Part shown: positions 1-54,348 of the stretch, piece after piece | How the letters are laid out: each line of letters begins with the position of its first letter | How positions within the stretch are numbered: position 1 is the stretch's first letter | Source: Candidatus Parcubacteria bacterium | GTDB lineage: Bacteria; Patescibacteriota; Patescibacteriia; Magasanikbacterales; UBA922 | Length of the DNA: 54,348 nt | Assembly (NCBI GenBank): GCA_018646705.1 | Contig: JABGUG010000011.1 | Coordinates: forward strand, 1 to 54,348 | Reading direction: 5' to 3' | Notes under the pieces: model-generated | Database searches by the model: none | Told to the model about the DNA's origin: nothing | What the model saw: the letters and a program-made list of their open reading frames with translations, nothing else | Position numbers and translations under genes: made by a program

Positions 1-2
1 GG

Positions 3-189
3 GGGTGTGGGTAACGGGCGAGGATTTGAACCTCCGAAGGCGGTTTATCGCCAGAGTCAGACAGTGTGCAGTCTCTTCTTCTAAAACATAGTTCTTGCCT
101 GTTGAGACTCAACTGCGTCATCTGACGGCCGACCAAGACTCCGGTTAAGGAGCCCCCCTTTCCTAACTCGGGCACCGTAGTCCCACACC
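3..189 (-). ncRNA. tRNA-like RNA (tRNA-Tyr-like scaffold) with large insertions in the anticodon region; 3' end at window edge
   Basis: Minus strand reads GGTGTGGGACTACGG-TG-CCCGAGTTAGGAAAGGG (class II D arm) ... GTCAGA/TCTGAC stem ... GGCG-ATAAAC-CGCC variable arm, GGAGG-TTCAAAT-CCTCG T arm, CCGTTACCCACACC. The ends pair. No 7-nt anticodon loop. Confidence 0.6.
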
Positions 190-278
190 AGCCCTAGTAC
201 TATATTAATGTTAACATCATAAACATTTTGAATTAATAGATAAGTAGAAAGTTTATAAAGACTTTATAAAATAACGTT

Positions 279-1004
279 ATGAAATCACTTATAAAAATAA
301 AAAATCTTAAAAAACAATTTGAAAATGAAGAGGTCGTTACCAAAGTTCTTCATGGAATTGACCTTAATATTGATCAGGGTGAGTTTGTGGCTGTCATGGG
401 TCCGTCTGGATCTGGAAAATCAACCCTAATGAATATATTAGGTTTTTTGGATAAATTAAGTACAGGAACTTATCATTTTGAAGATCAAGATGTTAGTCAA
501 TTAGAAGACGATGAATTAGCAGAAATGAGAAGTAAAAAAATAGGTTTTGTTTTTCAGTCTTTCAATCTTTTGAATCGATCTACTACACTTGAAAATGTAA
601 TGTTGCCACTTTTGTATACAGATATGCCCAAAAAAGAAAGAATAGAAAGGGCAACAGAATTATTAATAAAAGTTGGGTTAGAACACAGGCTAGGCTATAC
701 GCCAAACAAATTATCTGGTGGTGAAAAACAACGAGTAGCTATTGCTCGTGCTTTGGTAAATAAGCCAGATGTTGTATTTGCTGATGAACCTACGGGAAAT
801 CTTGATTCCAAATCTGGTTTACAGGTTATGAAAATTTTGCAAGATTTAAATGAGGATGGTAATACAATTATTTTGGTTACTCATGAAAGATATACTGCCG
901 AACATTCCAAAAGAATTGTGAAAGTAAAGGACGGTTTAATTGTAGAGGATCATCGTGTAGAAAAACGTCAATGGGCAAAAGAGAATGGAGAATTAACGAA
1001 ATAA
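279..1004 (+). CDS. ABC transporter ATP-binding protein (LolD/MacB type)
   Basis: Walker A GPSGSGKST, signature LSGGEKQR, Walker B VFADEPTGNLD. Confidence 0.95.
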   Translation: MKSLIKIKNLKKQFENEEVVTKVLHGIDLNIDQGEFVAVMGPSGSGKSTLMNILGFLDKLSTGTYHFEDQDVSQLEDDELAEMRSKKIGFVFQSFNLLNRSTTLENVMLPLLYTDMPKKERIERATELLIKVGLEHRLGYTPNKLSGGEKQRVAIARALVNKPDVVFADEPTGNLDSKSGLQVMKILQDLNEDGNTIILVTHERYTAEHSKRIVKVKDGLIVEDHRVEKRQWAKENGELTK

Positions 1005-1020
1005 GTTTACAAACTATTTT

Positions 1021-2259
1021 ATGAATTTTGTTGAAAGTATTACTGGTTCATGGAAAATAATCACTCGTAGTAAAGTGCGGTCGTTTTTGACTATGCTTGG
1101 AATTATTATTGGTGTCATGGCGGTTATTATTGTAATGTCAGTTGGGGCTGGCGCACAGAGTCTTATTCTCAATCAAATAAAAAGTGTTGGATCTAATATT
1201 GTAGGTGTTATGCCTGGGGCAGCAGAAGAAGATGGTCCGCCTGCATCAGTCATGGGTATTGTGATTACTACACTTACATATGAAGATGGAAAAGAAATTG
1301 AAAAAAAAGGGTGTGATTGTATAGAAGCGTTAGCAATGTATGTGAGTGGTAATGAGACGATTACTTTGGAAGACACGACTGTTAATACGACGTTTACTGG
1401 TGCTACAGCAAGCTATCTAGATGTGGAAGACACAAATGTGGTAGAAGGTAGATTTTTTAGTGAAGATGAAGAGAAAGGCGTTGCACGCGTTGTAGTGCTC
1501 GGTGATGAAGTGAAAGAAAAATTATTTGGTGATCAAAATGCTGTTGGGCGAAAAATTAGAATTAAAAAAGTAAACTTTACAGTCATCGGTGTGATGAAAA
1601 AGAGGGGTATAAGTGGTTTTCAAAATCAAGATGATCAAGTGTTTGTGCCAATTAGTACTGTTCAAAAATTACTTTTGGGGATAGATCATGTGAGTATGGT
1701 GAGGGCAAAAGTAGACACTGGAGAAAATGTAGAAAAGGCAATGGAGAGTATGAGAAGTATTTTGCGAGATCGACACGATTTGGATTCTGATGAAAAAGAT
1801 GATTTTGTGGTTAGATCTATGGCCCAAGGTTTGGAGGCCCTATCAACCGTTACTAATGCTCTTAAATTTTTCTTAGTCGCTATTTCTGCTATCGCACTTG
1901 TTGTTGGTGGTTTTGGTATTATGAATATCATGTTGGCAACTGTTCAAGAGCGTACTCGTGAGATTGGTCTGCGAAAAGCAGTTGGTGCTAAGTCACGTGA
2001 TATCACTTTACAATTTTTAGTAGAATCTGTTGTTATTACTTTTGTGGGAGGAGTACTTGGTATTTTATTTGGTGTTTTGATTTCTGTGTTAGTTGCGTAT
2101 GTCGCTCAGAAAATGGGATATAAGTGGGATCTTGTTATTACCGTATCATCTATTTTGCTTGGGTGTGGTGTGTCAATTGGTATAGGGCTTGTATTTGGAA
2201 TAATTCCTGCACGTCGTGCAAGTAAATTAAATGCAATTGAAGCATTACGTTACGAATAA
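1021..2259 (+). CDS. ABC transporter permease (MacB/FtsX-like)
   Basis: RSFLTMLGIIIGV N-terminal TM, large periplasmic domain, GIMNIMLATVQERTREIGLRKAVGA motif. Confidence 0.93.
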   Translation: MNFVESITGSWKIITRSKVRSFLTMLGIIIGVMAVIIVMSVGAGAQSLILNQIKSVGSNIVGVMPGAAEEDGPPASVMGIVITTLTYEDGKEIEKKGCDCIEALAMYVSGNETITLEDTTVNTTFTGATASYLDVEDTNVVEGRFFSEDEEKGVARVVVLGDEVKEKLFGDQNAVGRKIRIKKVNFTVIGVMKKRGISGFQNQDDQVFVPISTVQKLLLGIDHVSMVRAKVDTGENVEKAMESMRSILRDRHDLDSDEKDDFVVRSMAQGLEALSTVTNALKFFLVAISAIALVVGGFGIMNIMLATVQERTREIGLRKAVGAKSRDITLQFLVESVVITFVGGVLGILFGVLISVLVAYVAQKMGYKWDLVITVSSILLGCGVSIGIGLVFGIIPARRASKLNAIEALRYE

Positions 2260-2263
2260 TATT

Positions 2264-3505
2264 ATGTTATTAAAAGATACTATACAACTTGGATTTTCAA
2301 CTCTTATGCGTCAGAAATTACGTACGACTTTGACTACCATAGCCCTTGGTATTGGTATTGCGTCAGTTGTAATAATATTATCTGCTGGCAGAGGGCTTGA
2401 AGGTTTGATTGTTGGTGAGCTTGATATATATAATCCAAATGCACTTAATATTGAGGTCAGAATACCAGGTAAGGGTGAAACAGGAAGTGCTACAGGAATG
2501 GCAAGTGGTGTCACTATTACTACACTTAAAAATGCAGACACAGAAGAGATCGAAAAACATGAAAATATTGATTCAACTTATGATTATGTTACTGGCCAAG
2601 AAGTTCTTAAGTATGGTGGAGAAAACAAAACAGTAATATTATTTGGTTATGGAGCGAACGCGTCAAAAGTAGAAAAGATGTCTTTTGAAGAGGGAAGATT
2701 TTATGAAAAGTCAGAAGAAGATTCTCTTGCTCAAGTTTTAGTTATAGGATATGGAATCAAAGAAGAATTTTTTGGTGAAGATAGCGCAGTAGGAAAAAAT
2801 GTATATATACGCGGTAAATCTTATAAGGTCGTAGGAGTAATGGCTGAGCGTGGAGCTTCGTTTGGTTTTGATTATGATGATTTAGTATATATCCCTACAA
2901 AGACGTTGCAAAAGAGACTTCTTGGTACCGACTATGTGATGGGAATAATGGGTCGTGTAATAGACATGACAAAAATTGATCAGACAAAAGCTGATGTAGA
3001 GTATTTGCTTAGAGATAGGCATGATATTACAGATCCTGACAAGGATGATTTTCAAGTAACAACAATGGACGAAATACAAGATATGCTTGGTACAATTGTT
3101 GGTGGAATAACTTTACTTTTGGTTGCTCTTGTCTGTATTTCTCTCATTGTGGCTGGGGTAGGCATTACAAATATAATGTACGTAACAGTGGCTGAAAGAA
3201 CATTTGAAATTGGTTTAAGAAAATCTCTTGGTGCAAAAAATAAAGATATTTTGTGGCAGTTTCTGATAGAAGCAATGATGCTGACTTCAGCTGGTGGTGT
3301 GGTTGGGGTAATTTTGGGATTTTTTGTGTCATATGCAATATATTATGGTGCAGTGAGTTATGGGCTAGATTGGATTTTTTCTGTTCCTCTTTATTCTATA
3401 GTTTTAGCAATAAGTTTTTCTACATTTGTAGGGTTATTCTTTGGTATTTATCCAGCTAAGAAAGCTGCAAATTTGGATCCTATAGTAGCTCTTAGGAAGG
3501 AATAG
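2264..3505 (+). CDS. Second ABC transporter permease (MacB/FtsX-like)
   Basis: Paralog of the preceding gene, GITNIMYVTVAERTFEIGLRKSLGA motif. Start moved to ATG 2264, after the upstream stop. Confidence 0.92.
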   Translation: MLLKDTIQLGFSTLMRQKLRTTLTTIALGIGIASVVIILSAGRGLEGLIVGELDIYNPNALNIEVRIPGKGETGSATGMASGVTITTLKNADTEEIEKHENIDSTYDYVTGQEVLKYGGENKTVILFGYGANASKVEKMSFEEGRFYEKSEEDSLAQVLVIGYGIKEEFFGEDSAVGKNVYIRGKSYKVVGVMAERGASFGFDYDDLVYIPTKTLQKRLLGTDYVMGIMGRVIDMTKIDQTKADVEYLLRDRHDITDPDKDDFQVTTMDEIQDMLGTIVGGITLLLVALVCISLIVAGVGITNIMYVTVAERTFEIGLRKSLGAKNKDILWQFLIEAMMLTSAGGVVGVILGFFVSYAIYYGAVSYGLDWIFSVPLYSIVLAISFSTFVGLFFGIYPAKKAANLDPIVALRKE

Positions 3506-3515
3506 TGACTTATAT

Positions 3516-3544
3516 AAAAACACTGACCTTATAGGTCAGTTTTT
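3516..3544. terminator. Likely bidirectional intrinsic terminator
   Basis: ACTGACCT-TAT-AGGTCAGT stem (3522-3540) with an A-run before and a T-run after, between convergent units. Confidence 0.7.
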
Positions 3545-3566
3545 GTTTAAATATGAAATTAGGGGG

Positions 3567-3600
3567 CCTTGGTCGATACTGCGTAATGTATCGACCAAGG
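3567..3600 (-). other. 13-bp perfect hairpin 3' of the tRNA-like RNA
   Basis: CCTTGGTCGATAC (3567-3579) / GTATCGACCAAGG (3588-3600). Confidence 0.8.
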
Positions 3601-3605
3601 TGTCG

Positions 3606-3699
3606 TGGGCGGGCCTGGGAGGTATCGAACCTCCGGCCGCAGAAAATCCCCCAGGCAATAAAGGAAATTCCGCCGCTCTGCCAGCTGAGCTACAGGCCC
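3606..3699 (-). ncRNA. tRNA-like RNA with an elongated anticodon arm (25 nt in place of the 7-nt loop)
   Basis: GGGCCTG/CAGGCCC acceptor, TA, GCTC-AGCTGGCA-GAGC D arm, GCGGA/TCTGC stem, 4-nt variable loop, GGAGG-TTCGATA-CCTCC T arm, 3' GCCCA. Confidence 0.8.
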
Positions 3700-3972
3700 A
3701 CAAAAAAGACTCGAGAGGGTGTTCGTGCCGAAGCACGCAATCTACAACCTACTACTACTGAACTCGAGACGTACTTCGAAGTACAAAGTAGGTTTTCGAT
3801 ATCTGAAGGGTCCGCGAGGGGATGGGGCACCTTCATGAGAGCATATCCCTCAAGAGCCTTTGTTGCGTATCGCAGTAGTGGAATCGTGTCCTATCCGCCG
3901 TCTTTTCCTATATCACCGCAAGTAGTGTATGGATATGATTGGCGGTTATGTACACTCTACTACGAGACTATC
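3700..3972 (-). ncRNA. Candidate structured ncRNA (~270 nt) upstream of the tRNA-like element
   Basis: GC-rich with several stems (3965-3957/3878-3870; 3861-3847/3719-3705). C-UUCG-G hairpin at 3737-3724 on the minus strand. Own promoter. Confidence 0.55.
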
Positions 3973-3978
3973 GTGATG

Positions 3979-4007
3979 ATTAAACATTATTTTTGTAATA
4001 TTGTCAA
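3979..4007 (-). promoter_or_regulatory. sigma70-like promoter
   Basis: TTGACA (4007-4002), 17-nt spacer, TTTAAT (3984-3979; mismatch at the conserved -11 A). Confidence 0.55.
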
Positions 4008-4065
4008 TGGCACTTAGTCACAGTATGATTGCGCTATATAGGTAAATTTGATATTATATATCTAT

Positions 4066-4776
4066 ATGTTAGAAATTATTTGGAACGATTTTCTGTATAA
4101 GCCGTTGTTTAACGCGCTTATTTGGCTATATAATAATTGGGCTGACCAAAATCTTGGATGGGCTATTGTTTACCTGACCATTGGATTGCGTTTATTTCTT
4201 CTTCCATTTACTATCATTGGGGAAAAAAATAAAATAAAGAACATCGGTGTTATAGATGAGATGAAACGCATAGACAAGGAGTATCACAATGATGAGGTTC
4301 TCAAAAAAGAAGAATTACGAAAAGTCATTAAAAAACGTAAAATTAAACCTTGGACAACTATTGTTACACTTGGTGTTCAATTGCTCGTATTGGTATTGTT
4401 GTATCAGGTATTTATACAGGGGATTACTGGCGAGCGTATTTTGAAAGTGCTTTATGATGGTATAAATTTTCCAGGAAGCATCAATACTATGTTTTTTGGG
4501 TTTGATCTAGGGGCAACTCATGATATAGTGTGGTCAGGCGCAGTAGGATTATTCTTATTATTAGAAATATACCTTGATTATAAGGATAGAAAACCAACAA
4601 TATCTCAATCTGACCTATTTTATTTCATATTATTTCCATTGGCGTCCTTCCTTGTTCTATGGTGGCTTCCTATGGTAAAGTCAGTGTTCATCTTGACATC
4701 TTTGATATTTTCTGCTATAGTCCACCAGTTTATAAAACTATTATTTAAATCTGCGAAAGCAGTAAAAAAAGCTTAA
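4066..4776 (+). CDS. YidC/Oxa1 family membrane protein insertase (short form)
   Basis: LYKPLFNALIWLY...NLGWAIVYLTIGLRLFLLPF N-terminus, cytoplasmic helical hairpin, several TM segments. Confidence 0.8.
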   Translation: MLEIIWNDFLYKPLFNALIWLYNNWADQNLGWAIVYLTIGLRLFLLPFTIIGEKNKIKNIGVIDEMKRIDKEYHNDEVLKKEELRKVIKKRKIKPWTTIVTLGVQLLVLVLLYQVFIQGITGERILKVLYDGINFPGSINTMFFGFDLGATHDIVWSGAVGLFLLLEIYLDYKDRKPTISQSDLFYFILFPLASFLVLWWLPMVKSVFILTSLIFSAIVHQFIKLLFKSAKAVKKA

Positions 4777-4787
4777 CCTAGCACAAT

Positions 4788-5405
4788 ATGGCTGGAGATT
4801 CACTCGATAAACTCATGTATTCATTTGTCATGGAGGACGTCCTCAAGGGCTTATTTATATATGTTCCACCTGGATATGTGGCATGTGTATATGATCTTGG
4901 TCGTGGAGTTTTGAAAAAAGTATTGACCCCAGGTCTTCATTTCAAGATTCCTTTTTGGCAAAAAGCCAAATTATTCAATACTCAGACACTTGAGTATGGT
5001 ATTAGTCGTGATTTTAACCCAGAAAACCTAAAAGCAATGGGTGATGTGCCAATCGCTGCAGTTACGAAAGATAGCAAGCGTATTGCAGTAGAGGGAACAG
5101 TGCTTTTGCGTCTAGATATTCATCAGATCCCGCATATTTGGCAAACTATTGGTGAAGATTTCGTAGAAAAGATTATTCGTCCTACAATCCGTAGTCGAAT
5201 GAGAATGGTTGCAAGTAGGTTTGATCAAGAAGAGATTGTTGGTGCAAAGCGTGATTCTATGGAGACAGAGCTTAAAAATGAGTTAGAGCGTATATTTTAT
5301 CCACGTGGTATCTATATAGAAAATATTCTTCTTAGTGAGATTGGTAACGTTTCAGAGTTCAAGCGTGTAGCAAAGGTTCCAGAGGGAGAAGAGGAAAAGA
5401 CTTAA
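4788..5405 (+). CDS. SPFH/prohibitin (band 7) family protein
   Basis: VPPGYVACV...LTPGLHFKIPFWQK, TKD, IIRPTIRSRMR, GIYIENILL motifs. Confidence 0.85.
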   Translation: MAGDSLDKLMYSFVMEDVLKGLFIYVPPGYVACVYDLGRGVLKKVLTPGLHFKIPFWQKAKLFNTQTLEYGISRDFNPENLKAMGDVPIAAVTKDSKRIAVEGTVLLRLDIHQIPHIWQTIGEDFVEKIIRPTIRSRMRMVASRFDQEEIVGAKRDSMETELKNELERIFYPRGIYIENILLSEIGNVSEFKRVAKVPEGEEEKT

Positions 5406-5427
5406 GATTTAAGACATAAAACTTAAG

Positions 5428-5456
5428 ATCCACCATCTTGTATGGTGGGTTTTTTT
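5428..5456 (+). terminator. Intrinsic terminator
   Basis: ATCCACCAT-CTTGT-ATGGTGGGT followed by a T-run. Confidence 0.75.
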
Positions 5457-5467
5457 ATCCACAAACA

Positions 5468-5529
5468 TTATCATTTGACATGGTAGAGTGATAATGATAG
5501 AATTATCACTGTAATCATGAGAGTGACAA
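5468..5529 (+). promoter_or_regulatory. hrcA promoter with two variant CIRCE operators
   Basis: TTGACA (5475-5480)-17-TAGAAT (5498-5503) with extended TG. TTATCATTT-N9-GAGTGATAA (5468-5494) and TTATCACTG-N9-GAGTGACAA (5503-5529). Confidence 0.85.
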
Positions 5530-5530
5530 T

Positions 5531-6208
5531 ATGCTCGAAACGAGAAAAGAGAAAATTTTAGGTCTTATTGTAGACAGTTATACACAAAATGCAGAGCCTG
5601 TAGGCTCTAAATTTTTGGTAGAAGAATGTGGTCTAGAAGTGAGCGGAGCTACTGTACGAAATGAAATGCGAGATCTAGAAGAGCAGGGATATCTCACACA
5701 TCCTCATACATCATCTGGACGTATGCCGACAGAAATAGGGTATCAGTATTATGTCGAGCATATAATGAAACCAAAATCACTCCCAAAGAAAGTGCAGCAA
5801 GAATTAGAGTCTGCTTTGGATAGTGATAGAAAACAATATTTAAAAACAATTGCAAAGTATATTGCAGAAAAATCACAAAGCGCAGTTATTGTTGCATTTG
5901 ACGAAGATTCTCTGTATTACACAGGTATGAGTAATTTATTTTCTCAGCCAGAATTTCGTGATTATGCGTATACAGTAAGTGTCTCAACAATTTTTGATCA
6001 AGTTGAGGATAGAATTGAATCTGTTTTTGAACTATTGGATAAAGAAAATCCAAAAGTCTTAGTTGGGCAGAACAATCCGTTTGGTAATATGTGTGGTCTC
6101 GTTGGTGGAAGACTTGATGAAGGTGCTTTATTTGCAATACTTGGACCTCTTCGTATGGATTATGCGCAAGGTTCTTCATTTATAGATTATTTACAAAAAT
6201 CTTTATAA
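5531..6208 (+). CDS. hrcA: Heat-inducible transcription repressor HrcA (short form)
   Basis: EPVGSK, VSGATVRNEMRDLEEQGYLTHPHTSSGRMPT, ILGPLRMDY; precedes grpE/dnaK. Confidence 0.93.
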   Translation: MLETRKEKILGLIVDSYTQNAEPVGSKFLVEECGLEVSGATVRNEMRDLEEQGYLTHPHTSSGRMPTEIGYQYYVEHIMKPKSLPKKVQQELESALDSDRKQYLKTIAKYIAEKSQSAVIVAFDEDSLYYTGMSNLFSQPEFRDYAYTVSVSTIFDQVEDRIESVFELLDKENPKVLVGQNNPFGNMCGLVGGRLDEGALFAILGPLRMDYAQGSSFIDYLQKSL

Positions 6209-6213
6209 TACTT

Positions 6214-7155
6214 ATGTCAGATATAAATACATTTGATGAAGCACATCAAAAAAGACGAGCAGAAAAAGACCCAAGTGTAGTCACAGGAGTATTTATTTTC
6301 AACAAAGAAGGAAAAATATTATTTGTAAATGCACCAAAATGGAATGGTATGTTGGCTTTGCCTGGTGGCCATGTAGATGTTGGTGAGACATTGGAAGAAA
6401 ATGCAATACGTGAGATAAAAGAAGAGACAAATCTTGATGTCATAAATATTGAATTTGTGAGAATGATTGAGTTTATACATGACGAAAGATTTGTAAACGG
6501 AACAAGGCATTTAATATCATTTGGATACCGTGCAGATTTGGCTGATGAAAATCAAGAGATAATTTTGGACGGAGAAGGAACATCGTATGAATGGCTTACT
6601 CCAGAAGAGGTTTTTCAAGATGAACGTGTTGCAAAAGAAAACAGAGATGTAATGAAAGATTTTTTTATTAAAAAAGAAAAAAAGAAAATATTTTCAAAAA
6701 AATGTAAAGATTGTGATGATAATTTAAGAGAAGCGGAAGAATACAAATCTGGTTGGCAGCGTGCACAAGCAGATTATAAAAATTTACAAAAAGAAATTTT
6801 GGATCAGCGTGGAGAGTGGGCTCGTATGAGCGAACAAACTATTTTGGAAGAATTTATTCCTGTATATGATAATTTCAAAAAAGCATTTGCCATGGAACAT
6901 GGAGAAGAGAATAGTAAGTGGGAGAACTGGGCAAAAGGAGTTGAATATATTATGAAACAGTTTGGAAAGATTCTGGAAGATCACAGTGTCGTAGAAATTC
7001 GAACTGAAGGTGAAATGTTTAATCCAGAACTTCATGAAGCTGCAGGAGAAGAAGAAAGCGAAGAAGACGCTGGACGAATACTCCGTGAAGTAGATGGTGG
7101 ATATAAAATGAAAGATAAAGTTATCAAAGTGGCAAGAGTAATTGTTGCTAAATAA
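6214..7155 (+). CDS. grpE: Nudix hydrolase-GrpE nucleotide exchange factor fusion
   Basis: N-terminal Nudix box GGHVDVGETLEENAIREIKEETNL. C-terminal GrpE motifs WQRAQADYKN, FIPVYDNF, FNPELHEA, GYKMKDKVIKVARVIV. Confidence 0.88.
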   Translation: MSDINTFDEAHQKRRAEKDPSVVTGVFIFNKEGKILFVNAPKWNGMLALPGGHVDVGETLEENAIREIKEETNLDVINIEFVRMIEFIHDERFVNGTRHLISFGYRADLADENQEIILDGEGTSYEWLTPEEVFQDERVAKENRDVMKDFFIKKEKKKIFSKKCKDCDDNLREAEEYKSGWQRAQADYKNLQKEILDQRGEWARMSEQTILEEFIPVYDNFKKAFAMEHGEENSKWENWAKGVEYIMKQFGKILEDHSVVEIRTEGEMFNPELHEAAGEEESEEDAGRILREVDGGYKMKDKVIKVARVIVAK

Positions 7156-7269
7156 TTTGAAATTTACAATTAGAAATTTTAAAACAATTTACAATCATAT
7201 AATTTTAAATATTAAAACATTAAGACAATTAAAATTGTTTGTAAATTGAAAATTTTAAATTAAAAATTA
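7153..7269. repeat. Degenerate inverted AT-rich tandem-repeat array (AATTTAC/GTAAATT type)
   Basis: AATTTGAAATTTACAATTAGAAATTTTAAAACAATTT ... AAAATTGTTTGTAAATTGAAAATTTTAAATTAAAAATT. Confidence 0.6.
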
Positions 7270-7280
7270 ATCCAAAAAAT

Positions 7281-7718
7281 ATGTTACCAAAAATTTACGA
7301 TCCATTTACTGAAATGGAAAATATGATGAGAAATCTTCCTTCTATAAGGAATAATGCAATACAACAAAGAGGTTTCGTGCCTGCGGTTGACGTGTATGAG
7401 ACCAAGACTGATGTAATGGTCGAAACATCTCTTGCTGGTATTAATCCAAAAGATGTAGAAGTTAGCGTTGAAAAAAGTGTTTTGACTATACAAGGTGAAA
7501 GTAAGAAAGAACGTGAAGTGGAAGAAAAAAATTATTATTGCAAAGAAGTTCGTAGTGGTTCGTTTTATCGTCAGGTTGCGTTACCAGCGCAAGTGATAGA
7601 AGATGATGTAATTGCAGAGTTTGAGGATGGTGTTTTGAAAATCACTTGTCCAAAAGCTTCACCTACAGAAGTTAAGAAAGTTAGTGTGAAGGTTGTTAAA
7701 AAAGGGAATAAGAAGTAA
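7281..7718 (+). CDS. Hsp20/alpha-crystallin small heat-shock protein
   Basis: PAVDVYET, LAGINPKDVEV, GSFYRQVALP, AEFEDGVLKITCPK. Confidence 0.93.
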   Translation: MLPKIYDPFTEMENMMRNLPSIRNNAIQQRGFVPAVDVYETKTDVMVETSLAGINPKDVEVSVEKSVLTIQGESKKEREVEEKNYYCKEVRSGSFYRQVALPAQVIEDDVIAEFEDGVLKITCPKASPTEVKKVSVKVVKKGNKK

Positions 7719-7766
7719 GAAATAAGGAATAAGATATATAATTACTTAGCATAATAATAAAAACAT

Positions 7767-8042
7767 ATGGCATCAATGACATATCCAAACAATAATAGAA
7801 CTTTTATTCTCACTTGGGAAGGTATGAGTTTCAAAGGTAAAGAAATAGATCTTCTTATTGATGAAAATGGTGAGAAGAAAAAGATCGGATCTATTGTATC
7901 AAAAGAAGAACTAGATAATGGAAAAGAGTTTGACCACAATGGTTCAAAAATACATGTACAGTACAAAAAGGTTTTTGCTTTCATAAAAGAATTAAGTTTG
8001 GAAGTCGATGGAGTAAAGGTAAAAGGTCAATCATTACAATAA
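7767..8042 (+). CDS. Hypothetical protein
   Basis: 91-aa ORF fills the gap in the heat-shock operon with host-like composition. Confidence 0.65.
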   Translation: MASMTYPNNNRTFILTWEGMSFKGKEIDLLIDENGEKKKIGSIVSKEELDNGKEFDHNGSKIHVQYKKVFAFIKELSLEVDGVKVKGQSLQ

Positions 8043-8078
8043 AATAATCAATAAATAAATTTAATAACGAATATACAT

Positions 8079-10028
8079 ATGGGAAAAATATTAGGAATCG
8101 ACTTAGGAACAACTAATTCATGTATGGCTATCACAGAAGGTGGGCAGCCAAAGATTTTAGAAAATAAAGAGGGAAACAGAACAACACCTTCAGTTGTTGC
8201 ACAAACTAAGACAGGGGAGATGCTTACGGGCCAGCTTGCAAAGCGTCAGGCAGTAACTAATCCTGGAAATACACTTCACTCAATAAAGCGTCTTATTGGA
8301 CGTAGACCTAGTGACGCTGAAGTTGCAGAGATTAAAAAGCATGCACCATTTGAAATTGTACCAGATGGAGATCGTGTAAAAGTAAAAATGGGAGACAAAG
8401 ATTATACACCTCAAGAAATTGCAGCCATGGTTTTGCGCAAGCTAAAAGCTGATGCAGAAGAAAAGCTTGGTGAAAAAATTGAAGAAGCAGTAATTACAGT
8501 TCCTGCATATTTTGATGATTCACAACGTCAAGCTACTAAGGATGCTGGGGAGATTGCAGGACTTAAGGTTGCTCGTATTATCAACGAACCAACAGCAGCA
8601 GCGTTTGCATATGGTTTTGATAAAAAAGACGATCAACAAATTGCAGTTTATGATCTTGGTGGTGGTACATTTGATATTTCAATTCTAGAAATTTCACATG
8701 ACGATGGAAATTCAACAGTGGAAGTAAGATCTACCAATGGTGATACACATCTTGGTGGTGATGACTTTGATCAAAAAATTATTGAATATATTTTAGAAGA
8801 ATTCAAGAAGTCAGAAGGTGTAGATCTTAGTTCAGATCCACTTTCACTTCAACGTGTAAAAGACGCTGCTGAGAAAGCAAAGATTGAACTTTCAAGTACT
8901 CCAGAGTCAGAAATAAATGAACCATTTATTACCGCTGGAGCAGAAGGTCCAAAACATTTGAACATGAAGATTACTCGCGCTAAATTAGAAGAGCTTGTAA
9001 CAGAACTTGTAGAAAAGACTATGGTTCCTGTAGAAAAAGCTATTACCGACGCAGGATTTAAGAAAGCTGATATTGATGAAGTTATTCTTGTTGGTGGTAT
9101 GACACGCATGCCTTTGGTTCAGAAAAAAGTTGAAGAATTCTTTGGTAAGAAACCAAACTCAAGTGTAAACCCAGATGAAGTAGTAGCAACTGGTGCCGCT
9201 ATTCAAGCCGGACAGCTTCAGGGAGATCTTGGAAAAGATATCTTACTTCTTGATGTAACACCTCTTTCACTTGGATTAGAAACTTTGGGAAGTGTATCTA
9301 CAAAACTTATTGAACGTAATACTACTATCCCTACAAGTAAGTCACAGGTTTTCTCAACTGCAGCTGACAATCAGCCAAGTGTAGAAATCCATGTGCTTCA
9401 AGGTGAACGTGAGATGGCTACTGACAATAAGTCTCTTGGTAGATTTATGTTGGATGGTCTTCCACCAGCACCACGTGGTGTACCACAAGTGGAAGTAACA
9501 TTTGATATTGACGCTAATGGAATTTTGAATGTTAAGGCAGTGGACAAAGCAACTAACAAAGAACAATCAATTCGTATTGAAGCGTCTAGTGGTCTTTCTG
9601 ATGATGAGATTGATAAGATGAAAAAAGAAGGTGAAGTTCATGCAGAAGAAGACAAGAAAAAGCGTGAGATGATTGATATCAAAAATACTGCTGACACTAT
9701 GATCTATACTACTGAGAAAATGATGAAAGATGTAGAAGAGAAAAAGATTGAAATTACAGAGGAAGAAAAGAAAAAAGTAGAAGAAGGCGTCGAAGCTCTT
9801 AAAAAAGCTTTGGAATCCGAAGATATGGAAGAGATTAAAAAAGTATCTGAAGAACTTACTACATCTGCTCAAGCTATTGGTATGAAAATGTACCAAAAAG
9901 AACAAGAAGACCAAAAAGCAGCCGCTGGGGAAAATCCTGAAGCAGGAGCACCTGGAGAAGAGAAAAAGCCAGATGAGGGCGAAAGCGTTGAAGGAGAAGT
10001 AGTGGATGGTGACGAGAAAAGTTCTTAG
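8079..10028 (+). CDS. dnaK: Chaperone DnaK
   Basis: [47 protein letters not shown]. Confidence 0.98.
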
Positions 10029-10091
10029 TTCTTAGTTCAGAGTTCATAGGGGGGCGGAGGTAATCTTCGCCTCTCTATGGTATAATGTAAT

Positions 10092-10178
10092 AGTTGAAAA
10101 GTTCTTAAAGTTTAAAAGCTCATAAAGAACTTAATATGTAGTAACTTTTTAACTTTATAAACTTTATAACTTTTAACT
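10092..10178. repeat. Inverted tandem-repeat array (AAAGTT(T/C)AT type), empty
   Basis: Left arm AAAAGTTCTTAAAGTTTAAAAGCTCATAAAG, right arm AACTTTTTAACTTTATAAACTTTATAACTTTTAACT. Confidence 0.7.
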
Positions 10179-10186
10179 TAATCTCT

Positions 10187-10387
10187 ATGCGTCTTTTCTT
10201 TAGTCAAAAACGTGAACATGCACGTCGTCATCGCATGTGGGTACTTCTTATTGGGCTACTCATGTTATTTGCTTTGACTTCCATCATCTCATTACTTTTT
10301 GGAATGAGTAGGACTGCTTTACTTATTCTTTTTCCGTTGTTTGCATTTTTTATGCTTATAATGGATTTGGCAATAGAACATCATTAA
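10187..10387 (+). CDS. Small two-TM membrane protein
   Basis: 66 aa, basic N-terminus and two hydrophobic stretches. Confidence 0.6.
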   Translation: MRLFFSQKREHARRHRMWVLLIGLLMLFALTSIISLLFGMSRTALLILFPLFAFFMLIMDLAIEHH

Positions 10388-10397
10388 TTTTTTTTGT

Positions 10398-11069
10398 ATG
10401 AAAAAAATAGTATTTTTACTTTCTTTTGTTATCCTCCTTGGAGGTTGTACATTATTTTCTGAAGAGGATGGTTCTCAGGAACCTCTTGATTTTAATCCAA
10501 TGTTCATGAAGGTAGAAAATGCTGGATATATTATAGGTTCTTGGTCGGTTATCGAAGGAGATTATGAAGAAATTATTTTAGAAAAAGACGGTGCTTTTGC
10601 CTCTTTTTTACACGAACGACCATTTGATAATGGTACATGGACACTTGTAGAGGGTGTTTTAACATTTAATTCAAAAGTATATTCTGATAGAGTGTTTGAT
10701 AACGTAGTTATTGAAGAGAATAAAATTATTCTGGAAGGAAAAGAGTTTAGAGAAATCTGGGAGCACGTTGGTGTTGAACCAGAAGAAGATTTAGTAATTG
10801 GTGTCTGGACAGAAGATCTGGAGACTGGCGGTATGCGTATTTTTAATATAGAATCAGATTATACATGGCAGATGCAGTCCAAGCGTGATGGGGAATACTC
10901 TGTAGAAGAAAAAGGGGAATGGGAATATGGTATAAATGGTCTCACACTTATGACTGAGCAGGCATATATTTATGGAGATTATTATGTACAGGTTGTAGAT
11001 TCAGAAACACTCGAACTTACAAATTTAAACAATGACTCAGTAATCATTTGGAAACAGGTGACACAGTAA
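10398..11069 (+). CDS. Lipoprotein with two lipocalin-like beta domains
   Basis: Signal peptide with LGGC lipobox; repeated IIGSW/VIGVW...GTW/GEW pattern. Confidence 0.7.
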   Translation: MKKIVFLLSFVILLGGCTLFSEEDGSQEPLDFNPMFMKVENAGYIIGSWSVIEGDYEEIILEKDGAFASFLHERPFDNGTWTLVEGVLTFNSKVYSDRVFDNVVIEENKIILEGKEFREIWEHVGVEPEEDLVIGVWTEDLETGGMRIFNIESDYTWQMQSKRDGEYSVEEKGEWEYGINGLTLMTEQAYIYGDYYVQVVDSETLELTNLNNDSVIIWKQVTQ

Positions 11070-11080
11070 TTATAAATAAC

Positions 11081-12187
11081 ATGGGAAAAGATTATTACAA
11101 GATTTTAGGTGCTGAAAAAAATTCCAGTGCAGACGAACTCAAAAAAGCATTTCGTAAACTCGCACACAAATACCATCCAGATAAAAAGGATGGAGATGAA
11201 AAAAAGTTTAAAGAAATAAACGAAGCCTATCAAGTCTTAGGGGACGAAAGTAAGCGTAAACAGTACGATCAATTTGGTGCTGATTTTGCGCAACAAGGTG
11301 GATTTGGTGGTGGAATGAATTGGGACGACTTTATGAACGCTACTCGTGGCGGAGGCGGAGGTTTCCAAGGTGGTGGATTTGGTGGTGGAATTGATCTAGG
11401 AGATTTGTTTGGAGACATGTTTGGATTTGGTGGCGGACGTACAAGAGGTCGTGGTCAAACCCGTGGAAATGATGTACAGATTGATGTGCAACTAGAATTT
11501 CGAGAATCAGTGTTTGGAGTAGAGCGTGAGATTAAACTTACCAAAAATAATGCATGTGATATCTGTAAGGGTTCTGGTGCCGAGCCTGGTGCAAAAACTA
11601 AGAAATGTGATGATTGTAATGGGCAAGGACAAGTTCGTCATGTGCAGCAAACTATGCTTGGTGCAATTCAACAAGTTGTGGCATGTTCCAAATGCCAAGG
11701 TACAGGACAAGTGCCAGAAAAGATGTGTAAACATTGTGGAGGAGATGGTACTGTACGGAGTGAATCAAATTACAAAGTAGAAATTCCAGCCGGTATTTCA
11801 GAAGGAGAATCCATTAGACTTTCTGGTAAAGGTGAAAATGCTGGAGTAGGTAGTGTTCCTGGAGATTTATATGTAAAAATCCATGTGAAGCCTGAGAAGG
11901 GATACGAGCGTAGAGGAGATGATATTCATACAGAGACTACTATCTCATATCCACAAGCTGTAATTGGTGACAAAGTAGAGATTGAAACACTTGAGGGAAA
12001 TAAGAAACTTGTTATTCCTCCGGGCACAGGGTCTCATCAAAAATTTAAGCTTAAAGGACTTGGTGTACCACGCCTACATCATCATGGACGAGGGGATCAG
12101 TATGTGAAAGTTATTGTTGACGTACCAAAGAAGGTAAATCGTAAAGTGAAGAAATTATTAGATGAGTTAGGTGATGAATTAAAATAA
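11081..12187 (+). CDS. dnaJ: Chaperone DnaJ
   Basis: KDYYKILG, HPD motif, G/F-rich region, four CxxCxGxG repeats. Confidence 0.98.
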   Translation: MGKDYYKILGAEKNSSADELKKAFRKLAHKYHPDKKDGDEKKFKEINEAYQVLGDESKRKQYDQFGADFAQQGGFGGGMNWDDFMNATRGGGGGFQGGGFGGGIDLGDLFGDMFGFGGGRTRGRGQTRGNDVQIDVQLEFRESVFGVEREIKLTKNNACDICKGSGAEPGAKTKKCDDCNGQGQVRHVQQTMLGAIQQVVACSKCQGTGQVPEKMCKHCGGDGTVRSESNYKVEIPAGISEGESIRLSGKGENAGVGSVPGDLYVKIHVKPEKGYERRGDDIHTETTISYPQAVIGDKVEIETLEGNKKLVIPPGTGSHQKFKLKGLGVPRLHHHGRGDQYVKVIVDVPKKVNRKVKKLLDELGDELK

Positions 12188-12203
12188 TGGAAATTAGATA
12201 TTT

Positions 12204-12229
12204 AAAAACTCCCATAGTGGGAGTTTTTT
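12204..12229. terminator. Bidirectional terminator between dnaJ and rnhA
   Basis: AAAAACTCCCA-TAG-TGGGAGTTTTTT. Confidence 0.85.
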
Positions 12230-12244
12230 GTTTTTAGAACAAAT

Positions 12245-12643
12245 CTATTGATTGTCGAGAATTTTATTTACCTCAGCATCAGCCTCTTTGTTTCCTTCAC
12301 GCAATGTATGTTTGATACTTACTTTTTTGAATTCTTGCATTGCATTCCATGCGAGAACAAATAACTTTTGAAGTGTTGGTTCTTTTACCTTCCAATTACC
12401 GTTAAGTTGTTCACATACGAGCTTGCTGTCCACTATAAGTTCAGCCTCTGTGGCACCAAGCTCTTTTGCTTTTTTGAGTCCTGAGACTGCTGCAGAATAT
12501 TCTGCAAAGTTATTTGTTTGTTCACCAAGATATTCGCCATAGTTGGCAATGGTTTTACCTTGTTCATTTTTTATAACTACACCTGTAGCAGCAGGGCCAG
12601 GATTATTTCTAGAGCCACCGTCGGCAAATATTGTTAGTTTCAT
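12245..12643 (-). CDS. rnhA: Ribonuclease HI (archaeal-like/RVT_3 type)
   Basis: FADGGSRNNPGPA, TNNFAEY, DSKLVCEQLNG, REGNKEAD. Confidence 0.9.
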   Translation of the reverse strand: MKLTIFADGGSRNNPGPAATGVVIKNEQGKTIANYGEYLGEQTNNFAEYSAAVSGLKKAKELGATEAELIVDSKLVCEQLNGNWKVKEPTLQKLFVLAWNAMQEFKKVSIKHTLREGNKEADAEVNKILDNQ

Positions 12644-12646
12644 AGA

Positions 12647-12775
12647 GTTTGTCATTCTGAACGCAGTGAAGAATCTTTCTTACTTCGTTCGTTTTTTGAT
12701 AAATGTTTAGTGAATTGAATCAGAATAACTTAAGAGAGATCCTTCAGTCGCTTTAGCTCCCTCAGGATGACAGAC
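12647..12775. repeat. REP-like palindromic element (GTCATTCTGA...TCAGGATGAC type)
   Basis: TGTCATTCTGAACGCAGTGAAGAATCT (12650-12676) / AGATCCTTC...TCAGGATGACA (12737-12772). Confidence 0.8.
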
Positions 12776-14519
12776 GAAGATCTACTATCATCAATTGCAA
12801 TTCTCGATTTCCATTCCATTCATTTAGATCAATTTCAAATACAAGATCTATTTTATCGCCTTGTTTTAATTCTTCGCACCAATTTGTAGTGCCTCCATTA
12901 CACATATTCCATCCTATTGCTGTGAGTGTATTGTTTCCATTTTCCAAAAAAATCTTTATATGTTTTCTATCTTTCCCAAGAGGTTGGACATTTTTTATTT
13001 CAACATTACGCGCAAGATATCTTGGTTTTTCATTCATCTGTCCAAATGGTTTGAACTTATCTAGTATATCATATAAATCCCAATCAACATCTTCAAGATT
13101 AATCTCTGCATCAATATCAAGTGTGGGGGAAAGATCTATGTCTTTTGTTTTTTCTTCAAATTTTTCTATAAGTTTTTGTTTGAAACTCTCGAGTTTTCCA
13201 TCTTCCAGAGTGAATCCACATGCCATAGGGTGACCACCAAACTTGGTGAATTGCTCTGGTATTTCCTGGAAACATTCTATTACATTAAATCCATCTATAC
13301 TTCTACCAGATCCAGTAATTTCACCATCATTTTCTGCCATAACAATAGATGGTTTGTAGTATTTTTCTTTGAGCCTGCCTGCAATAAGACCCACAAGGCC
13401 AGTAGACCAACCTTTGCCAAGTACAAATAGTATTGGACTGTCTTTTTGATCTGGTTCAATTTGTGTGAGTGAATCTTTTAGAAGTGTCTCAGTCATTTGC
13501 TGTCGTTCTTTGTTATTGCTATCAAGTTCACGAGCAAGATTAGCTGCATCTGTATCATTTTGCGCCATCATGAGGTTGTACGCCACATTAGCATGATTTA
13601 TGCGACCTGCTGCGTTGATACGTGGTGCAATTTGAAACCCAATAGTATGTGCATCAATTTCTCGTTTTTTTGTACCATCTTCTTCAATCAACCCTGACTC
13701 AAGGAATAACTTTTGTAATCCAATGCGTTTAGTTCTGTTTAACACAATGAGACCATATTTGGTAAGTGTACGTGATTCACCAACTAGTGGCACCATGTCA
13801 GCCACACTTGCGATTGCCACCATGTCGAGCATCCATTTTTCAAATTGTTCATGAGTTTGTCCATTTGAAAGAGTTTCATTTTTTTCTTTATGTTTTTGTA
13901 AAATTCCTTGCATGAGTTTGAACGCCACAGCTCCACCAGCTAATGTTTTGCATGGATAATTAGCATCTACTGTTGGATGAATAATTGCAAAGGCTTTTGG
14001 GGGTTTTTCAGGCACTGAGTGATGGTCTGTGATAATTACGTCAATTCCTAGTTTTGTAGCTAATTTTACTTCTTCTACATTACTAATTCCACAATCACAT
14101 GTAATAATAAGATTGGTTTTTTCATCAGATAATTTTTGAATAGTATTTGTGTTCAAACCATATCCATCAGTTTCTCGGTGGGGGAGGAATATATCATTAT
14201 TTTCAGATCCAATTGCCTTTAGTGTTGAAACAAGTATTGTTGAGGCTGTAACTCCGTCAGCATCATAATCTCCGTGCACAACGATCTTTTCTTTTTTTTC
14301 TACAGCTTTGAAAATACGTTTTATTGTTTTTTCCATGTCTTTGAAAAGAAATGGATCGTGCACATCTTTTGAGTAGTCGGGATTCAAGAATTCATCAATT
14401 TCTTTTTGTGTTTTTATATTTCTATGATATAGCAAAGAAGCTACCGTACGCGGTAGCTCAGGAAATTCTTCAAAAAAAGATTGTGGTGGGTCAGATAAGA
14501 CCTTCCATTTTTTTAACAT
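12762..14519 (-). CDS. recJ: Single-stranded-DNA exonuclease RecJ
   Basis: GDYDADG, ITCDCG, ITDHH, ADMVPL, APRINAAGR, GSGRS, FGGH. Confidence 0.96.
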   Translation of the reverse strand: MLKKWKVLSDPPQSFFEEFPELPRTVASLLYHRNIKTQKEIDEFLNPDYSKDVHDPFLFKDMEKTIKRIFKAVEKKEKIVVHGDYDADGVTASTILVSTLKAIGSENNDIFLPHRETDGYGLNTNTIQKLSDEKTNLIITCDCGISNVEEVKLATKLGIDVIITDHHSVPEKPPKAFAIIHPTVDANYPCKTLAGGAVAFKLMQGILQKHKEKNETLSNGQTHEQFEKWMLDMVAIASVADMVPLVGESRTLTKYGLIVLNRTKRIGLQKLFLESGLIEEDGTKKREIDAHTIGFQIAPRINAAGRINHANVAYNLMMAQNDTDAANLARELDSNNKERQQMTETLLKDSLTQIEPDQKDSPILFVLGKGWSTGLVGLIAGRLKEKYYKPSIVMAENDGEITGSGRSIDGFNVIECFQEIPEQFTKFGGHPMACGFTLEDGKLESFKQKLIEKFEEKTKDIDLSPTLDIDAEINLEDVDWDLYDILDKFKPFGQMNEKPRYLARNVEIKNVQPLGKDRKHIKIFLENGNNTLTAIGWNMCNGGTTNWCEELKQGDKIDLVFEIDLNEWNGNRELQLMIVDLRLSS

Positions 14520-14551
14520 TGATTCCACAGATTAAAAAATGATTTCACTGA

Positions 14552-15157
14552 TTATAACTTTGTTTCCCAAAGAACTTTACGACATGTACAATGATCACCG
14601 AGATGACATATAGCAATTCTGTTGGCAATAAATTTCTTTGGTAGATCGTTATACTTAGGCTTATCACATCCTTTGAGTGTGATGTGTGGCCAATATTTTT
14701 CAAGGCTTGATCCAGTAATATAGTTATCAACCCAAAAGAATGTTTTTTTATTTATTTCCTCGTCTTTGTTTTTAAAATACATTTTCTCAGTTGTGTTTTC
14801 TGGGTGATATTCACTTAATTCCGTCACGAATGTTTCGTGTAACTTTTTTAAATAGTTAGTATTTTAAATTTGTAAAAAATATGATGAATATCCAACTGGA
14901 CGTGTTATTTTTGTTAGATCTTCAAGCGATGTTTCGATTGGTTTGAAATCTTTTATAACATCTTCTATTTTGGTATAAAGATTTTCAAGTTGATTTTCTT
15001 CAATTGTTCCAAAAAATAATGAGATATGTGGCAAGTTGCCTGTGTTATTTAGTGGAGGACTACCAGAGCTATCTCTGTATGTATTGCATAGGTCTACACA
15101 AATATCCATTACGTCATCAGGAGGTAAGAGTGCTATAGCTATGGCAATTTTGGACAT
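14552..15157 (-). pseudogene. 2H phosphoesterase (2'-5' RNA ligase family) interrupted by one in-frame TAA
   Basis: ORFs 14864-15217 and 14552-14827 share a frame and read ...YFLQI*NTNYLKKLHETFVTEL...; PHISL and PHITL motifs lie on either side of the stop (14866-14864). Confidence 0.8.
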
Positions 15158-15158
15158 A

Positions 15159-15257
15159 CTAGTAGAAAGCTGGCATGATAGTGAAGAAGACCATAGCAAA
15201 GATTGCAATGATACCAATCACTGTCCATATTTTCTTAATGATTTTTGAGTTGTACAT
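15159..15257 (-). CDS. 32-aa single-TM small protein (below the ORF-track cutoff)
   Basis: MYNSKIIKKIWTVIGIIAIFAMVFFTIMPAFY*, stop 1 nt before the next ATG. Confidence 0.65.
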   Translation of the reverse strand: MYNSKIIKKIWTVIGIIAIFAMVFFTIMPAFY

Positions 15258-15259
15258 AT

Positions 15260-15347
15260 AACATTGATTATACTGATTTAACTTTGGATTTCACAGATTG
15301 TGTAAACATGATCAATGAAATCCAAAATAATCTGTGAAATCAATGTT
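15260..15347. repeat. Inverted repeat array (CACAGATT/AATCTGTG type)
   Basis: AACATTGATTATACTGATT...TTTGGATTTCACAGATT / ATCAATGAAATCCAAA...AATCTGTGAAATCAATGTT; related arm at 14515-14553. Confidence 0.75.
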
Positions 15348-17133
15348 AACGTTTAAGAACAGCCAAATATGCTTCTGGTGGAATATTTACTTTTCCTTTA
15401 CCCATAGCCATCATTTTCTTTTTACCTTTCTTTTGTTTTTCGAGAACTTTTCGTTTACGTGTGACATCTCCACCATATAATCCTGCAGTAACATCTTTCC
15501 TCATGGCAGATATTCGTTCACCAGCAATTACTTTGCCGCCAATACATGCTTGAAGTTTTATTACGAACTGCTGTCTAGGTAGTGTATCTTTTAGAGAATT
15601 TATAATTTTTTTACCAATTTTAAATGCTCCATCACGCCAGACAAGAGTTGATAGTGCCTCTACTGATTCATCAGCTATTAAAATATCGAGCTTTACAACA
15701 TCAGTTTTTTGATAATTTTTAAAGTCATAATTAAGAGAGCCATATCCACTTGTTACTGTTTTCAATTTATCATAAAAATCAGTAATCAGAGATGCAAGTG
15801 GTATTTCATAATGTAGCATTGCTCGCTGATTTGAACCAGCACTTAAATATTCAGTATTCATATAGATTCCTTTTCTATCAGATATAAGACTCATTATATT
15901 TCCAATATATTCTTCAGGTGTAATTATATCCATAATCATCCATGGTTCTTCAATATGTTCAATTTGCTGCACCTCTGGTAAGTCTTGCGGACTCTTTACA
16001 ATAATATCTTTCCCATTTGTCTGAAATACATGATAAGCAACACTTGGAACAGTCGCAACAATATGGAGTCCGAATTCACGTCGTAAACGCTCTTGGAAAA
16101 TTTCTAAATGCAACATTCCAAGAAAGCCACACCTAAAACCAAAACCTAGGGCTTGGGAATGTTCTGGTTCATAAAACAGTGCCGAGTCATTGAGCTTCAA
16201 TTTATCCATCGCATCGCGCAAAGCATTGTAGTCGTCTCCTTCTTGCGGGAAGATTCCAGCAAACACCATTGGTTTTACTTCTTTATATCCGTCTAATGGT
16301 TTTTCTGCTTGGTTTTTTTCAAGAGTAACTGTATCACCAACACGGACATCTCCTAACTCTTTGAGACCACTTACAATGTAACCAATTTGTCCATTTTCAA
16401 GTATTCCATCTGAAATTAATTTAGGTGAATGGTGTCCTATGTCGAGTATTTCAGCAGTTCGTTTTGTCTTCATGAATTTTATTTGATCACCTTTTTTGAA
16501 TTCACCACTCATTACACGAACTGATGCTACTACGCCACGATAATCATCATAAAAAGAATCAAAGATAAGTGCACGTGGATTTTCATGGTCTTCTATTGGT
16601 GGTGACGGTACTTCTTCTATTACGCGTTCAAGTATTTTTTCTACACCTTCTCCAGTCTTTGCTGAACAACTTAGGATGTCTTCTTTTTTACATCCTATGA
16701 GGTGGATAATTTCCGCACTTACTTTTTCTACATCGGCATTTGGTAAGTCAATTTTATTGAGTACTGGAATAATTTTTAAATTTTGATCAAGAGCAAGGTA
16801 TAAGTTACCAATAGTTTGTGCTTGTACACCTTGTGTTGCGTCAACTAGAAGAATTGCACCTTCTACTGCTGCGAGTGACCTGGAAACTTCGTATGTGAAA
16901 TCTACATGTCCTGGAGTGTCAATCAGGTTTAGAGTGTGTTCTTTGTATTCCATACGTACTGGCTGCAATTTGATAGTGATACCACGTTCTTGTTCGAGCT
17001 CCATAGTATCGAGAATCTGAGTGGACATCTTTCTCTTTTCAATAGTTCCAGTCAATTCCAAAAATCGATCAGCCAGGGTAGATTTCCCGTGATCAATATG
17101 CGCGATAATACAGAAGTTTTTTATGTTTTTCAT
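15346..17133 (-). CDS. lepA: Translation elongation factor 4
   Basis: NFCIIAHIDHGKSTLADR, LIDTPGHVDF, LGFGFRCGFLG, YGGDVTRKRKVLEKQK. Confidence 0.98.
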   Translation of the reverse strand: MKNIKNFCIIAHIDHGKSTLADRFLELTGTIEKRKMSTQILDTMELEQERGITIKLQPVRMEYKEHTLNLIDTPGHVDFTYEVSRSLAAVEGAILLVDATQGVQAQTIGNLYLALDQNLKIIPVLNKIDLPNADVEKVSAEIIHLIGCKKEDILSCSAKTGEGVEKILERVIEEVPSPPIEDHENPRALIFDSFYDDYRGVVASVRVMSGEFKKGDQIKFMKTKRTAEILDIGHHSPKLISDGILENGQIGYIVSGLKELGDVRVGDTVTLEKNQAEKPLDGYKEVKPMVFAGIFPQEGDDYNALRDAMDKLKLNDSALFYEPEHSQALGFGFRCGFLGMLHLEIFQERLRREFGLHIVATVPSVAYHVFQTNGKDIIVKSPQDLPEVQQIEHIEEPWMIMDIITPEEYIGNIMSLISDRKGIYMNTEYLSAGSNQRAMLHYEIPLASLITDFYDKLKTVTSGYGSLNYDFKNYQKTDVVKLDILIADESVEALSTLVWRDGAFKIGKKIINSLKDTLPRQQFVIKLQACIGGKVIAGERISAMRKDVTAGLYGGDVTRKRKVLEKQKKGKKKMMAMGKGKVNIPPEAYLAVLKR

Positions 17134-18743
17134 ATGTTGTCAGCCTCGTTTACTTCTCCTTGAATATTGCGTAGTTTAAGCCATCTTTTTTTAAGGCTTT
17201 CGTGAAAGAGCCTCATTTCTTTGAGCTTAAGCTGGTTACAAATAAATCCATACACTAGAAGACCAATTGTACCAGATAGACCACCTTGTATCAAGATGCC
17301 CCAGAATTTTTGCATGTCTACGATTTGGGCAATAGGATACTTGAGAAGTTGGATGCTTAGTGCCATAAAAAATGCTGCAATTGAAATCTTTAGGAGCGTC
17401 ATAATAACTTTTGTCTCATGCAGTGTACCAAGTTTGAGATGCAAGAAAATCCAGAGTAGGGCCATTTGTAAAATCATGCTAAATGAGTAACCTGCAACCA
17501 ATCCGGTAATACCAAATATGTTTGATAAATAAATTGCTGCAATAACATTTGTACCAGCCGAAACAAGACCTATGATAAATGGTGTCCAAGTATTTTGCAG
17601 AGCATAGAAGCTTCGTGCAAGAAGTGGTATCAAACTCTGGGCAAATAAAGATATTGAGAAAAAGGCAAGTGCGTTCGCAGTAAGAATAGTTGCGTTCCAA
17701 TCAAATTCACCAGTACCAAGTACGATACGAACTATTTGTGCTCTGAGTAATAAAAAGATAATAGTAAGAGGAATTATTAGAAATAAAATTTGTCTTGTTG
17801 TGTCAGAGATACTTTTACTCATCTTTTTCTTATTTCCTTTTGCTGCGAGTCGAGCGAGAGTAGGGAATATGGCAATACCAAATGAAACACCAACAATACC
17901 AGATGGTACGGATTGTAAATTGTCAGCAAAACTAAATATTGCGATACTGCCAGATGCGAGTGTGGATGCAATAATAGTAATTACCAAAAAATTTATTTGT
18001 CGTGTAGCCATACCAAGTGTTCTTGGGATCATGAGTGCTCCAATTTTTCGTACGTATTTATCTTTCCAAAGAAAAAGTGCTTGATATTTAAATCCATTTT
18101 GTATAAGTGAGGGAATTTGAATGAGGAGATGAAATAAAGCTCCAAGTATTACTCCGTATGCAAGACCTGCTACTCCAAACATTGGTACAAATATTGTGAT
18201 ACCAAGTATGATACCAAGGTTATACATGATTGGTGTGAGCGAATAGACTAGGAATGCTCTGAAACTTTGTAATACACCACTTATCACACTGCTAATACCA
18301 AGTAGTATCGGACTGAGAAACATGATGCGTGTTAGCATGATAGTCATCTCAAATTTTTCTCCTTCAAATCCTGGTACAAGTAAGTGCATTAGGTTTGGTG
18401 TAAATACCATGAGGATTCCACATGTGACAACAAGTAGAATTCCCAAAATATTTATAACTGCATTTGTAACACGCCATGCTTGTTTTTTGTCTTTGGTAAG
18501 TAATTCTACAAAGATAGGTATGAAACCTGCCGAGAGCGCACCAACTATGAGAAGATTGTATACAAGGTCGGGAATTTTAAACGCAGCATAATATGCATCC
18601 ATCACATCACCCGCACCAAAATGGTGCGCAAAAAGCCTATCACGTACCATGCCTATGATCCTACTTATAAAAGACGCAGCACCTATTATTATTGCTGCGC
18701 CAGTAATGGTGTGAGATTGTCTATTTAATAATTTTTTAATCAT
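17130..18743 (-). CDS. murJ: Lipid II flippase MurJ
   Basis: SRIIGMVRDR, DAYYAAFKIPD, GALSAGFIP, many TM segments. Confidence 0.95.
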   Translation of the reverse strand: MIKKLLNRQSHTITGAAIIIGAASFISRIIGMVRDRLFAHHFGAGDVMDAYYAAFKIPDLVYNLLIVGALSAGFIPIFVELLTKDKKQAWRVTNAVINILGILLVVTCGILMVFTPNLMHLLVPGFEGEKFEMTIMLTRIMFLSPILLGISSVISGVLQSFRAFLVYSLTPIMYNLGIILGITIFVPMFGVAGLAYGVILGALFHLLIQIPSLIQNGFKYQALFLWKDKYVRKIGALMIPRTLGMATRQINFLVITIIASTLASGSIAIFSFADNLQSVPSGIVGVSFGIAIFPTLARLAAKGNKKKMSKSISDTTRQILFLIIPLTIIFLLLRAQIVRIVLGTGEFDWNATILTANALAFFSISLFAQSLIPLLARSFYALQNTWTPFIIGLVSAGTNVIAAIYLSNIFGITGLVAGYSFSMILQMALLWIFLHLKLGTLHETKVIMTLLKISIAAFFMALSIQLLKYPIAQIVDMQKFWGILIQGGLSGTIGLLVYGFICNQLKLKEMRLFHESLKKRWLKLRNIQGEVNEADNI

Positions 18744-18753
18744 GCTGTAAAAA

Positions 18754-19218
18754 GAAAATGGAAACTATAAATTTGAAATTAGGGGTTTTGTTTACGGGAG
18801 TATTGAGATTTTATTAGTCCATTTGTTTTAATATGTATGTCTTTTTTTATATTTTTTAAATTATTTTGTTCTTCTTTTGTGATAATATCTCGTTCGAGTA
18901 ACAATTCAACCCAGTGGTTTGCTTCAAGTAGAGAGGCTCTTGAATTATAATAAAATTTTATTTTATCTAAATAATGATATCGCCCATACCCTTCGGCCAG
19001 GTTTGCCCCAACTGAATCAGCAGATCTAATAAATTGATCACCTATGACTTTTTTAGTTTGCCAATTCATCTTTATGTAGACTTCCCAACTTCTCTTACTA
19101 TATTCTCGTGTTAATTTATATGCTTCTAAATCCTCTAGTTTGAAATATTCTTTCGCCATAAGGGTCAAGTTATTTATTAACTCACACCCCAATTTCTAAT
19201 TTCAATTTTCAAATTTCC
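18754..19218 (-). mobile_element. Four-helix-bundle cassette bounded by inverted GAAATTA-type heptamer arrays
   Basis: Arms 18754-18785 and 19187-19218 are reverse complements enclosing a single small gene. Confidence 0.6.
18779..19159 (-). CDS. Four helix bundle protein (TIGR02436 / 23S rRNA IVP / bAvd-like)
   Basis: LEDLEAYKL, DQFIRSADSVGANLAEGYGR, FYYNSRASLLE. Confidence 0.92.
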   Translation of the reverse strand: MAKEYFKLEDLEAYKLTREYSKRSWEVYIKMNWQTKKVIGDQFIRSADSVGANLAEGYGRYHYLDKIKFYYNSRASLLEANHWVELLLERDIITKEEQNNLKNIKKDIHIKTNGLIKSQYSRKQNP

Positions 19219-19223
19219 GTTGT

Positions 19224-20144
19224 TTACAACCACTTCTTCTTTTTCATTATAAAAATCACAAGCAATATAAATACGGTTAATCCGCCAAATAATGCCCATA
19301 CAAATTTTGGATCCTGAGCATAGGGGAGCTCTATGATATTCATACCGTATATTCCAGAAAGTAATGTAAGCGGGAGCAAGGCAGCAGACATTACAGTAAG
19401 TGCCCCAATTACCTTATTTGTTTTTTGGTTAATCAGAGATTCAACCGTAAGATGTAATCCCTCAATTGTTTCTTTGTATGAATCAGCAATTACCCAGAGT
19501 TTGTCTAGATAATCTTTTACATCATCAAAGTAAATACTCATACTTTCATCCATGAATGTTTTTCTTGTATGTGAAAGTGTTGATACGAGGTATCTTTGTG
19601 GATCTAGAATTCTACGGAAACTCAAAACATTTCGTCTGTGTAGCGCTAGCTGTCTGATCGCGTGCAAATCTTGTTCTCCTGCAAAAATTTCATTTTCAAT
19701 TCCAGAAATTTGTTTACCAATATTACTAAGCGTTGGTCGGGTTTGTCCATATAGAGATTCAAGTAATTTGTATAGTAAATATCCAGAACTTTTATTCATC
19801 CAATCCGCTTTTATTTTTCTATTGTTCATACAACGATAAAAGAAATTCTTTATTTCTTTGTTCTTGCCATGTTGAATAGTTATCACGTAGTTGTCTCCCA
19901 CAAACATATCTACCTCGTGAGGTACAATTTTTTTACTAGAAGATTTCCACTGAGGAAAGTGGAGTACTAAAAAGAGATATGTTTTATAAGCATCTAGCTT
20001 TGGGTTTTGGCTCTCACTTTGGATATCTTCAAGATCGAGGTGGTGAAACTTAAAATTCTTTTTTAAGTAATCAATTGATTCCTCGTTGACCTTGCTAATA
20101 TTTACCCAGGTGAGATCTCCCTGTTTGATTTCTTTGACAGACAT
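19224..20144 (-). CDS. corA: CorA family Mg2+/Co2+ transporter
   Basis: FHHLDLED, PLTLLSGIYGMN signature, two C-terminal TMs. Confidence 0.92.
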   Translation of the reverse strand: MSVKEIKQGDLTWVNISKVNEESIDYLKKNFKFHHLDLEDIQSESQNPKLDAYKTYLFLVLHFPQWKSSSKKIVPHEVDMFVGDNYVITIQHGKNKEIKNFFYRCMNNRKIKADWMNKSSGYLLYKLLESLYGQTRPTLSNIGKQISGIENEIFAGEQDLHAIRQLALHRRNVLSFRRILDPQRYLVSTLSHTRKTFMDESMSIYFDDVKDYLDKLWVIADSYKETIEGLHLTVESLINQKTNKVIGALTVMSAALLPLTLLSGIYGMNIIELPYAQDPKFVWALFGGLTVFILLVIFIMKKKKWL

Positions 20145-20155
20145 AAAATATAGAT

Positions 20156-20224
20156 TAGTAACTAGTAACTAGTAACTAGTAACTAGTTTTTACTTTCTAG
20201 TTACTAATTATTGATTACCAGTTA
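20156..20224. repeat. Inverted heptamer array (TAGTAAC)x4 with degenerate GTTACTA arm, empty
   Basis: Four exact TAGTAAC units at 20156-20183; CTAGTTA CTAATTA TTGATTA CCAGTTA at 20197-20224. Confidence 0.8.
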
Positions 20225-20893
20225 TTATTCAATTGGTATATTTACTTTGAAAGAAACATAGTCATTTTTTGTTGTGCTTGGATCATCCATCGTATATAGA
20301 ACTCCATCTATGTTTTCTTTTGTAAAAGTGAATTGTATAATATTTTTGTTTTTGCTATATGTACTAATTTCAAAATCATTTTTTCCAAGTTCTGTTTCAT
20401 AATATTCGAGAATAAAATCTTGGTCTGCAGACAAGTCAAGCCATTCTATTTCAAATGCATCTCTTTGGTCAGTAATTGGGTTTGTCATGAATGCAATAAA
20501 TTTTTCCCAATTTGTCATGCCTCTGGTTGTGACTGTTTGTGGAATATATTTGAATTCCTTATCAAGATATACTACAAATGGAGACAAGATAAGCTTTGGT
20601 AGGTAAGCTGCCAATTCTACACGTTTGCTGCGTTCTTTGCCGGATGTCTGTGTGATGCGTTCAACATTGCTTTCATCATATACAGGGATAACACTAGTGA
20701 ATTCCTCTGGCAAATCCTTGATTTCTTTTGTGCGTGGACCTATGGCAAATCGCAACAATAATAGAGATATAACAAACAAAACGGCAAAGCAACCGCATCC
20801 AGTGACACAGGTTCTTTTGACGCATGACCTTTTCTTGTTGAGCTCCTCGATTGGGGGCTCTTTTATTACTATTTTATCTATTTCTTGACGCAT
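20225..20893 (-). CDS. Hypothetical membrane-anchored protein
   Basis: Cys-rich CVTGCGC followed by a TM segment; 222 aa. Confidence 0.75.
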   Translation of the reverse strand: MRQEIDKIVIKEPPIEELNKKRSCVKRTCVTGCGCFAVLFVISLLLLRFAIGPRTKEIKDLPEEFTSVIPVYDESNVERITQTSGKERSKRVELAAYLPKLILSPFVVYLDKEFKYIPQTVTTRGMTNWEKFIAFMTNPITDQRDAFEIEWLDLSADQDFILEYYETELGKNDFEISTYSKNKNIIQFTFTKENIDGVLYTMDDPSTTKNDYVSFKVNIPIE

Positions 20894-20977
20894 ATTTTAT
20901 AAGGATATAATAGCAGAAATAGAGTTATTTGTACAGGTATTAGCTTGGTTTCACCAGGTATCTATGATAAGATAAAA

Positions 20978-21064
20978 GAAATTGGGAAATAGAAAATAGA
21001 AATTAGGTTTTTTAAGAAATATATTAATATAATCCCTAATTTCTATTTTCCAATTTCTAATTTT
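20978..21064. repeat. Inverted GAAATTA-type heptamer array, empty
   Basis: GAAATTGGGAAATAGAAAATAGAAATTAGG / CCTAATTTCTATTTTCCAATTTCTAATTTT; same family as the arms at 18754 and 19187. Confidence 0.8.
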
Positions 21065-21072
21065 ATTTTTTT

Positions 21073-22428
21073 ATGCATATACAATTTTGTGGAGCAGACA
21101 GAGAGGTTACAGGATCTTGTCATCTATTTGATACAGGAAAAAAGAAGATTCTTGTTGATTGTGGAATGTTTCAAGGGTCTAGTTTTAGTGAGAAAAAAAA
21201 TCATGATGATTTTCCATTTGATGCAAAGGAAGTCGATGTGCTCTTGGTGACACATGCGCATCTTGATCATGTGGGTAGAATACCAAAGCTTATCAAAGAT
21301 GGTTTTCAGGGTAAAATCTATATGACGAAGGGTACATGTGAGTTGGCACCTCTTATTTGGAAAGATGCTTATTACATCATGGAGTATAATAATCGTAAGT
21401 TTGGAAATCCTATTTTGTTTAGTGAGCAGGATGTTGCTGTTGCAGAATCATATTGTAAAGGAATTGATTATAATGAAAATGTTGATTTGGGGGAAGATAT
21501 TATCGCGGTTTTTAAGGAAGCAGGTCATATTTTTGGTGCAGCATTTATTGAGGTTGCTGCAGATGGAAAAAAGATTTGTTTTTCAGGAGATATTGGCAAT
21601 GAAGACGTGCCAATTCTCAAAGATACTCAAAACATGAGCGATGATGTAGATATACTTTTATGTGAATCGACTTATGGAAATCGCGTGCATGAAAGTGTTG
21701 ATGTACGTAGGGATATTATTTTGAATCTTATAAAAGAAGGGGCAAAAAAAGGTGGAACTATTATGGTACCTGCTTTTTCATTGGAAAGAACTCAAGAATT
21801 TTTGTATGAGTTAAATAAATTGAGTGAATATGATGAGACACTTCCAAATATTCCTATTTTTCTTGATAGTCCCTTGGCAATAAAAGCAACAAAGGTATAT
21901 AAAAAATATCCAGAATATTATGATGTGGAGGCTGCAAAGTTGCATGGAGCAGGGGATGATTTTCTAGATTTTCCACAACTTCAGTTGACCTACTCTAAGA
22001 GAGAATCACAAAAAATAAATCATATACCAGGACCAAAAATGGTGATCGCAGGTGCCGGAATGATGAATGGTGGTAGAATTTTACATCATGCAATTAGATA
22101 TTTATCTGATTCTAATTCCACACTTATAATTGTAGGTTATCAGGCAAATGGTACTCTTGGTCGTAAATTATATGAAGGATCAAAGCATGTGAAGGTAATG
22201 AGAGACGAAATAGATGTTCATTGTACTGTAAAGGCAATAGGTGCTTTGTCTGCTCATGGGGATCAAAAAAAATTACTTAAGTGGGTTGGTACTGGGAAGA
22301 AAAATCTAAAGGAAGTATATTGTATACATGGTGAACCTGTCGCAGCGACTGAATTGGCACATAGGATCAAAGATCAATATAAGGTAGATACATTTGTTCC
22401 AGGATATAAAGAGATTGTGGAAATATGA
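21073..22428 (+). CDS. MBL-fold beta-CASP ribonuclease
   Basis: GADREVTGSC, THAHLDHVG, AGHIFG, FSGDIG, ESTYG, SAHGD, IHGE. Confidence 0.92.
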   Translation: MHIQFCGADREVTGSCHLFDTGKKKILVDCGMFQGSSFSEKKNHDDFPFDAKEVDVLLVTHAHLDHVGRIPKLIKDGFQGKIYMTKGTCELAPLIWKDAYYIMEYNNRKFGNPILFSEQDVAVAESYCKGIDYNENVDLGEDIIAVFKEAGHIFGAAFIEVAADGKKICFSGDIGNEDVPILKDTQNMSDDVDILLCESTYGNRVHESVDVRRDIILNLIKEGAKKGGTIMVPAFSLERTQEFLYELNKLSEYDETLPNIPIFLDSPLAIKATKVYKKYPEYYDVEAAKLHGAGDDFLDFPQLQLTYSKRESQKINHIPGPKMVIAGAGMMNGGRILHHAIRYLSDSNSTLIIVGYQANGTLGRKLYEGSKHVKVMRDEIDVHCTVKAIGALSAHGDQKKLLKWVGTGKKNLKEVYCIHGEPVAATELAHRIKDQYKVDTFVPGYKEIVEI

Positions 22429-23213
22429 GGTTGGAAATTAGAAATTTGAAATTAGAAATTGGGATAATGCTTTTTGCTTTATTATTTTTTGTACCTGTCA
22501 TTGTTTGTGCAGAAGCTCTGGATACTGATGGAGATGGGCTTAGTGATGAGGATGAGCAAATGTATTATACAGATATTAATAATCCAGATACTGATGGAGA
22601 TGGGTACCCTGATGGGTTAGAAGTAAAAAATGGTTATTCACCACACAAAGGTCCTGGTGTGCAGATGCATCAAAATGATTATGATGGTGATGGACTCGGT
22701 GATTGGCTGGAAATATGGTTTAAGTCAGATATTGGAAAAATTGATACAGATGGAGATGGGCACAATGATTTTGATGAAGTCATGCGTGGGTTTAGTCCAT
22801 CAGAAAAAGATGGAGAAAAAAAGTTTAGACGTTGGATTGAAGTGGATCGCTCAAGACAAAGACTTTATTATTTTGTAAACAAAATTAAACTTTTGAATTT
22901 GGCTGTTTCAACGGGCAATCCATGGACAGAAACCCCAAAAGGGGATTTTGAAATCACAAAAATGATTCCGGAAAAAAGTTATGTTGGTGCTGATTATAAT
23001 TTGAAAGGTGTAAAGTGGAATATGTTATTTAATACGGGTGGTTATTATATTCACGGTACATATTGGCACAATGATTTTGGCATTCGAACACATTCCCATG
23101 GTTGTGTAAATCTCTCAACACAAGACGCTGGTCTTTTATATAAATATATGGATATTGGCGTGCCTATACGTATATATGGCGATACTCCGAAGAATAGGGC
23201 GGTGGAAAGTTAA
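22425..23213 (+). CDS. L,D-transpeptidase (YkuD) with Ca-binding DxDGDG repeats
   Basis: DTDGDG repeats; YYIHGTYWHN...SHGCVNL catalytic motif. True start may be a few codons downstream. Confidence 0.88.
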   Translation: MRLEIRNLKLEIGIMLFALLFFVPVIVCAEALDTDGDGLSDEDEQMYYTDINNPDTDGDGYPDGLEVKNGYSPHKGPGVQMHQNDYDGDGLGDWLEIWFKSDIGKIDTDGDGHNDFDEVMRGFSPSEKDGEKKFRRWIEVDRSRQRLYYFVNKIKLLNLAVSTGNPWTETPKGDFEITKMIPEKSYVGADYNLKGVKWNMLFNTGGYYIHGTYWHNDFGIRTHSHGCVNLSTQDAGLLYKYMDIGVPIRIYGDTPKNRAVES

Positions 23214-23337
23214 AAATAAAGATTAAGGAGTAGAAATTAACGAATAAGAAACTCACATGTGTGAGTTTTTTAATTTTCATCAACACTTGATTTTGAGAAT
23301 ATAGCATGTTATATTCTTATTGTCTTTTAGCCAAATT

Positions 23338-25389
23338 ATGCCAAAATTCAAATTGAAATCAAAATTTAAACCAGCAGGTTCTCAACCAGGCGCTATCAAG
23401 GGTCTAATTTCTGGTTTAGATGGCGGTATGGATAATCAAACTCTTCTTGGTGTAACTGGGTCTGGAAAGACATTTACTATTGCCAATGTGATTGAGAAAG
23501 TTCAGATGCCAACACTTGTGATTGCTCACAATAAAACTCTGGCAGCACAACTTTGTAATGAATTTCGTGAATTTTTCCCTGACAATGCGGTAGAATATTT
23601 TGTATCATATTATGATTATTATCAGCCAGAGGCATACATGCCAGGTAGTGATACATATATAGAAAAGGAGGCTCAGATAAATGAAGAAATTGATAGACTT
23701 CGTCATGCCTGTACACAAGCATTGCTTTCACGAAAAGATGTCATAATTGTTGCATCAGTTTCTGCAATTTACAATTTGGGAAATCCTCTTGATTATGAAA
23801 AAGCCGTAATTCATTTACGACGTGGTGAAAAACTTGATCGTCGTGGCATGATGGAACAATTGGTAAAAATGCAATATGAGCGTACAAATCTAGATCTTAA
23901 ACGGGGGCAATTTCGTATGCGTGGGCAAGTTTTTGAAATTATGCCTGTAAACGAGGAGAGGATTTATCGTTTTGAAGTAGGAAAATATATTAATCTTATA
24001 GAACTTGTAGATCCAGTGACGAGAAAAGTAAAAAATGAAATTGAAGATGCCTGGTTTTTTCCTGCAAAACATTATGTTGTGTCAGAAGATGAAAAAGAAG
24101 AAGCATTTGGTACTATCCAAAAAGAATTGAAAGAACGACTTGAATATTTTAAAAAAGAGGGTAAGGTTCTTGAATATGAACGTTTGAAACGCAAAACTAA
24201 ATATGATCTCGAGATGATAAAAAATATCGGATATTGTAGTGGAATAGAAAATTATTCACGACATTTTGATAAGAGAGAAGAGGGTGAGGCAGCTTTTACA
24301 TTGTTGGATTATTTCAAATGGGGTACAGATGGTGAAGAGCGAGGAAAAGGAAAATTTTTGACGATAATTGATGAATCACATGTGACTCTTCCACAGATTA
24401 GAGGAATGTTCAATGGGGATAGGGCGCGAAAAGATACTCTTATAGAGCATGGATTTAGATTGCCAAGCGCCAGAGACAATAGACCTCTTAAATTTGATGA
24501 GTTTACGGCACGTGTTGGTCAGACGGTTTTTTTGTCAGCTACTCCTGCAGATTATGAATATAATAATAGCGACAAAATAGTAGAACAAATTGTACGACCA
24601 ACTGGTCTCGTGGATCCAGAAATTATTGTACGTCCTGTAACAGAAAGAAAAGGGAAAAATATTTCTCAGGTAGAGGATGTTATAGAAAGGATCAAGAATA
24701 GAATAGAGAAGGGTGAGAGAACTCTTGTCACAACACTTACCAAAAAAATGGCAGAAGATCTGACAGATTATCTCAAAGATCAAAAAATTAAAGTACAATA
24801 TCTACATAGTGGTGTTAGTACTATTGAGAGAATTGAAGTTATTGCAAAATTAAGAAAAGGGGAGACAGATGTAATTGTTGGTGTGAATCTTTTGCGCGAA
24901 GGTCTGGATATTCCAGAAGTTTCTTTTGTGGCAATTCTTGATGCAGACAAAGAAGGTTTTCTTCGCAATGAAACAAGTCTTATTCAGACAATTGGTCGTG
25001 CAGCACGTAATGTAAATGGTCAGGTGGTAATGTACGCTGACACCATAACAAAATCTATTGAAAAGGCTATCAGCGAGACAACACGTCGTCGTGATATTCA
25101 GCTTGCGTATAATAAAAAACATGGCATCACACCAAAGACTATTGAAAAGAGTATTCGAAATATTCTTGAAGAATTTGGTATTTCTGCATCAAAAGCAAAG
25201 ACGAGTAAAGGTGGTAAGCGTCGTGAACAATTGCTTAAGCTTGATTTGTCTGGAGATGGACGTCCAATGGAAGAAATTATAAAAGATAAAGAAACGCAGA
25301 TGAAAGATGCAGCAAAAAAATTAGAGTTTGAACTAGCAGCAATTTTGAGAGACGAATTAAGAGAACTTAAATTACAGAATAAAAAATAA
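23338..25389 (+). CDS. uvrB: Excinuclease ABC subunit B
   Basis: LLGVTGSGKT, FVSYYDYYQPEAY, IIDESHVT, QTIGRAARN, C-terminal UVR domain. Confidence 0.98.
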   Translation: MPKFKLKSKFKPAGSQPGAIKGLISGLDGGMDNQTLLGVTGSGKTFTIANVIEKVQMPTLVIAHNKTLAAQLCNEFREFFPDNAVEYFVSYYDYYQPEAYMPGSDTYIEKEAQINEEIDRLRHACTQALLSRKDVIIVASVSAIYNLGNPLDYEKAVIHLRRGEKLDRRGMMEQLVKMQYERTNLDLKRGQFRMRGQVFEIMPVNEERIYRFEVGKYINLIELVDPVTRKVKNEIEDAWFFPAKHYVVSEDEKEEAFGTIQKELKERLEYFKKEGKVLEYERLKRKTKYDLEMIKNIGYCSGIENYSRHFDKREEGEAAFTLLDYFKWGTDGEERGKGKFLTIIDESHVTLPQIRGMFNGDRARKDTLIEHGFRLPSARDNRPLKFDEFTARVGQTVFLSATPADYEYNNSDKIVEQIVRPTGLVDPEIIVRPVTERKGKNISQVEDVIERIKNRIEKGERTLVTTLTKKMAEDLTDYLKDQKIKVQYLHSGVSTIERIEVIAKLRKGETDVIVGVNLLREGLDIPEVSFVAILDADKEGFLRNETSLIQTIGRAARNVNGQVVMYADTITKSIEKAISETTRRRDIQLAYNKKHGITPKTIEKSIRNILEEFGISASKAKTSKGGKRREQLLKLDLSGDGRPMEEIIKDKETQMKDAAKKLEFELAAILRDELRELKLQNKK

Positions 25390-25390
25390 T

Positions 25391-26044
25391 ATGAAGAAAT
25401 TTTTAAAATTTATTTTTTTAGCATTTTTCCTTTTTGGAATATTTCTTTTTGGTGCTTTGTTTAGGTCTCAAACTTTGTTTACAGAATATACATCTAAAAT
25501 TTACTCTGATATTGTAGATGTTCCGATTTCAGATGTCGCATTAGTTTTTGGAGCAGGGGTTCGCCCTGATGGGAGTTTGACGGATACATTGCGCGATCGT
25601 GTATTGACTTCTATAGAGTTGTACGATGATGGAAAAGTAAAAAAAATACTTATGACAGGTGATAATGGTAGAAAAGAATATGATGAGGTTACTGCTATGA
25701 AGGAGTTTGCTATAGAGTATGGTATTTCTGAAGAAGATATAGTTCTTGATTACGCAGGGTTTCGAACATATGATAGTTGTTATAGGGCTCGTGATATATT
25801 TGGATTAGATAAATATAAGGTTATAGCTGTATCTCAAGAGTTTCATTTATCAAGAATTTTGTATACATGTAATAATTTTGATATAAATGCGTCGGGTTAT
25901 ATTGCAGACAAAAATACGTATGTATACGCACAACTTTGGCAAGGTAGAGAATTTTTGGCACGATTTAAAGCATGGATGGATATAGAGATATTTAGGCTGA
26001 AACCGAAGTTTCTTGGTAAGCAAGAATGTATATTTGAATGTTAA
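25391..26044 (+). CDS. SanA/YdcF (DUF218) family protein
   Basis: ALVFGAGV, LMTGDNG, YDEVTAM, DYAGFRTYDSC, SQEFHLSR, REFLAR. Confidence 0.9.
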   Translation: MKKFLKFIFLAFFLFGIFLFGALFRSQTLFTEYTSKIYSDIVDVPISDVALVFGAGVRPDGSLTDTLRDRVLTSIELYDDGKVKKILMTGDNGRKEYDEVTAMKEFAIEYGISEEDIVLDYAGFRTYDSCYRARDIFGLDKYKVIAVSQEFHLSRILYTCNNFDINASGYIADKNTYVYAQLWQGREFLARFKAWMDIEIFRLKPKFLGKQECIFEC

Positions 26045-26046
26045 AT

Positions 26047-26074
26047 AAAAAACTGCACATAGGTGCAGTTTTTT
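26047..26074. terminator. Bidirectional terminator
   Basis: AAAAAACTGCAC-ATAG-GTGCAGTTTTTT between convergent genes. Confidence 0.85.
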
Positions 26075-26089
26075 CTTGCTTTTTAATCT

Positions 26090-26740
26090 TTATTCCTCAG
26101 TACTTGTTGTAGTATCATCATCCTGATCTATATCATTGGACACATCTTCATCATCTGAAGTAGCATCAGCATCTTCCACTTCAGAATCTGTTGAAGTATC
26201 ATCATCTGGTGTATCTTCTACTTCAGTTTCTGTTTCTACTGTTTCATCTTCTACCTCCACCTCATCTTCTATCGCAGCTTCTTCTACAGCCGGAGACCCA
26301 GGTATTTCAACTTCCACATCATTACTATAGATATCGCATTTTTCACCTACAACTGCACAAACACGAAAGTGAGCTTTTCCAGCTGGTAGACCGGACCATG
26401 ATTTCTCTCTATATGTTTTGCTTCGTTCAAACCACCAAGTGCTTGGATATGTTGGGTTTGCATCTTTTCCATATACAATACGCCAACCTTCTGCTACATC
26501 ATCTAGTGTTTTACTGATTTGCCATTCGAAGTTTACTGTATTTTTCCCTGCTACTTGAGCGCTGAGTTCAATATCTCCGCTACCAAGTACGTCATTTGTT
26601 GTTGCAGTAATTGGGGTCTCAGATACGTCTGTATCTGCTGATTTACTCTGTGTTTCATCTTGCAAGTCAGTATCTGCACAGCCAGCTCCGAGAACGAGCA
26701 TAAGTGCGAGAGATGCAAGAAGTATACTAAATTTTTTCAT
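26090..26740 (-). CDS. Lipoprotein with FN3-like domain and acidic tail
   Basis: LGAGC lipobox; NPTYP...HFRVC...YSNDV domain; D/E/T-rich C-terminus. Confidence 0.8.
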   Translation of the reverse strand: MKKFSILLASLALMLVLGAGCADTDLQDETQSKSADTDVSETPITATTNDVLGSGDIELSAQVAGKNTVNFEWQISKTLDDVAEGWRIVYGKDANPTYPSTWWFERSKTYREKSWSGLPAGKAHFRVCAVVGEKCDIYSNDVEVEIPGSPAVEEAAIEDEVEVEDETVETETEVEDTPDDDTSTDSEVEDADATSDDEDVSNDIDQDDDTTTSTEE

Positions 26741-26916
26741 AGTTTCTCCTTAAGAATAATAACATAATGTAGAATAGCGCATTTTTGCATTTTGAGCAAG
26801 GCTTTTACACAGATTGACAAACCATACCTGAGTGGTATACAATTAGAACGTTCTTTAATTTTATATAACTTATACGCAACCCCTACTCGGGGCTTTTTGG
26901 CGTTTATATCCAAGAT

Positions 26917-29496
26917 ATGCAAGAAAAAATAGTCATACGTGGTGCACGCGAGCACAATTTGAAAAATATCAATCTCGAACTTCCACGAAATAAGATGATC
27001 GTGTTTACCGGACTTTCAGGATCGGGAAAATCGAGTCTTGCTTTTGATACTATATTTGCAGAGGGACAACGTAGATATATTGAGAGTTTGTCAGCATATG
27101 CACGGCAGTTTCTTGGCGGTATGACAAAGCCAGACGTAGATGAGATCGAAGGATTAAGTCCAGCAATTTCAATTGACCAAAAGGCTCACAGTGCTAATCC
27201 ACGTTCAACTGTCGCAACAATTACAGAAGTATATGATTATTTACGTGTTCTTTTTGCACGTACTGGCGAACCATATTGTCCGATTTGTGGGACAAAGATT
27301 GAGAAGATGACGACAGATGAGATTCAGGAGAAAATAGTTGAAAGTTTAAAAGTCCATAAAGTTAAAAAGAATAACGAATTGTTAGTTTTATCACCTATTG
27401 TTCGTGGGCGCAAAGGTGAGTATTACCAAATGTTATATGACATGTATAATTCTGGATATTTGGAAGTGCGTGTAGATGGGAAAATCAGAAGTTTGAAAGA
27501 TAGAATTGTGTTGTCAAAGAATAAAAAGCATACTATCGAAATTATTATTGATAGAATTCCTGCAACGACTCTTAATGATCAGAGATTGGGTGAGGCAATT
27601 GAGTCTGCAGTAGATTTGTCAGATGGCTTGTGTACAGTCATTTATCCAGACACTCAGGAACAAATTTATAGTACAGAATATTCATGCCCAAAAGATGGTT
27701 ACAGTTTTCCAGAAATTGAGCCAAGACTTTTTAGTTTCAATAGTCCTTATGGATATTGTTCGTTTTGTACAGGTCTTGGTACAAGAGAATTGTTTAGTGA
27801 AGAGGACTGTCCTAAATGTGAAGGAAAGCGTCTTAATGATCATGCACTGTCAGTAAAAGTTGGGGGGAAAAATATTTGGGAAATTACTGCCATGACGATT
27901 GGTGAAGCAACAGTATTTTTTAATAATTTGATTGAAAATATAGACCCAAAGAAGCTCGAGATTGCAGGAGCCGCACTTAATGAAATTAACAATAGACTTT
28001 CTTTTCTCAATAATGTTGGATTGCACTATATTACACTCAACAGACGATCTGGAACACTGTCTGGTGGTGAGGCACAACGCATTCGGCTTGCGTCTCAAGT
28101 TGGGCAACAGCTTGTTGGTGCACTTTATGTTCTCGATGAGCCAACTATTGGTTTGCACCAAAAAGATAATGATCAACTTGTTTCTACATTACGTAAACTT
28201 TGTGACAAGGGGAATACTATTATAGTGGTGGAGCATGACGAAGATACAATTCTTATTAGTGATTGGATTGTAGATATTGGTCCTGGTGCAGGTGTGCATG
28301 GTGGTAAGATTGTTTTTTCTGGAGAATTGAACAGTATTCTTGATGGAAAAAAACAAGATACAAAGCAACTTGGGTGTAAAACATTTGGTAATCCAGCAAA
28401 ATCTCTTACAGGAAAATATTTACGTGGTGAAGAAATAATCCCTATTCCACAGAAGCGTCGCAAAGTAGACAGTCATACACCAAAAATAAAAATAAAAGGC
28501 GCTGAAGAGCACAATTTGAAAAAAGTAAATGTTGAAATTCCTTTGCGTAGATTTGTATGTCTCACAGGTGTGTCAGGTTCTGGCAAGTCTACGCTCATGC
28601 ACAAAATTTTGTATCGTGCTGTTGCAAATAGAGTAAATTATCATGGGCGTGTACCAGCTGACAAACGAAAACAAGTTGGTAAACATAGAGAAGTTTTGAA
28701 TACTGAATATATTGATAAAATTATTAAGATTGATCAAAACCCAATTGGTCGCTCACCGCGTAGTAACCCAGCAACATACACAGGAACGTGGGGTCCCATT
28801 CGTGAATTGTTTGCGTCCACTCCAGAAGCACGTATTCGTGGTTATAAAGTTGGTCGTTTTAGTTTCAATCGTCCTATTGGTAGATGTGAAAATTGTGAAG
28901 GTAGAGGAATGCTAGAGATTGAAATGCACTTCTTACCAAGTGTAGAAATCACATGTGATGTGTGTAAAGGAAAAAGATTTAATCAAGAAACTTTGCAAGT
29001 ACATTATAAAAAGAAAAATATTGCTGATGTGCTTGATATGACGATTGAAGAGGCCGAAGAATTTTTTCGTGACATTCCACAGATTTATGACAAATTAAAA
29101 ATGCTTAATAACGTTGGTCTTGATTATCTTACACTAGGACAATCGTCAAAGACTCTATCTGGTGGAGAAGCACAGCGTACAAAATTAAGTAAAGAGCTTG
29201 CAAAAAAGAATACTACCAAAACATTATATTTACTCGATGAACCCACAACGGGTCTTCATTATGATGATGTAAGAAAATTGGTTGGTGTGTTACAAGATCT
29301 TGTTTCAAAAGGAAATACAATTATGGTGATCGAACATAATCTCGAAGTAATCAAACAAGCTGATTGGATTATCGATCTGGGTCCAGAGGGTGGTGACAAA
29401 GGTGGGGAAGTGGTAGCAACTGGAACACCAGAAGAGATTGCTAGAAAATCAACTACTAGCTATACTGGGAAGTATCTGAAGAGGGTTTTAAAATAA
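26917..29496 (+). CDS. uvrA: Excinuclease ABC subunit A (compact)
   Basis: [53 protein letters not shown]. Confidence 0.98.
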
Positions 29497-29506
29497 ATCT
29501 ATACTG

Positions 29507-29535
29507 CTTGTCCGCCGAAGTGCAACGAAGGTGGA
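29507..29535. repeat. Short REP-like palindrome (TCCGCC...GGTGGA)
   Basis: CTTGTCCGCCGAAGTGCAACGAAGGTGGA; related inverted copy at 32341-32370. Confidence 0.6.
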
Positions 29536-29569
29536 GGAAGTATCTTGGTCGTGTATTAAAGAAATAGAT

Positions 29570-30928
29570 ATGAAACAAAACTTACAAAAAAATCAACATA
29601 TTCTTTTGTGGGCATGTTTGTTTTTTGTGAGTTTTATTTTTTTCATCAGCTCAGCATACATCACCAATTCAAACGATGGGAGTCATTTTGCGCTCACTAG
29701 TGCACTTGTTCGTGATGGATCTATAGAAATTAGTAATTACAAATCATATGTTCAGGAAATGGACTATGCTATCAAAGGCAGTCGTATATTTTCAGATCGT
29801 GTGCCAGGAACTGCATTTTTAGCAATGCCGTTTTTCTTTGTAGGTGACGCATTTTCTTTTTTGCAGGACAATCTTTCTATAGTTACTACGTTATTTCTTC
29901 CGCAACTTGCAGGATTATTGCTTATTTATTTGATATTTAAATTATCTTTGTATTATTCAAAGAATTTTAATGTTTCTTTAATTAGTGCAATGCTCTTTGC
30001 GTTTACCACACTTACGTGGTTTGAGTCTACTCATTTGTTTTCCCATATTTTGTCATCGGTCACTGCAGTTGGTGCTGTCTATATTGCATTTACATTAAAA
30101 AAAGGGGAGTCAAAAAGAATAATTTTGATTGCTGCACTACTTGCTTTGTCATCAATTATTGAAATTCAAAATATTTTGTTTGTTCCTGCATTTTTATTAT
30201 ATTTATTTTCTACAAAAAAAGTTTCATGGAAATTTTGGAAAGATAAGGGATTTTTATTTGGAACTATTGTGTTTGTGGCAATATATTCAATTTTGATTGG
30301 ATACAATTATGTCGCATTTGATGAGTGGACTATCAAGAGTAATAAATATAATCCAAATTTTACAGAAGAACAGGCATTCTCAAGTTCGTTATCCGGTAAT
30401 CCAGTGACAGGATTGGATCATTTATTTACCAATATTTCAGAATCCAGAATTATTTCTGATTGGGCATATGGTATTCGTCACAATAGTCCTGGTTATCTAG
30501 TTATTTCACCATTATTATTTTTGTCACTGTTTGGGTTTATTTATTTTTTCAAAAAGAATAGAGCAGAGGCATTTTTATTTACCTATATTATTTTAGCGAT
30601 TAGTCTGATCGGTGCGTTTCACAAGACCGTAATTACACGCCACATATTTACTGTATTACCATTTTTATGGTTTCCTATTATTTTTATGTTGCGTAAGATT
30701 TCCAAGATGGGAAAAATAATGAAGTATATTTGGTTTACGTCTATTATTGGTATATCAATATATTCTGTTACAAGAATTTTTTATATCATGAATCACTATT
30801 GGGAGAGGTCGATGAGTGACCCATTTCCATTTGTACGAGAACTACATATTTATATTATATTTTACAGTGTTTTGGCTATATTATATTTTGGGTGTCGGGT
30901 ATTATGGCAACGTTTGAAAACAAAATAA
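29570..30928 (+). CDS. Polytopic membrane protein, GT-C glycosyltransferase-like
   Basis: First-loop NSNDGSHFALT...FSDRVPG and many TM segments. Confidence 0.7.
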   Translation: MKQNLQKNQHILLWACLFFVSFIFFISSAYITNSNDGSHFALTSALVRDGSIEISNYKSYVQEMDYAIKGSRIFSDRVPGTAFLAMPFFFVGDAFSFLQDNLSIVTTLFLPQLAGLLLIYLIFKLSLYYSKNFNVSLISAMLFAFTTLTWFESTHLFSHILSSVTAVGAVYIAFTLKKGESKRIILIAALLALSSIIEIQNILFVPAFLLYLFSTKKVSWKFWKDKGFLFGTIVFVAIYSILIGYNYVAFDEWTIKSNKYNPNFTEEQAFSSSLSGNPVTGLDHLFTNISESRIISDWAYGIRHNSPGYLVISPLLFLSLFGFIYFFKKNRAEAFLFTYIILAISLIGAFHKTVITRHIFTVLPFLWFPIIFMLRKISKMGKIMKYIWFTSIIGISIYSVTRIFYIMNHYWERSMSDPFPFVRELHIYIIFYSVLAILYFGCRVLWQRLKTK

Positions 30929-32217
30929 AAAATCTTTCACAAGTCCCTGGTATTTATCTGTTTTATAACAAAGACAAGGAACTTATATATGTGGGAAAAG
31001 CAACTAGTTTGCGGTCACGTGTGGGATCGTATTTTTCTGGTCGTCGTACATCGCGTCCGATCGAACAAATGATTCATGAAGTTACAAGTATTAAGACCAA
31101 AGAAACAGACTCAGTTTTGGAAGCAGTCATTCTCGAAGGAAGTTATATAAAAAAATATCGACCAAAATATAATATAGATTGGAAGGATGATAAGTCGTGG
31201 AATTATATTGTGGTAACCAAAGAAGACTATCCCAAGGTCAAGACGCTTAGAGCCCATGAATATGAGAAAGAGAAAGGGGATTATTTATATATATTTGGAC
31301 CTTACCCTGGATTAAAAACGAGGGAAATGATGAAGTTATTAGAACGTTTATTTTTTATATCCACATGTAAACCAAATGCAAAACGTGAATGTTTGTATCA
31401 TCAGATGGGGCAGTGTCTTGGTGTGTGTACAGGAGAAATAAATGCAAAAGAATACAAGCAAAAAGTAATTCGTCCACTTGCAATGTTTTTGCGTGGAAAT
31501 AAAAAAGGTGTGATAAAAAATTTGGAAAAGAAAATGAAAGAGGTGAGTAAGGCCGAAGATTTTGAAGAAGCAGCACGATTGCGAAATCAGATTTCAGCAT
31601 TGCAGCGAATCCAAGACATCGCATTATTAAATAAAACATTTTTTACAGCAGGCGCCCGAAGGGACAGCTCTAGAGCTGTCCATACGCGCGTGTTTGAAAA
31701 CCAACGCATCGAAGGATACGACATATCAAACCTAGGAACGTCAGGCAAGGTCGGTTCGATGGTCGTGTTTGATTCACATGGTCCAGTGAAGTCTGAATAT
31801 AGAAAGTTTAAAATAAAAGGCGTGGAAGGGCAGAGTGATGTGGATTGTTTGGCAGAAATTTTGGAGCGTCGTTTGCAACATGTAGAGACGCAAAATATTG
31901 CGTCTGTACATGGTTTGCAAAATATTGCGTCTGTACAAAATAAAAGCGCATGGCAGCTGCCCAATATAATCCTCGTCGACGGCGGTCTTCCTCAAGTAAA
32001 TCGTGCAAAGAAAATTTTGAAAGAAAATAAATTTGATATTCCGGTTGTAGGTATTGCAAAAGGTCCGGCAAGAAAAAAGAATGAATTTATATTAGGATCA
32101 AAGAAAAAAGATTTTGTGGATTGGGTGAATGAAAATCAAGGTCTGTTAATTAGAGTTAGAGATGAGGCGCATAGATTTGCGATTAAGTATCAGAGGATTT
32201 TGAGGAAGATTAACTAG
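30904..32217 (+). CDS. uvrC: Excinuclease ABC subunit C (no C-terminal HhH)
   Basis: PGIYLF...YVGKATSLRSRV GIY-YIG, UVR domain, RIEGYDIS, LVDGG, RDEAHRFA. Confidence 0.9.
   Translation: MATFENKIKNLSQVPGIYLFYNKDKELIYVGKATSLRSRVGSYFSGRRTSRPIEQMIHEVTSIKTKETDSVLEAVILEGSYIKKYRPKYNIDWKDDKSWNYIVVTKEDYPKVKTLRAHEYEKEKGDYLYIFGPYPGLKTREMMKLLERLFFISTCKPNAKRECLYHQMGQCLGVCTGEINAKEYKQKVIRPLAMFLRGNKKGVIKNLEKKMKEVSKAEDFEEAARLRNQISALQRIQDIALLNKTFFTAGARRDSSRAVHTRVFENQRIEGYDISNLGTSGKVGSMVVFDSHGPVKSEYRKFKIKGVEGQSDVDCLAEILERRLQHVETQNIASVHGLQNIASVQNKSAWQLPNIILVDGGLPQVNRAKKILKENKFDIPVVGIAKGPARKKNEFILGSKKKDFVDWVNENQGLLIRVRDEAHRFAIKYQRILRKIN
31658..31685. repeat. REP-like palindrome inside uvrC
   Basis: GGACAGCTCTAGAGCTGTCC perfect 20-bp palindrome (31662-31681). 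Confidence 0.7.
31882..31937. repeat. GTAG-type REP plus partial tandem copy inside uvrC
   Basis: GTAGAGACGCAAAATATTGCGTCTGTAC (31882-31909); GCAAAATATTGCGTCTGTACA repeated 27 nt later. Confidence 0.8.
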
Positions 32218-32285
32218 ATGTAGATAAAAATATAGAAAAGGCTTATCAAAGCCTTTTTTGTTGTGGACAAAGTGGATAAAAAGGG

Positions 32286-32340
32286 TTGCAGGGTATAACA
32301 AAGTGGGGTATAATGGTTGTACGTGGGGAAGAGTGGGGAA
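32286..32340 (+). promoter_or_regulatory. mraZ promoter with MraZ-type GTGGGG repeats
   Basis: TTGCAG (32286)-17-TATAAT (32309); GTGGGG at 32303, 32323 and 32333 (10-nt phasing). Confidence 0.8.
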
Positions 32341-32424
32341 TCCACCTCCGCTAAAGCTTTGGCGGACGAGAATGATAAATTCTGTGCTTGTCTATTTATC
32401 AATCAATATTCCCTTAATATTTTT

Positions 32425-32856
32425 ATGTTCATCGGAGAATATTCCCACAATTTAGATGTAAAAGGTCGTCTTGCGGTCCCAAAAAAGTTCCGCTCTGATC
32501 TTTCCAAAGGTGCAGTTGTAACTCGAGGTCTCGACAACTGTCTTTTCCTGTATACAAAAACAGAGTGGGAAAAGCTTGCAGAGAAGCTCGCAACATTACC
32601 ATTCTCACAAGCCAACACACGTGCATTTGCGCGTCTAATGCTTGCAGGAGCTATGGACGTAAAAGTCGACAAACAAGGAAGAGTAGTTCTTCCTGATTAT
32701 CTTCGCAACTTTGCTGATCTCAAAAAAGGAGTCGTCGTTGCCGGTCTGTATAACCGTCTCGAGATTTGGGATCAGGAAAAATGGGAAGATTACAAGAAAA
32801 AGACTGAGAATGAGAGCAATCAAATTGCAGAACAAATGTTTGAACTCGGAGTTTAA
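32425..32856 (+). CDS. mraZ: Transcriptional regulator MraZ
   Basis: MFIGEYSHNLDVKGRLAVP, VDKQGRVVLP, RLEIWD. Confidence 0.97.
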   Translation: MFIGEYSHNLDVKGRLAVPKKFRSDLSKGAVVTRGLDNCLFLYTKTEWEKLAEKLATLPFSQANTRAFARLMLAGAMDVKVDKQGRVVLPDYLRNFADLKKGVVVAGLYNRLEIWDQEKWEDYKKKTENESNQIAEQMFELGV

Positions 32857-32867
32857 CTTTCAAATTT

Positions 32868-33836
32868 ATGGATAGACATGTTCCAGTATTACTGAGAGAA
32901 GTTTTAGAAGCTTTAAATCTTACTTCTGGTAAGAATGTCATTGATTGTACTCTAGGAGATGCTGGACACTCAGAAGAGATTTTGAAAGCTACAGGTCCAG
33001 ATGGAAGATTACTTGGAATTGATGCTGATGCTGAAAGTATTCTAAGAGCCAAGAAATTTTTATATGAATTTGAAGATAGAATAGTTTTTGAAAGAAATAA
33101 CTTTGAACATTTACAAGATATTGTAAAAGAACAGAATTTCAAGTCAGTGAACGGAATCCTTATGGATTTTGGATGGTCAAGTCCACAGTTTGAAGAACGA
33201 GGTAGAGGATTTAGTTTTCTCAAGACTGATGAACCACTTGATATGCGTTATGACACATATCTCAAGTGTGTACACACTGCTACTGATCTACCGCTTGGAA
33301 TTGATGGAAAACCATTGTATGGAAAATGTACAGCTGCTGAACATGTGAATATGAAGAGTGTAGAAGAGCTTGAGGAAGTTTTCAAAAAATATGGCGAAGA
33401 AAATCTTAGTAAAGAAATAGCTCAGGCAATTGTAGAAAAACGAGAAGAGTTCGCACTAGAGACAGTAGGAGATCTAGTTGATGTCATTCTAGATGTATAT
33501 CGTAAAAAATTAAAAACAGAAAAAGAAATTCCTTGGATTGGTGGTATACACCCCGCTACAAAAGTATTCCAGGCATTACGTATGTCAGTTAATGATGAGC
33601 TAGGTGTGATTGAGAGAGTATTACCTCAAGCAATAAATATACTGGAATCTGGTGGAAGACTTGCTGTCATTACATTTCATTCTATAGAAGATAGGATTGT
33701 AAAACATTATTTCAAATCACAAAATAAAAAAATCATTAATATAATAACCAAAAAACCTATTATTGCTAGCGATCAGGAGACAAAGACAAATCCTCGATCT
33801 AGATCAGCAAAATTAAGGGTTATAGAAAAAATATGA
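32868..33836 (+). CDS. rsmH: 16S rRNA m4C1402 methyltransferase
   Basis: HVPVLLREV, DCTLGDAGHS, RGFSF, PLDMR, FHSIEDR, NPRSRSAKLR. Confidence 0.97.
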   Translation: MDRHVPVLLREVLEALNLTSGKNVIDCTLGDAGHSEEILKATGPDGRLLGIDADAESILRAKKFLYEFEDRIVFERNNFEHLQDIVKEQNFKSVNGILMDFGWSSPQFEERGRGFSFLKTDEPLDMRYDTYLKCVHTATDLPLGIDGKPLYGKCTAAEHVNMKSVEELEEVFKKYGEENLSKEIAQAIVEKREEFALETVGDLVDVILDVYRKKLKTEKEIPWIGGIHPATKVFQALRMSVNDELGVIERVLPQAINILESGGRLAVITFHSIEDRIVKHYFKSQNKKIINIITKKPIIASDQETKTNPRSRSAKLRVIEKI

Positions 33837-34177
33837 ACGCATACTCAAAAAAGAAACAAACATTGAGACAGAAAAAAGAGGCGGTACGCAAAGTACTTGT
33901 AAGTACTACATTTAGAAGTGCTCTTTGTGTATTGACTATTATGTTTGGTTTTATGTATGTGTGGCAGACAAACACAGTATCTACCAAAGGATATCAGATT
34001 ACTGATCTAGAAAGACAAGTGCAAGGCCTTGAATATGAAACACGAAAGCTTGATGTAGACATTGCACAGTATAAATCTATGCAAAATCTACAAGAACGTC
34101 TTTCTGGAACAAGTCTTGTGGCTGTTACTGATGTGGATTATATGACAGTAATGAACTCAGCAGTTGCAAAACGTTAA
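33833..34177 (+). CDS. FtsL-like cell division protein
   Basis: Follows mraZ-rsmH; basic N-terminus, single TM, coiled coil. Confidence 0.7.
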   Translation: MNAYSKKKQTLRQKKEAVRKVLVSTTFRSALCVLTIMFGFMYVWQTNTVSTKGYQITDLERQVQGLEYETRKLDVDIAQYKSMQNLQERLSGTSLVAVTDVDYMTVMNSAVAKR

Positions 34178-34247
34178 CATATTATCACTTAAGCACCTGA
34201 GCACTCTATTTATGGGTGTTTTTTTGTTTTTATGGTATACTTTTACT

Positions 34248-34331
34248 AGTTCATAAAGTTAAAAAGTCTATAAAGTTCATAAAGAACCAGTAGACGCCTT
34301 TTAACTTTCTAACTTTATAAACTTTTATACT
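34248..34331. repeat. Inverted AAAGTT(T/C)AT-type array, empty
   Basis: AGTTCATAAAGTTAAAAAGTCTATAAAGTTCATAAAG / CTTTTAACTTTCTAACTTTATAAACTTTTATACT. Confidence 0.75.
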
Positions 34332-34337
34332 GGTAGT

Positions 34338-34700
34338 ATGTGGATACTTGTTGTACAGAGAATGACACTTGAATTTATTCTAGACATTATTTATTTCCCT
34401 GTCTGGTGGTTTACTGCGGGTGCTCGTCATGCGCTTCTTTTTTGTATTGGTCTTGTGAAGGAGGCAAATAGTATGATGGCTCCTGGACTTTGGCTAAAGA
34501 ATATTTTTGTGCCGATGTTTGGTCAGTGGGATTTTCAAGGTAGGCTTGTTAGTTTTTTTATGCGTCTTGGAAATGTAATTATTCGTAGTATTGCATTATT
34601 TATTTGGGTGATTGTTGTTATTTTTATATTTTTTTTGTGGATACTGTTTCCGACGTTTATATTTTATATGCTTATTACTTCGTTTCTGTCATTCACATAA
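34338..34700 (+). CDS. Small membrane protein upstream of the Clp ATPase
   Basis: YFPVWWF...KNIFVPMFGQWDFQGRLVSFFMR, hydrophobic C-terminus. Confidence 0.8.
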   Translation: MWILVVQRMTLEFILDIIYFPVWWFTAGARHALLFCIGLVKEANSMMAPGLWLKNIFVPMFGQWDFQGRLVSFFMRLGNVIIRSIALFIWVIVVIFIFFLWILFPTFIFYMLITSFLSFT

Positions 34701-34709
34701 TTAGATCCT

Positions 34710-34770
34710 GATATTCAGATAATCCAGATTTACAGATATTCTATCCGTAAATCTGGATTATCCGGAAATC
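34710..34770. repeat. Inverted CAGAT/ATC(C/T)G array, empty
   Basis: GATATTCAGATAATCCAGATTTACAGATA / TATCCGTAAATCTGGATTATCCGGAAATC. Confidence 0.75.
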
Positions 34771-34782
34771 CGTATAATACTT

Positions 34783-37542
34783 ATGTTATTTACGAAAAAC
34801 GAACAACTTAATGTTTTGGGATGTGAGACTTGCAAAAATTCTGGTTATGTTAAGTTTCGTACATGTTCTAAGTGTAAGGGAATGAGTATGGGTCAGATGA
34901 ATGGAGAGGATTTTATATATTTTGGTGAACCTCTTACCAAATATCACATTACTATTCGAAAAGCTCGCCGTATTCTCAATGGATTTCGTATTATTGGTGC
35001 GGTGATTTTTTGGCTTGGATTTTGGGGTTTGTTTTTTTGGCCAATATATGCAAAAGATAGATGGGATACGATATTTACGATCGACTATTGGTTTAATCAA
35101 ATTGACACAACAAAATCATTTTTTTGGCTTGGTATTATAGCCTTAAGTTATCTTTGGTATCGTATAATAAAAGGAAATGAACCTGAGCCAGAAATGGAAT
35201 ATAAAAATAAAGATTATGAACAGACTGGACCAGAAATCAATCTAGAAATGCAAGATATTGACTGGGCTGGTGTAAAGAAAATTTCACATAAAAAGAAAAT
35301 AGATTTTTCTCAGTTTCTAACTGATGATGCGCGGCAAGTACTCGAACGTGCATATATGCTTGCACTCGAACAGAAGAGCCCAGAGGTTACAAGTATGCAT
35401 ATATTTCATAGTCTTTTATCTGCATCCAATATTTCAGGTGTTTTTATAAGACTTGGAATTTCTATAAAAAAACTTCAAGCAAAAATTGCTCAAACATTTG
35501 AACATGCACAGGGAGAAGAGGTTGTGCCTGTTTTGTCTTCAAATGTTTCACAATTATTATTTCATGCATATAAAACTTCACGAGAATTTAGAGATAATCA
35601 CGTACGGTCTACAGAACTCCTGGTCGCAACAGTGAATCAGTCTGAACCTATCCAGGAAATATTATATGATTTAGACGTTGATGCTCAAAAACTTACCAAT
35701 GTGGTAGAATGGGTGCGTATTCGTGAGAAGTTATACGAACAGTATCATAAGTTTCGACGTGCTGCTGCCGGTGTAAGTAAGCATGGTATGGATCGTGCCA
35801 TGACAGCTGTTGCAACGCCATTTTTAAATAATTATAGTCAAGACCTTACTATTGCAGCAAAATTCGGACATCTTACCACATGTGTAGCCCGTGACAAAGA
35901 GATTGATGAAATATTTCGTATAGTTGAGGCAGGACGACAAAATGTTATTCTTGTGGGTAATCATGGGGTTGGTAAAATGGCAATTATTGAAGGGATTGTG
36001 CAGCGTATGATTGAGGGTAATATACCAAAACGCTTACATGATAGACGTTTTGTACAAATTTCTACATCTTCACTTCTTGCTGGTACAACAGTTTCTGGAG
36101 CTCAAGAAAGACTTATAAAAATCATGAATGAAGTTTCTCGAGCAAAAAATATTATTTTGTTTATAAATAATCTTCATGATCTGACAGGAATGACAGATTC
36201 TCAGGGAGAAGGACTTGATATGTCTGAAGCTTTGGCAGAGCATCTTGGTGGCGGTCAATTTCTTATGTTTGCGACTACGCTTCCAGATGGATATAACAAA
36301 AATATTGTAAATACAGAAATCGGTACGCTGTTTACTAAAGTCGATGTAAAGGAAATGGATACTAACCAGGCAATTCAAGTACTTGAGTCAAAAGCTGGAA
36401 GTGTGGAATATAAACATAAAGTATTTTTTTCATATGATGCTATTGAGCAATCAGTTGTTCTTGCATCCAAGTTTTTTTATGATCAAAATTTGCCTGAAAG
36501 TGCGATAGGGCTTATGAGTGAAGTTGCAAGTTTTGTACATAGTTCAAAAGGCGAAAATCATCTTGTAGAAGCAAATGATGTTGGTAAAATTGTAAGTGAT
36601 AAGACAGGAGTTCCAGTTACAAGTATTACAGAAAATGAGTCTGAAAAACTTATGCGTTTAGAAGAAGAAATGCATAAGCGTGTGGTAGGTCAAGATCTTG
36701 CAGTAGAGATGGTTGCTAGCGCACTTCGTCGTGCACGAGCAGATATTAGATCTGAGAAACGTCCAATTGCAAACTTTTTATTTCTTGGTCCTACTGGTGT
36801 AGGTAAGACTGAACTTGCAAAAACAATTGCAAATGTATATTTTGGAGGAGAACAGCGTATGATTAGAATTGATATGAGTGAGTATCAGGATAAAAGTGGC
36901 ATATATCGTCTTATTGGTCAGCCAGGGCAGCAAGGTACTGGAATACTTACTGAAGCAATTAGACAAAATCCATTTTCTCTTGTTTTGCTTGATGAAATGG
37001 AGAAGGCAGACCCAGATGTTTTGAATTTATTTTTGCAAGTATTTGATGACGGTAGGCTTACTGATAGTGTAGGACGTGTAGTTGATTTTACTAATGCAAT
37101 TATTATTGCAACATCAAATGCTGGCACAAGTTATGTTCAAGATCAGATGAACCAAGGTGTTGATATAGAAACAATTCGCGAACATTTGATTCGTGGAGAA
37201 CTTAAAAAATATTATAGACCAGAATTTTTAAATCGTTTTGATGGTATTGTACTTTTCAAAGCTTTGACTAGAGATGAAATAAAAACTATAGCAGGTCTTA
37301 TGCTCAAGCGTGTTGCAAAAGATTTGGAGGCTCGTGGGGTTGAGTTGCGGGTAGAAGACGCAGCACTCGAGGCTCTAGCTGATGTTGGGTTTGATCCAGA
37401 GTTTGGTGCTCGTCCAATGCGTCGTGCAATTCAGGATCGTGTAGAGAATTATTTAGCAGAGCTTATATTGCAAGGTAAGCTAGAGCGTAGAGATGTATTG
37501 ATTTTGGGAGAAGGGTGTCAGATTAAGGTTGAGAGAAATTAG
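34783..37542 (+). CDS. ClpA/B/C-family AAA+ ATPase with N-terminal CxxC pairs and TM segments
   Basis: CETC/CSKC, two hydrophobic helices, Clp N domain, D2 GPTGVGKT and LLDEMEK, GARPMRR. Confidence 0.9.
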   Translation: MLFTKNEQLNVLGCETCKNSGYVKFRTCSKCKGMSMGQMNGEDFIYFGEPLTKYHITIRKARRILNGFRIIGAVIFWLGFWGLFFWPIYAKDRWDTIFTIDYWFNQIDTTKSFFWLGIIALSYLWYRIIKGNEPEPEMEYKNKDYEQTGPEINLEMQDIDWAGVKKISHKKKIDFSQFLTDDARQVLERAYMLALEQKSPEVTSMHIFHSLLSASNISGVFIRLGISIKKLQAKIAQTFEHAQGEEVVPVLSSNVSQLLFHAYKTSREFRDNHVRSTELLVATVNQSEPIQEILYDLDVDAQKLTNVVEWVRIREKLYEQYHKFRRAAAGVSKHGMDRAMTAVATPFLNNYSQDLTIAAKFGHLTTCVARDKEIDEIFRIVEAGRQNVILVGNHGVGKMAIIEGIVQRMIEGNIPKRLHDRRFVQISTSSLLAGTTVSGAQERLIKIMNEVSRAKNIILFINNLHDLTGMTDSQGEGLDMSEALAEHLGGGQFLMFATTLPDGYNKNIVNTEIGTLFTKVDVKEMDTNQAIQVLESKAGSVEYKHKVFFSYDAIEQSVVLASKFFYDQNLPESAIGLMSEVASFVHSSKGENHLVEANDVGKIVSDKTGVPVTSITENESEKLMRLEEEMHKRVVGQDLAVEMVASALRRARADIRSEKRPIANFLFLGPTGVGKTELAKTIANVYFGGEQRMIRIDMSEYQDKSGIYRLIGQPGQQGTGILTEAIRQNPFSLVLLDEMEKADPDVLNLFLQVFDDGRLTDSVGRVVDFTNAIIIATSNAGTSYVQDQMNQGVDIETIREHLIRGELKKYYRPEFLNRFDGIVLFKALTRDEIKTIAGLMLKRVAKDLEARGVELRVEDAALEALADVGFDPEFGARPMRRAIQDRVENYLAELILQGKLERRDVLILGEGCQIKVERN

Positions 37543-37659
37543 GAAAGGATTATCGATTAAGAATTAAGTAATAAGTAATAACAATTAAAAAACACCCCGG
37601 CGTTATCTAGGGGTGTTTTAATTAGTTTGTCAATAGAATCATCACATGGTAAAATATCT

Positions 37660-38730
37660 ATGATACATATGTATATTGCTTATTTTTTCCTCACATTTTC
37701 ACTTTCGATCTTCTTCACTTTTATTGTCGCACTTACGATGCGGCATTTTGGTGTAGTGGACAAAGTAAAAAGGGAACGCAGAAAAATTCACAAACGAACC
37801 GTACCACTTGGTGGTGGGCTTGCTATTTTTGTTAGTACATTTTTTGTTATTGGATTTGTTTTGACTGTAGGAGGTCATTTTGAAAATGATATTGTACTGA
37901 GAAATTTAATTGGACTTTTTATAGGCGGATTGATTTTGATGATAGGTGGTTTTCTAGATGACAAATATAATCTACGTCCAAGATATCAAATTTTATTTCC
38001 TGTAGCAGCATCTTTTGCAGTTATTGGATTTGGAATTGGTCCACATTTGATCACCAGTCCATTTGGTGGGACTTTTGATCTTGCACAGTGGAAGATCCAG
38101 ATTGATGGACTCGGGTCATGGGTGGTGCTTGCGGATTTTCTAGTATTTTTTTGGCTTATGGGTATGATGTTTACCACCAAATTTCTAGATGGACTAGATG
38201 GGCTTGTTGCTGGGATTGTCAGTATTGGTGCATTTGTCATATTCTTTTTGGCTTTGCAAAATCAATGGTATCAGCCAGATGTTGCATTGCTTTCAATTAT
38301 TTTTGCAGGTGCAACATTAGGATTTCTCATATGGAATTGGCATCCAGCAAAAATATTTTTGGGAGAAGGTGGGAGCCTGTTTGCCGGATTTATGCTAGGG
38401 TCTCTCGCTATTATATCTGGGGGTAAAATCGCGACAACATTACTTGTGGTAGCGATTCCTGTGCTTGATCTGATCCGTGTTATTATTCGTAGAATTCAAA
38501 AAAAGAAACCAGTGTATGTAGGTGATAATGAGCATCTACACTTTCGATTACTTGAATCAGGATTCAATCAAAAACAAGCAGTTTTTTTGCTTTATGCTAT
38601 TGCTCTATTGTTTGGTATCAGTGCGTTATTTTTACAAAGCAGCCAGAAGTTGATGGCACTTATATTTTTGTTTATACTAATGTTACTGACAGGTGTGTGG
38701 TTTTCTAGAAAAGATTCTGGCAAATCTTAA
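37660..38730 (+). CDS. MraY/WecA (glycosyltransferase family 4) polyprenyl-phosphate HexNAc-1-P transferase
   Basis: RKIH, PLGGGLAI, GGFLDD, LDGLDGL, NWHPAKIFLGE, HLHFRL. Start may be 37669. Confidence 0.92.
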   Translation: MIHMYIAYFFLTFSLSIFFTFIVALTMRHFGVVDKVKRERRKIHKRTVPLGGGLAIFVSTFFVIGFVLTVGGHFENDIVLRNLIGLFIGGLILMIGGFLDDKYNLRPRYQILFPVAASFAVIGFGIGPHLITSPFGGTFDLAQWKIQIDGLGSWVVLADFLVFFWLMGMMFTTKFLDGLDGLVAGIVSIGAFVIFFLALQNQWYQPDVALLSIIFAGATLGFLIWNWHPAKIFLGEGGSLFAGFMLGSLAIISGGKIATTLLVVAIPVLDLIRVIIRRIQKKKPVYVGDNEHLHFRLLESGFNQKQAVFLLYAIALLFGISALFLQSSQKLMALIFLFILMLLTGVWFSRKDSGKS

Positions 38731-38742
38731 AATTAAGACTTT

Positions 38743-39207
38743 ATGAAAGAAAAAATGTCACGTGGTAAATTAATATTTCTTGTTGTATTTTTTGTTGCGG
38801 CTGGTTTCTTATTTATTTTTCAAAGAGTTTATTGGCCACACACTGTTGTTGAGCTAAAAGATCAGAAGTTGAACGTGCTTGTGGCTAAAAATATTTACCA
38901 ACAACAAAAAGGGCTTGGAGGACGTGAAAGTTTGGCTCCATATGATGGAATGCTTTTTCCTTATTCTCTGCTCGGGAAACCTACTATGGTTATGAGAGAT
39001 ATGGAGTTTTCAATTGACATTGTGTGGTTTTTGGATGGGGAAGTAGTAGATTTTGCCCCACAAGTTCCTACTGAACCGGGGAGGGCTGAATTTGAATATA
39101 TAAGATACTATCCTAGAACAGAGGCAAATTTGGTTCTAGAATTGCCAGGAGGGTGGGCAGATGAGCATAATCTAAGGATAGGGGACCGTATAGTTCATAG
39201 CCAGTAG
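38743..39207 (+). CDS. DUF192 family protein
   Basis: KGLGGRESL, DGMLF, MRDMEFSIDIVW, VLELPGG. Confidence 0.88.
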   Translation: MKEKMSRGKLIFLVVFFVAAGFLFIFQRVYWPHTVVELKDQKLNVLVAKNIYQQQKGLGGRESLAPYDGMLFPYSLLGKPTMVMRDMEFSIDIVWFLDGEVVDFAPQVPTEPGRAEFEYIRYYPRTEANLVLELPGGWADEHNLRIGDRIVHSQ

Positions 39208-39243
39208 TTCATAGCCAATACTATTGGCTAATGGCTATTGGCT
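39191..39243. repeat. Inverted TAGTTCA/TAGCCAA heptamer array, empty
   Basis: TAGTTCATAGCCAGTAGTTCATAGCCAATA / CTATTGGCTAATGGCTATTGGCT; supplies the DUF192 stop codon. Confidence 0.8.
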
Positions 39244-39250
39244 TGCGTGC

Positions 39251-39279
39251 TTGACAAAAAATACATACTTTGCTAAAAT
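39251..39279 (+). promoter_or_regulatory. sigma70 promoter of rplU
   Basis: TTGACA-17-TAAAAT with extended TG. Confidence 0.75.
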
Positions 39280-39320
39280 ATCCCCGTTTCCTATAATAAA
39301 AATATTAACTCTATATACAT

Positions 39321-39635
39321 ATGTTTGCAGTTATTGAAACTGGTGGAAAGCAATATCTCATCAAAACTGGCGATACACTAAAAGTTGAAAAGCTTGATGT
39401 GGAAGCTGGAAAAGAGGTTGTTTTCGATAAAGTACTTATGCTTGCCAAAGAAGATGGTTCTGATGTAAAAATTGGTAAACCATACCTCGAAGGTGTAAGT
39501 ATTGCTGCTACTGCTGAAGAGCAAGGTAGAAGCCGAAAGATTCGTGTAGTGAAGTTTAAACGTAAGGTGCGTTATAAACGTGTAATAGGGCATAGACAAG
39601 CCTTTACTAAGGTAAAAGTCAAAGAAGTAAAATAA
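39321..39635 (+). CDS. rplU: 50S ribosomal protein L21
   Basis: MFAVIETGGKQY, IGKPYLEG, GHRQAFT. Confidence 0.98.
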   Translation: MFAVIETGGKQYLIKTGDTLKVEKLDVEAGKEVVFDKVLMLAKEDGSDVKIGKPYLEGVSIAATAEEQGRSRKIRVVKFKRKVRYKRVIGHRQAFTKVKVKEVK

Positions 39636-39646
39636 ACATTTCAAAC

Positions 39647-39676
39647 AAAGACTCACCTTATCAGGTGAGTTTTTTT
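39647..39676 (+). terminator. rplU terminator
   Basis: ACTCACCT-TATC-AGGTGAGT followed by a T-run. Confidence 0.8.
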
Positions 39677-39711
39677 GTTGACATTTTTTTCATAATAAAA
39701 TAAGATGATAT

Positions 39712-39943
39712 GGTCGACTGGCTCTGGCGGATGCTGATAGAGGGTTAAAGTTGCTCTTCTAGGAGAGTTCCTGATATAGGGTTCGTTCTTAGGGGCTTGT
39801 AAAAGTTCTAGAGTGGTCGTCCGGCCGGCTTTGGATGTTGCGTCTAGCCTAAGATATTTCGGTATCACAGGTGTGCAGACGGATGTCCAAGGTCGGTCCT
39901 TCTCTCTCTATTTCCACCTCTTCTGGTTAAGAGGTGTTTTTTT
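39712..39943 (+). ncRNA. Candidate structured ncRNA A (~230 nt, two rod domains)
   Basis: Promoter TTGACA (39678)-17-TAAGAT (39701); 17-bp stem 39823-39839/39882-39898 with 6 G-U pairs; UUCG loop; terminator 39915-39943. Confidence 0.7.
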
Positions 39944-39992
39944 ATACACAGACTCTATTGACAACGAGGGTATTTTGAAGTATGCTGATGCG

Positions 39993-40432
39993 TCAGCTCA
40001 TTTTTAAACTAACCGTGGGTCTCCATACAAGTTGCTAGTGGATATCGTTGTTAAACGATGTCTTGATTGGGGAATCATAAAGCGCTAGTGCGTGGACTCA
40101 CGGTTTAGATACGCTAAGATGATCGACCGGGGTTTCTTCTCCCAGCCCTATCTTCTTTTGCCTTACATTGCCCCTCGCGGGGTCGTCACAGGCTGTTGCT
40201 CCCCACGAGCGAAAGAAGATTGCCATGACGGTGCCTGCCCCTTTTTCGGGGACCGCCGTTGTCCGGTAGGACGAGTCATCGATGCCGCGCAAGCGCTCAC
40301 AACGTCCAGGGTCTCCACCCGTTTTTCAATACCCCCGCCTGGAGACTTACGTTGTGACGCTTGTGCGGCACTTCCTCTCTGCCCATAAAATTTATGTATA
40401 GAGAAGAAAAATCCACCGTTATGGTGGATTTT
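39993..40432 (+). ncRNA. Candidate structured ncRNA B (~430 nt)
   Basis: Promoter TTGACA (39958)-17-TATGCT (39981); stems 40011-21/40095-105, 40150-61/40209-20, 40283-317/40340-70; ends at terminator 40408-40432. Confidence 0.65.
40408..40432. terminator. Bidirectional terminator
   Basis: AAAATCCACCG-TTA-TGGTGGATTTT abutting the recR stop. Confidence 0.8.
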
Positions 40433-41030
40433 AGTTTTGGGTTCTATTTTTTAGTGCACTTCCAAGTGTAATCTCATCTGCATATTGCAGATCGCTTCCC
40501 ATGGGTAGTCCACGTGCTAGACGTGTGACTTTTATTTCTGGCTTTAGTTTTTTGACTTGACGTTCGAGATACATCATTGTAGTTTCACCATTTAGATCTG
40601 GGTTGAGTGCGAGAATTATCTCATCAACTTTATTTTTTTGTATACGATTCATTAGCTCATTAATTTTTAGAAATCGTGCGATTCCTTCATCACCTGGCTT
40701 TAGTGTTCCGCGCAAGATGTGGTATTGCCCAGTATATTCACCAGTTTTTTCTATTGTTTCTCGATCTTGAGGTTGTGATACTACGCAAATTGTTTTTGGA
40801 TTTCGTTTTGGATCGTTGCAAAAATTGCATGGTGACGCATCAGAAAAATCCCAGCACACTTCACAACTTTTGATCTGGTCGATCATGTTTTTGAGTGCGA
40901 GGGTTATTTCAGCAGTGTCTTTCTTGCCACTACGCAATAGATAAAACACGAACCGTTCTGCGGTTCGTGGCCCCACCGTAGGGAGCTTTGAAAAAGCTTT
41001 TATTAGATTTTCTATTGGTTCTGCGTACAT
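40431..41030 (-). CDS. recR: Recombination mediator RecR
   Basis: LPTVGPRTAER, C4 zinc finger, Toprim, RLARGLPMGSDLQYADEITL. Confidence 0.97.
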   Translation of the reverse strand: MYAEPIENLIKAFSKLPTVGPRTAERFVFYLLRSGKKDTAEITLALKNMIDQIKSCEVCWDFSDASPCNFCNDPKRNPKTICVVSQPQDRETIEKTGEYTGQYHILRGTLKPGDEGIARFLKINELMNRIQKNKVDEIILALNPDLNGETTMMYLERQVKKLKPEIKVTRLARGLPMGSDLQYADEITLGSALKNRTQN

Positions 41031-41034
41031 ATAT

Positions 41035-41486
41035 TAGTTCATAGCCAATAGTTCATAGCCAATAGTGACCTAGTCTTTAGCGATACAGAGATTCCCTATA
41101 CCTATAGAGCATTCTAAGTACTTCATCCAATAGACTATCTAGCTTTGAACATTGGTTTGTAGTAATAAATTCAAGTTGTTTTGATATTATGATTTGTGTT
41201 TCAAGTTCTGTGGCAGACCCAAATGATATGTTTACAAATTGTGCATTCTCTTTTTTATTTTTTCTTGCATATCCTTCAGCAATGTTTGATGCAATGGATA
41301 CACTGCATCTCCTCATTTGACTTACAAGGCCAAATTTTTCTTCATTTGGAAATGTAGATGTCAATAAATATACTTCTTTAATTAAATTGATAGATTTTTG
41401 CCAAACTATCAAATCTTTGTAAGTTTCCATAAGATGTAATTAATAATAACCACACCCTATGAACTATTGGCTACTGGCTATGAACT
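41035..41486 (-). mobile_element. Four-helix-bundle cassette bounded by inverted TAGTTCA/TAGCCAA arrays, between ybaB and recR
   Basis: Arms 41035-41066 and 41457-41486 enclose a single small gene. Confidence 0.65.
41077..41430 (-). CDS. Four helix bundle protein (TIGR02436 / 23S rRNA IVP family)
   Basis: YKDLIVWQKS, FPNEEKFGLVSQMRRCSVSIASNIAEG, GSATELETQ. Confidence 0.95.
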   Translation of the reverse strand: METYKDLIVWQKSINLIKEVYLLTSTFPNEEKFGLVSQMRRCSVSIASNIAEGYARKNKKENAQFVNISFGSATELETQIIISKQLEFITTNQCSKLDSLLDEVLRMLYRYRESLYR

Positions 41487-41487
41487 C

Positions 41488-41784
41488 TTAAGACATTCCA
41501 GGTATATTTGGCATGCCACCCATTTCTTTCATCTTCATTGCCATGATACGTTGCATTTTTTTGAGGGCATCCTTGTGCGCATCTATAATTGCACTTTGTA
41601 ATTTTACTTTTTTGTCTGGACTCATGAGATCATCGTCAATGACGATGTCAGTTACTTCCAAGTTTCCATTCATGGTGAGTTCTACACCATTGGATTTTAC
41701 TGTGACACTTTCTCCCGCAAGAGCATCTTGCATTGTTTTTGCTTGGTCACGCATGTCTTTGAACTGTTTTAGTTTGTTGAACAT
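41488..41784 (-). CDS. ybaB: YbaB/EbfC nucleoid-associated protein
   Basis: QAKTMQDAL, VELTMNGNLEVTDIVID; next to recR. Confidence 0.9.
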   Translation of the reverse strand: MFNKLKQFKDMRDQAKTMQDALAGESVTVKSNGVELTMNGNLEVTDIVIDDDLMSPDKKVKLQSAIIDAHKDALKKMQRIMAMKMKEMGGMPNIPGMS

Positions 41785-41826
41785 ATTCTAAAGGTTTACT
41801 GCTTGTCTAGTGACAGGCTTTTATAA

Positions 41827-43272
41827 TTAAAATTTTGGAACGTTTTGTTTTTGTGGTTGAGCTTGTTCTGGGACTGGAGATTTTGGTAGAGGTGCTTCTA
41901 AGTTTGAATCTAGACTACGGAAACTCGCACGTTCAGCATCAAAGAATACTCTTACCACTCCTGTTGGACCGTTTCTGTGTTTTGCAATATGAATTTCACC
42001 AATACGTTGTTCATCTGGTGGAATGTCTTCTGGCCTATAATTTCTATCAGCAGATTTACGATAAATAAACATAACAACATCAGCATCTTGCTCAATACTA
42101 CCAGAATCTCGCAAATGTGACAACTTTGGAATAGCTGGTTTTGTTTGTTCTACAGCACGAGATAACTGGGACAAAGCAAGAACAGGAACATTGAGTTCAC
42201 GAGCAATACCTTTTAAGTTTCTACTCATCTCAGCAACTTCTTGTACACGATTGTCACTGTTTCTCTTGCTGTGTGAGTTCATGAGCTGCAAGTAGTCGAT
42301 GATAATCATATCAAGTCCGTGCTCAGCTTGAAGTCGGCGTGCTTTTGTTCGGATTTGCATTACATTACTATTTGCATTGTCATCTATAAATATTTTTGAT
42401 TCTGAAAGAACACCCATCGCATGTCCAATACGAGGAAAGTCATCACTGTTTGGATTGTCAGATAAGTTTCCTGTTCTCATCTTCCACAAGTCAATTCCTG
42501 CTTCAGCACAGAGTAGGCGATCTACCAGCTGTTCTTTACTCATCTCGAGTGAGAACAATCCAATAGACATCTTGCCCCTCACGGCAGCGTGTCGTGCAAA
42601 ATCAAGCGCAAGGGATGTCTTACCTACAGAAGGACGGGCTGCAATAATCACCAAGTCTGATTTTTGGAATCCTGCCAAAATATTGTCTAATTGTTTGAAA
42701 CCACTTGGGATTCCACGTAGCTTTCCTTTTTCTCTATGTAATTCATCAATACGTTCAAATGTTCCACTAAGTACATTTTTGATAGGCGTGAAACTTTGTT
42801 TCATGTGAGTTTGTGTCACACCAAAGATAGATTGCTGTGCTTCATCTAAAATCTGATCTACATTTTCTGCGCTTTCATTGTATCCAAGTTGTGAAATTTC
42901 ATGAGCAGATTGCAAAAGTCGTCGAAGAGTTGATTTGCGACGTACAATAGTTGCGTATTTTTTTATGTGTGACGATGTTGGAACTGAGTTTGATAGTTCT
43001 GCCAAATATGTTCTTCCGCCACTTTTTTCAAGTAATTTCTTTTCGTCCATTCTGTTTGACATGGTGAGTACGTCAATTGGTTCATTTTTGTTGTATAGCT
43101 CATGCATTGTCTCAAATATATTTTGATGAGCTTTTTTGTAAAAATCTTCTATATCAACACCGTCAGCAATCTTTATCATCGCATCTTTATCAAGCAAAAT
43201 AGACCCCAGAAGGGACTTTTCAGCCTCCAAGTTTTGTGGAGGTATCTTCTCTAATTCAGTAACATCAGGCAT
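41827..43272 (-). CDS. dnaB: Replicative DNA helicase DnaB
   Basis: PPQNLEAE, AARPSVGKT, IIDYLQL, LSQLSR, LRDSGSIEQDAD, KHRNGPTG. Confidence 0.98.
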   Translation of the reverse strand: MPDVTELEKIPPQNLEAEKSLLGSILLDKDAMIKIADGVDIEDFYKKAHQNIFETMHELYNKNEPIDVLTMSNRMDEKKLLEKSGGRTYLAELSNSVPTSSHIKKYATIVRRKSTLRRLLQSAHEISQLGYNESAENVDQILDEAQQSIFGVTQTHMKQSFTPIKNVLSGTFERIDELHREKGKLRGIPSGFKQLDNILAGFQKSDLVIIAARPSVGKTSLALDFARHAAVRGKMSIGLFSLEMSKEQLVDRLLCAEAGIDLWKMRTGNLSDNPNSDDFPRIGHAMGVLSESKIFIDDNANSNVMQIRTKARRLQAEHGLDMIIIDYLQLMNSHSKRNSDNRVQEVAEMSRNLKGIARELNVPVLALSQLSRAVEQTKPAIPKLSHLRDSGSIEQDADVVMFIYRKSADRNYRPEDIPPDEQRIGEIHIAKHRNGPTGVVRVFFDAERASFRSLDSNLEAPLPKSPVPEQAQPQKQNVPKF

Positions 43273-43314
43273 AACGTAGTTTGAAGATTTATGGAAGTTT
43301 AATTCTTTGAAACG

Positions 43315-43393
43315 TAGTTCATAGCCAGTAGTTCATAGCCAGTAGAATATTGAAATATATTCCTATGAACTATTGGCTATTGGCCATGAACTA
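43315..43393. repeat. Inverted TAGTTCA/TAGCCAR heptamer array, empty
   Basis: Arms 43315-43345 and 43363-43393 with a 17-nt spacer; near-identical to the arms of the 41035-41486 cassette. Confidence 0.85.
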
Positions 43394-43564
43394 GTTGCTG
43401 TATCTTACCTCACAACCCTCAAATGATCAACCCGTGTTTTTAGGTAATATGTGTGCAACATGTGGAGACTGTGTTGACAAAAGTGGATAATTTTGGTTGT
43501 ATAGTGTATAAGAAATAACCGTTCGAAGGGTCGAGCGGTTTACGTCCACGTTGAGGGGGAGTCA

Positions 43565-43885
43565 ATGAGCAGGAAGACTGGTCCGAAGAAGAAGTCAGGT
43601 CGCATTCGGTTCGCCGAAGCTGGGGCGAAAGGCACTGACGCTGGGATCGTGAATCGCATCATCGTCCCGAAAGATCACGAGGTCAGCTCTACGCAGGTCT
43701 GGAAGCTGGCGGTCCAGAACAAGGCCGCTGCCGGTGGGAAGATCCTCATCTCTGTCGGGGATGAGGAAGCGCGTCTCATCTCCCACGATGACCTGTCGGA
43801 CGATCTCTGGCTGAAGAAGAAGGCTGCTCGCGCTGCGAAGCGCGGGCGTTCCCGTTGGGCCCACATCGGGGTCACCACCTCCTAG
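43565..43885 (+). CDS. GC-rich hypothetical basic protein
   Basis: 106 aa, SD-like GAGGGGGAG at 43553-43561, GC-ending codons, upstream TTGACA and 5' hairpin. Confidence 0.65.
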   Translation: MSRKTGPKKKSGRIRFAEAGAKGTDAGIVNRIIVPKDHEVSSTQVWKLAVQNKAAAGGKILISVGDEEARLISHDDLSDDLWLKKKAARAAKRGRSRWAHIGVTTS

Positions 43886-44071
43886 ACAAGGGAGTACCGA
43901 CGATGAAGGCTTACCTTTGTTTCGGCCGGCGGATACCGCCCGGCATGGATCTCAGGGCGTGTACGAACCTCGTTCGCACCGCCCGCATTTTTACCAAGTT
44001 TTGGTAGAAGTGCGGGGAGGAAGATCATGTAGTTACATGGTGTGCGAGCGGGGTTTTATGTTATACTGATT

Positions 44072-44156
44072 TAGCCAAAAGCCAATAGTTCGGAGCCAAT
44101 AATGTGCAGTGTGTGGTTTGCATTTCTGTTGGCTATGAACTATTGGCTATGAACTA
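44072..44156. repeat. Inverted TAGTTCA/TAGCCAA array, empty
   Basis: TAGCCAAAAGCCAATAGTTCGGAGCCAATA / TGTTGGCTATGAACTATTGGCTATGAACTA. Confidence 0.8.
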
Positions 44157-44160
44157 CTAT

Positions 44161-45330
44161 ATGAAAATCTGTATTATCAACAATCTATATCCTCCATATG
44201 CTCGTGGTGGTGCGGAACAGGTAGTGAAGCGCACGGTCGAAGGACTTTTGAAAGAGGGAAATGAAGTGGTGCTTATTACCAGTACTCCAGATGAAGAAGG
44301 AGTGGAGGAGCAAAAGAATTTGAAGATTTACCGCACACGTCCGCGTAATATATTTTTTTATACTCAAGCACACAAGCATGATGCCTTTTCTCGATTTTTG
44401 TGGCATGTGATTGATATGTTTAATTTTTCTGTAAGCAAAGAAGTAAAGAGAATTTTGACATGGGAAAAACCAGATATCGTACACACGCATAATCTTATGG
44501 GGCTTAGTTTTCTTATTCCTAGTACTATTCGCTCACTTGGTATTCGTCATGTGCATACGGTACACGATGTGCAGCTTGTCGAACCTAGTGGCATAATCCT
44601 AAAGACAAAAGAAAATTCATTGCGCTATACAGGTGTATTAACACAAATGTATACATGGGTAATGAAAAAACTTCTTGGTTCGCCAGAAGTCGTAATTTCT
44701 CCATCACAGTTTTTACTTGATTTTTATAAGACACGTGGATTTTTTGAAAAATCAAACACAACTCTTTTGCGTAATCCACTTACTCTTACATTTGAAAGAT
44801 CAAAGTCTGAGCGAAAAGATAAAGAATTTAACTTTTTGTATCTAGGGCAAGTAGAAGAACACAAAGGTGTGTTCTTGCTTCTCGAAGCTTTCAAAAATAT
44901 TAAGAACACAAAATTACATATTGCGGGAGATGGTTCAAAGCTTGGTGATTTAAAAGAACTTACAAAAGAAAATAACAATGTCACTTATTACGGACGTGTA
45001 GAGCGAGATAAACTTCCAGAATTATTTAGTAATATGGATGTTACAGTTGTTCCATCACTTTGTTATGAAAATTCTCCAACTGTGATTTTTGAAAGTTTGT
45101 ATTTTGGTGTTCCAGTTCTTGCAAGTCGCATTGAAGGGATTGCTGAGCTTATTGAAGAAGGTGAAAATGGTTTTACATTTGAAGCAGGAGACACTATGTC
45201 TTTGCAAGAAAAATTAGAGTGGTGTGTAGAACACAGAATTGATATTGAAAAAATGAGTATAAAAATTCCGACCACTGGTGGATCGGAAGGGGAATACATT
45301 GGAAAACTTGTAGAGTTGTATAATGGTTAA
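44161..45330 (+). CDS. Glycosyltransferase, GT-B family 4
   Basis: YPPYARGGAE, PDIVHTHN, HTVHD, KGV, PSLCYENSPTVIFES. Confidence 0.93.
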   Translation: MKICIINNLYPPYARGGAEQVVKRTVEGLLKEGNEVVLITSTPDEEGVEEQKNLKIYRTRPRNIFFYTQAHKHDAFSRFLWHVIDMFNFSVSKEVKRILTWEKPDIVHTHNLMGLSFLIPSTIRSLGIRHVHTVHDVQLVEPSGIILKTKENSLRYTGVLTQMYTWVMKKLLGSPEVVISPSQFLLDFYKTRGFFEKSNTTLLRNPLTLTFERSKSERKDKEFNFLYLGQVEEHKGVFLLLEAFKNIKNTKLHIAGDGSKLGDLKELTKENNNVTYYGRVERDKLPELFSNMDVTVVPSLCYENSPTVIFESLYFGVPVLASRIEGIAELIEEGENGFTFEAGDTMSLQEKLEWCVEHRIDIEKMSIKIPTTGGSEGEYIGKLVELYNG

Positions 45331-45842
45331 AGATCTATCTGCCATTTCATTGTGGGCTTATTGTGTGGATTGAGTTTTGTTTTTACTATCTCTTGTAATA
45401 TACCTCCATTTCCTTTTATTATTTTTTGTGAAGCAATATTGTCATGATCACAGCTGATCATGACTTTTTTTAATCCAAAACGTTTAACGCGTTTAAGTGT
45501 AAGTGCGAGCATCTTTGTACCGTATCCTTTTTTGCGTTTACTAGGGCGAATGCTGTATCCAATGTGTCCACCATATTCTTTTAGATTCTTATTGAGTTTG
45601 TGGCGAAATGAGACACCGCCAATAAATTCATCGTTGTCTATCAACCAAAATGTTGAAGCAGGAACTATACCTTTAGCCAAGTTAATTCCATTCTCATAAT
45701 TTTGTACACGAGTTAAGTATGCTTTGAAATTTGTGCGTGCCAAGTCTCCATCAAAAATTCCCGCAGGACCTTTTTCAAGTTCATCAAGTGATTTGAGAAA
45801 GCTCTTTCTATATTTATATGTTGGTTTTATAAGTTTCAGCAT
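45327..45842 (-). CDS. GNAT family N-acetyltransferase
   Basis: GGHIGYSIRPSKRKKGYGT, NIASQKIIKGNGG. Confidence 0.9.
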   Translation of the reverse strand: MLKLIKPTYKYRKSFLKSLDELEKGPAGIFDGDLARTNFKAYLTRVQNYENGINLAKGIVPASTFWLIDNDEFIGGVSFRHKLNKNLKEYGGHIGYSIRPSKRKKGYGTKMLALTLKRVKRFGLKKVMISCDHDNIASQKIIKGNGGILQEIVKTKLNPHNKPTMKWQIDL

Positions 45843-45858
45843 ATTTATTATTTACAAA

Positions 45859-45957
45859 GCAACCCCTCCGCCCTTCGGGCACCTCCCCTTAGAAAGGGGA
45901 GGAATTATTGCAAATGAGTTCCTCCCCCAGATAAGGGGGAGGTTAGGAGGGGGTTGC
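45859..45957. repeat. GC-rich multi-hairpin REP-like element (CCTCCCC/GGGGAGG type)
   Basis: GCAACCCCTCC ... GGAGGGGGTTGC enclosing GCCC-TTCG-GGC and two CCTCCCC/GGGGAGG hairpins. Confidence 0.8.
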
Positions 45958-45982
45958 GTTGTGTAAAAAAGATCTAAGCACA

Positions 45983-48085
45983 TTATCGTGTATACGTAAA
46001 AATCCAAATCTTATCATTAATAATTTCCCATGAGTCAGCAGATTGCTTTGCACCTTCTACAATCTTATCAAAATTATCCCAATACCAGTTTACAACAAAA
46101 TATGATTTGTTTGTGTTTGTTAATTCCATTGCTTCGTTCATGTATTCACGTTTCTGTCCCTCGTAGAGCATGTTCTGGTATATCTTGTAGAGTGGTCCAC
46201 CGGTTGGAATTGAATAGTAGTACAATTCGCCAAGATCAGTTTGAAAATGTTTTATAAAGCTATATTTTGTCATTGCAGCAACTGATGTAATAGAATTTGC
46301 AAGTACAACATAATTATATTCTTCATTATCTGCATCAATCCATTCAGCAGCTGACACGTCATGCTCTGTTACATTGAATCCAGTGAAGTATACTTTTGGA
46401 TTTCGTTGTGGGTAGCTAAAGTAAAGTGAGACCATGAGGAGTAGGGAACTTGAAATTACAAAGATAGTCATCCATCCTTTTTTTGGTATAGATGTTATTT
46501 CTTCTGTGAGACTTTTGCCAATATAATAAATACCGTACATGCTCCATGGTATGAGGAATAGTAATCCAACGACTAGAAGTCTTGTTGGGTAGCCGCCTTG
46601 TTCTTGAGATATAACATCAGGGAATATAATCCAAGTTCGAAGCAGCCATGCTGCAATCCAAAATCCTATTGTAGTAAGAGGGAAGATGTATTCGACAACT
46701 CTTTTTTGTTTTTTGACAAAAAATCCAATAATACCAAAACCAATAACAATAGGAACAATAAGTCTTTGCCAGAGATATAGAAGCTCAAATAAAATTGGGG
46801 ATTCTTGTCTATACCAAAAAGGTCGTTTAAATAATTCTATAAATTTTCCAATATGTTCAAATGGATTTAAAAAAACTGGAAACCCATGTCCACCTAACTT
46901 TAAATAAACCGCAAACATAGACGCTGGTATGAGCGCTATGCCACAGGTGTATAAAACCAAAAGTGGTATTTGTATTTTTTTTGTTTTTGATATTTTTATA
47001 AGTATAGTTGCAATCACAAAACCAAGAAGTGGGATACCAATAAGTAAGTGAGTCACTGCAGCAACAATACTAAGTACTATAGGAATAATCCATGGGATGT
47101 TTTTTCTAATATATCCAATTGTGGTAAAAATAGTTAGGATTGTTAAAAGCAATACAACATTATAAGGGGTTGTGAGATGTAGAGATGTTACAAATACAAA
47201 TGGAAATAACAATACAAGAGAGAGTGCACTATCTCCGTGGAGCTTCCATGATTTTTTGAGTGTATAATAAATTACAAATGGTAAACTTAATGACGCAAGA
47301 ACAGGTACTAGCCAAACATCTATCGTATGAACAGAAATGTGTGTAATATTTGATAGCCATGTTACAAATCCATATTGACCAATGTAGAATAGAGTTTTTG
47401 GTTCAATCATTCCATTTTGTTGAATCCATACTTCTGTTGCCCTATGAATGAATCCATCAAACCCAAACCCAAGTTTATAAATAATAGGAGCTACTGAGTA
47501 TGTTATAAACAAATGAATTGATGTAAGTATTATGTCACTCGTTGTACGTTTGGTTTTTGTAATAATCCATATCAGAAGTGCGGTTGCTGCAGCATAGATA
47601 AAGAAAAAGGATTTTCCAAGAGTCATCCATGGTGAAGGGAGTACACCAAGTGTCTGGTTTTGAAAAAGTGAATATAGAAGGAATCCTTCGAGAACTAGAA
47701 ATAGTGTTGTAGGGAAAAAATATGAACGTTCAAAATAATCTTCTATTCTGTCAGTTGGGATTTCACTATTTTGTTTGAACAAAAATAGAAATAGGGGAAT
47801 TATCAAAATAGCAGCAGTTGTAATAGATGTAATTTTGTATGGATAATATACGAGTACATTTAAAAGTGTTATTAAACAAAGTACAAGTGTCATACCCCAG
47901 AAACGTCGGCCCTGCTCTCCAATGTATTTTGGTAGAAGTGAGCTGGCCCAGGCGCCAACAGTGAACAAATATATAAGAAAAGAAATAATTCCTATATAAA
48001 TATTATCAAACACAAAGATGCTGAGAATTGCAAAAATAGTGCTTATAATAGCCCAAGTTAACAGTTTTTTTCTATTAAAATACAT
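45983..48085 (-). CDS. Large polytopic membrane protein (possibly GT-C-like)
   Basis: 700 aa, many TMs, GFGFDGFIH loop, soluble C-terminal domain. Confidence 0.75.
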   Translation of the reverse strand: MYFNRKKLLTWAIISTIFAILSIFVFDNIYIGIISFLIYLFTVGAWASSLLPKYIGEQGRRFWGMTLVLCLITLLNVLVYYPYKITSITTAAILIIPLFLFLFKQNSEIPTDRIEDYFERSYFFPTTLFLVLEGFLLYSLFQNQTLGVLPSPWMTLGKSFFFIYAAATALLIWIITKTKRTTSDIILTSIHLFITYSVAPIIYKLGFGFDGFIHRATEVWIQQNGMIEPKTLFYIGQYGFVTWLSNITHISVHTIDVWLVPVLASLSLPFVIYYTLKKSWKLHGDSALSLVLLFPFVFVTSLHLTTPYNVVLLLTILTIFTTIGYIRKNIPWIIPIVLSIVAAVTHLLIGIPLLGFVIATILIKISKTKKIQIPLLVLYTCGIALIPASMFAVYLKLGGHGFPVFLNPFEHIGKFIELFKRPFWYRQESPILFELLYLWQRLIVPIVIGFGIIGFFVKKQKRVVEYIFPLTTIGFWIAAWLLRTWIIFPDVISQEQGGYPTRLLVVGLLFLIPWSMYGIYYIGKSLTEEITSIPKKGWMTIFVISSSLLLMVSLYFSYPQRNPKVYFTGFNVTEHDVSAAEWIDADNEEYNYVVLANSITSVAAMTKYSFIKHFQTDLGELYYYSIPTGGPLYKIYQNMLYEGQKREYMNEAMELTNTNKSYFVVNWYWDNFDKIVEGAKQSADSWEIINDKIWIFTYTR

Positions 48086-48140
48086 ATTGTTTTTTATTAT
48101 CTATAGTAGTATACTAGATAATGTTATTTTAATCTAACAT

Positions 48141-48764
48141 ATGGGAATTATAGATACATTTAGGCGTAGCCACAAAGATCTTTTTGTTTACTTGCCCGCA
48201 GATGAGGTGCATGCACACGATCATTTTTTGGAGCGCACTTGTCTAAGATGGTTACCTAAGTTTGTAACACCAAACCAAATTAGTATTTTTCGTATATTTT
48301 TTACACCAGTTGTGTTTTTTCTAATTTTATATGGGTGCTACAAGACTGGTGTTGTTTTATTTTTATTCAATGCATTTACCGATGCTCTTGATGGATCGCT
48401 TGCACGAACGAAAAATCAAATTACCAAGTTTGGTATGATGATTGACCCGTTGGCAGATAAGCTCCTTATAGGATCAATGGTACTTTTGCTTGTGTTCAAG
48501 CATCTAAATCCGTGGTTAGGAATTGCGGTCCTTGGTATTGAAATTATTTTTATTGTATCTGCATATGTGGCTACAACAAAATTCAAAAATGTGAGAATGG
48601 CAAATTTATGGGGAAAGATAAAGATGGTGTTACAGGTAGTAGCTGTTGGGGTTATTCTTATCGCTCTTGTATTTGAAATGCCTATATTTTTGAATATTGC
48701 TAGTGGAATTTTGGGATTGTCTATCGGGTTTGCTCTTGTTAGTCTGTTTAGGCATGGAATATAG
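48141..48764 (+). CDS. CDP-alcohol phosphatidyltransferase (PgsA-like)
   Basis: TPNQISIFR, TDALDGSLAR...FGMMIDPLADK. Confidence 0.93.
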   Translation: MGIIDTFRRSHKDLFVYLPADEVHAHDHFLERTCLRWLPKFVTPNQISIFRIFFTPVVFFLILYGCYKTGVVLFLFNAFTDALDGSLARTKNQITKFGMMIDPLADKLLIGSMVLLLVFKHLNPWLGIAVLGIEIIFIVSAYVATTKFKNVRMANLWGKIKMVLQVVAVGVILIALVFEMPIFLNIASGILGLSIGFALVSLFRHGI

Positions 48765-48819
48765 AGAAGAAGTAGGCTTTAAGAAATAAAAATTAAGTAT
48801 TTTGTTCTATAAAACGTAA

Positions 48820-48854
48820 TCGACCCGCGGGATTATCCAAATCCCGCGGGTCGA
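48820..48854. terminator. 15-bp GC-rich hairpin between convergent genes
   Basis: TCGACCCGCGGGATT / AATCCCGCGGGTCGA. Confidence 0.75.
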
Positions 48855-48871
48855 AGCTCCTAGTTGTTCGG

Positions 48872-49600
48872 TTAGCTCGCCGTCTTCCTGCTCGAAATCT
48901 TTTGGAGCAGGCTCATCGAGGCAAGCGGAACTGCCGCCACGAGGGCCCAGGCCCAGATGTGGTAGCACCACAGACCCCCTTCGGGCGTGCCCGAGAAGAT
49001 CAGGGCGCTGAGGCCGACCACCTCGAGCACCATCTTGGTTTTGCCCGCATTGCGTGCAGCGAGATTGAGACGTGGTTGAGCTGTCTTGGCAGATGTCGTC
49101 TTCGTGTTGTGGAGGTAGTCTTGCCATCTCACGATGGTCAGCACACACTCCGTGAAAACGAGTATACTCATTGCCGTGATCGCGACCACGAGGAGCCATG
49201 TGTCCACGTAATTGGCGATCTCGATGGCAAATGGTACCAACACGGCCGATAGACCCCACGACGCCTTGTCGATGATCGGATCGAGGAACTCCCCATCGTC
49301 CTCGTTGTCGAGGTGTCTCGTCCTCTTACGCTCGCGTGCGACCGATCCATCGATCGCATCTCCCCACCAGCTCAGCAGATGGAGGAGGAACGCCGCGTAG
49401 TTGAAGTCGAAACCGAGGAGTATGATCATGGGCATGATCAGCAAACCTCGGACGATCGTAATGGCGTTTGCCGTCACCCCAAACACCATGAAGAGGGGGG
49501 TGACTCCTAGCCACTTGTGAATGGGATCCTGCAGACGCGCAGGGACGTCGGTCCTGTCCGGACCATCCTCTCTTCTCTTGTCTATGAAACGGATGCTCAT
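48872..49600 (-). CDS. GC-rich CDP-alcohol phosphatidyltransferase
   Basis: TANAITIVR, GDAIDGSVAR...GEFLDPIIDK, GKTKM. SD AGGGAG 6 nt before ATG 49600; promoter TTGACG-17-TACAAC (49689-49661). Confidence 0.88.
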   Translation of the reverse strand: MSIRFIDKRREDGPDRTDVPARLQDPIHKWLGVTPLFMVFGVTANAITIVRGLLIMPMIILLGFDFNYAAFLLHLLSWWGDAIDGSVARERKRTRHLDNEDDGEFLDPIIDKASWGLSAVLVPFAIEIANYVDTWLLVVAITAMSILVFTECVLTIVRWQDYLHNTKTTSAKTAQPRLNLAARNAGKTKMVLEVVGLSALIFSGTPEGGLWCYHIWAWALVAAVPLASMSLLQKISSRKTAS

Positions 49601-49694
49601 CGCTCTCTCCCTATTTCCCATAAAAGGGAAAAACTCTTTGAGTGTTTCGTCGTTTAATTGGTTGTACCATTTAAGATTGTTCTCGTCAAGTATT

Positions 49695-51275
49695 ATGAAT
49701 GAATTTTTCCACAATAAACATAAATTTACTCTACTGATTTTTTCAGTAGTATTTTTCTTTTTGTATAATTGTTTGAATTTTATAGTGCCAGGAATATTTA
49801 ATTCTCCAGATGAAACAGCAAATTTTGTTTTTAGTAGTACGGTTGCACAGGAAAACAGCCTCACTATTTCTTTGGAAGATTATGGAGATTTAAATGAATT
49901 TATTCATCCTCGTAGTACATTTGTAGAAGAAGGCGGGGGAGAAAAAATTCTTCCAGTTGGTTTTTGGGGGATGCCAGTCATGTACGGGTTGATAGGGAAG
50001 TTGGTCAGTATAAAATTAATTATATTTTTAACGTCCGTACTTGCAATCTTAGGTGTATGGGCGTTTTTTGGAATCGTAAAGAGAATATTTGATAAAAAAA
50101 TTGCATTTTGGTCAAGTGTTTTATTGTTTTTTCAACCAGTATTGTGGTATTACACCGCACGAAGTATGTTTCATAATGTTCCTTTTGTAAGTTTATTATT
50201 TATTGGCTTATGGCTTTTGATAATTAAACCAATAAAAAAACATGTGTGGTCAAACGATGTTCTTGGAATGATTATATTTATGTCTGGAGTTCTCATGCGA
50301 CCAAATGAAATTATTTGGATTGCACTTTGTGCGCTTATTGTTGTAATAATATATAGAAAAGAAATTTCATTTTCACGATTACTTACGTGGGTCTGTATCA
50401 GTCTTTTGTTTATAGGATTATATGGTTGGTTAAATGCAGCTGTATATGGAAGCTCGGCTGGAAGTTATGTAAGTTCTCGTTCTCTTGAAATTAGACACTG
50501 GTATTCATTTATATTTCCATTTGGTATTGATCTTAAAATGATTTTGAAAAGTGGGTGGTTTTATTTTGTAAAATTATTTTGGTGGTTTAGTATCCCAGCA
50601 TTAGTTGGTTTTTGTGTATTTGTATATGAATGGATTAGGGGTAGGCTTTCAAAAGAACAAATTACTTTTGGTATTGTCTTTATTTTGATCAGTTTGTTCC
50701 TGTTTTTTTATTATGGAAGCAATCAGGATACACTTTTTGGTCTCAAGACTATTGGAGTGGCATATGCACGTTATTGGCTTCCATTGTTTATGATAAATAC
50801 AATATTTGTCATTTTTGGCTATTTTTGGCTGTTAAAAAGAGTCTTATACAAGAAAATAGTGGGTATTTTGGGGATAATTTTGATTGGAATTTCCTTTATA
50901 TTAAGCGCAAATATTGTTTACAGCGGTATTGATGGCCTCAAAAGTACCAAAAATAACCTTATTTACGCACAAAATGTGCAAAATTGGGTATTGGCTAACA
51001 CACAAGAGAGTGATATAATCGTAACTGACTACGAAGACAAGTTCTTCTGGCCAAAGAGACAGGTAATTGTCCGTTTTTTTGATTCTCGGGTTGGTGAGGC
51101 AATTAGCAAATTAATTGAAGGAGAAGAGAATATATATTATTTTACACACATAACTGACGAGGTGCTTGGTCAATCTCAACCAGATGAAATTAGAGAATAT
51201 GCTAGTAAGTTTGGAGTAGATATAGAGCCTATAAATTATTTTGAGAATCACGGATTATTTTTATTTAAAAAATGA
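49695..51275 (+). CDS. ArnT/GT39-like (GT-C) glycosyltransferase
   Basis: FNSPDE first-loop motif, many TMs, YARYWLP. Start reassigned to ATG 49695. Confidence 0.8.
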   Translation: MNEFFHNKHKFTLLIFSVVFFFLYNCLNFIVPGIFNSPDETANFVFSSTVAQENSLTISLEDYGDLNEFIHPRSTFVEEGGGEKILPVGFWGMPVMYGLIGKLVSIKLIIFLTSVLAILGVWAFFGIVKRIFDKKIAFWSSVLLFFQPVLWYYTARSMFHNVPFVSLLFIGLWLLIIKPIKKHVWSNDVLGMIIFMSGVLMRPNEIIWIALCALIVVIIYRKEISFSRLLTWVCISLLFIGLYGWLNAAVYGSSAGSYVSSRSLEIRHWYSFIFPFGIDLKMILKSGWFYFVKLFWWFSIPALVGFCVFVYEWIRGRLSKEQITFGIVFILISLFLFFYYGSNQDTLFGLKTIGVAYARYWLPLFMINTIFVIFGYFWLLKRVLYKKIVGILGIILIGISFILSANIVYSGIDGLKSTKNNLIYAQNVQNWVLANTQESDIIVTDYEDKFFWPKRQVIVRFFDSRVGEAISKLIEGEENIYYFTHITDEVLGQSQPDEIREYASKFGVDIEPINYFENHGLFLFKK

Positions 51276-51276
51276 T

Positions 51277-51681
51277 ATGGAAGATTGTATTTTTTGTAAA
51301 ATTTTGAAAGGAGAAATTCCTAATCATACTGTTTACGAAGACAAAAATGTTTTGGCTTTTTTGGATATATATCCTCATGCAAAAGGACATACAATAGTTA
51401 TTCCAAAAGTTCATGCTGAAACTTATTTTGACTTGAATGAAGAATTGTTAACTAGTTTTTCTAATGGAGTAAAGCGTGCAATGGAGAACGTTCAAAACAA
51501 ATTGCAACCAGATGGATTTAATGTCGGTTGGAACCAAAATAAAGTTGCTGGACAAGTCGTTCCTCATTTACATATGCATATTATTCCACGTTATGAGGGG
51601 GACGGTGGTGGAAGTATTCATTCTATTATAAAAAATCCTGGAGAAAAAACAGTTGACGAGATATCAAAATTATTTGAATAA
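51277..51681 (+). CDS. HIT family hydrolase
   Basis: DCIFCKI, FLDIYP, GQVVPHLHMHIIPR. Confidence 0.95.
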   Translation: MEDCIFCKILKGEIPNHTVYEDKNVLAFLDIYPHAKGHTIVIPKVHAETYFDLNEELLTSFSNGVKRAMENVQNKLQPDGFNVGWNQNKVAGQVVPHLHMHIIPRYEGDGGGSIHSIIKNPGEKTVDEISKLFE

Positions 51682-51686
51682 AAAGT

Positions 51687-52223
51687 ATGCCAAAACATTT
51701 GAAAAAATTATCAGAAGAGACCTTGCATGAAAATCCGTGGTGGAAGTACAAGCATGATACATACGAAAAACCTAATGACAAAGAGGGTGATTATTTTTAT
51801 GGTGAGACAAACGGAGTGGTTATGATTGTGCCTATACTTGAAGATGGTAGGCTTGCTTTGACATTGCAGCATAGATATTTGGTAGATAAACAAAGTATTG
51901 AATTTCCTGCTGGCGGTATCAAAGATGGTTTGGATCCAGCAGAAGCTGCTAAACTAGAACTTCTGGAAGAGACCGGCTGTGTACCAAGGGAGATGATCAA
52001 AATGGGTACATTTGAACCAGCAAATGGATTTGTAAAAAATACATGCCATGTTTATTTAGCCCATATAGAATCTCAAGGCGAACAGCATTTAGATGATTCA
52101 GAAGAAATAGAACTTATGTATCGTCGTCCAGAAGAGATAGATGACATGATTCGCAAAAATGAAATTTGGGATGGAGAAACTATGGCTACATGGGCACTTG
52201 TACATCATTATTTTATTCATTAA
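51687..52223 (+). CDS. Nudix hydrolase (ADP-ribose pyrophosphatase-like)
   Basis: QHRY, EFPAGG...ELLEETG, LDDSEEI. Confidence 0.9.
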   Translation: MPKHLKKLSEETLHENPWWKYKHDTYEKPNDKEGDYFYGETNGVVMIVPILEDGRLALTLQHRYLVDKQSIEFPAGGIKDGLDPAEAAKLELLEETGCVPREMIKMGTFEPANGFVKNTCHVYLAHIESQGEQHLDDSEEIELMYRRPEEIDDMIRKNEIWDGETMATWALVHHYFIH

Positions 52224-52230
52224 TAATTTT

Positions 52231-53169
52231 ATGGCTCACCCATTTACTATTCCTGTTATAGGAGAACAAAAATATGCAGTAATCTGCGCTGATATTATTA
52301 TAGAAAATGATAAGGGTGAAATTTTGATAGAAAAAACAGGTGTGGGCCCTATGACAGATAAGTGGATTTTGTCAGGAGGTTGTGTACATGTTGACGATGA
52401 TAATATTCAAGCCGCAGCTTTGCGTAGTGTAAAAGAAGAAGTTGGTTTAGATATTGAATTAACACATTTGGTAGATGTATTTGGCAATCCAGAAGCAAAG
52501 CCCGTAGCAGATACTCGTTTTTATGCTGTACAGGTTTTGTACACTGCTCGTCCAAAGGTAGGCTCCAAGTGTAGTGTACCAACAGAAACTATTAAGGAAT
52601 ATAAATGGATTAAGCCAGAAAGTCTAATATGGGTAAAGATGGGGTTCAATCACAAGAAACTTGTAAAGAGGTATTTAGAAAAAAAACGACGTGGTGAACT
52701 TATGCCAGCAGATAGATCATTTTTTTCTGATCACTTTGGCAAAGACTATTCATATGAAAGTAATGATTATATGCATACGATTGTCATGGGAATTGCTCTA
52801 AACGAAGACAATGAGGTACTCCTTGCACATCGTGCACAGAATCCGTTCAAAGGTCATTGGGATTTTCCTGGTGGACATATGTATGTACATGAGTCTATCG
52901 AAGAATGTCTCAAACGTGAGGTTATGGAAGAGCTTGGTGTGGAATGTGAGATGGGTAATTTATTTCAAGTATATTCTGACAAAGGAATGAGCCCAAGATT
53001 TTCTCGCGCAATGGTTCTGTATTTTATAAAAATTAAAAGTGAAGATTTTGTAAAAAATATAGAAATGGATGATTTTAAATATTTTCCTTTATATAAATTG
53101 CCAGATAATTTGGCGTATCACGTAGAAGGAGCTTTGAGTGATATAAAAAAATACATAGATAAAAAATAA
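52231..53169 (+). CDS. Tandem double-Nudix protein
   Basis: Degenerate box GGCVHVDDDNIQAAALRSVKEEVGL and canonical box GGHMYVHESIEECLKREVMEELGV. Confidence 0.85.
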   Translation: MAHPFTIPVIGEQKYAVICADIIIENDKGEILIEKTGVGPMTDKWILSGGCVHVDDDNIQAAALRSVKEEVGLDIELTHLVDVFGNPEAKPVADTRFYAVQVLYTARPKVGSKCSVPTETIKEYKWIKPESLIWVKMGFNHKKLVKRYLEKKRRGELMPADRSFFSDHFGKDYSYESNDYMHTIVMGIALNEDNEVLLAHRAQNPFKGHWDFPGGHMYVHESIEECLKREVMEELGVECEMGNLFQVYSDKGMSPRFSRAMVLYFIKIKSEDFVKNIEMDDFKYFPLYKLPDNLAYHVEGALSDIKKYIDKK

Positions 53170-53171
53170 TT

Positions 53172-54173
53172 ATGAAATTACTTGTTACGGGAGGAGCAGG
53201 ATTTATCGGGTCACATTTTATTCGCTATTGGTTGAAGCGTCACCCTGAGGACGAGATTACCAATCTCGATCTTTTAACATATGCAGGGAATTTGGAAAAT
53301 TTAAAAGATGTACAAGATAATAAAAATTATAAGTTTGTAAAAGGAGATATATGTGATAGAGATTTTGTTTTTGATCTTGTAAGAGATGCAGACTTGGTTG
53401 TTCACTTTGCAGCTGAATCTCACGTAGATCGTTCTATTATAGATCCAAGCGCATTTATTCGTACAAATGTTTTAGGAACACAAACTCTGCTTGATGCAGT
53501 AAAAGAATTTGGAAAACGTATTCACCATGTTTCAACTGATGAGGTGTTTGGCGCACTTAAGCCAGAGGATCCTGCATTTGATGAAAATACACCATATGAT
53601 CCACGTAGCCCATATTCTGCAAGTAAGGCAGCGTCCGATCATCTAGTGCGAGCATATTATCATACATACGGAATCAAGATGACGATTTCCAATTGTTCAA
53701 ACAATTATGGATCATACATGTTTCCAGAAAAAATGCTCCCATTATTTATTTCAAATCTAATGGAAGGAAAAAAAGTTCCAGTGTATGGAGATGGACAACA
53801 AGTTCGTGATTGGATTCATGTTTTGGATCATGCACGTGGAATTGATTTTGTTTTGCAAAAAGGAAAGATAGGGGAGACATATTGCCTTGGAGGAAATAGT
53901 GAATTGGCAAATTTAGATGTTACGAAGACTCTTCTCAAACTCATGGACAAAGATGAAAGTTCTATAGAGTTTGTAAAAGATCGCCCTGGTCACGATAGGC
54001 GATATGCAATTGATTTTTCAAAAGCAAAAAATGAACTTGGTTGGGAACCGGAAATGAAGTTTGAAGACGGATTGAAAGAAATGATTGATTGGTATAAGCA
54101 AAATCAAGATTGGGTAGAAAGGTGCAAGAGTGGGGAATATCAAAAATATTATAATAAACAATATGGTTCATAG
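53172..54173 (+). CDS. rfbB: dTDP-glucose 4,6-dehydratase
   Basis: VTGGAGFIGS, LTYAGN, FAAESHVDRSI, STDEV, YSASK, DRPGHDRRY. Confidence 0.97.
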   Translation: MKLLVTGGAGFIGSHFIRYWLKRHPEDEITNLDLLTYAGNLENLKDVQDNKNYKFVKGDICDRDFVFDLVRDADLVVHFAAESHVDRSIIDPSAFIRTNVLGTQTLLDAVKEFGKRIHHVSTDEVFGALKPEDPAFDENTPYDPRSPYSASKAASDHLVRAYYHTYGIKMTISNCSNNYGSYMFPEKMLPLFISNLMEGKKVPVYGDGQQVRDWIHVLDHARGIDFVLQKGKIGETYCLGGNSELANLDVTKTLLKLMDKDESSIEFVKDRPGHDRRYAIDFSKAKNELGWEPEMKFEDGLKEMIDWYKQNQDWVERCKSGEYQKYYNKQYGS

Positions 54174-54192
54174 GAACCTAAGAACTAAATAT

Positions 54193-54348
54193 ATGAAAAT
54201 ATTAGTCATTGGCGGTGGTTATGTAGGAAATAGATGTCATGAAACCTGGGAAGGTTCTGTTTTGAGTACAGGCATGATTACTTCAAAAGAAGATGTTCTA
54301 AAATTGATTGACGAGCATAAACCAGATGCAATACTAAATGCCGCAGGA
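54193..54348 (+). CDS. NAD(P)-dependent sugar-nucleotide reductase (RfbD-like), truncated by window end
   Basis: MKILVIGGGYVG...KPDAILNAAG immediately after rfbB. Confidence 0.75.
   Translation, partial: MKILVIGGGYVGNRCHETWEGSVLSTGMITSKEDVLKLIDEHKPDAILNAAG

What the first reader, a model, noticed from the sequence alone, without database searches (positions are those of the whole stretch)
3567..4007. ~400-nt non-coding transcription unit: two structured domains, a tRNA mimic and a 13-bp hairpin
Seen on the minus strand: promoter TTGACA-17-TTTAAT. Domain 1 is closed by TCGTAGTAG/CTACTGCGA, with an inner AGTGTA/TACACT hairpin whose loop CCGCC (3945-3941) can pair with GGCGG (3899-3895), a possible pseudoknot. 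Domain 2 is closed by AAAGGCTC..GAGGG/CCCTC..GAGTCTTT and holds TGAAGG/CCTTCA, AACCTACT/AGTAGGTT and CGTGC-TTCG-GCACG hairpins. The tRNA-like element and a perfect hairpin follow. The C-UUCG-G loop supports this strand. I see no RNase P, tmRNA or SRP signature. Inference: an undescribed multi-domain ncRNA.
Basis: partly seen in the sequence, partly recalled or inferred. Interest (0 to 1): 0.78.

Follow-up and report, generated by a model that had tools for sequence, protein, structure and literature searches.

The report
Orphan non-coding cassette with anticodon-less tRNA mimic
A roughly 500-base GC-rich, strongly folding, probably non-coding insert carrying a tRNA look-alike without a normal anticodon loop sits between two membrane-protein genes of a tiny marine bacterium, but no related genome searched carries it, so it is a species-specific oddity and not a demonstrable new RNA family.

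Summary
The described features are all present. There is a GC-rich island (49-54% GC against 36% for the genome) between an ftsX-like gene and yidC. On the minus strand it holds a promoter-like site, two folded domains (3965-3870 and 3861-3705), a tRNA-like element (3699-3610; Rfam tRNA 45.8 bits), a perfect 13-bp hairpin and a bidirectional terminator. Rfam finds nothing else, even at E<=10.

The tRNA-like element keeps its acceptor, D and T arms, but its anticodon arm is a helix of about 15 bp, so it cannot decode.

The island is an orphan. It is missing from the same ftsX-yidC spacer in the congener (29 nt there against 538 nt here) and in a more distant relative. BLAST over 60 and 400 Patescibacteria genomes, a covariance model over 149 relatives and 74 syntenic loci, phage and plasmid collections, and a 5.8-billion-protein search with the spurious overlapping ORF all found nothing convincing.

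Covariation therefore cannot be tested, and no RNA run holds the sequence.

Best reading (0.38): a recently gained non-coding cassette, transcribed as one unit, in which the tRNA mimic acts as an RNase P/3'-processing handle. Nearly as likely (0.35): an inert relic of foreign or mobile DNA with a disabled tRNA gene. Interest is modest.

The parts
4002..4007 (-). -35-like hexamer TTGACA of the putative cassette promoter. It overlaps the plus-strand -35 (TTGTCA, 4001-4006) of the predicted yidC promoter.
   Evidence: Sequence read; plus-strand promoter TTGTCA-17-TATGAT (4001-4029).
3979..3984 (-). -10-like hexamer TTTAAT, 17 nt after the -35. It lacks the consensus A at position 2.
   Evidence: not listed by the promoter scan.
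3870..3965 (-). Domain 1: a 9-bp closing helix around alternative inner folds (a 6-bp hairpin, or CCGCC/GGCGG as a nested helix).
   Evidence: sequence; folds.
3705..3861 (-). Domain 2: an 8+5-bp closing helix around a multi-way junction with three hairpins, one capped C-UUCG-G. A 20-nt C-rich loop lies at about 3829-3810. A U6 run follows.
   Evidence: Used as covariance model R1. The single population variant, at 3829, lies in a loop.
3610..3699 (-). tRNA-like element. Acceptor stem 7/7 and T stem 5/5 Watson-Crick pairs, canonical D arm and T loop, G73, then CCCA to 3606.
   Evidence: Rfam RF00005 at 45.8 bits; ARAGORN.
3639..3673 (-). Expanded anticodon arm: 6 bp, a 2x2 U/U internal loop, then 7 bp (three U-G pairs), ending in a 5-7-nt tip loop that contains UGC.
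   Evidence: Fold; 22-nt insertion in the Rfam alignment; ARAGORN models it as a 16-nt 'intron'.
3567..3600 (-). Perfect 13-bp hairpin with an 8-nt loop, directly after the tRNA-like element. No T run follows it.
   Evidence: I4, 100% complementary.
3513..3549 (.). Bidirectional intrinsic terminator: 8-bp stem at 3522-3540 with T runs on both strands. It serves ftsX (plus strand) and the cassette (minus strand).
   Evidence: (I2).
3506..4043 (.). Segment with no alignable counterpart in the congener G001, where 29 nt separate the flanking homologous blocks.
   Evidence: blastn blocks: window 2271-3505 and 4044-4124 against G001 4057-5291 and 5321-5401; short spacers in L041 and L070.

Best explanation
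The island is a lineage-specific, non-coding cassette. This species gained it after splitting from its sequenced congener. The host is a marine Patescibacteria (CPR) bacterium whose nearest named relatives are labelled Magasanikbacteria.

I infer that it is transcribed from the minus strand as one primary RNA of about 450 nt. The order is: promoter-like site at 4007-3979, domain 1, domain 2, U-rich linker, tRNA-like element, 13-bp hairpin, terminator.

The tRNA-like element keeps everything that tRNA-processing enzymes recognise: a perfect acceptor stem, the D/T elbow nucleotides, a U at position -1, and G73 followed by CC. It has lost the decoding end, because its anticodon arm is a helix of about 15 bp.

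The most likely mechanism (inferred, not shown) is as follows. RNase P cuts 5' of G3699. This releases a structured 5' RNA of about 270 nt that ends in a stem plus U tail, and a separate 90-nt tRNA mimic. The mimic therefore acts as a built-in 3'-end-forming and stabilising module for the upstream RNA. The biological role of the 5' RNA is unknown.

Because the cassette's -35 hexamer overlaps the -35 of the yidC promoter, transcription of the cassette may also compete with yidC transcription.
For: Anatomy, shown directly:
- GC island of 49-53.5% in a 36% GC genome.
- Modular fold of the whole unit, in which each segment forms its own domain.
- z = -3.05 for the 5' RNA and z = -2.31 for the tRNA-like element.
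- A C-UUCG-G hairpin and a perfect 13-bp hairpin.
- A terminator in the right orientation.

tRNA-like element:
- Rfam tRNA at 45.8 bits with all 71 model positions aligned and an undamaged acceptor, D arm and T arm.
- It ranks 38th of 39 tRNA-model matches in the genome and has no close paralogue.

Non-coding:
- The only long ORF (154 aa, plus strand) has no Pfam hit.
- That ORF is antisense to the tRNA-like element and has no homologue outside its own cluster.

Fixed in the population:
- Pieces identical to the window occur in contigs of 4 of 4 marine runs laid, from four studies.
- The spurious ORF is recorded on 10 contigs, with one variant (3829, in a loop).

Gain rather than core gene:
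- Absent from the same spacer in G001 (yidC 94% identical) and in L070 (80% identical).
Against: - No expression data: no listed holder of the sequence is an RNA run.
- No homologue anywhere, so no covariation.
- The plus strand folds as well as the minus strand.
- The -10 hexamer lacks the conserved A, and the promoter scan did not list the site.
- The -35 hexamer could be only the yidC -35 read backwards.
- At least one other GC-rich insert specific to this genome, at 43.5-43.95 kb, looks protein-coding. High GC may therefore reflect foreign origin rather than selection for RNA structure.
- RNase P cleavage is inferred from general knowledge of substrate recognition, not tested.
Confidence: 0.38

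Rival explanations
1. Inert relic. The island is a piece of foreign or mobile DNA that landed between ftsX and yidC. It would be a disabled tRNA gene copy with a small hairpin expansion in its anticodon arm, plus flanking non-coding DNA. It has no function of its own, and its apparent structure and high GC are inherited from the donor.
For: - Presence/absence difference between congeners and an empty site in a further relative.
- No homologue or paralogue in any search.
- The tRNA-like element cannot decode.
- Another GC-rich insert specific to this genome exists at 43.5-43.95 kb.
- Many contig ends of this assembly are unrelated GC-rich stretches.
- Earlier unchecked notes of this scan report small inserts that split or follow tRNA gene copies in CPR genomes.
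- The -35 hexamer is shared with yidC.
Against: - No flanking copy of the tRNA 3' end, and no clear target-site duplication. The only flanking direct repeat is an AT-rich 25-mer at 72% identity.
- No recombinase or integrase among 15 neighbouring proteins.
- No second copy in the genome.
- The tRNA-like stems are perfect and all elbow nucleotides are intact. The expansion forms a continuous helix, which is not what drift in an AT-biased genome would leave for long.
Confidence: 0.35
2. The tRNA mimic itself is the product, and the 285 nt upstream is only a long leader. An anticodon-less tRNA-like RNA could serve as a decoy or ligand for tRNA-binding proteins (nucleases, modification enzymes, CCA-adding enzyme), or as a non-ribosomal aminoacyl carrier.
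For: - The top half of the tRNA is intact.
- Other genera of the family carry tRNA-like genes without a normal anticodon loop at the equivalent place, divergent from yidC. L050/G024 is 119 nt with a branched arm, and G3:U70 with A73 by my reading. L061/G019 is 88 nt with a GUAA-capped arm.
- In all, 6 of 30 relatives' yidC loci (L040, the window's own locus, counted among the 30 and the 6) have some tRNA or tRNA-like call within 1.5 kb upstream. In 0 of 16 metagenome loci is there one.
Against: - These tRNA-likes are not alignable with one another, and their acceptor stems differ.
- The element here has G3-C70 and G73, so it lacks the alanine identity pair, although its 5' half most resembles tRNA-Ala genes of relatives (14 of 27 best hits).
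- The congener has none at this site.
- No partner protein was identified.
Confidence: 0.15
3. It is protein-coding: either the 154-aa plus-strand ORF (3553-4017) that exactly fills the ftsX-yidC gap, or the 48-aa minus-strand ORF (3836-3690) preceded by GAGGG.
For: - The plus-strand ORF is co-directional with its neighbours and has been called by gene finders on 10 contigs.
- The minus-strand ORF has a possible ribosome-binding site 10 nt upstream.
Against: - No Pfam family.
- The translation is arginine-, cysteine- and tryptophan-rich, and it runs antisense through a 45.8-bit tRNA hit.
- No homologue among 5.8 billion proteins beyond its own cluster.
- Long stop-free frames are expected in GC-rich DNA within an AT-rich genome.
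- The 48-aa ORF runs into the tRNA-like element.
Confidence: 0.04
4. It is a very divergent housekeeping RNA, namely the SRP RNA or 6S RNA that Rfam fails to find in this genome.
For: RF00169, RF01854 and RF00013 give no match in the genome.
Against: - The congener lacks the element at an intact locus, and neither BLAST nor the covariance model found it elsewhere in that genome.
- No Ffh M domain (PF02978) and no SRP54-type GTPase above cut-off (PF00448, best 18.7 bits) were found, so there is no SRP protein for it to bind.
- RF00169 is missing in 26 of 26 genomes of the order, so the gap in SRP detection is lineage-wide whereas this element is species-specific.
- Its shape is not a single long 6S-like hairpin.
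Confidence: 0.02

Closest known systems
MALAT1/MEN-beta with mascRNA (eukaryotic long ncRNAs whose 3' end is made by RNase P cutting at a downstream tRNA-like element; recalled, no paper read here)
   Same: A structured RNA is followed directly by a tRNA-like element with an intact acceptor/T/D top half and an aberrant anticodon arm. The upstream RNA ends in a helix plus a U-rich tract.
   Different: The host is a bacterium. Cleavage is not shown. There is no sequence or family relationship. The element is species-specific, not conserved.
Orphan or anticodon-less tRNA-like genes and disabled tRNA gene copies carrying small inserts
   Same: A well-formed tRNA look-alike that cannot decode. It was gained recently, and close relatives do not carry it.
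   Different: Here it lies downstream of a 285-nt structured RNA in what looks like one transcription unit. No repeated insert family and no tRNA-end repeats were found.
ROOL and GOLLD large ornate RNAs (Rfam RF03087 and RF01998 as named; often next to tRNA genes - recalled)
   Same: A GC-rich, highly structured non-coding RNA candidate adjacent to a tRNA-type gene, in accessory DNA.
   Different: No Rfam match even at E<=10. It is much smaller (285 nt), with no conserved family and no phage context.
Bacterial Y RNA (YrlA) tRNA-like module bound by Rsr/Ro60 (recalled)
   Same: tRNA mimicry with the anticodon arm replaced by a long helix.
   Different: No TROVE/Rsr gene in the genome. The RNA ends are at the acceptor stem, as in a true tRNA. 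No Rfam hit.
tmRNA
   Same: A tRNA-like top half joined to additional structured RNA.
   Different: The genuine tmRNA is on contig C25 at 120.9 bits. Here the cloverleaf is contiguous with a normal D arm, has G3-C70, and has no tag reading frame.

Membership tests
tRNA (functional, decoding) | Cloverleaf that scores above the Rfam RF00005 gathering threshold, with conserved elbow nucleotides | tested here: met
   45.8 bits against 29; model positions 1-71 all aligned.
tRNA (functional, decoding) | 5-bp anticodon stem closed by a 7-nt loop that presents an anticodon | tested here: not met
   22 extra nt in the arm. The fold gives a helix of about 15 bp with a 5-nt tip loop. ARAGORN's 'Gly-tcc' needs a 16-nt intron.
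tRNA (functional, decoding) | Needed to complete the genome's anticodon set, and conserved in relatives | tested here: not met
   Regular tRNA-Gly(tcc), Glu(ttc) and Ala(tgc) genes exist elsewhere in the genome. The element is absent from the congener's locus.
tmRNA | Match to RF00023, tag reading frame, G3:U70 | tested here: not met
   The only strong RF00023 match is on C25. The acceptor stem here has G3-C70.
RNase P RNA | Match to RF00010 / conserved P4 core | tested here: not met
   The genome's RNase P RNA is on C22 at 88.2 bits. No hit in the finding region at E<=10.
SRP RNA | Match to RF00169 or RF01854, and an Ffh M domain to bind it | tested here: not met
   No match in the genome. 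PF02978 absent. PF00448 only 18.7 bits.
6S RNA | Match to RF00013; a single long hairpin with a central bubble | tested here: not met
   No match. The fold is multi-domain.
ROOL / GOLLD / other Rfam large RNAs | Covariance-model match | tested here: not met
   cmscan over all 4227 families, both at gathering scores and at E<=10, gave only the tRNA hit and four chance-level hits of 15-20 bits.
Y RNA (YrlA) | An Rsr/Ro60 (TROVE) partner encoded in the genome | tested here: not met
   PF05731 has no match in the 97% complete genome.
Integrative element scar at a tRNA gene (att repeats) | Direct repeat of the tRNA 3' end flanking the insert; a recombinase nearby or a repeated element family | tested here: not met
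   No such repeat. No recombinase among 15 neighbouring proteins. No other copy in the genome.
tRNA-like 3'-end processing module (works like MALAT1-mascRNA) | RNase P cleavage at the 5' side of the tRNA-like element releases the upstream RNA | not testable with these tools
   Only the arrangement and the substrate-like features are seen (U at -1, perfect acceptor stem, intact elbow, G73 followed by CC).
Conserved structured ncRNA family (any) | Homologues with compensatory base changes | tested here: not met
   No homologue found:
- 0 of 60 relatives matched beyond the tRNA 5' half.
- 400 Patescibacteria genomes gave only 19-39-nt hits, best E 0.003.
- Model R1 gave 1 of 149 relatives, at 16.8 bits, E 0.04.
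- Model R1 gave 0 of 74 loci.

The most novel reading that the evidence does not exclude
This would be a bacterial counterpart of the MALAT1/mascRNA design. A newly acquired structured RNA of about 270 nt would get its 3' end, and perhaps its stability, from RNase P cleavage at an anticodon-less tRNA mimic. The released mimic, with a 15-bp arm, would be a second stable product. The cassette promoter would be interlocked with the yidC promoter, so the two compete. Similar anticodon-less tRNA-like genes next to yidC in two other genera (L050, L061) would then hint at a recurrent, rapidly evolving class of tRNA-mimic RNAs in this CPR family.
Probability: 0.15. Interest if true: 0.7.

Novelty: new variant of a known kind. 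Interest (0 to 1): 0.35.

Why it matters
If the cassette is transcribed and processed as proposed, it would show tRNA mimicry used for RNA 3'-end formation in a bacterium. It would also show how CPR genomes acquire new structured RNAs.

As it stands, it is a single-species orphan with no expression or covariation evidence. Its main value is as a well-delimited test case: an insertion of about 510 bp with an empty site in the congener. It is also a pointer to the many unclassified GC-rich RNA-like islands and aberrant tRNA-like genes in this lineage.

Tried and rejected
Known families
- Rfam at gathering scores and at E<=10 gave only the tRNA hit.

Housekeeping RNA
- Rejected. See the SRP/6S rival.

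Homologue hunts, all negative
- Own genome, blastn.
- All-against-all comparison of 324 GC-rich islands of the genome.
- 60 relatives: 24 of 61 genomes matched, but every non-self match covered only query positions 300-345, the 5' half of the tRNA-like element.
- 400 Patescibacteria genomes: 19 of 401 had short chance-level hits.
- Phages and plasmids.
- Covariance model R1 of domain 2 in 149 relatives and in 74 yidC loci.
- The spurious 154-aa ORF against 5.8 billion proteins.
- This scan's earlier findings, looked up by sequence.
- I built no model for domain 1.

Synteny
- yidC loci of 29 relatives (two are cut short upstream: L044 and L055), 16 of the 20 metagenome loci, and 31 genome-contig loci.
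- None carries a recognisable copy. Several carry other GC-rich islands that I could not align to this one.

Expression
- The look-up of sequencing runs listed no RNA holder.
- The four DNA runs laid are low-depth contigs. Most pieces are identical to the window, and one short piece in X12 has three differences and runs on unlike the window. They show no joints or indels, so they give neither covariation nor a cassette-free allele.

Mobile-element signatures
- No tRNA-end repeat, no convincing target duplication, no recombinase.

tRNA origin
- No close paralogue in the genome.

Literature
- 'Candidate Phyla Radiation' + 'noncoding RNA' + 'tRNA-like': 0 papers.
- 'Patescibacteria' + 'SRP RNA': 1 paper. 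I read its single passage, which is irrelevant.
- A third search gave general RNase P and tmRNA papers. I saw the listing only.

Uninformative call
- (tRNA model in five relatives): its listing was cut before the low-scoring, aberrant hits.

Full report
Context

The window is contig C45 of a 1.04-Mb, 64-contig genome that is 97% complete. Its GC content is 36.1%. The genes around the finding are bacterial: an ABC ATPase, two MacB/FtsX-type permeases, yidC, an SPFH protein, hrcA, grpE, hsp20, dnaK and dnaJ. Relatives found with YidC are labelled Candidatus Magasanikbacteria, Parcubacteria or Patescibacteria. The sequence occurs in marine and seawater metagenome runs.

The observation

Region 3506-4047 lies between the ftsX-like gene (2231-3505, plus strand) and yidC (4048-4776, plus strand). 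It is a GC island of 49-53.5% (windows 3501-3900).

- TTGACA (4007-4002), 17 nt, TTTAAT (3984-3979).
- Domain 1 (3965-3870).
- Domain 2 (3861-3705), ending in a stem followed by U6.
- A tRNA-like element.
- A perfect 13-bp hairpin at 3600-3567.

The 285-nt 5' part folds to -86.4 kcal/mol (z = -3.05; 2 of 200 shuffles fold as well). The plus strand folds equally well (z = -2.85). The whole unit folds modularly.

The strand call rests on the tRNA hit, the UUCG tetraloop and six G-U pairs in the named helices. The CCGCC/GGCGG 'pseudoknot' is a plain nested helix in the minimum-energy fold and competes with the 6-bp hairpin. Nothing here can decide between the two.

The promoter is weaker evidence than it looks. 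The scan did not list it, because the -10 lacks the A at position 2. Its -35 also overlaps the -35 of the predicted yidC promoter, TTGTCA-17-TATGAT at 4001-4029.

The tRNA-like element

Rfam tRNA scores 45.8 bits over 3699-3610, with all 71 model positions aligned and 22 extra nucleotides in the anticodon arm. ARAGORN calls a 95-nt 'tRNA-Gly(tcc)'. With introns allowed, it calls the same gene with a 16-nt intron.

The acceptor stem (7 bp), the T stem (5 bp), the D arm and the T loop are canonical. The anticodon arm folds into 6 bp, a 2x2 U/U loop and 7 bp, with a 5-nt tip loop. An arm of that length cannot present an anticodon the way a decoding tRNA does.

It ranks 38th of 39 tRNA-model matches in the genome. 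Regular tRNA-Gly(tcc), Glu(ttc) and Ala(tgc) genes exist elsewhere, and it has no close paralogue.

Its 5' half most resembles tRNA-Ala genes of relatives. The 27 best hits were Ala 14, Lys 10, Thr 2 and Ile 1. The tip loop contains UGC. However, the acceptor stem has G3-C70 and G73, not the alanine identity pair; that identity rule is recalled knowledge, not a tool result.

What it is not

- Rfam finds no other family at gathering scores or at E<=10.
- RNase P RNA is on C22 and tmRNA is on C25.
- SRP RNA and 6S RNA are not found in the genome, but this element cannot be either. No Ffh M domain and no SRP54-type GTPase above cut-off are found. Small SRP RNA is undetected in 26 of 26 genomes of the order. 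The congener lacks this element altogether.
- No Rsr/TROVE gene is present, which counts against a Y-RNA reading.
- The 154-aa plus-strand ORF that fills the gap has no Pfam family. It is antisense to the tRNA-like element and has no homologue beyond its own 90% cluster.

It is an orphan and a recent gain

In the congener G001 (YidC 94% identical), blastn aligns window 2271-3505 and 4044-4124 to blocks that lie only 29 nt apart. The same blocks are 538 nt apart here (sequence). A metagenome relative with YidC 80% identical (L070) also has ftsX next to yidC, with a spacer of about 70 nt and no element. Parsimony therefore favours a gain in this lineage.

No part of the 5' RNA or the hairpin was found in any of these searches:
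- The own genome.
- 60 relatives, where all non-self hits covered only the 5' half of the tRNA-like element.
- 400 genomes sampled across the phylum, which gave only 19-39-nt hits with best E 0.003.
- Phage and plasmid collections.
- 149 relatives searched with a covariance model of domain 2, which gave one hit at 16.8 bits, E 0.04.
- 74 yidC loci, which gave none.

Population data add little:
- Four of four marine runs laid hold pieces of the window. Nearly all are identical to it; one short piece in X12 differs and runs on unlike the window.
- The only variant on record is one substitution at 3829, in a predicted loop.
- No RNA run was listed.
- Covariation and expression therefore remain untested.

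Comparative hints

Other genera have other GC-rich islands divergent from yidC. Some contain tRNA-like genes without a normal anticodon loop. L050/G024 has a 119-nt element with a branched arm. L061/G019 has an 88-nt element with a GUAA-capped arm. L062/G010 has the same order of parts: promoter, structured RNA of about 230 nt, U-rich linker, tRNA, long hairpins, terminator.

None of these aligns with the element here. They show a recurring theme, not homology.

Within the window, a second aberrant tRNA-like RNA (1-221) and one further GC-rich RNA-like unit (39.7-39.94 kb) are conserved in G001. The GC-rich 106-aa ORF island at 43.5-43.95 kb is specific to this genome, like the finding. The genome thus holds both conserved structured RNAs and accessory GC-rich inserts, and the finding belongs to the accessory set.

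Mechanism

Shown: the anatomy, the tRNA-family match, the absence of coding evidence, the absence from relatives, and the fixation in the sampled population.

Inferred: transcription from the minus strand; RNase P cleavage 5' of G3699, suggested by the U at -1, the perfect acceptor stem, the intact elbow, and G73 followed by CC; release of a 5' RNA of about 270 nt ending in a stem plus U tail, and of a 90-nt mimic; and possible competition with the yidC promoter through the overlapping -35 hexamers.

I give this reading 0.38. The inert-relic reading gets 0.35, 'the mimic is the product' 0.15, protein-coding 0.04, and a divergent housekeeping RNA 0.02.

Comparison with known systems

The closest functional analogy is the MALAT1/mascRNA arrangement (recalled). 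The closest descriptive class is orphan anticodon-less tRNA-like genes and disabled tRNA copies in phage and CPR genomes (recalled, plus unchecked earlier notes). The element fails the tested membership features of decoding tRNA, tmRNA, RNase P RNA, SRP RNA, 6S RNA, Y RNA, ROOL/GOLLD and att-scar elements.

Verdict

This is a real, well-delimited, probably non-coding and strongly structured cassette with a genuine tRNA mimic. It is a single-species orphan with no evidence of expression or of selection on its structure. Interest 0.35.

Noticed in passing
window 1-221 (minus strand), cut by the contig end: A second aberrant tRNA-like RNA. It has a class-II-type D arm, an acceptor helix longer than 7 bp, an insertion of about 110 nt where the variable arm sits, and a T arm. 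It is conserved in congener G001, within an 82%-identical block, with apparently compensatory changes in the acceptor extension and anticodon stem. Its 6-nt loop differs between the two genomes. ARAGORN and Rfam do not call it.
   Followed up: partly
whole genome G000 and its order: The SRP system is not detectable. RF00169 is found in 0 of 26 genomes of the order, and RF01854 in 0 of 1. The Ffh M domain PF02978 has no match. The SRP54-type GTPase PF00448 has only an 18.7-bit match, below its cut-off. The genome is 97% complete. If real, loss or extreme divergence of Ffh, FtsY and 4.5S RNA would be notable.
   Followed up: partly
window 39660-39945 (plus strand): A GC-rich unit of about 220 nt between rplU and recR, with a TTGACA promoter-like site and an intrinsic terminator. 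It has no Rfam hit and is conserved in G001, within a 79%-identical block. It is a candidate core ncRNA.
   Followed up: partly
window 39955-40430 (plus strand): A second unit of about 400 nt, GC-rich and hairpin-dense, with a TTGACA-17-TATGCT promoter-like site and a terminator, next to recR. It has no Rfam hit. G001's contigs break inside its counterpart.
   Followed up: no
window 43504-43952: A GC-rich island holding a 106-aa ORF (43565-43885) with a strong ribosome-binding site and a TTGACA promoter-like site. It has no Pfam family and does not align with G001, whose flanks lie 223 nt apart. It is another accessory GC-rich insert.
   Followed up: partly
genome G000, contig ends: Over twenty contigs begin or end in GC-rich stretches (52% GC or more) that are unrelated to one another. 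Some look protein-coding. They may be accessory islands that break the assembly, or chimeric ends.
   Followed up: partly
genome G000: Neither ARAGORN (38 tRNAs) nor Rfam (39 matches) found a tRNA-Asp. ARAGORN predicts a tRNA-Leu(cag) with a 695-nt intron on C28 when introns are allowed; the Rfam tRNA search lists no match there. The RNase P RNA match spans 544 nt against a 367-position model and scores below the gathering threshold (88 against 100 bits).
   Followed up: no
L050 (G024) 2296-2414; L061 (G019); L063 (G004): Upstream of yidC in other genera:
- L050 (G024): a 119-nt tRNA-like gene with a branched arm in place of the anticodon loop, and G3:U70 plus A73 by my reading.
- L061 (G019): an 88-nt tRNA-like element with a GUAA-capped arm.
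- L063 (G004): two tandem structured repeats of about 165 nt.
   Followed up: partly

What the first reader, a model, noticed from the sequence alone, without database searches (positions are those of the whole stretch)
18754..21064. Filled and empty forms of a GAAATTA-heptamer cassette 2 kb apart
Seen: a four-helix-bundle gene between corA and murJ is bounded by inverted (GAAATTA)n-type arms, and its stop codon lies inside one arm. The same arms occur with only a 27-nt spacer at 20978-21064. A lone arm at 22434-22463 lies in frame at the LD-transpeptidase 5' end (LEIRNLKLEI). Inference: the arms would pair in the operon mRNA or in ssDNA and loop out the cargo gene, like the 23S rRNA intervening sequences in which this protein family was first described.
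Basis: partly seen in the sequence, partly recalled or inferred. Interest (0 to 1): 0.75.

Follow-up and report, generated by a model that had tools for sequence, protein, structure and literature searches.

The report
Four-helix-bundle gene cassette with repeat arms
A small gene of unknown function, known from ribosomal-RNA "intervening sequences", sits here between two housekeeping genes inside a pair of mirror-image short-repeat arrays, and the same repeats occur without the gene elsewhere in the genome, which suggests the protein recognises its own repeats.

Summary
A PF05635/TIGR02436 gene (18779-19159, minus strand) lies between corA and murJ. It is enclosed by inverted arms of about 30 nt built from GAAAT-core heptamers, and its stop codon lies in the 3' arm. 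A gene-less hairpin of the same arms is at 20978-21064. A lone array at 22434-22463 is in frame with the ykuD ORF.

The case is not isolated.
- All 6 complete copies in this 1.04-Mb genome have such arms, each with its own repeat unit, and those units recur as gene-less hairpins.
- Four sampled relatives without the gene have almost no such hairpins.
- The sister species lacks the cargo at corA-murJ, so the cassette was acquired.
- Across phyla the core motif follows the protein subfamily: AAAGT, GAAAT or AGGGA, with 0 off-diagonal cases in 232 loci.
- Cassettes are almost always co-oriented with their neighbours.

Best reading: an IVS-type module outside rRNA whose ring-forming protein recognises its own tandem repeats. 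The layout resembles REP/RAYT and NTS/Ssn. The arms probably pair in the operon transcript. RNA-level excision is untested, and a G·U wobble test gave no support for it.

Earlier agents of this scan noted the same architecture on at least 17 other genomes. My literature searches found no paper describing it.

The parts
19187..19221 (-). 5' arm of cassette 1: four GAAAT-core units (GAAATTT GAAAATT GAAATTA GAAATTG) ending in GGGG
   Evidence: (I4, I10, I15)
19160..19186 (-). leader between 5' arm and ATG. It carries GGGGTGTG. A GGGTGTG motif occurs next to the 5' arm in 4 of the 6 complete G000 cassettes (inside it in 3, outside it in the C16 copy). C11 has GGGGTAC and C29 has none.
18779..19159 (-). 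four-helix-bundle protein gene (126 aa from ATG 19159). PF05635 / TIGR02436, with the RxxxSxxxNxxE motif. Stop TAA at 18779-18781.
18757..18786 (-). 3' arm of cassette 1, complementary to the 5' arm. It contains the stop codon.
20978..21064 (.). gene-less hairpin of the GAAAT family (29-nt arms, 27-nt loop) between divergent genes 20225-20893(-) and 21073-22428(+). Absent at the orthologous site of the sister species.
22434..22463 (+). lone GAAAT array (GAAATTA GAAATTT GAAATTA GAAATTG), in frame at the 5' end of the YkuD (L,D-transpeptidase) ORF. The sister species has a diverged array of the same length.
20150..20233 (.). hairpin of another family, (TAGTAAC)4.6 plus inverted partner, between corA and the upstream 222-aa gene. 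The sister species has (TAGTAAG)3 with a compensating partner at the same site.
   Evidence: (I5)
41457..41487 (-). 5' arm of cassette 2 (TAGTTCA/TAGCCAR units)
41077..41430 (-). second PF05635 gene of the window (134 bits), wedged between ybaB (41488-41784) and recR (40431-41030)
41035..41066 (-). 3' arm of cassette 2
39191..39243 (.). gene-less hairpin of the cassette-2 family (TAGTTCATAGCCA)
43314..43392 (.). gene-less hairpin of the cassette-2 family
44080..44156 (.). gene-less hairpin of the cassette-2 family
34248..34323 (.). gene-less hairpin of the AAAGTT family, whose gene-bearing copy is on contig C11
10088..10179 (.). AAAGTT / AACTTT arrays (same family as the C11 cassette)

Best explanation
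The corA-murJ insert is a self-contained, horizontally acquired cassette of the rRNA intervening-sequence type living outside rRNA. It consists of a 5' array of four GAAAT-core units, a short leader, a 126-aa four-helix-bundle (PF05635) gene, and a complementary 3' array that begins at the stop codon.

Shown: the cassette sits on the same strand as corA and murJ and is one of 7 such genes in the genome. Each complete copy has its own repeat unit, and those units also occur as gene-less hairpins and lone arrays.

Inferred:
(1) The protein forms a ring, since relatives are homopentamers, and it recognises the tandem 5-nt cores of its own arms and of the dispersed copies. Recognition is probably of single-stranded RNA or DNA, roughly one core per subunit. 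In layout this is the counterpart of RAYT with REP sequences and of Ssn nucleases with NTS hairpins.
(2) In the operon transcript the two arms pair into a stem of about 30 bp that encloses the cargo. RNase III could cut this stem, as it does in 23S rRNA IVSs. That would release the cargo mRNA and separate the flanking cistrons. Protein binding to the 5' array would compete with stem formation.
(3) Gene-less hairpins such as 20978-21064 are further targets or miniature relatives of the same family. They are not excision scars.

How the cassette moves is unknown.
For: Anatomy.

Within the genome:
- All 6 complete copies in G000 have inverted arms, with inner distances of 357-399 nt.
- Arms of the 7 copies recur at 8, 13, 7, 3, 2, 7 and 5 sites. 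Permuted-heptamer controls average 0.1-0.8. Fourteen foreign arms gave 5 sites in all.
- No Y1 transposase and no RT were found. RNase III is present.

Acquisition:
- PF05635 occurs in 9 of 21 related genomes.
- The sister species (CorA 97% identical) has no cargo at corA-murJ. It carries a gene-less hairpin of another family there, the family of its own C51 cassette.
- Seven further relatives have plain short junctions.
- The focal protein has no relative above 42% identity among 22 IVPs of the relatives. Proteins 47-63% identical occur in other phyla.

Link between gene and hairpins:
- IVP-negative genomes G010, G015, G003 and G014 hold 0, 0, 1 and 0 periodic hairpins in 726 kb.
- IVP-positive genomes G017, G018, G001 and G000 hold 11, 3, 7 and 27 in 200, 200, 249 and 1037 kb. 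At least some of the hairpins in each positive genome carry the units of that genome's own cassettes; G017 also has families with no identified gene.

Specificity:
- In 232 loci from many phyla the core follows the protein subfamily: AAAGT 49/78, GAAAT 30/80, AGGGA 32/74. All six off-diagonal cells are 0. The opposite polarity occurs in 1, 0 and 0 loci.
- Arm scores exceed the 95th percentile of shuffled flanks in 72/80 and 67/74 loci.
- Mismatches between arms are 4.4% at core columns and 21% at spacer columns.
- Arrays most often hold 4 cores, then 5 (63 and 35 of 215). Spacing is variable, with 7 > 8 > 9 > 10 > 11.

Transcription context:
- Between co-directional neighbours, cassettes are co-oriented in 117 of 119 cases.
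- All 7 G000 copies share the strand of at least one adjacent gene, and 5 of the 6 complete copies share it with both.

Folding: the arms pair in the MFE and centroid structures.

Precedents:
- S23p is a homopentameric toroid, and the IVS stem is cut by RNase III (PMC4990558, passages).
- 2rld holds 5 chains.
- The Avd pentamer has an Avd-binding RNA element (bioRxiv 10.1101/2023.10.23.563531, passages).
- Ssn proteins bind their own flanking hairpin repeats (PMC11893778, passages).
Against: - No binding, cleavage or expression data exist.
- Motif-subfamily matching and the matching gene-less copies could arise from co-inheritance of gene and arms alone.
- The wobble test shows no excess of sense-strand G·U-compatible mismatches: 142 v 132, p = 0.59, and 294 of 568 mismatches pair on neither strand. 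There is thus no positive signature of RNA-level stem selection.
- The whole-cassette fold is not better than shuffles (z = -0.59).
- Four to five cores per arm fits a pentamer, but it fits the length needed for an RNase III stem equally well.
- Some hairpin families of G000 (GACTTAG, AAGGCTT, ATTAAGA) have no identified gene. The genome is 97% complete in 64 contigs, and one copy is cut by a contig end.
- Some cassettes lack detectable arms: 8 of 80 and 7 of 74 loci, and 8 of 25 relatives' copies score below 30.
- The positive/negative genome comparison uses only 4 + 4 related genomes, each sampled in part.
Confidence: 0.5

Rival explanations
1. A DNA-level selfish element. The protein acts on single-stranded DNA hairpins, as RAYT or Ssn do, to spread or protect the repeats. 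The gene-less hairpins are MITE-like non-autonomous copies. RNA pairing is incidental.
For: - The repeat-gene-repeat layout with dispersed cognate copies matches REP/RAYT and NTS/Ssn.
- Distribution is patchy and congeners differ in repertoire. Only 1 IVP is orthologous between G000 (7 copies) and G001 (3 copies).
- The wobble test shows no RNA-strand signature.
- Strict co-orientation with genes could equally reflect replication-strand bias.
- Metagenome contigs hold further hairpins of the same arms with other loops (table 5c).
Against: - The fold has no known catalytic activity.
- No transposase, RT or Y1 enzyme was found in the genome.
- No target-site duplication is evident at the junction.
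- Cassettes are kept at syntenic sites across Terracidiphilus/Acidobacteriaceae species.
- Loops of gene-less copies show no clear homology to the cassette interior.
- No relatives were found in viral contigs.
Confidence: 0.27
2. The hairpins are host RNA-processing, stability or terminator elements. The four-helix-bundle genes merely insert into, or are tolerated in, pre-existing hairpin loops, with no protein-repeat recognition.
For: - All 27 periodic hairpins of G000 are intergenic, and 18 of 23 lie between co-directional genes.
- rRNA IVSs replace hairpin tetraloops (PMC4990558).
- Hairpins occupy the same intergenic sites in both congeners.
Against: - Relatives without the gene have essentially no such hairpins (1 in 726 kb).
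- The core motif follows the protein subfamily across phyla with 0 off-diagonal cases.
- The co-directional share equals the genomic baseline of 79%.
- Only 1 of 23 hairpins is at a convergent junction, so they are not typical terminators.
Confidence: 0.1
3. It is a remnant accessory gene (Avd) of a diversity-generating retroelement.
For: Family relationship: the second cassette's protein gives a weak NF033474 hit of 37.9 bits against a cut-off of 80. PF05635 is common next to DGR RTs (PMC10053308 passages).
Against: No RVT_1 was found anywhere in the 97%-complete genome. The focal protein has no Avd-model hit. The flanks are corA and murJ, with no template or variable repeats.
Confidence: 0.02

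Closest known systems
ORF-bearing intervening sequences (IVS) of 23S rRNA (Coxiella burnetii helix 45, Leptospira; S23p ORF)
   Same: - Same protein family (PF05635).
- The ORF is enclosed by terminal inverted repeats that form a stem of about 28-30 bp.
- Similar size: 465 nt here against 428-444 nt.
- Sporadic, horizontally transferred distribution.
- The element is transcribed as part of a longer host RNA (PMC4990558 passages).
   Different: - Here it lies between protein-coding genes of an operon, not in rRNA.
- The arms are tandem arrays of a short core.
- Each paralog has its own array family, with gene-less copies dispersed in the genome.
- RNase III excision is not shown here.
REP/REPIN sequences with their RAYT gene (recalled from my own knowledge; also discussed in PMC11893778)
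   Same: A gene flanked by inverted copies of a repeat that is dispersed in the same genome as gene-less hairpins or doublets. Each paralog is paired with its own repeat family.
   Different: The gene is not a Y1/HUH transposase, and none was found in the genome. The repeats are periodic arrays of 5-nt cores, not single palindromes.
Ssn GIY-YIG single-strand nucleases with NTS/SRM hairpin repeats (PMC11893778)
   Same: The repeat-gene-repeat configuration. Each homolog is flanked by its own variant repeat. Many gene-less copies lie outside genes. The protein is small and single-domain (passages).
   Different: The fold differs: a four-helix-bundle ring with no known nuclease motif. The substrate (RNA or DNA) is unknown. 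The arms enclose the gene as one long stem rather than as separate small hairpins.
Avd of diversity-generating retroelements
   Same: A homologous pentameric, positively charged barrel that binds a defined RNA element (bioRxiv 10.1101/2023.10.23.563531 passages).
   Different: There is no reverse transcriptase or template/variable repeat here. The Avd model score is below cut-off or absent.
TRAP-type ring proteins reading spaced triplet repeats in RNA, and cyanobacterial STRR heptamer repeats (both recalled, not tested)
   Same: An oligomeric ring combined with tandem short cores at variable spacing. Unexplained intergenic heptamer arrays.
   Different: No homology.

Membership tests
PF05635 / TIGR02436 four-helix-bundle protein (23S rRNA IVP, S23p) | HMM match above the curated cut-off | tested here: met
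   Pfam 77.9 bits against 33.8. TIGR02436 73.5 bits against 24.
PF05635 / TIGR02436 four-helix-bundle protein (23S rRNA IVP, S23p) | Conserved R-x3-S-x3-N-x2-E motif (consensus GxxRxxxSxxxNxxE quoted in PMC3936711) | tested here: met
   The focal protein reads IRSADSVGANLAEG. R37 and E48 are invariant and S41 and N45 nearly invariant in alignment A1.
PF05635 / TIGR02436 four-helix-bundle protein (23S rRNA IVP, S23p) | Homopentameric toroid | not testable with these tools
   Indirect only. The closest solved chain, 2rld, has 5 chains in its entry (E = 1.3e-6). The Xanthomonas S23p pentamer is cited in PMC4990558.
ORF-bearing rRNA intervening sequence (IVS) | Inserted in a helix of a 23S (or 16S) rRNA gene | tested here: not met
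   The insert lies between CorA and MurJ genes. No rRNA match was found in the window.
ORF-bearing rRNA intervening sequence (IVS) | Terminal inverted repeats forming a stem that encloses the S23p ORF; element of about 430-450 nt | tested here: met
   Arms of about 30 nt, 465 nt arm to arm. The arms pair in the MFE and centroid folds.
ORF-bearing rRNA intervening sequence (IVS) | Excised from the precursor RNA by RNase III | not testable with these tools
   An RNase III gene is present at C49:414-809. No RNA data are available.
ORF-bearing rRNA intervening sequence (IVS) | Sporadic distribution / horizontal transfer | tested here: met
   Present in 9 of 21 relatives. Absent at this junction in the sister species and in 7 other relatives. 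The nearest proteins are in other phyla.
REP/RAYT (REPtron, REPIN) | Gene flanked by inverted copies of a repeat that is dispersed gene-less in the same genome | tested here: met
REP/RAYT (REPtron, REPIN) | The gene encodes a Y1 (HUH) transposase | tested here: not met
   The gene is PF05635. No PF01797 match was found in the genome.
Ssn / NTS | GIY-YIG nuclease between its cognate hairpin repeats | tested here: not met
   The layout is analogous, but the protein has no GIY-YIG hit.
DGR accessory protein Avd | Adjacent reverse transcriptase with template/variable repeats; match to the Avd equivalog model | tested here: not met
   No RVT_1 in the genome. The focal protein has no NF033474 hit.
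MITE / IS-type transposon | Transposase in the autonomous copy and target-site duplication | tested here: inconclusive
   No transposase domain in the cargo. No direct repeat is evident outside the arms when compared with the relatives' empty junctions (by eye).

The most novel reading that the evidence does not exclude
PF05635 proteins are programmable, sequence-specific rings that read tandem 5-6-nt cores in single-stranded nucleic acid, about one core per subunit with flexible 7-11-nt spacing. Gene plus arrays form a third class of repeat-gene-repeat module beside REP/RAYT and NTS/Ssn, and this class is spread across many bacterial phyla. On this reading the 23S rRNA intervening sequences are one special case of the module. 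It would also account for much of the unexplained excess of intergenic heptamer arrays in bacteria.
Probability: 0.4. Interest if true: 0.9.

Novelty: new variant of a known kind. Interest (0 to 1): 0.8.

Why it matters
The function of the PF05635/S23p family has been unknown since its description in rRNA intervening sequences. The data here give it a concrete, testable partner: its own flanking tandem repeats. The core motif follows the protein subfamily across phyla, and gene-less copies appear only in the sampled genomes that carry the gene.

If binding is confirmed, it would have several consequences. The family would supply small proteins with diverse, predictable nucleic-acid specificities. 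It would explain why these genes turn up wedged inside unrelated operons, including cas operons (PMC3936711). It would also connect rRNA IVSs with dispersed short-period repeats.

Tried and rejected
- RNA evidence: no RNA holder was listed for window 17000-23500.
- DNA contigs of 4 runs from 4 studies:
  - The filled form is present without differences in two of them (one piece spans 17361-19675, another 18135-21973).
  - No joint skips the cargo.
  - Joints at the arms reflect other hairpins of the same family.
- Vehicles: no relatives in viral contigs with the focal protein or with alignment A2. One distant plasmid hit at 34.5% identity.
- Rfam: only a tRNA in the window, and nothing at E <= 1 in 39600-44200.
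- No 23S rRNA is assembled in G000, so an rRNA-borne copy could not be sought.
- Flanks of the 240 loci show conservation only within Acidobacteriaceae and none across phyla. None of the sampled cassettes therefore looks rRNA-borne.
- Alignment A1 was too diverse for the search for related loci, so I used the closer alignment A2.
- The mismatched-pair control was uninformative because all loci share the AAAGT core. Shuffled-flank controls replaced it.
- The orientation census of lone arrays was too noisy, with loose patterns hitting A-rich coding sequence.
- The idea that 20978-21064 is a deletion derivative of the filled cassette rests on only a weak AT-rich resemblance of the loop to the leader (D3: 72% over 60 nt, half of it arm). 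I did not adopt it.
- My initial idea that the lone array is non-coding, with translation starting at ATG 22467, was weakened by the sister species' ORF.
- Literature searches that found no description of repeat arms around non-rRNA copies. No supplements of any paper were consulted.
Full report
**1. The observation**

The window is contig C45 of a 1.04-Mb, 36% G+C, 64-contig genome. ORF 18779-19192 on the minus strand matches PF05635 (23S_rRNA_IVP, 77.9 bits against a cut-off of 33.8) and TIGR02436 'four helix bundle protein'. Its likely start is the ATG at 19159, giving 126 aa. It lies between CorA (19224-20144) and MurJ (17130-18743), all on the minus strand.

The gene is enclosed by inverted arms at about 18757-18786 and 19187-19221. 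On the transcribed strand the 5' arm reads GAAATTT GAAAATT GAAATTA GAAATTG GGG. The 3' arm begins CCCC-TAA-TTTC, so the stop codon lies in the arm.

A hairpin with 29-nt arms of the same type and a 27-nt loop is at 20979-21063. It folds far better than shuffles (z = -4.1 and -4.5, with 0 of 200 shuffles as good).

A lone array, GAAATTA GAAATTT GAAATTA GAAATTG, is at 22434-22463. It is 94% complementary to the 5' arm (I4) and in frame with the YkuD ORF that starts at 22425.

**2. The case is general within the genome**

G000 has 7 PF05635 matches. All 6 complete copies are flanked by inverted arms with inner distances of 357-399 nt. The seventh copy is cut by a contig end and shows a 3' array.

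Each copy has a different unit: GAAATTA, TAGTTCA/TAGCCAA, TAAAGTT, GGTAAAA, AAGATTA, AATTTAC-type and CTAGTMA-type. The window holds a second cassette (gene 41077-41430, arms 41035-41066 and 41457-41487) wedged between ybaB and recR.

The arms recur elsewhere in the genome at 8, 13, 7, 3, 2, 7 and 5 sites (own arms included). Thirty unit-permuted controls per arm average 0.1-0.8, and the real count is reached by 0 of 30 controls for six arms and by 3 of 30 for the AAGATTA arm. Fourteen arms taken from relatives' cassettes gave 5 sites in total.

A hairpin scan found 94 hairpins, 27 of them with arms of period 7-9.
- None of the 27 lies inside a crude ORF call, although 86% of the genome is coding.
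- 18 lie between co-directional genes, 4 at divergent junctions and 1 at a convergent junction; 4 touch contig ends.
- The co-directional share equals the genomic baseline of 79%.

**3. Presence and absence**

PF05635 occurs in 9 of 21 related genomes (G000 included), with 1-7 matches each.

Contig C43 of the sister species G001 is collinear with window 15381-26029 at about 80-84% nucleotide identity, and its CorA is 97% identical. The two species compare as follows.

| Site | G000 (this window) | G001 (sister species) |
|---|---|---|
| corA-murJ junction | GAAAT cassette with cargo | about 80 nt, no cargo, a gene-less hairpin of CATG-type heptamers, the same family as the arms of its own C51 cassette |
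| Upstream of corA | (TAGTAAC)4 hairpin | (TAGTAAG)3 hairpin with a compensating partner arm |
| 20978 hairpin | present | absent |
| ykuD 5' end | regular GAAAT array | diverged array of the same length, in frame in a 262-aa ORF with no internal Met |

Seven more distant relatives have short plain corA-murJ junctions, and one has lost synteny.

Only one IVP (the C11 copy, 91% identical) is orthologous between the two congeners. All other pairs are at most 46% identical. The focal protein is at most 42% identical to any of 22 intact IVPs in the relatives. Proteins 47-63% identical occur in Gammaproteobacteria, Bacteroidota, Saccharibacteria, Elusimicrobia, Nitrospirae and other groups.

**4. 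Hairpins go with the gene**

I sampled partial sequence of eight genomes with the same detector.

| Genome | PF05635 | Bases sampled | Periodic hairpins |
|---|---|---|---|
| G010 | absent | 180 kb | 0 |
| G015 | absent | 200 kb | 0 |
| G003 | absent | 146 kb | 1 (atypical) |
| G014 | absent | 200 kb | 0 |
| G017 | present | 200 kb | 11 |
| G018 | present | 200 kb | 3 |
| G001 | present | 249 kb | 7 |
| G000 | present | 1037 kb | 27 |

In each positive genome some of the hairpins carry the units of that genome's own cassettes. Examples in G017 are CGTAAAG and TACGTTC; G017 also has families with no identified gene. These genomes are kin and were only partly sampled, so this is an association and not a test.

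**5. The core motif follows the protein subfamily across phyla**

Three searches of one-genome-per-species contigs returned 80 loci each, for three G000 proteins.
- Inverted-arm scores exceed the 95th percentile of shuffled flanks in 72 of 80 loci (focal type) and 67 of 74 (41k type).
- For the C11 type the median score is 36, against 17 for the direct-orientation control.
- Among 25 copies from the close relatives, 17 score at least 30.

I counted loci with at least 3 copies of a core upstream and at least 3 of its complement downstream.

| Protein subfamily | Loci | AAAGT | GAAAT | AGGGA |
|---|---|---|---|---|
| C11 type | 78 | 49 | 0 | 0 |
| Focal type | 80 | 0 | 30 | 0 |
| 41k type | 74 | 0 | 0 | 32 |

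The opposite polarity occurs in 1, 0 and 0 loci.

- Within the 41k type, proteins 69-79% identical keep TAGTTCA/TAGCCA, while those about 50% identical have AGGGAC-type or TTAGACT units.
- Spacing between cores is not fixed: 7 nt in 356 cases, 8 in 197, 9 in 132, 10 in 110 and 11 in 50. 'Heptamer' is thus the mode, not the rule.
- Arrays most often hold 4 cores, then 5 (63 and 35 of 215 on the 5' side; 66 and 47 on the 3' side).
- Mismatches between the two arms are 4.4% at core columns and 21% at spacer columns.

A short core that stays conserved while spacers and spacing drift, and that changes with the protein, is what a repeated binding site looks like. Co-inheritance of gene and arms could give the same table.

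**6. Orientation**

Where both neighbours are co-directional, the cassette is co-oriented in 47, 51 and 19 cases and opposed in 1, 1 and 0. In G000 all 7 copies share the strand of an adjacent gene. This fits dependence on read-through transcription. It would also fit a replication-strand bias.

**7. RNA pairing**

The arms pair in the MFE and centroid structures of the 496-nt cassette RNA, but the whole fold is no better than shuffles (z = -0.59). RNase III is encoded in the genome.

A strand test was null. Mismatches that would be G·U in the sense RNA number 142, against 132 that would be G·U only in the antisense (p = 0.59), and 294 of 568 mismatches pair on neither strand. The register ambiguity of tandem repeats weakens this test. 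Even so, there is no positive evidence for RNA-level selection of the stem.

**8. What it is not**

- No reverse transcriptase was found in the genome, so a DGR role is unlikely.
- No Y1 transposase was found.
- No target-site duplication is evident.
- No viral relatives were found.

**9. Comparison with what is known**

The closest known thing is the ORF-bearing IVS of 23S rRNA. The Coxiella IVS is 428-444 nt long, has a 28-bp terminal stem cut mid-stem by RNase III, and carries an S23p ORF. S23p of Xanthomonas is a homopentameric toroid (PMC4990558, passages). The cassette here meets every anatomical feature except the defining one, location in rRNA.

In layout and genome-wide behaviour it parallels REP/RAYT and, most closely, NTS-ssnA-NTS. 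There each small protein binds its own flanking hairpin repeat, and hundreds of gene-less copies exist (PMC11893778, passages). The protein fold here is unrelated to both.

PF05635 genes wedged inside cas operons have been reported without mention of arms (PMC3936711, passage). CPR rRNA insertions carrying this domain have also been reported (PMC11270868, passage). The related Avd pentamer binds a defined RNA element (bioRxiv 10.1101/2023.10.23.563531, passages).

My searches found no paper describing repeat arms around non-rRNA copies or their cognate gene-less families. No supplements were consulted.

Earlier agents of this scan noted the same architecture on at least 17 other genomes, and also the REP-like analogy. 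I reached the reading independently before those look-ups and tested it here on this genome and its relatives.

**10. Verdict**

| Inference | My estimate |
|---|---|
| Discrete, acquired IVS-type cassette | about 0.9 |
| The protein recognises its own tandem cores | about 0.55-0.6 |
| RNase III excision from the operon transcript | about 0.4-0.5 |
| The composite statement | 0.5 |

Noticed in passing
window 39640-40450 and 43400-44080: Two G+C-rich islands (up to 53% and 62% against 36% for the genome) sit next to TAGTTCATAGCCA hairpins (39191-39243; 43314-43392 and 44080-44156). The second island is bracketed by two such hairpins and holds a 106-aa ORF (43565-43885). That ORF has no Pfam hit, was not found in 20 relatives, and the region has no Rfam match.
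   Followed up: partly
window 34718-34762; also C12:3336, C32:1477, C32:8924, C32:52007, C42:7750: A separate hairpin family with arms of about 22 nt (GATAATCCAGATTTACAGAT type) that are not short-period arrays. At least 6 copies in the genome.
   Followed up: no
window 31881-31937; many other contigs (e.g. C4:474, C7:12439, C48:13755): The commonest palindrome family (A-run, GTAGAGACGCAA, inverted partner, T-run) looks like bidirectional terminators.
   Followed up: no
L015 (G009:C15) and L016 (G008:C81): Two relatives' cassettes lie next to tRNA genes. In L015 tRNA-like sequence adjoins both sides, so the cassette sits between two tRNA genes. In L016 it adjoins the downstream side only (read by eye; not checked with a tRNA finder).
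   Followed up: no
L290-L355 (Terracidiphilus / Acidobacteriaceae loci): Cassettes at syntenic positions in different species carry units that differ in concert in all repeats of both arms (AGGGACT, GGGACC, AGGCAAT). This implies homogenisation or co-evolution with the protein.
   Followed up: partly
window 20146-20236 v G001:C43 about 5600-5740: At the same intergenic site the unit TAGTAAC (G000) is TAGTAAG in the sister species in every repeat, and the partner arm is changed to match.
   Followed up: partly
window 3610-3699 (-): A tRNA gene (45.8 bits) lies inside the mechanical ORF call 3553-4017.
   Followed up: no
window 22521-22777: Four TSP3-type calcium-binding repeats (DTDGDG) in the YkuD protein appear as a 66/90-nt direct DNA repeat (D1, 4).
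   Followed up: no

Follow-up and report, generated by a model that had tools for sequence, protein, structure and literature searches.

An ORF-bearing, heptamer-armed cassette of the intervening-sequence type between ybaB and recR of a Candidatus Parcubacteria genome

The closest described counterparts of the locus reported here are the intervening sequences (IVSs) of 23S rRNA. The IVS of Coxiella burnetii carries an S23p open reading frame (ORF) together with tandem GACAGAT heptamers, and RNase III cuts within its 28-bp terminal stem (PMC4990558), while a 23S rRNA IVS with S23p/PF05635 has been reported in Leptospira (Ralph & McClelland 1993, cited in PMC4990558). A second counterpart is formed by the Ssn GIY-YIG nucleases with their NTS/SRM hairpin repeats (PMC11893778), and a third by Avd, a basic, pentameric four-helix-bundle ring that binds a specific RNA stem-loop (bioRxiv 10.1101/2023.10.23.563531; PMC10053308), with all five protomers contacting one stem-loop (bioRxiv 10.1101/2023.10.23.563531). 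In addition, 18 genes of the PF05635 family have been described inside cas operons (PMC3936711).

We analysed a stretch of 54,348 nt (the window; contig JABGUG010000011.1, assembly GCA_018646705.1) from a tiny, marine Candidatus Parcubacteria genome of 36% G+C, for which an earlier note had proposed an undescribed, transposase-free cassette system. The anatomy of the cassette is that of the Coxiella 23S rRNA IVS (PMC4990558), and the system is therefore not wholly undescribed: it is the ORF-bearing IVS design of Coxiella and Leptospira 23S rRNA, here outside rRNA. The window insert and the rRNA IVSs share a PF05635 protein, an ORF within stem-forming terminal inverted repeats, tandem heptamers on the 5' side (for Coxiella, GACAGAT x2-3), an insert of ~430-470 nt inside an essential transcription unit, and a sporadic distribution that suggests horizontal movement (PMC4990558). 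The window insert differs in its site, an intergenic junction of protein genes rather than rRNA helix 45, and RNA excision is here no more than conceivable. Gene-less dispersed copies of the same heptamer, a paralogue-specific unit and a cross-phylum rule are not described in the portions of the IVS literature consulted, and no general description of heptamer-armed PF05635 cassettes was found in print.

The insert between ybaB and recR

Gene and arms together make up a single insert of ~455 bp, flush between two host genes, with the following features:
40431..41030, minus strand: recR, downstream host gene
41035..41065, minus strand: 3' arm, downstream in gene orientation, CTATTGGCTATGAACTATTGGCTATGAACTA
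41077..41430, minus strand: cargo gene, a 117-aa PF05635/TIGR02436 four-helix-bundle "23S rRNA intervening-sequence protein" (S23p)
41450..41457, minus strand: GGGTGTGG motif in the cassette leader, between the 5' arm and the ATG
41457..41487, minus strand: 5' arm, upstream in gene orientation, GAGTTCA TAGCCAG TAGCCAA TAGTTCA TAG
41488..41784, minus strand: ybaB/ebfC, upstream host gene

The TAGTTCA/TAGCCA(A/G) arms that the earlier note had placed around the gene lie on both sides of it, reading TAGTTCATAGCCAATAGTTCATAGCCAATAG (3' arm) and CTATGAACTATTGGCTACTGGCTATGAACTC (5' arm) on the plus strand. The 5' arm begins immediately past the ybaB stop codon (41488-41490), and the 3' arm stops 4 nt short of the recR start codon (41028-41030). 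The cargo protein matches PF05635 (E 1.7e-39) and TIGR02436 (E 4.4e-37). It is basic (computed pI 8.5), as are 22/22 aligned relatives (median pI 9.2), and it has all six residues that are invariant in the 22 relatives (Q38, R41, S45, N49, E52 and E75). Its nearest solved structure is 2gsc (E 6.6e-20), and the PDB relatives 2gsc and 2rld contain 5 chains per entry. The GGGTGTGG motif is common to 4/6 complete cassettes of the source genome, yet it is not general (5/29 cassettes of this genome and relatives), and no promoter-like site was called at 41450-41457. The cassette contains no transposase, as had been claimed, and the source genome has an RNase III gene.

Comparison with relatives confirmed that ybaB normally adjoins recR, which it does in 30/30 genomes where recR was found. 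A PF05635-family gene occupies the gap in 3 of these; the remaining 27 junctions have none, roughly half of those spanning just 6-13 nt. In the sister species of the same genus (G001, recR 94% identical) the gap is 6 nt and the arms are absent as well, and contigs from 4 other marine runs hold the filled allele only, giving no sign of recent movement; the empty allele with retained arms that had been anticipated thus did not appear. At this junction, hairpins of other families occur in other genomes (L034, L037, L043, L044, L051 and L060).

Gene-less copies and recurrence of the design

Hairpins and arrays of the same or other units were located in the window as follows:
10017..10051, plus strand: one-sided array of four TAGTTCn heptamers where gene 8079-10028 ends
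18779..19159, minus strand: second filled cassette, PF05635 gene, 126 aa (E 6.5e-22), with arms of AAATTAG/AAATTTG units at ~18749-18792 and 19188-19218
39191..39243, no strand assigned: gene-less TAGTTCA/TAGCCAA hairpin that overlaps the DUF192 gene (38743-39207) at its stop codon
43315..43393, no strand assigned: gene-less TAGTTCA/TAGCCAA hairpin upstream of dnaB, 19-nt loop
44072..44156, no strand assigned: gene-less TAGTTCA/TAGCCAA hairpin ending 7 nt before a glycosyltransferase start (44164)

The three gene-less hairpins bear out the near-identical, cargo-less arms of the earlier note: arms of filled and gene-less copies are 95%, 91% and 96% identical in three comparisons. Folded as single-stranded DNA, the hairpins at 39191, 43315 and 44072 reach -12, -19.5 and -19.8 kcal/mol (z against shuffles -2.9, -5.7 and -5.8). 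The first sits just ahead of an rplU promoter-like site, and the loop of the third contains GTGTGGTT, which is also present in the leader of the filled cassette. In the sister species, the first place has a different sequence, the second a one-sided degenerate TAGTTCA/TAGCCAT array, and the third a hairpin of another, GIY-YIG-type family. The two degenerate relatives claimed earlier held up in part, 10017-10051 only as a one-sided run, which is similar to the arms that genome G013 has in its ybaB-recR cassette, and 54164-54186 only as a small weak hairpin (-7 kcal/mol). None of the hairpins was called an intrinsic terminator, and they lack a T-run.

The two-unit word TAGTTCATAGCCA occurs 14 times in the window at <=2 mismatches, against a shuffle mean of 1.42, with 0/100 shuffles reaching 14. 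Across the source genome (<=1 mismatch) it has 26 matches on 9 contigs in ~13 loci, comprising 1 filled cassette, 6 gene-less hairpins and 6 one-sided arrays, and blastn-short with the arm returned 10 loci, compared with 0 for the reversed arm. The proposed local clustering of empty copies is borne out only in part, with 4 of the ~13 loci inside this 5 kb and ~9 dispersed on other contigs.

Analysis of the other armed genes revealed seven PF05635 paralogues in the source genome, each in its own hairpin with its own arm sequence. The idea that each small cargo gene has its own repeat family thus holds for 7/7 paralogues, and it is equally true of the GIY-YIG, DUF559 and PDDEXK_3 nuclease genes, 3 GIY-YIG genes lying in such hairpins; tandem-heptamer arms, however, are found in this genome at four-helix-bundle genes only, the nuclease arms being non-periodic. 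The same likenesses connect the window with Ssn, in which a small single-domain gene has its own hairpin repeat on both sides, gene-less copies are many genome-wide and every homologue is matched to a variant of its own (PMC11893778). In contrast to Ssn, the cargo here lacks a nuclease domain and is flanked by tandem heptamers, not a single palindrome; the Ssn paper, in the text consulted, makes no mention of four-helix-bundle proteins. For three A+T-rich arm families, gene-less copies in the source genome numbered 8, 3 and 11 against 10, 3 and 7 for reversed-sequence controls, which is not clearly in excess, and family C11 gave 0 against 0 with a query arm that was too short; that every paralogue has empty copies is therefore firm for some families only.

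The design recurs across phyla. Among 93 PF05635-family ORFs, at loci from relatives and many phyla, inverted arms (Smith-Waterman score >=14) flank 55, compared with 0/78 neighbouring ORFs at the same loci, and 38 have no arms at this score. The period of the 55 arm pairs is 7 in 42, 8 in 10 and 9 in 2, and arm periodicity is >=0.7 in 40/55, against 1.2% of random 25-mers. Some units in other phyla are G+C-rich, for example GGTGAGG, CAGTGGT and GGGATCA. Among 31 related genomes the family is present in 15, at 0-12 copies each, and the unit varies from locus to locus and between sister lineages. Short tandem 7-mers in intergenic DNA are reportedly known from heterocystous cyanobacteria as tandem heptanucleotide repeats (STRR; Mazel et al. 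1990). Of eight cyanobacterial plasmid loci fetched, six have a family gene between inverted heptamer arrays, with units (AGTAGGG, TCAGGAG, GGGTGTA, GTGACAG) that may differ from the published STRR sequences; Nostoc punctiforme plasmids carry additional gene-less heptamer arrays, and no published link of STRR to PF05635 was found in the sources consulted.

The co-variation of protein clade and repeat sequence that the earlier note had envisaged is present. Among the 703 pairs formed by 38 cassettes, the arms have 6-mers in common in 5% of those with <35% protein identity and in 28% of those with >55%, a correlation matched in 0/2000 permutations; the nearest relatives of the window protein, L061 (65%), L063 and L099, have TAGCCA(A/C/T) units. 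All four array families tested reach high numbers only in the holder of the cognate gene: TAGTTCATAGCCA has 26 matches in the source genome (G000) and 2-6 in five relatives, GTATTSA x2 has 14 in G024 and 1-6 elsewhere, TACGTTN x2 has 30 in G023 and 1-5 elsewhere, and TAAGTNN x3 has 29 in G016, 10 in G001 and 0 in three others. Both links would also be expected from simple joint inheritance and copying of gene and arms, without protein-DNA recognition. The cassettes also have a fixed polarity: 42 are oriented as both neighbours and 1 is opposite to both, and the 5' arm is G-rich on the sense strand, with more G than C in 45 cassettes and less G than C in 8.

Selfish cassette, host repeat or host function

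We consider it moderately probable that the insert is a selfish, operon-tolerated, ORF-bearing cassette of the IVS type, whose ring-forming protein would bind its own heptamer hairpin. It is possible, if doubtful, that heptamer hairpins instead spread or persist alone in the manner of REP or MITE repeats of the host, the gene hopping via the ~30-bp arms by homologous recombination or gene conversion and its protein, with an unrelated role, being uninvolved. REP elements with RAYT transposases and MITEs are likewise dispersed short hairpins with one protein-coding "master" flanked by repeats, but no HUH or DDE transposase is seen here, and the sole RAYT-looking ORF of the source genome (C31:782-1123) has no Pfam match. 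Such hopping would explain the near-identity of filled and gene-less arms, the TAGTTCA-type array upstream of dnaB in G001, which has no cognate gene at ybaB-recR, and the hairpins of other families at this junction. Arm mismatches point the same way, with 20 G.U-compatible on the sense strand and 21 A.C; this absence of RNA-specific bias makes the complementarity look DNA-level and leaves a selected RNA stem unsupported by the mismatch test. On the other hand, the empty G001 site offers no hairpin to land in, and the explanation sits poorly with array abundance confined to holders of the cognate gene (4/4 families), tandem-heptamer arms specific to four-helix-bundle genes, and strict co-orientation.

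Co-orientation with host genes is what one would see if the hairpins were host-kept operon punctuation (sites of RNA processing, stability or termination) and the protein a domesticated RNA-binding regulator, not a selfish one. Arms flush with stop and start codons, host stop codons inside arrays (39205-39207; ybaB of G013), stop triplets in all three frames in 24/55 5' arms and the filled allele fixed in the 4 marine runs examined also agree with it. We nevertheless judge it unlikely, given the patchy family, the 27/30 junctions without a family gene, the units differing between sister lineages and the lack of terminator calls.

That the cargo is an accessory protein of a diversity-generating retroelement is very improbable. 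The Avd kinship claimed for the protein stands: it belongs to the same superfamily, matching Pfam bAvd weakly (41.2 bits, cut-off 40) and NF033474, the NCBIfam Avd equivalog, at E 1.7e-9. However, the latter match (37.9 bits) does not reach the cut-off of 80, a search for the trans-acting reverse transcriptase suggested earlier found no PF00078 in the 97%-complete genome, a casual look noticed no template/variable repeat pair near the gene, and seven paralogues each lie within their own hairpin. Chance slippage in A+T-rich intergenic DNA around a small gene, to which the 36% G+C genome and low-complexity arm families hard to separate from background might lend themselves, can be practically discounted, being contradicted by the shuffle, neighbour-ORF and random 25-mer periodicity controls, the dominant period of 7 and the G+C-rich units elsewhere.

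In the selfish-cassette reading, the cassette would be transcribed together with the host operon and its arms would pair in the transcript, forming a stem that encloses the ORF. The fold predicted for the 471-nt sense RNA has the two arms paired with each other and the entire ORF in the loop that they close (MFE -116 kcal/mol, z -5.0). Host RNase III could cut this stem, as in rRNA IVSs, which would make operons tolerant of the insert. The protein is basic and has pentamer rings as its solved relatives; it may bind the hairpin of its own heptamers, by analogy with the Avd pentamer touching a stem-loop with all five protomers. Such binding would favour the retention or spread of DNA bearing the protein's own unit, and hairpins without a gene, like the one-sided arrays, would represent non-autonomous copies.

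Anatomy and probable transcription of the ybaB-recR cassette

Analysis of the ybaB-recR region confirmed the heptamer-armed cassette observed in the earlier note, in which a PF05635 gene lies between inverted arms of tandem heptamers. Genome G000, of which the window is contig C45, comprises 1.04 Mb in 64 contigs, with 36% G+C and 97% completeness, and the runs in which the locus is found are seawater metagenomes. The cassette and its host genes are arranged as follows.

Features of the cassette and its neighbours in the window
40431-41030, minus strand, recR, host gene 3' of the ORF
41035-41065, 3' arm, terminal inverted repeat
41077-41430, minus strand, PF05635 ORF of 117 aa, matching PF05635 and TIGR02436 ('four helix bundle protein')
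41457-41487, 5' arm, terminal inverted repeat
41488-41784, minus strand, ybaB, host gene 5' of the ORF
41827-43272, minus strand, dnaB

The encoded protein matches PF05635/S23p with an E value of 1.7e-39 (134.8 bits, the cut-off being 33.8), and its domains are PF05635 and bAvd, with none besides and with no nuclease or transposase domain (GIY-YIG, HUH). On the gene strand, the 5' arm (GAGTTCA TAGCCAG TAGCCAA TAGTTCA TAG) begins directly after the ybaB stop codon and is connected to the ORF by a leader consisting of GGGTGTGG and 22 A+T-rich bases. On the 3' side, the ORF is followed by 11 bases, the 3' arm CTATTGGCTATGAACTATTGGCTATGAACTA, and four bases that lead to the recR start. In the predicted fold of the sense RNA, the two arms pair and close the ORF in a stem-loop (z -5.0). 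The region 39150-44200 gave no Rfam match except for a spurious Phe-leader (E 0.24), and no tRNA or tmRNA was found there.

Cassettes show a clear polarity: of the 53 that have a neighbour within 350 nt on either side, 42 are co-oriented with both flanking genes and 1 is opposite to both. The sense-strand 5' arm contains more G than C in 45 cassettes and less G than C in 8. No promoter-like site that would serve as the gene's own promoter was called on the minus strand in 41431-41487. The polarity and this result point to a strand-specific constraint and to transcription of the cassette as part of the host operon. Selection on an RNA stem is plausible by analogy, but it is not supported by the arm mismatches, because these show no G.U excess (20 against 21). 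The runs listed as matching the ybaB-recR cassette locus include no RNA runs.

The motif GGGTGTG(G/A) lies beside the 5' arm, before or after it, in four of the six complete G000 cassettes (window 41450-41457, window about 19165-19175, and contigs C46 and C16), the proteins of which are about 20-35% identical. A reading of this motif as an extended -10 element was dropped, the motif being present in just 5 of 29 cassettes of the relatives, own genome included. Two G+C-rich (46-58%) non-coding stretches, 39690-39950 and 39960-40430, are located between rplU and recR, each with a TTGACA-17-TAnnnT promoter-like site (39678 and 39958) and a terminator-like hairpin (39915-39936 and 40408-40432). 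Both stretches are kept, with many substitutions, in the sister species G001; they gave no Rfam match and no tmRNA, and are candidates for unknown small RNAs.

Occupancy of the junction and dispersal of the arms

The gene recR was found in 30 of the 31 related genomes, with ybaB directly adjoining in all 30 and a gap of 6-13 nt in about half of them. G001, a member of the same genus whose recR is 94% identical, has 6 nt between the two genes (CCTGGAATGAACTAATCTATGTAC) and no arm, indicating that gene and arms form a unit that is either wholly present or wholly missing. The G001 ybaB gene ends in ATGAACTA, which matches the outermost unit of the G000 arm; the element may prefer unit-like targets, or the match may be a coincidence over few bases. 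A PF05635 gene occupies exactly this junction in two other genera, G013 (protein 60% identical, TAGTTCn arms) and G014 (43% identical, GAAGTTnn arms). Because six other genera hold gene-less hairpins or arrays of quite different families there (loci L034, L037, L043, L044, L051, and L060), the ybaB-recR junction is a preferred site for such elements. A filled/empty polymorphism, for which the earlier note had proposed to examine metagenomes, was not seen in the contigs of four marine runs (X5, X7, X9, and X11): these contigs, which drop rare variants, contain only the filled form, with both junctions covered and the sequence identical, and no joint across the cassette. The joints that are listed in them lie inside dnaB and have short sides.

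Within G000, about 13 loci spread over 9 contigs contain TAGTTCA/TAGCCAA units; 1 of these loci is filled, 6 are gene-less hairpins, and 6 are one-sided arrays. The arm was found at 10 loci, against 0 with a reversed-sequence control, and the window contains the word TAGTTCATAGCCA ten times as often as expected by chance. The three gene-less copies named in the earlier note are real hairpins, and so is the cluster around ybaB-recR, but the local clustering claimed there does not extend to the whole family, given its spread over the genome. None of the four TAGTTCA/TAGCCAA loci is among the 15 terminator-like sites called in 39100-44300, the hallmark of intrinsic terminators being a G+C-rich stem plus a T-run. 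Between two of these hairpins lies a G+C-rich islet (43400-44065, up to 63% G+C) holding a basic ORF of 106 aa (43565-43885) that matched nothing in Pfam, NCBIfam, or PADLOC; G001 has kept the flanks of the islet, one promoter-like and the other a 3' part of about 110 nt, around a middle that is shorter and different.

G000 carries seven PF05635 genes, including a second cassette of the window at 18779-19159, and every complete copy has inverted arms with a sequence of their own, the other arm types being AAAGTT-type, GGTAAAA, AAGATTA, AAATTAG/AAATTTG, and AATTTAC-type. Gene-less copies of three A+T-rich G000 arm families could not be told apart from the reversed-sequence control. Further hairpins of short tandem units in the window (TAGTAAC, AAATTAG/AAATAG, and AAAGTTnn; 20150-20233, 20963-21079, 22422-22465, 10096-10178, and 34244-34335) belong to the arm families of other G000 paralogues. 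Three GIY-YIG genes, one DUF559 gene, and one PDDEXK_3 gene of G000 (C15:7048-7418, C21:16232-16664, C43:5681-6045, C35:16142-16616, and C64:16255-16728) are each located between their own inverted repeats of 18-30 nt, which are plain palindromes with no tandem heptamers. Gene-less copies of some of these nuclease-gene repeats are found elsewhere, such as the PDDEXK_3-type arm at window 34705-34775. An ORF considered RAYT-like by eye (C31:782-1123) had no Pfam match and was rejected.

Linkage of gene and heptamer unit across bacteria

PF05635 genes are patchy among the relatives, occurring in 15 of 31 genomes with 0-12 copies each. The survey combined 29 loci from relatives with the best 80 of 573 relatives found across bacteria with a 10-sequence alignment, one genome per species, and compared 130 nt on each side of the ORF, inverted arms being scored at >=14. 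Such arms flank 55 of 93 scorable PF05635 ORFs, versus 0 of 78 neighbouring ORFs at the same loci. The period of the arms in the 55 cassettes is 7 in 42, 8 in 10, and 9 in 2, and a periodicity of at least 0.7 was reached by 40 of the 55 arm pairs, versus 1.2% of random 25-mers. The units vary by locus (for example, CAGTGGT, CAAGTAC, TCGTATG, GGGATCA, and GGTGAGG), with TAG in 16 of 42 consensus units versus 7.3 expected.

The supposed link between repeat family and protein clade was borne out by a comparison of arm sequences with protein identity. Sharing of arm 6-mers rises from 5% of pairs below 35% protein identity to 28% above 55%, and the correlation between arm sharing and protein identity was reached in 0 of 2000 permutations. 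The nearest relatives of the window protein have TAGCCA(A/C/T) units, and each of the four array families counted across genomes reaches its highest number in the genome that holds the cognate gene. The clade-unit and gene-abundance results show linkage, not recognition, since a gene copied together with its arms would give both.

In cyanobacterial plasmids, a PF05635 gene lies between inverted heptamer arrays at 6 of 8 loci, the gene neighbours at the eight loci including ribonucleotide reductase subunits, cas6 and cas4, and ABC-transporter genes, and the cassette unit recurs without the gene elsewhere on two Nostoc punctiforme plasmids. Plasmid matches of the protein are mostly from heterocystous cyanobacteria (31 records, 10 of them Nostoc), and in loci L149-L156, from plasmids of Nostoc, Calothrix, Anabaena, and Trichormus, the gene is flanked by heptamer arrays such as AGTAGGG x8. 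These arrays may be the tandem heptanucleotide (STRR) repeats known from these organisms. In the related genome G016, one strand of C22:10625-10758 carries TAAGTNN heptamers in a tandem run of about 15-20, which exceeds every cassette arm by far in length and suggests that arrays can expand by slippage.

Relation to rRNA intervening sequences and proposed function

The closest design among the known systems is that of the 23S rRNA intervening sequence (IVS) found in Coxiella burnetii, described with an ORF for S23p, a 28-bp terminal inverted-repeat stem cut by RNase III, and, before the ORF, GACAGAT heptamers in two or three tandem copies; the authors refer to a suggestion that this ORF could have a role in mobility (PMC4990558). 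The window cassette likewise has a PF05635 gene, stem-forming terminal inverted repeats, and tandem heptamers upstream of the ORF, and an RNase III gene is present in G000. Unlike the IVS, it is inserted between ybaB and recR and not in a 23S or 16S rRNA helix, no rRNA having been found in the window. The earlier note was thus right in spirit about a transposase-free cassette with its own repeat family and wrong in calling the system undescribed, because the cassette is the IVS design outside rRNA. PF05635-family genes have also been described within cas operons (PMC3936711) and, in CPR bacteria, within rRNA inserts (bioRxiv 10.1101/2024.02.27.582315). In the literature on the family and on heptanucleotide repeats, with subscription journals thinly covered, we found no statement of a general gene-plus-heptamer-arm rule, of gene-less derivatives, or of a pattern of one unit per lineage.

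The cassette also resembles the Ssn/SRM and REP/RAYT systems, of which the GIY-YIG Ssn nucleases are described with their own hairpins on their flanks (PMC11893778). On either side of the window gene lies a repeat of which gene-less copies are dispersed as well (1 filled and about 12 gene-less loci), and repeat abundance goes with gene presence (4 of 4 array families); unlike those systems, the window gene encodes no GIY-YIG or HUH nuclease/transposase. A role as accessory protein (Avd) of a diversity-generating retroelement was weighed as well: the protein is a marginal match to the Pfam bAvd model (41.2 vs 40) and, with 37.9 bits, does not reach the cut-off of 80 of the Avd model NF033474. 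This reading was rejected because no reverse transcriptase (PF00078) was found in the 97%-complete G000. A defence system is disfavoured, the window gene having no PADLOC match.

Relatives of the window protein form five-membered rings, with five chains each in 2gsc and 2rld (Lin et al. 2006 being the work cited for such rings), and in the Avd pentamer all five protomers are described as contacting one RNA stem-loop (bioRxiv 10.1101/2023.10.23.563531). On the basis of this analogy and of the genomic association, we favour a reading in which the ring protein would bind the hairpin of its own heptamers, and the element would be tolerated in operons because its arms can be processed. We put forward more tentatively, as a possible but rather unlikely account, that PF05635 rings read tandem heptamers in a sequence-specific manner, each paralogue being specific for the unit that makes up its own arms, with roughly one protomer for every 7-nt unit. 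Such recognition would then propagate a mobile element that is transposase-free and operon-safe, along with the gene-less hairpins derived from it.

For PF05635/TIGR02436, a very large family, two structures have been solved but no function is known, and the family owes its name to the chance of having been discovered within rRNA. The window and its relatives show the rRNA IVS to be a particular instance of a more general package, a gene with inverted heptamer arrays, located inside operons of many phyla. Every gene lineage has kept a 7-nt unit of its own, and arrays of that unit that lack a gene are most abundant where the cognate gene is present. This turns the 'function unknown' of the family into a specific question, whether the ring binds its own heptamers, and the package suggests how dispersed heptamer repeats may have originated. 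Should the heptamer-reader account be true, this family would gain a function, and the heptamer repeats of bacteria, among them the tandem heptanucleotide repeats of cyanobacteria, would gain a protein partner. If the element is tolerated through arm-guided excision from transcripts by the host, it would be a natural self-insulating insert in essential operons.
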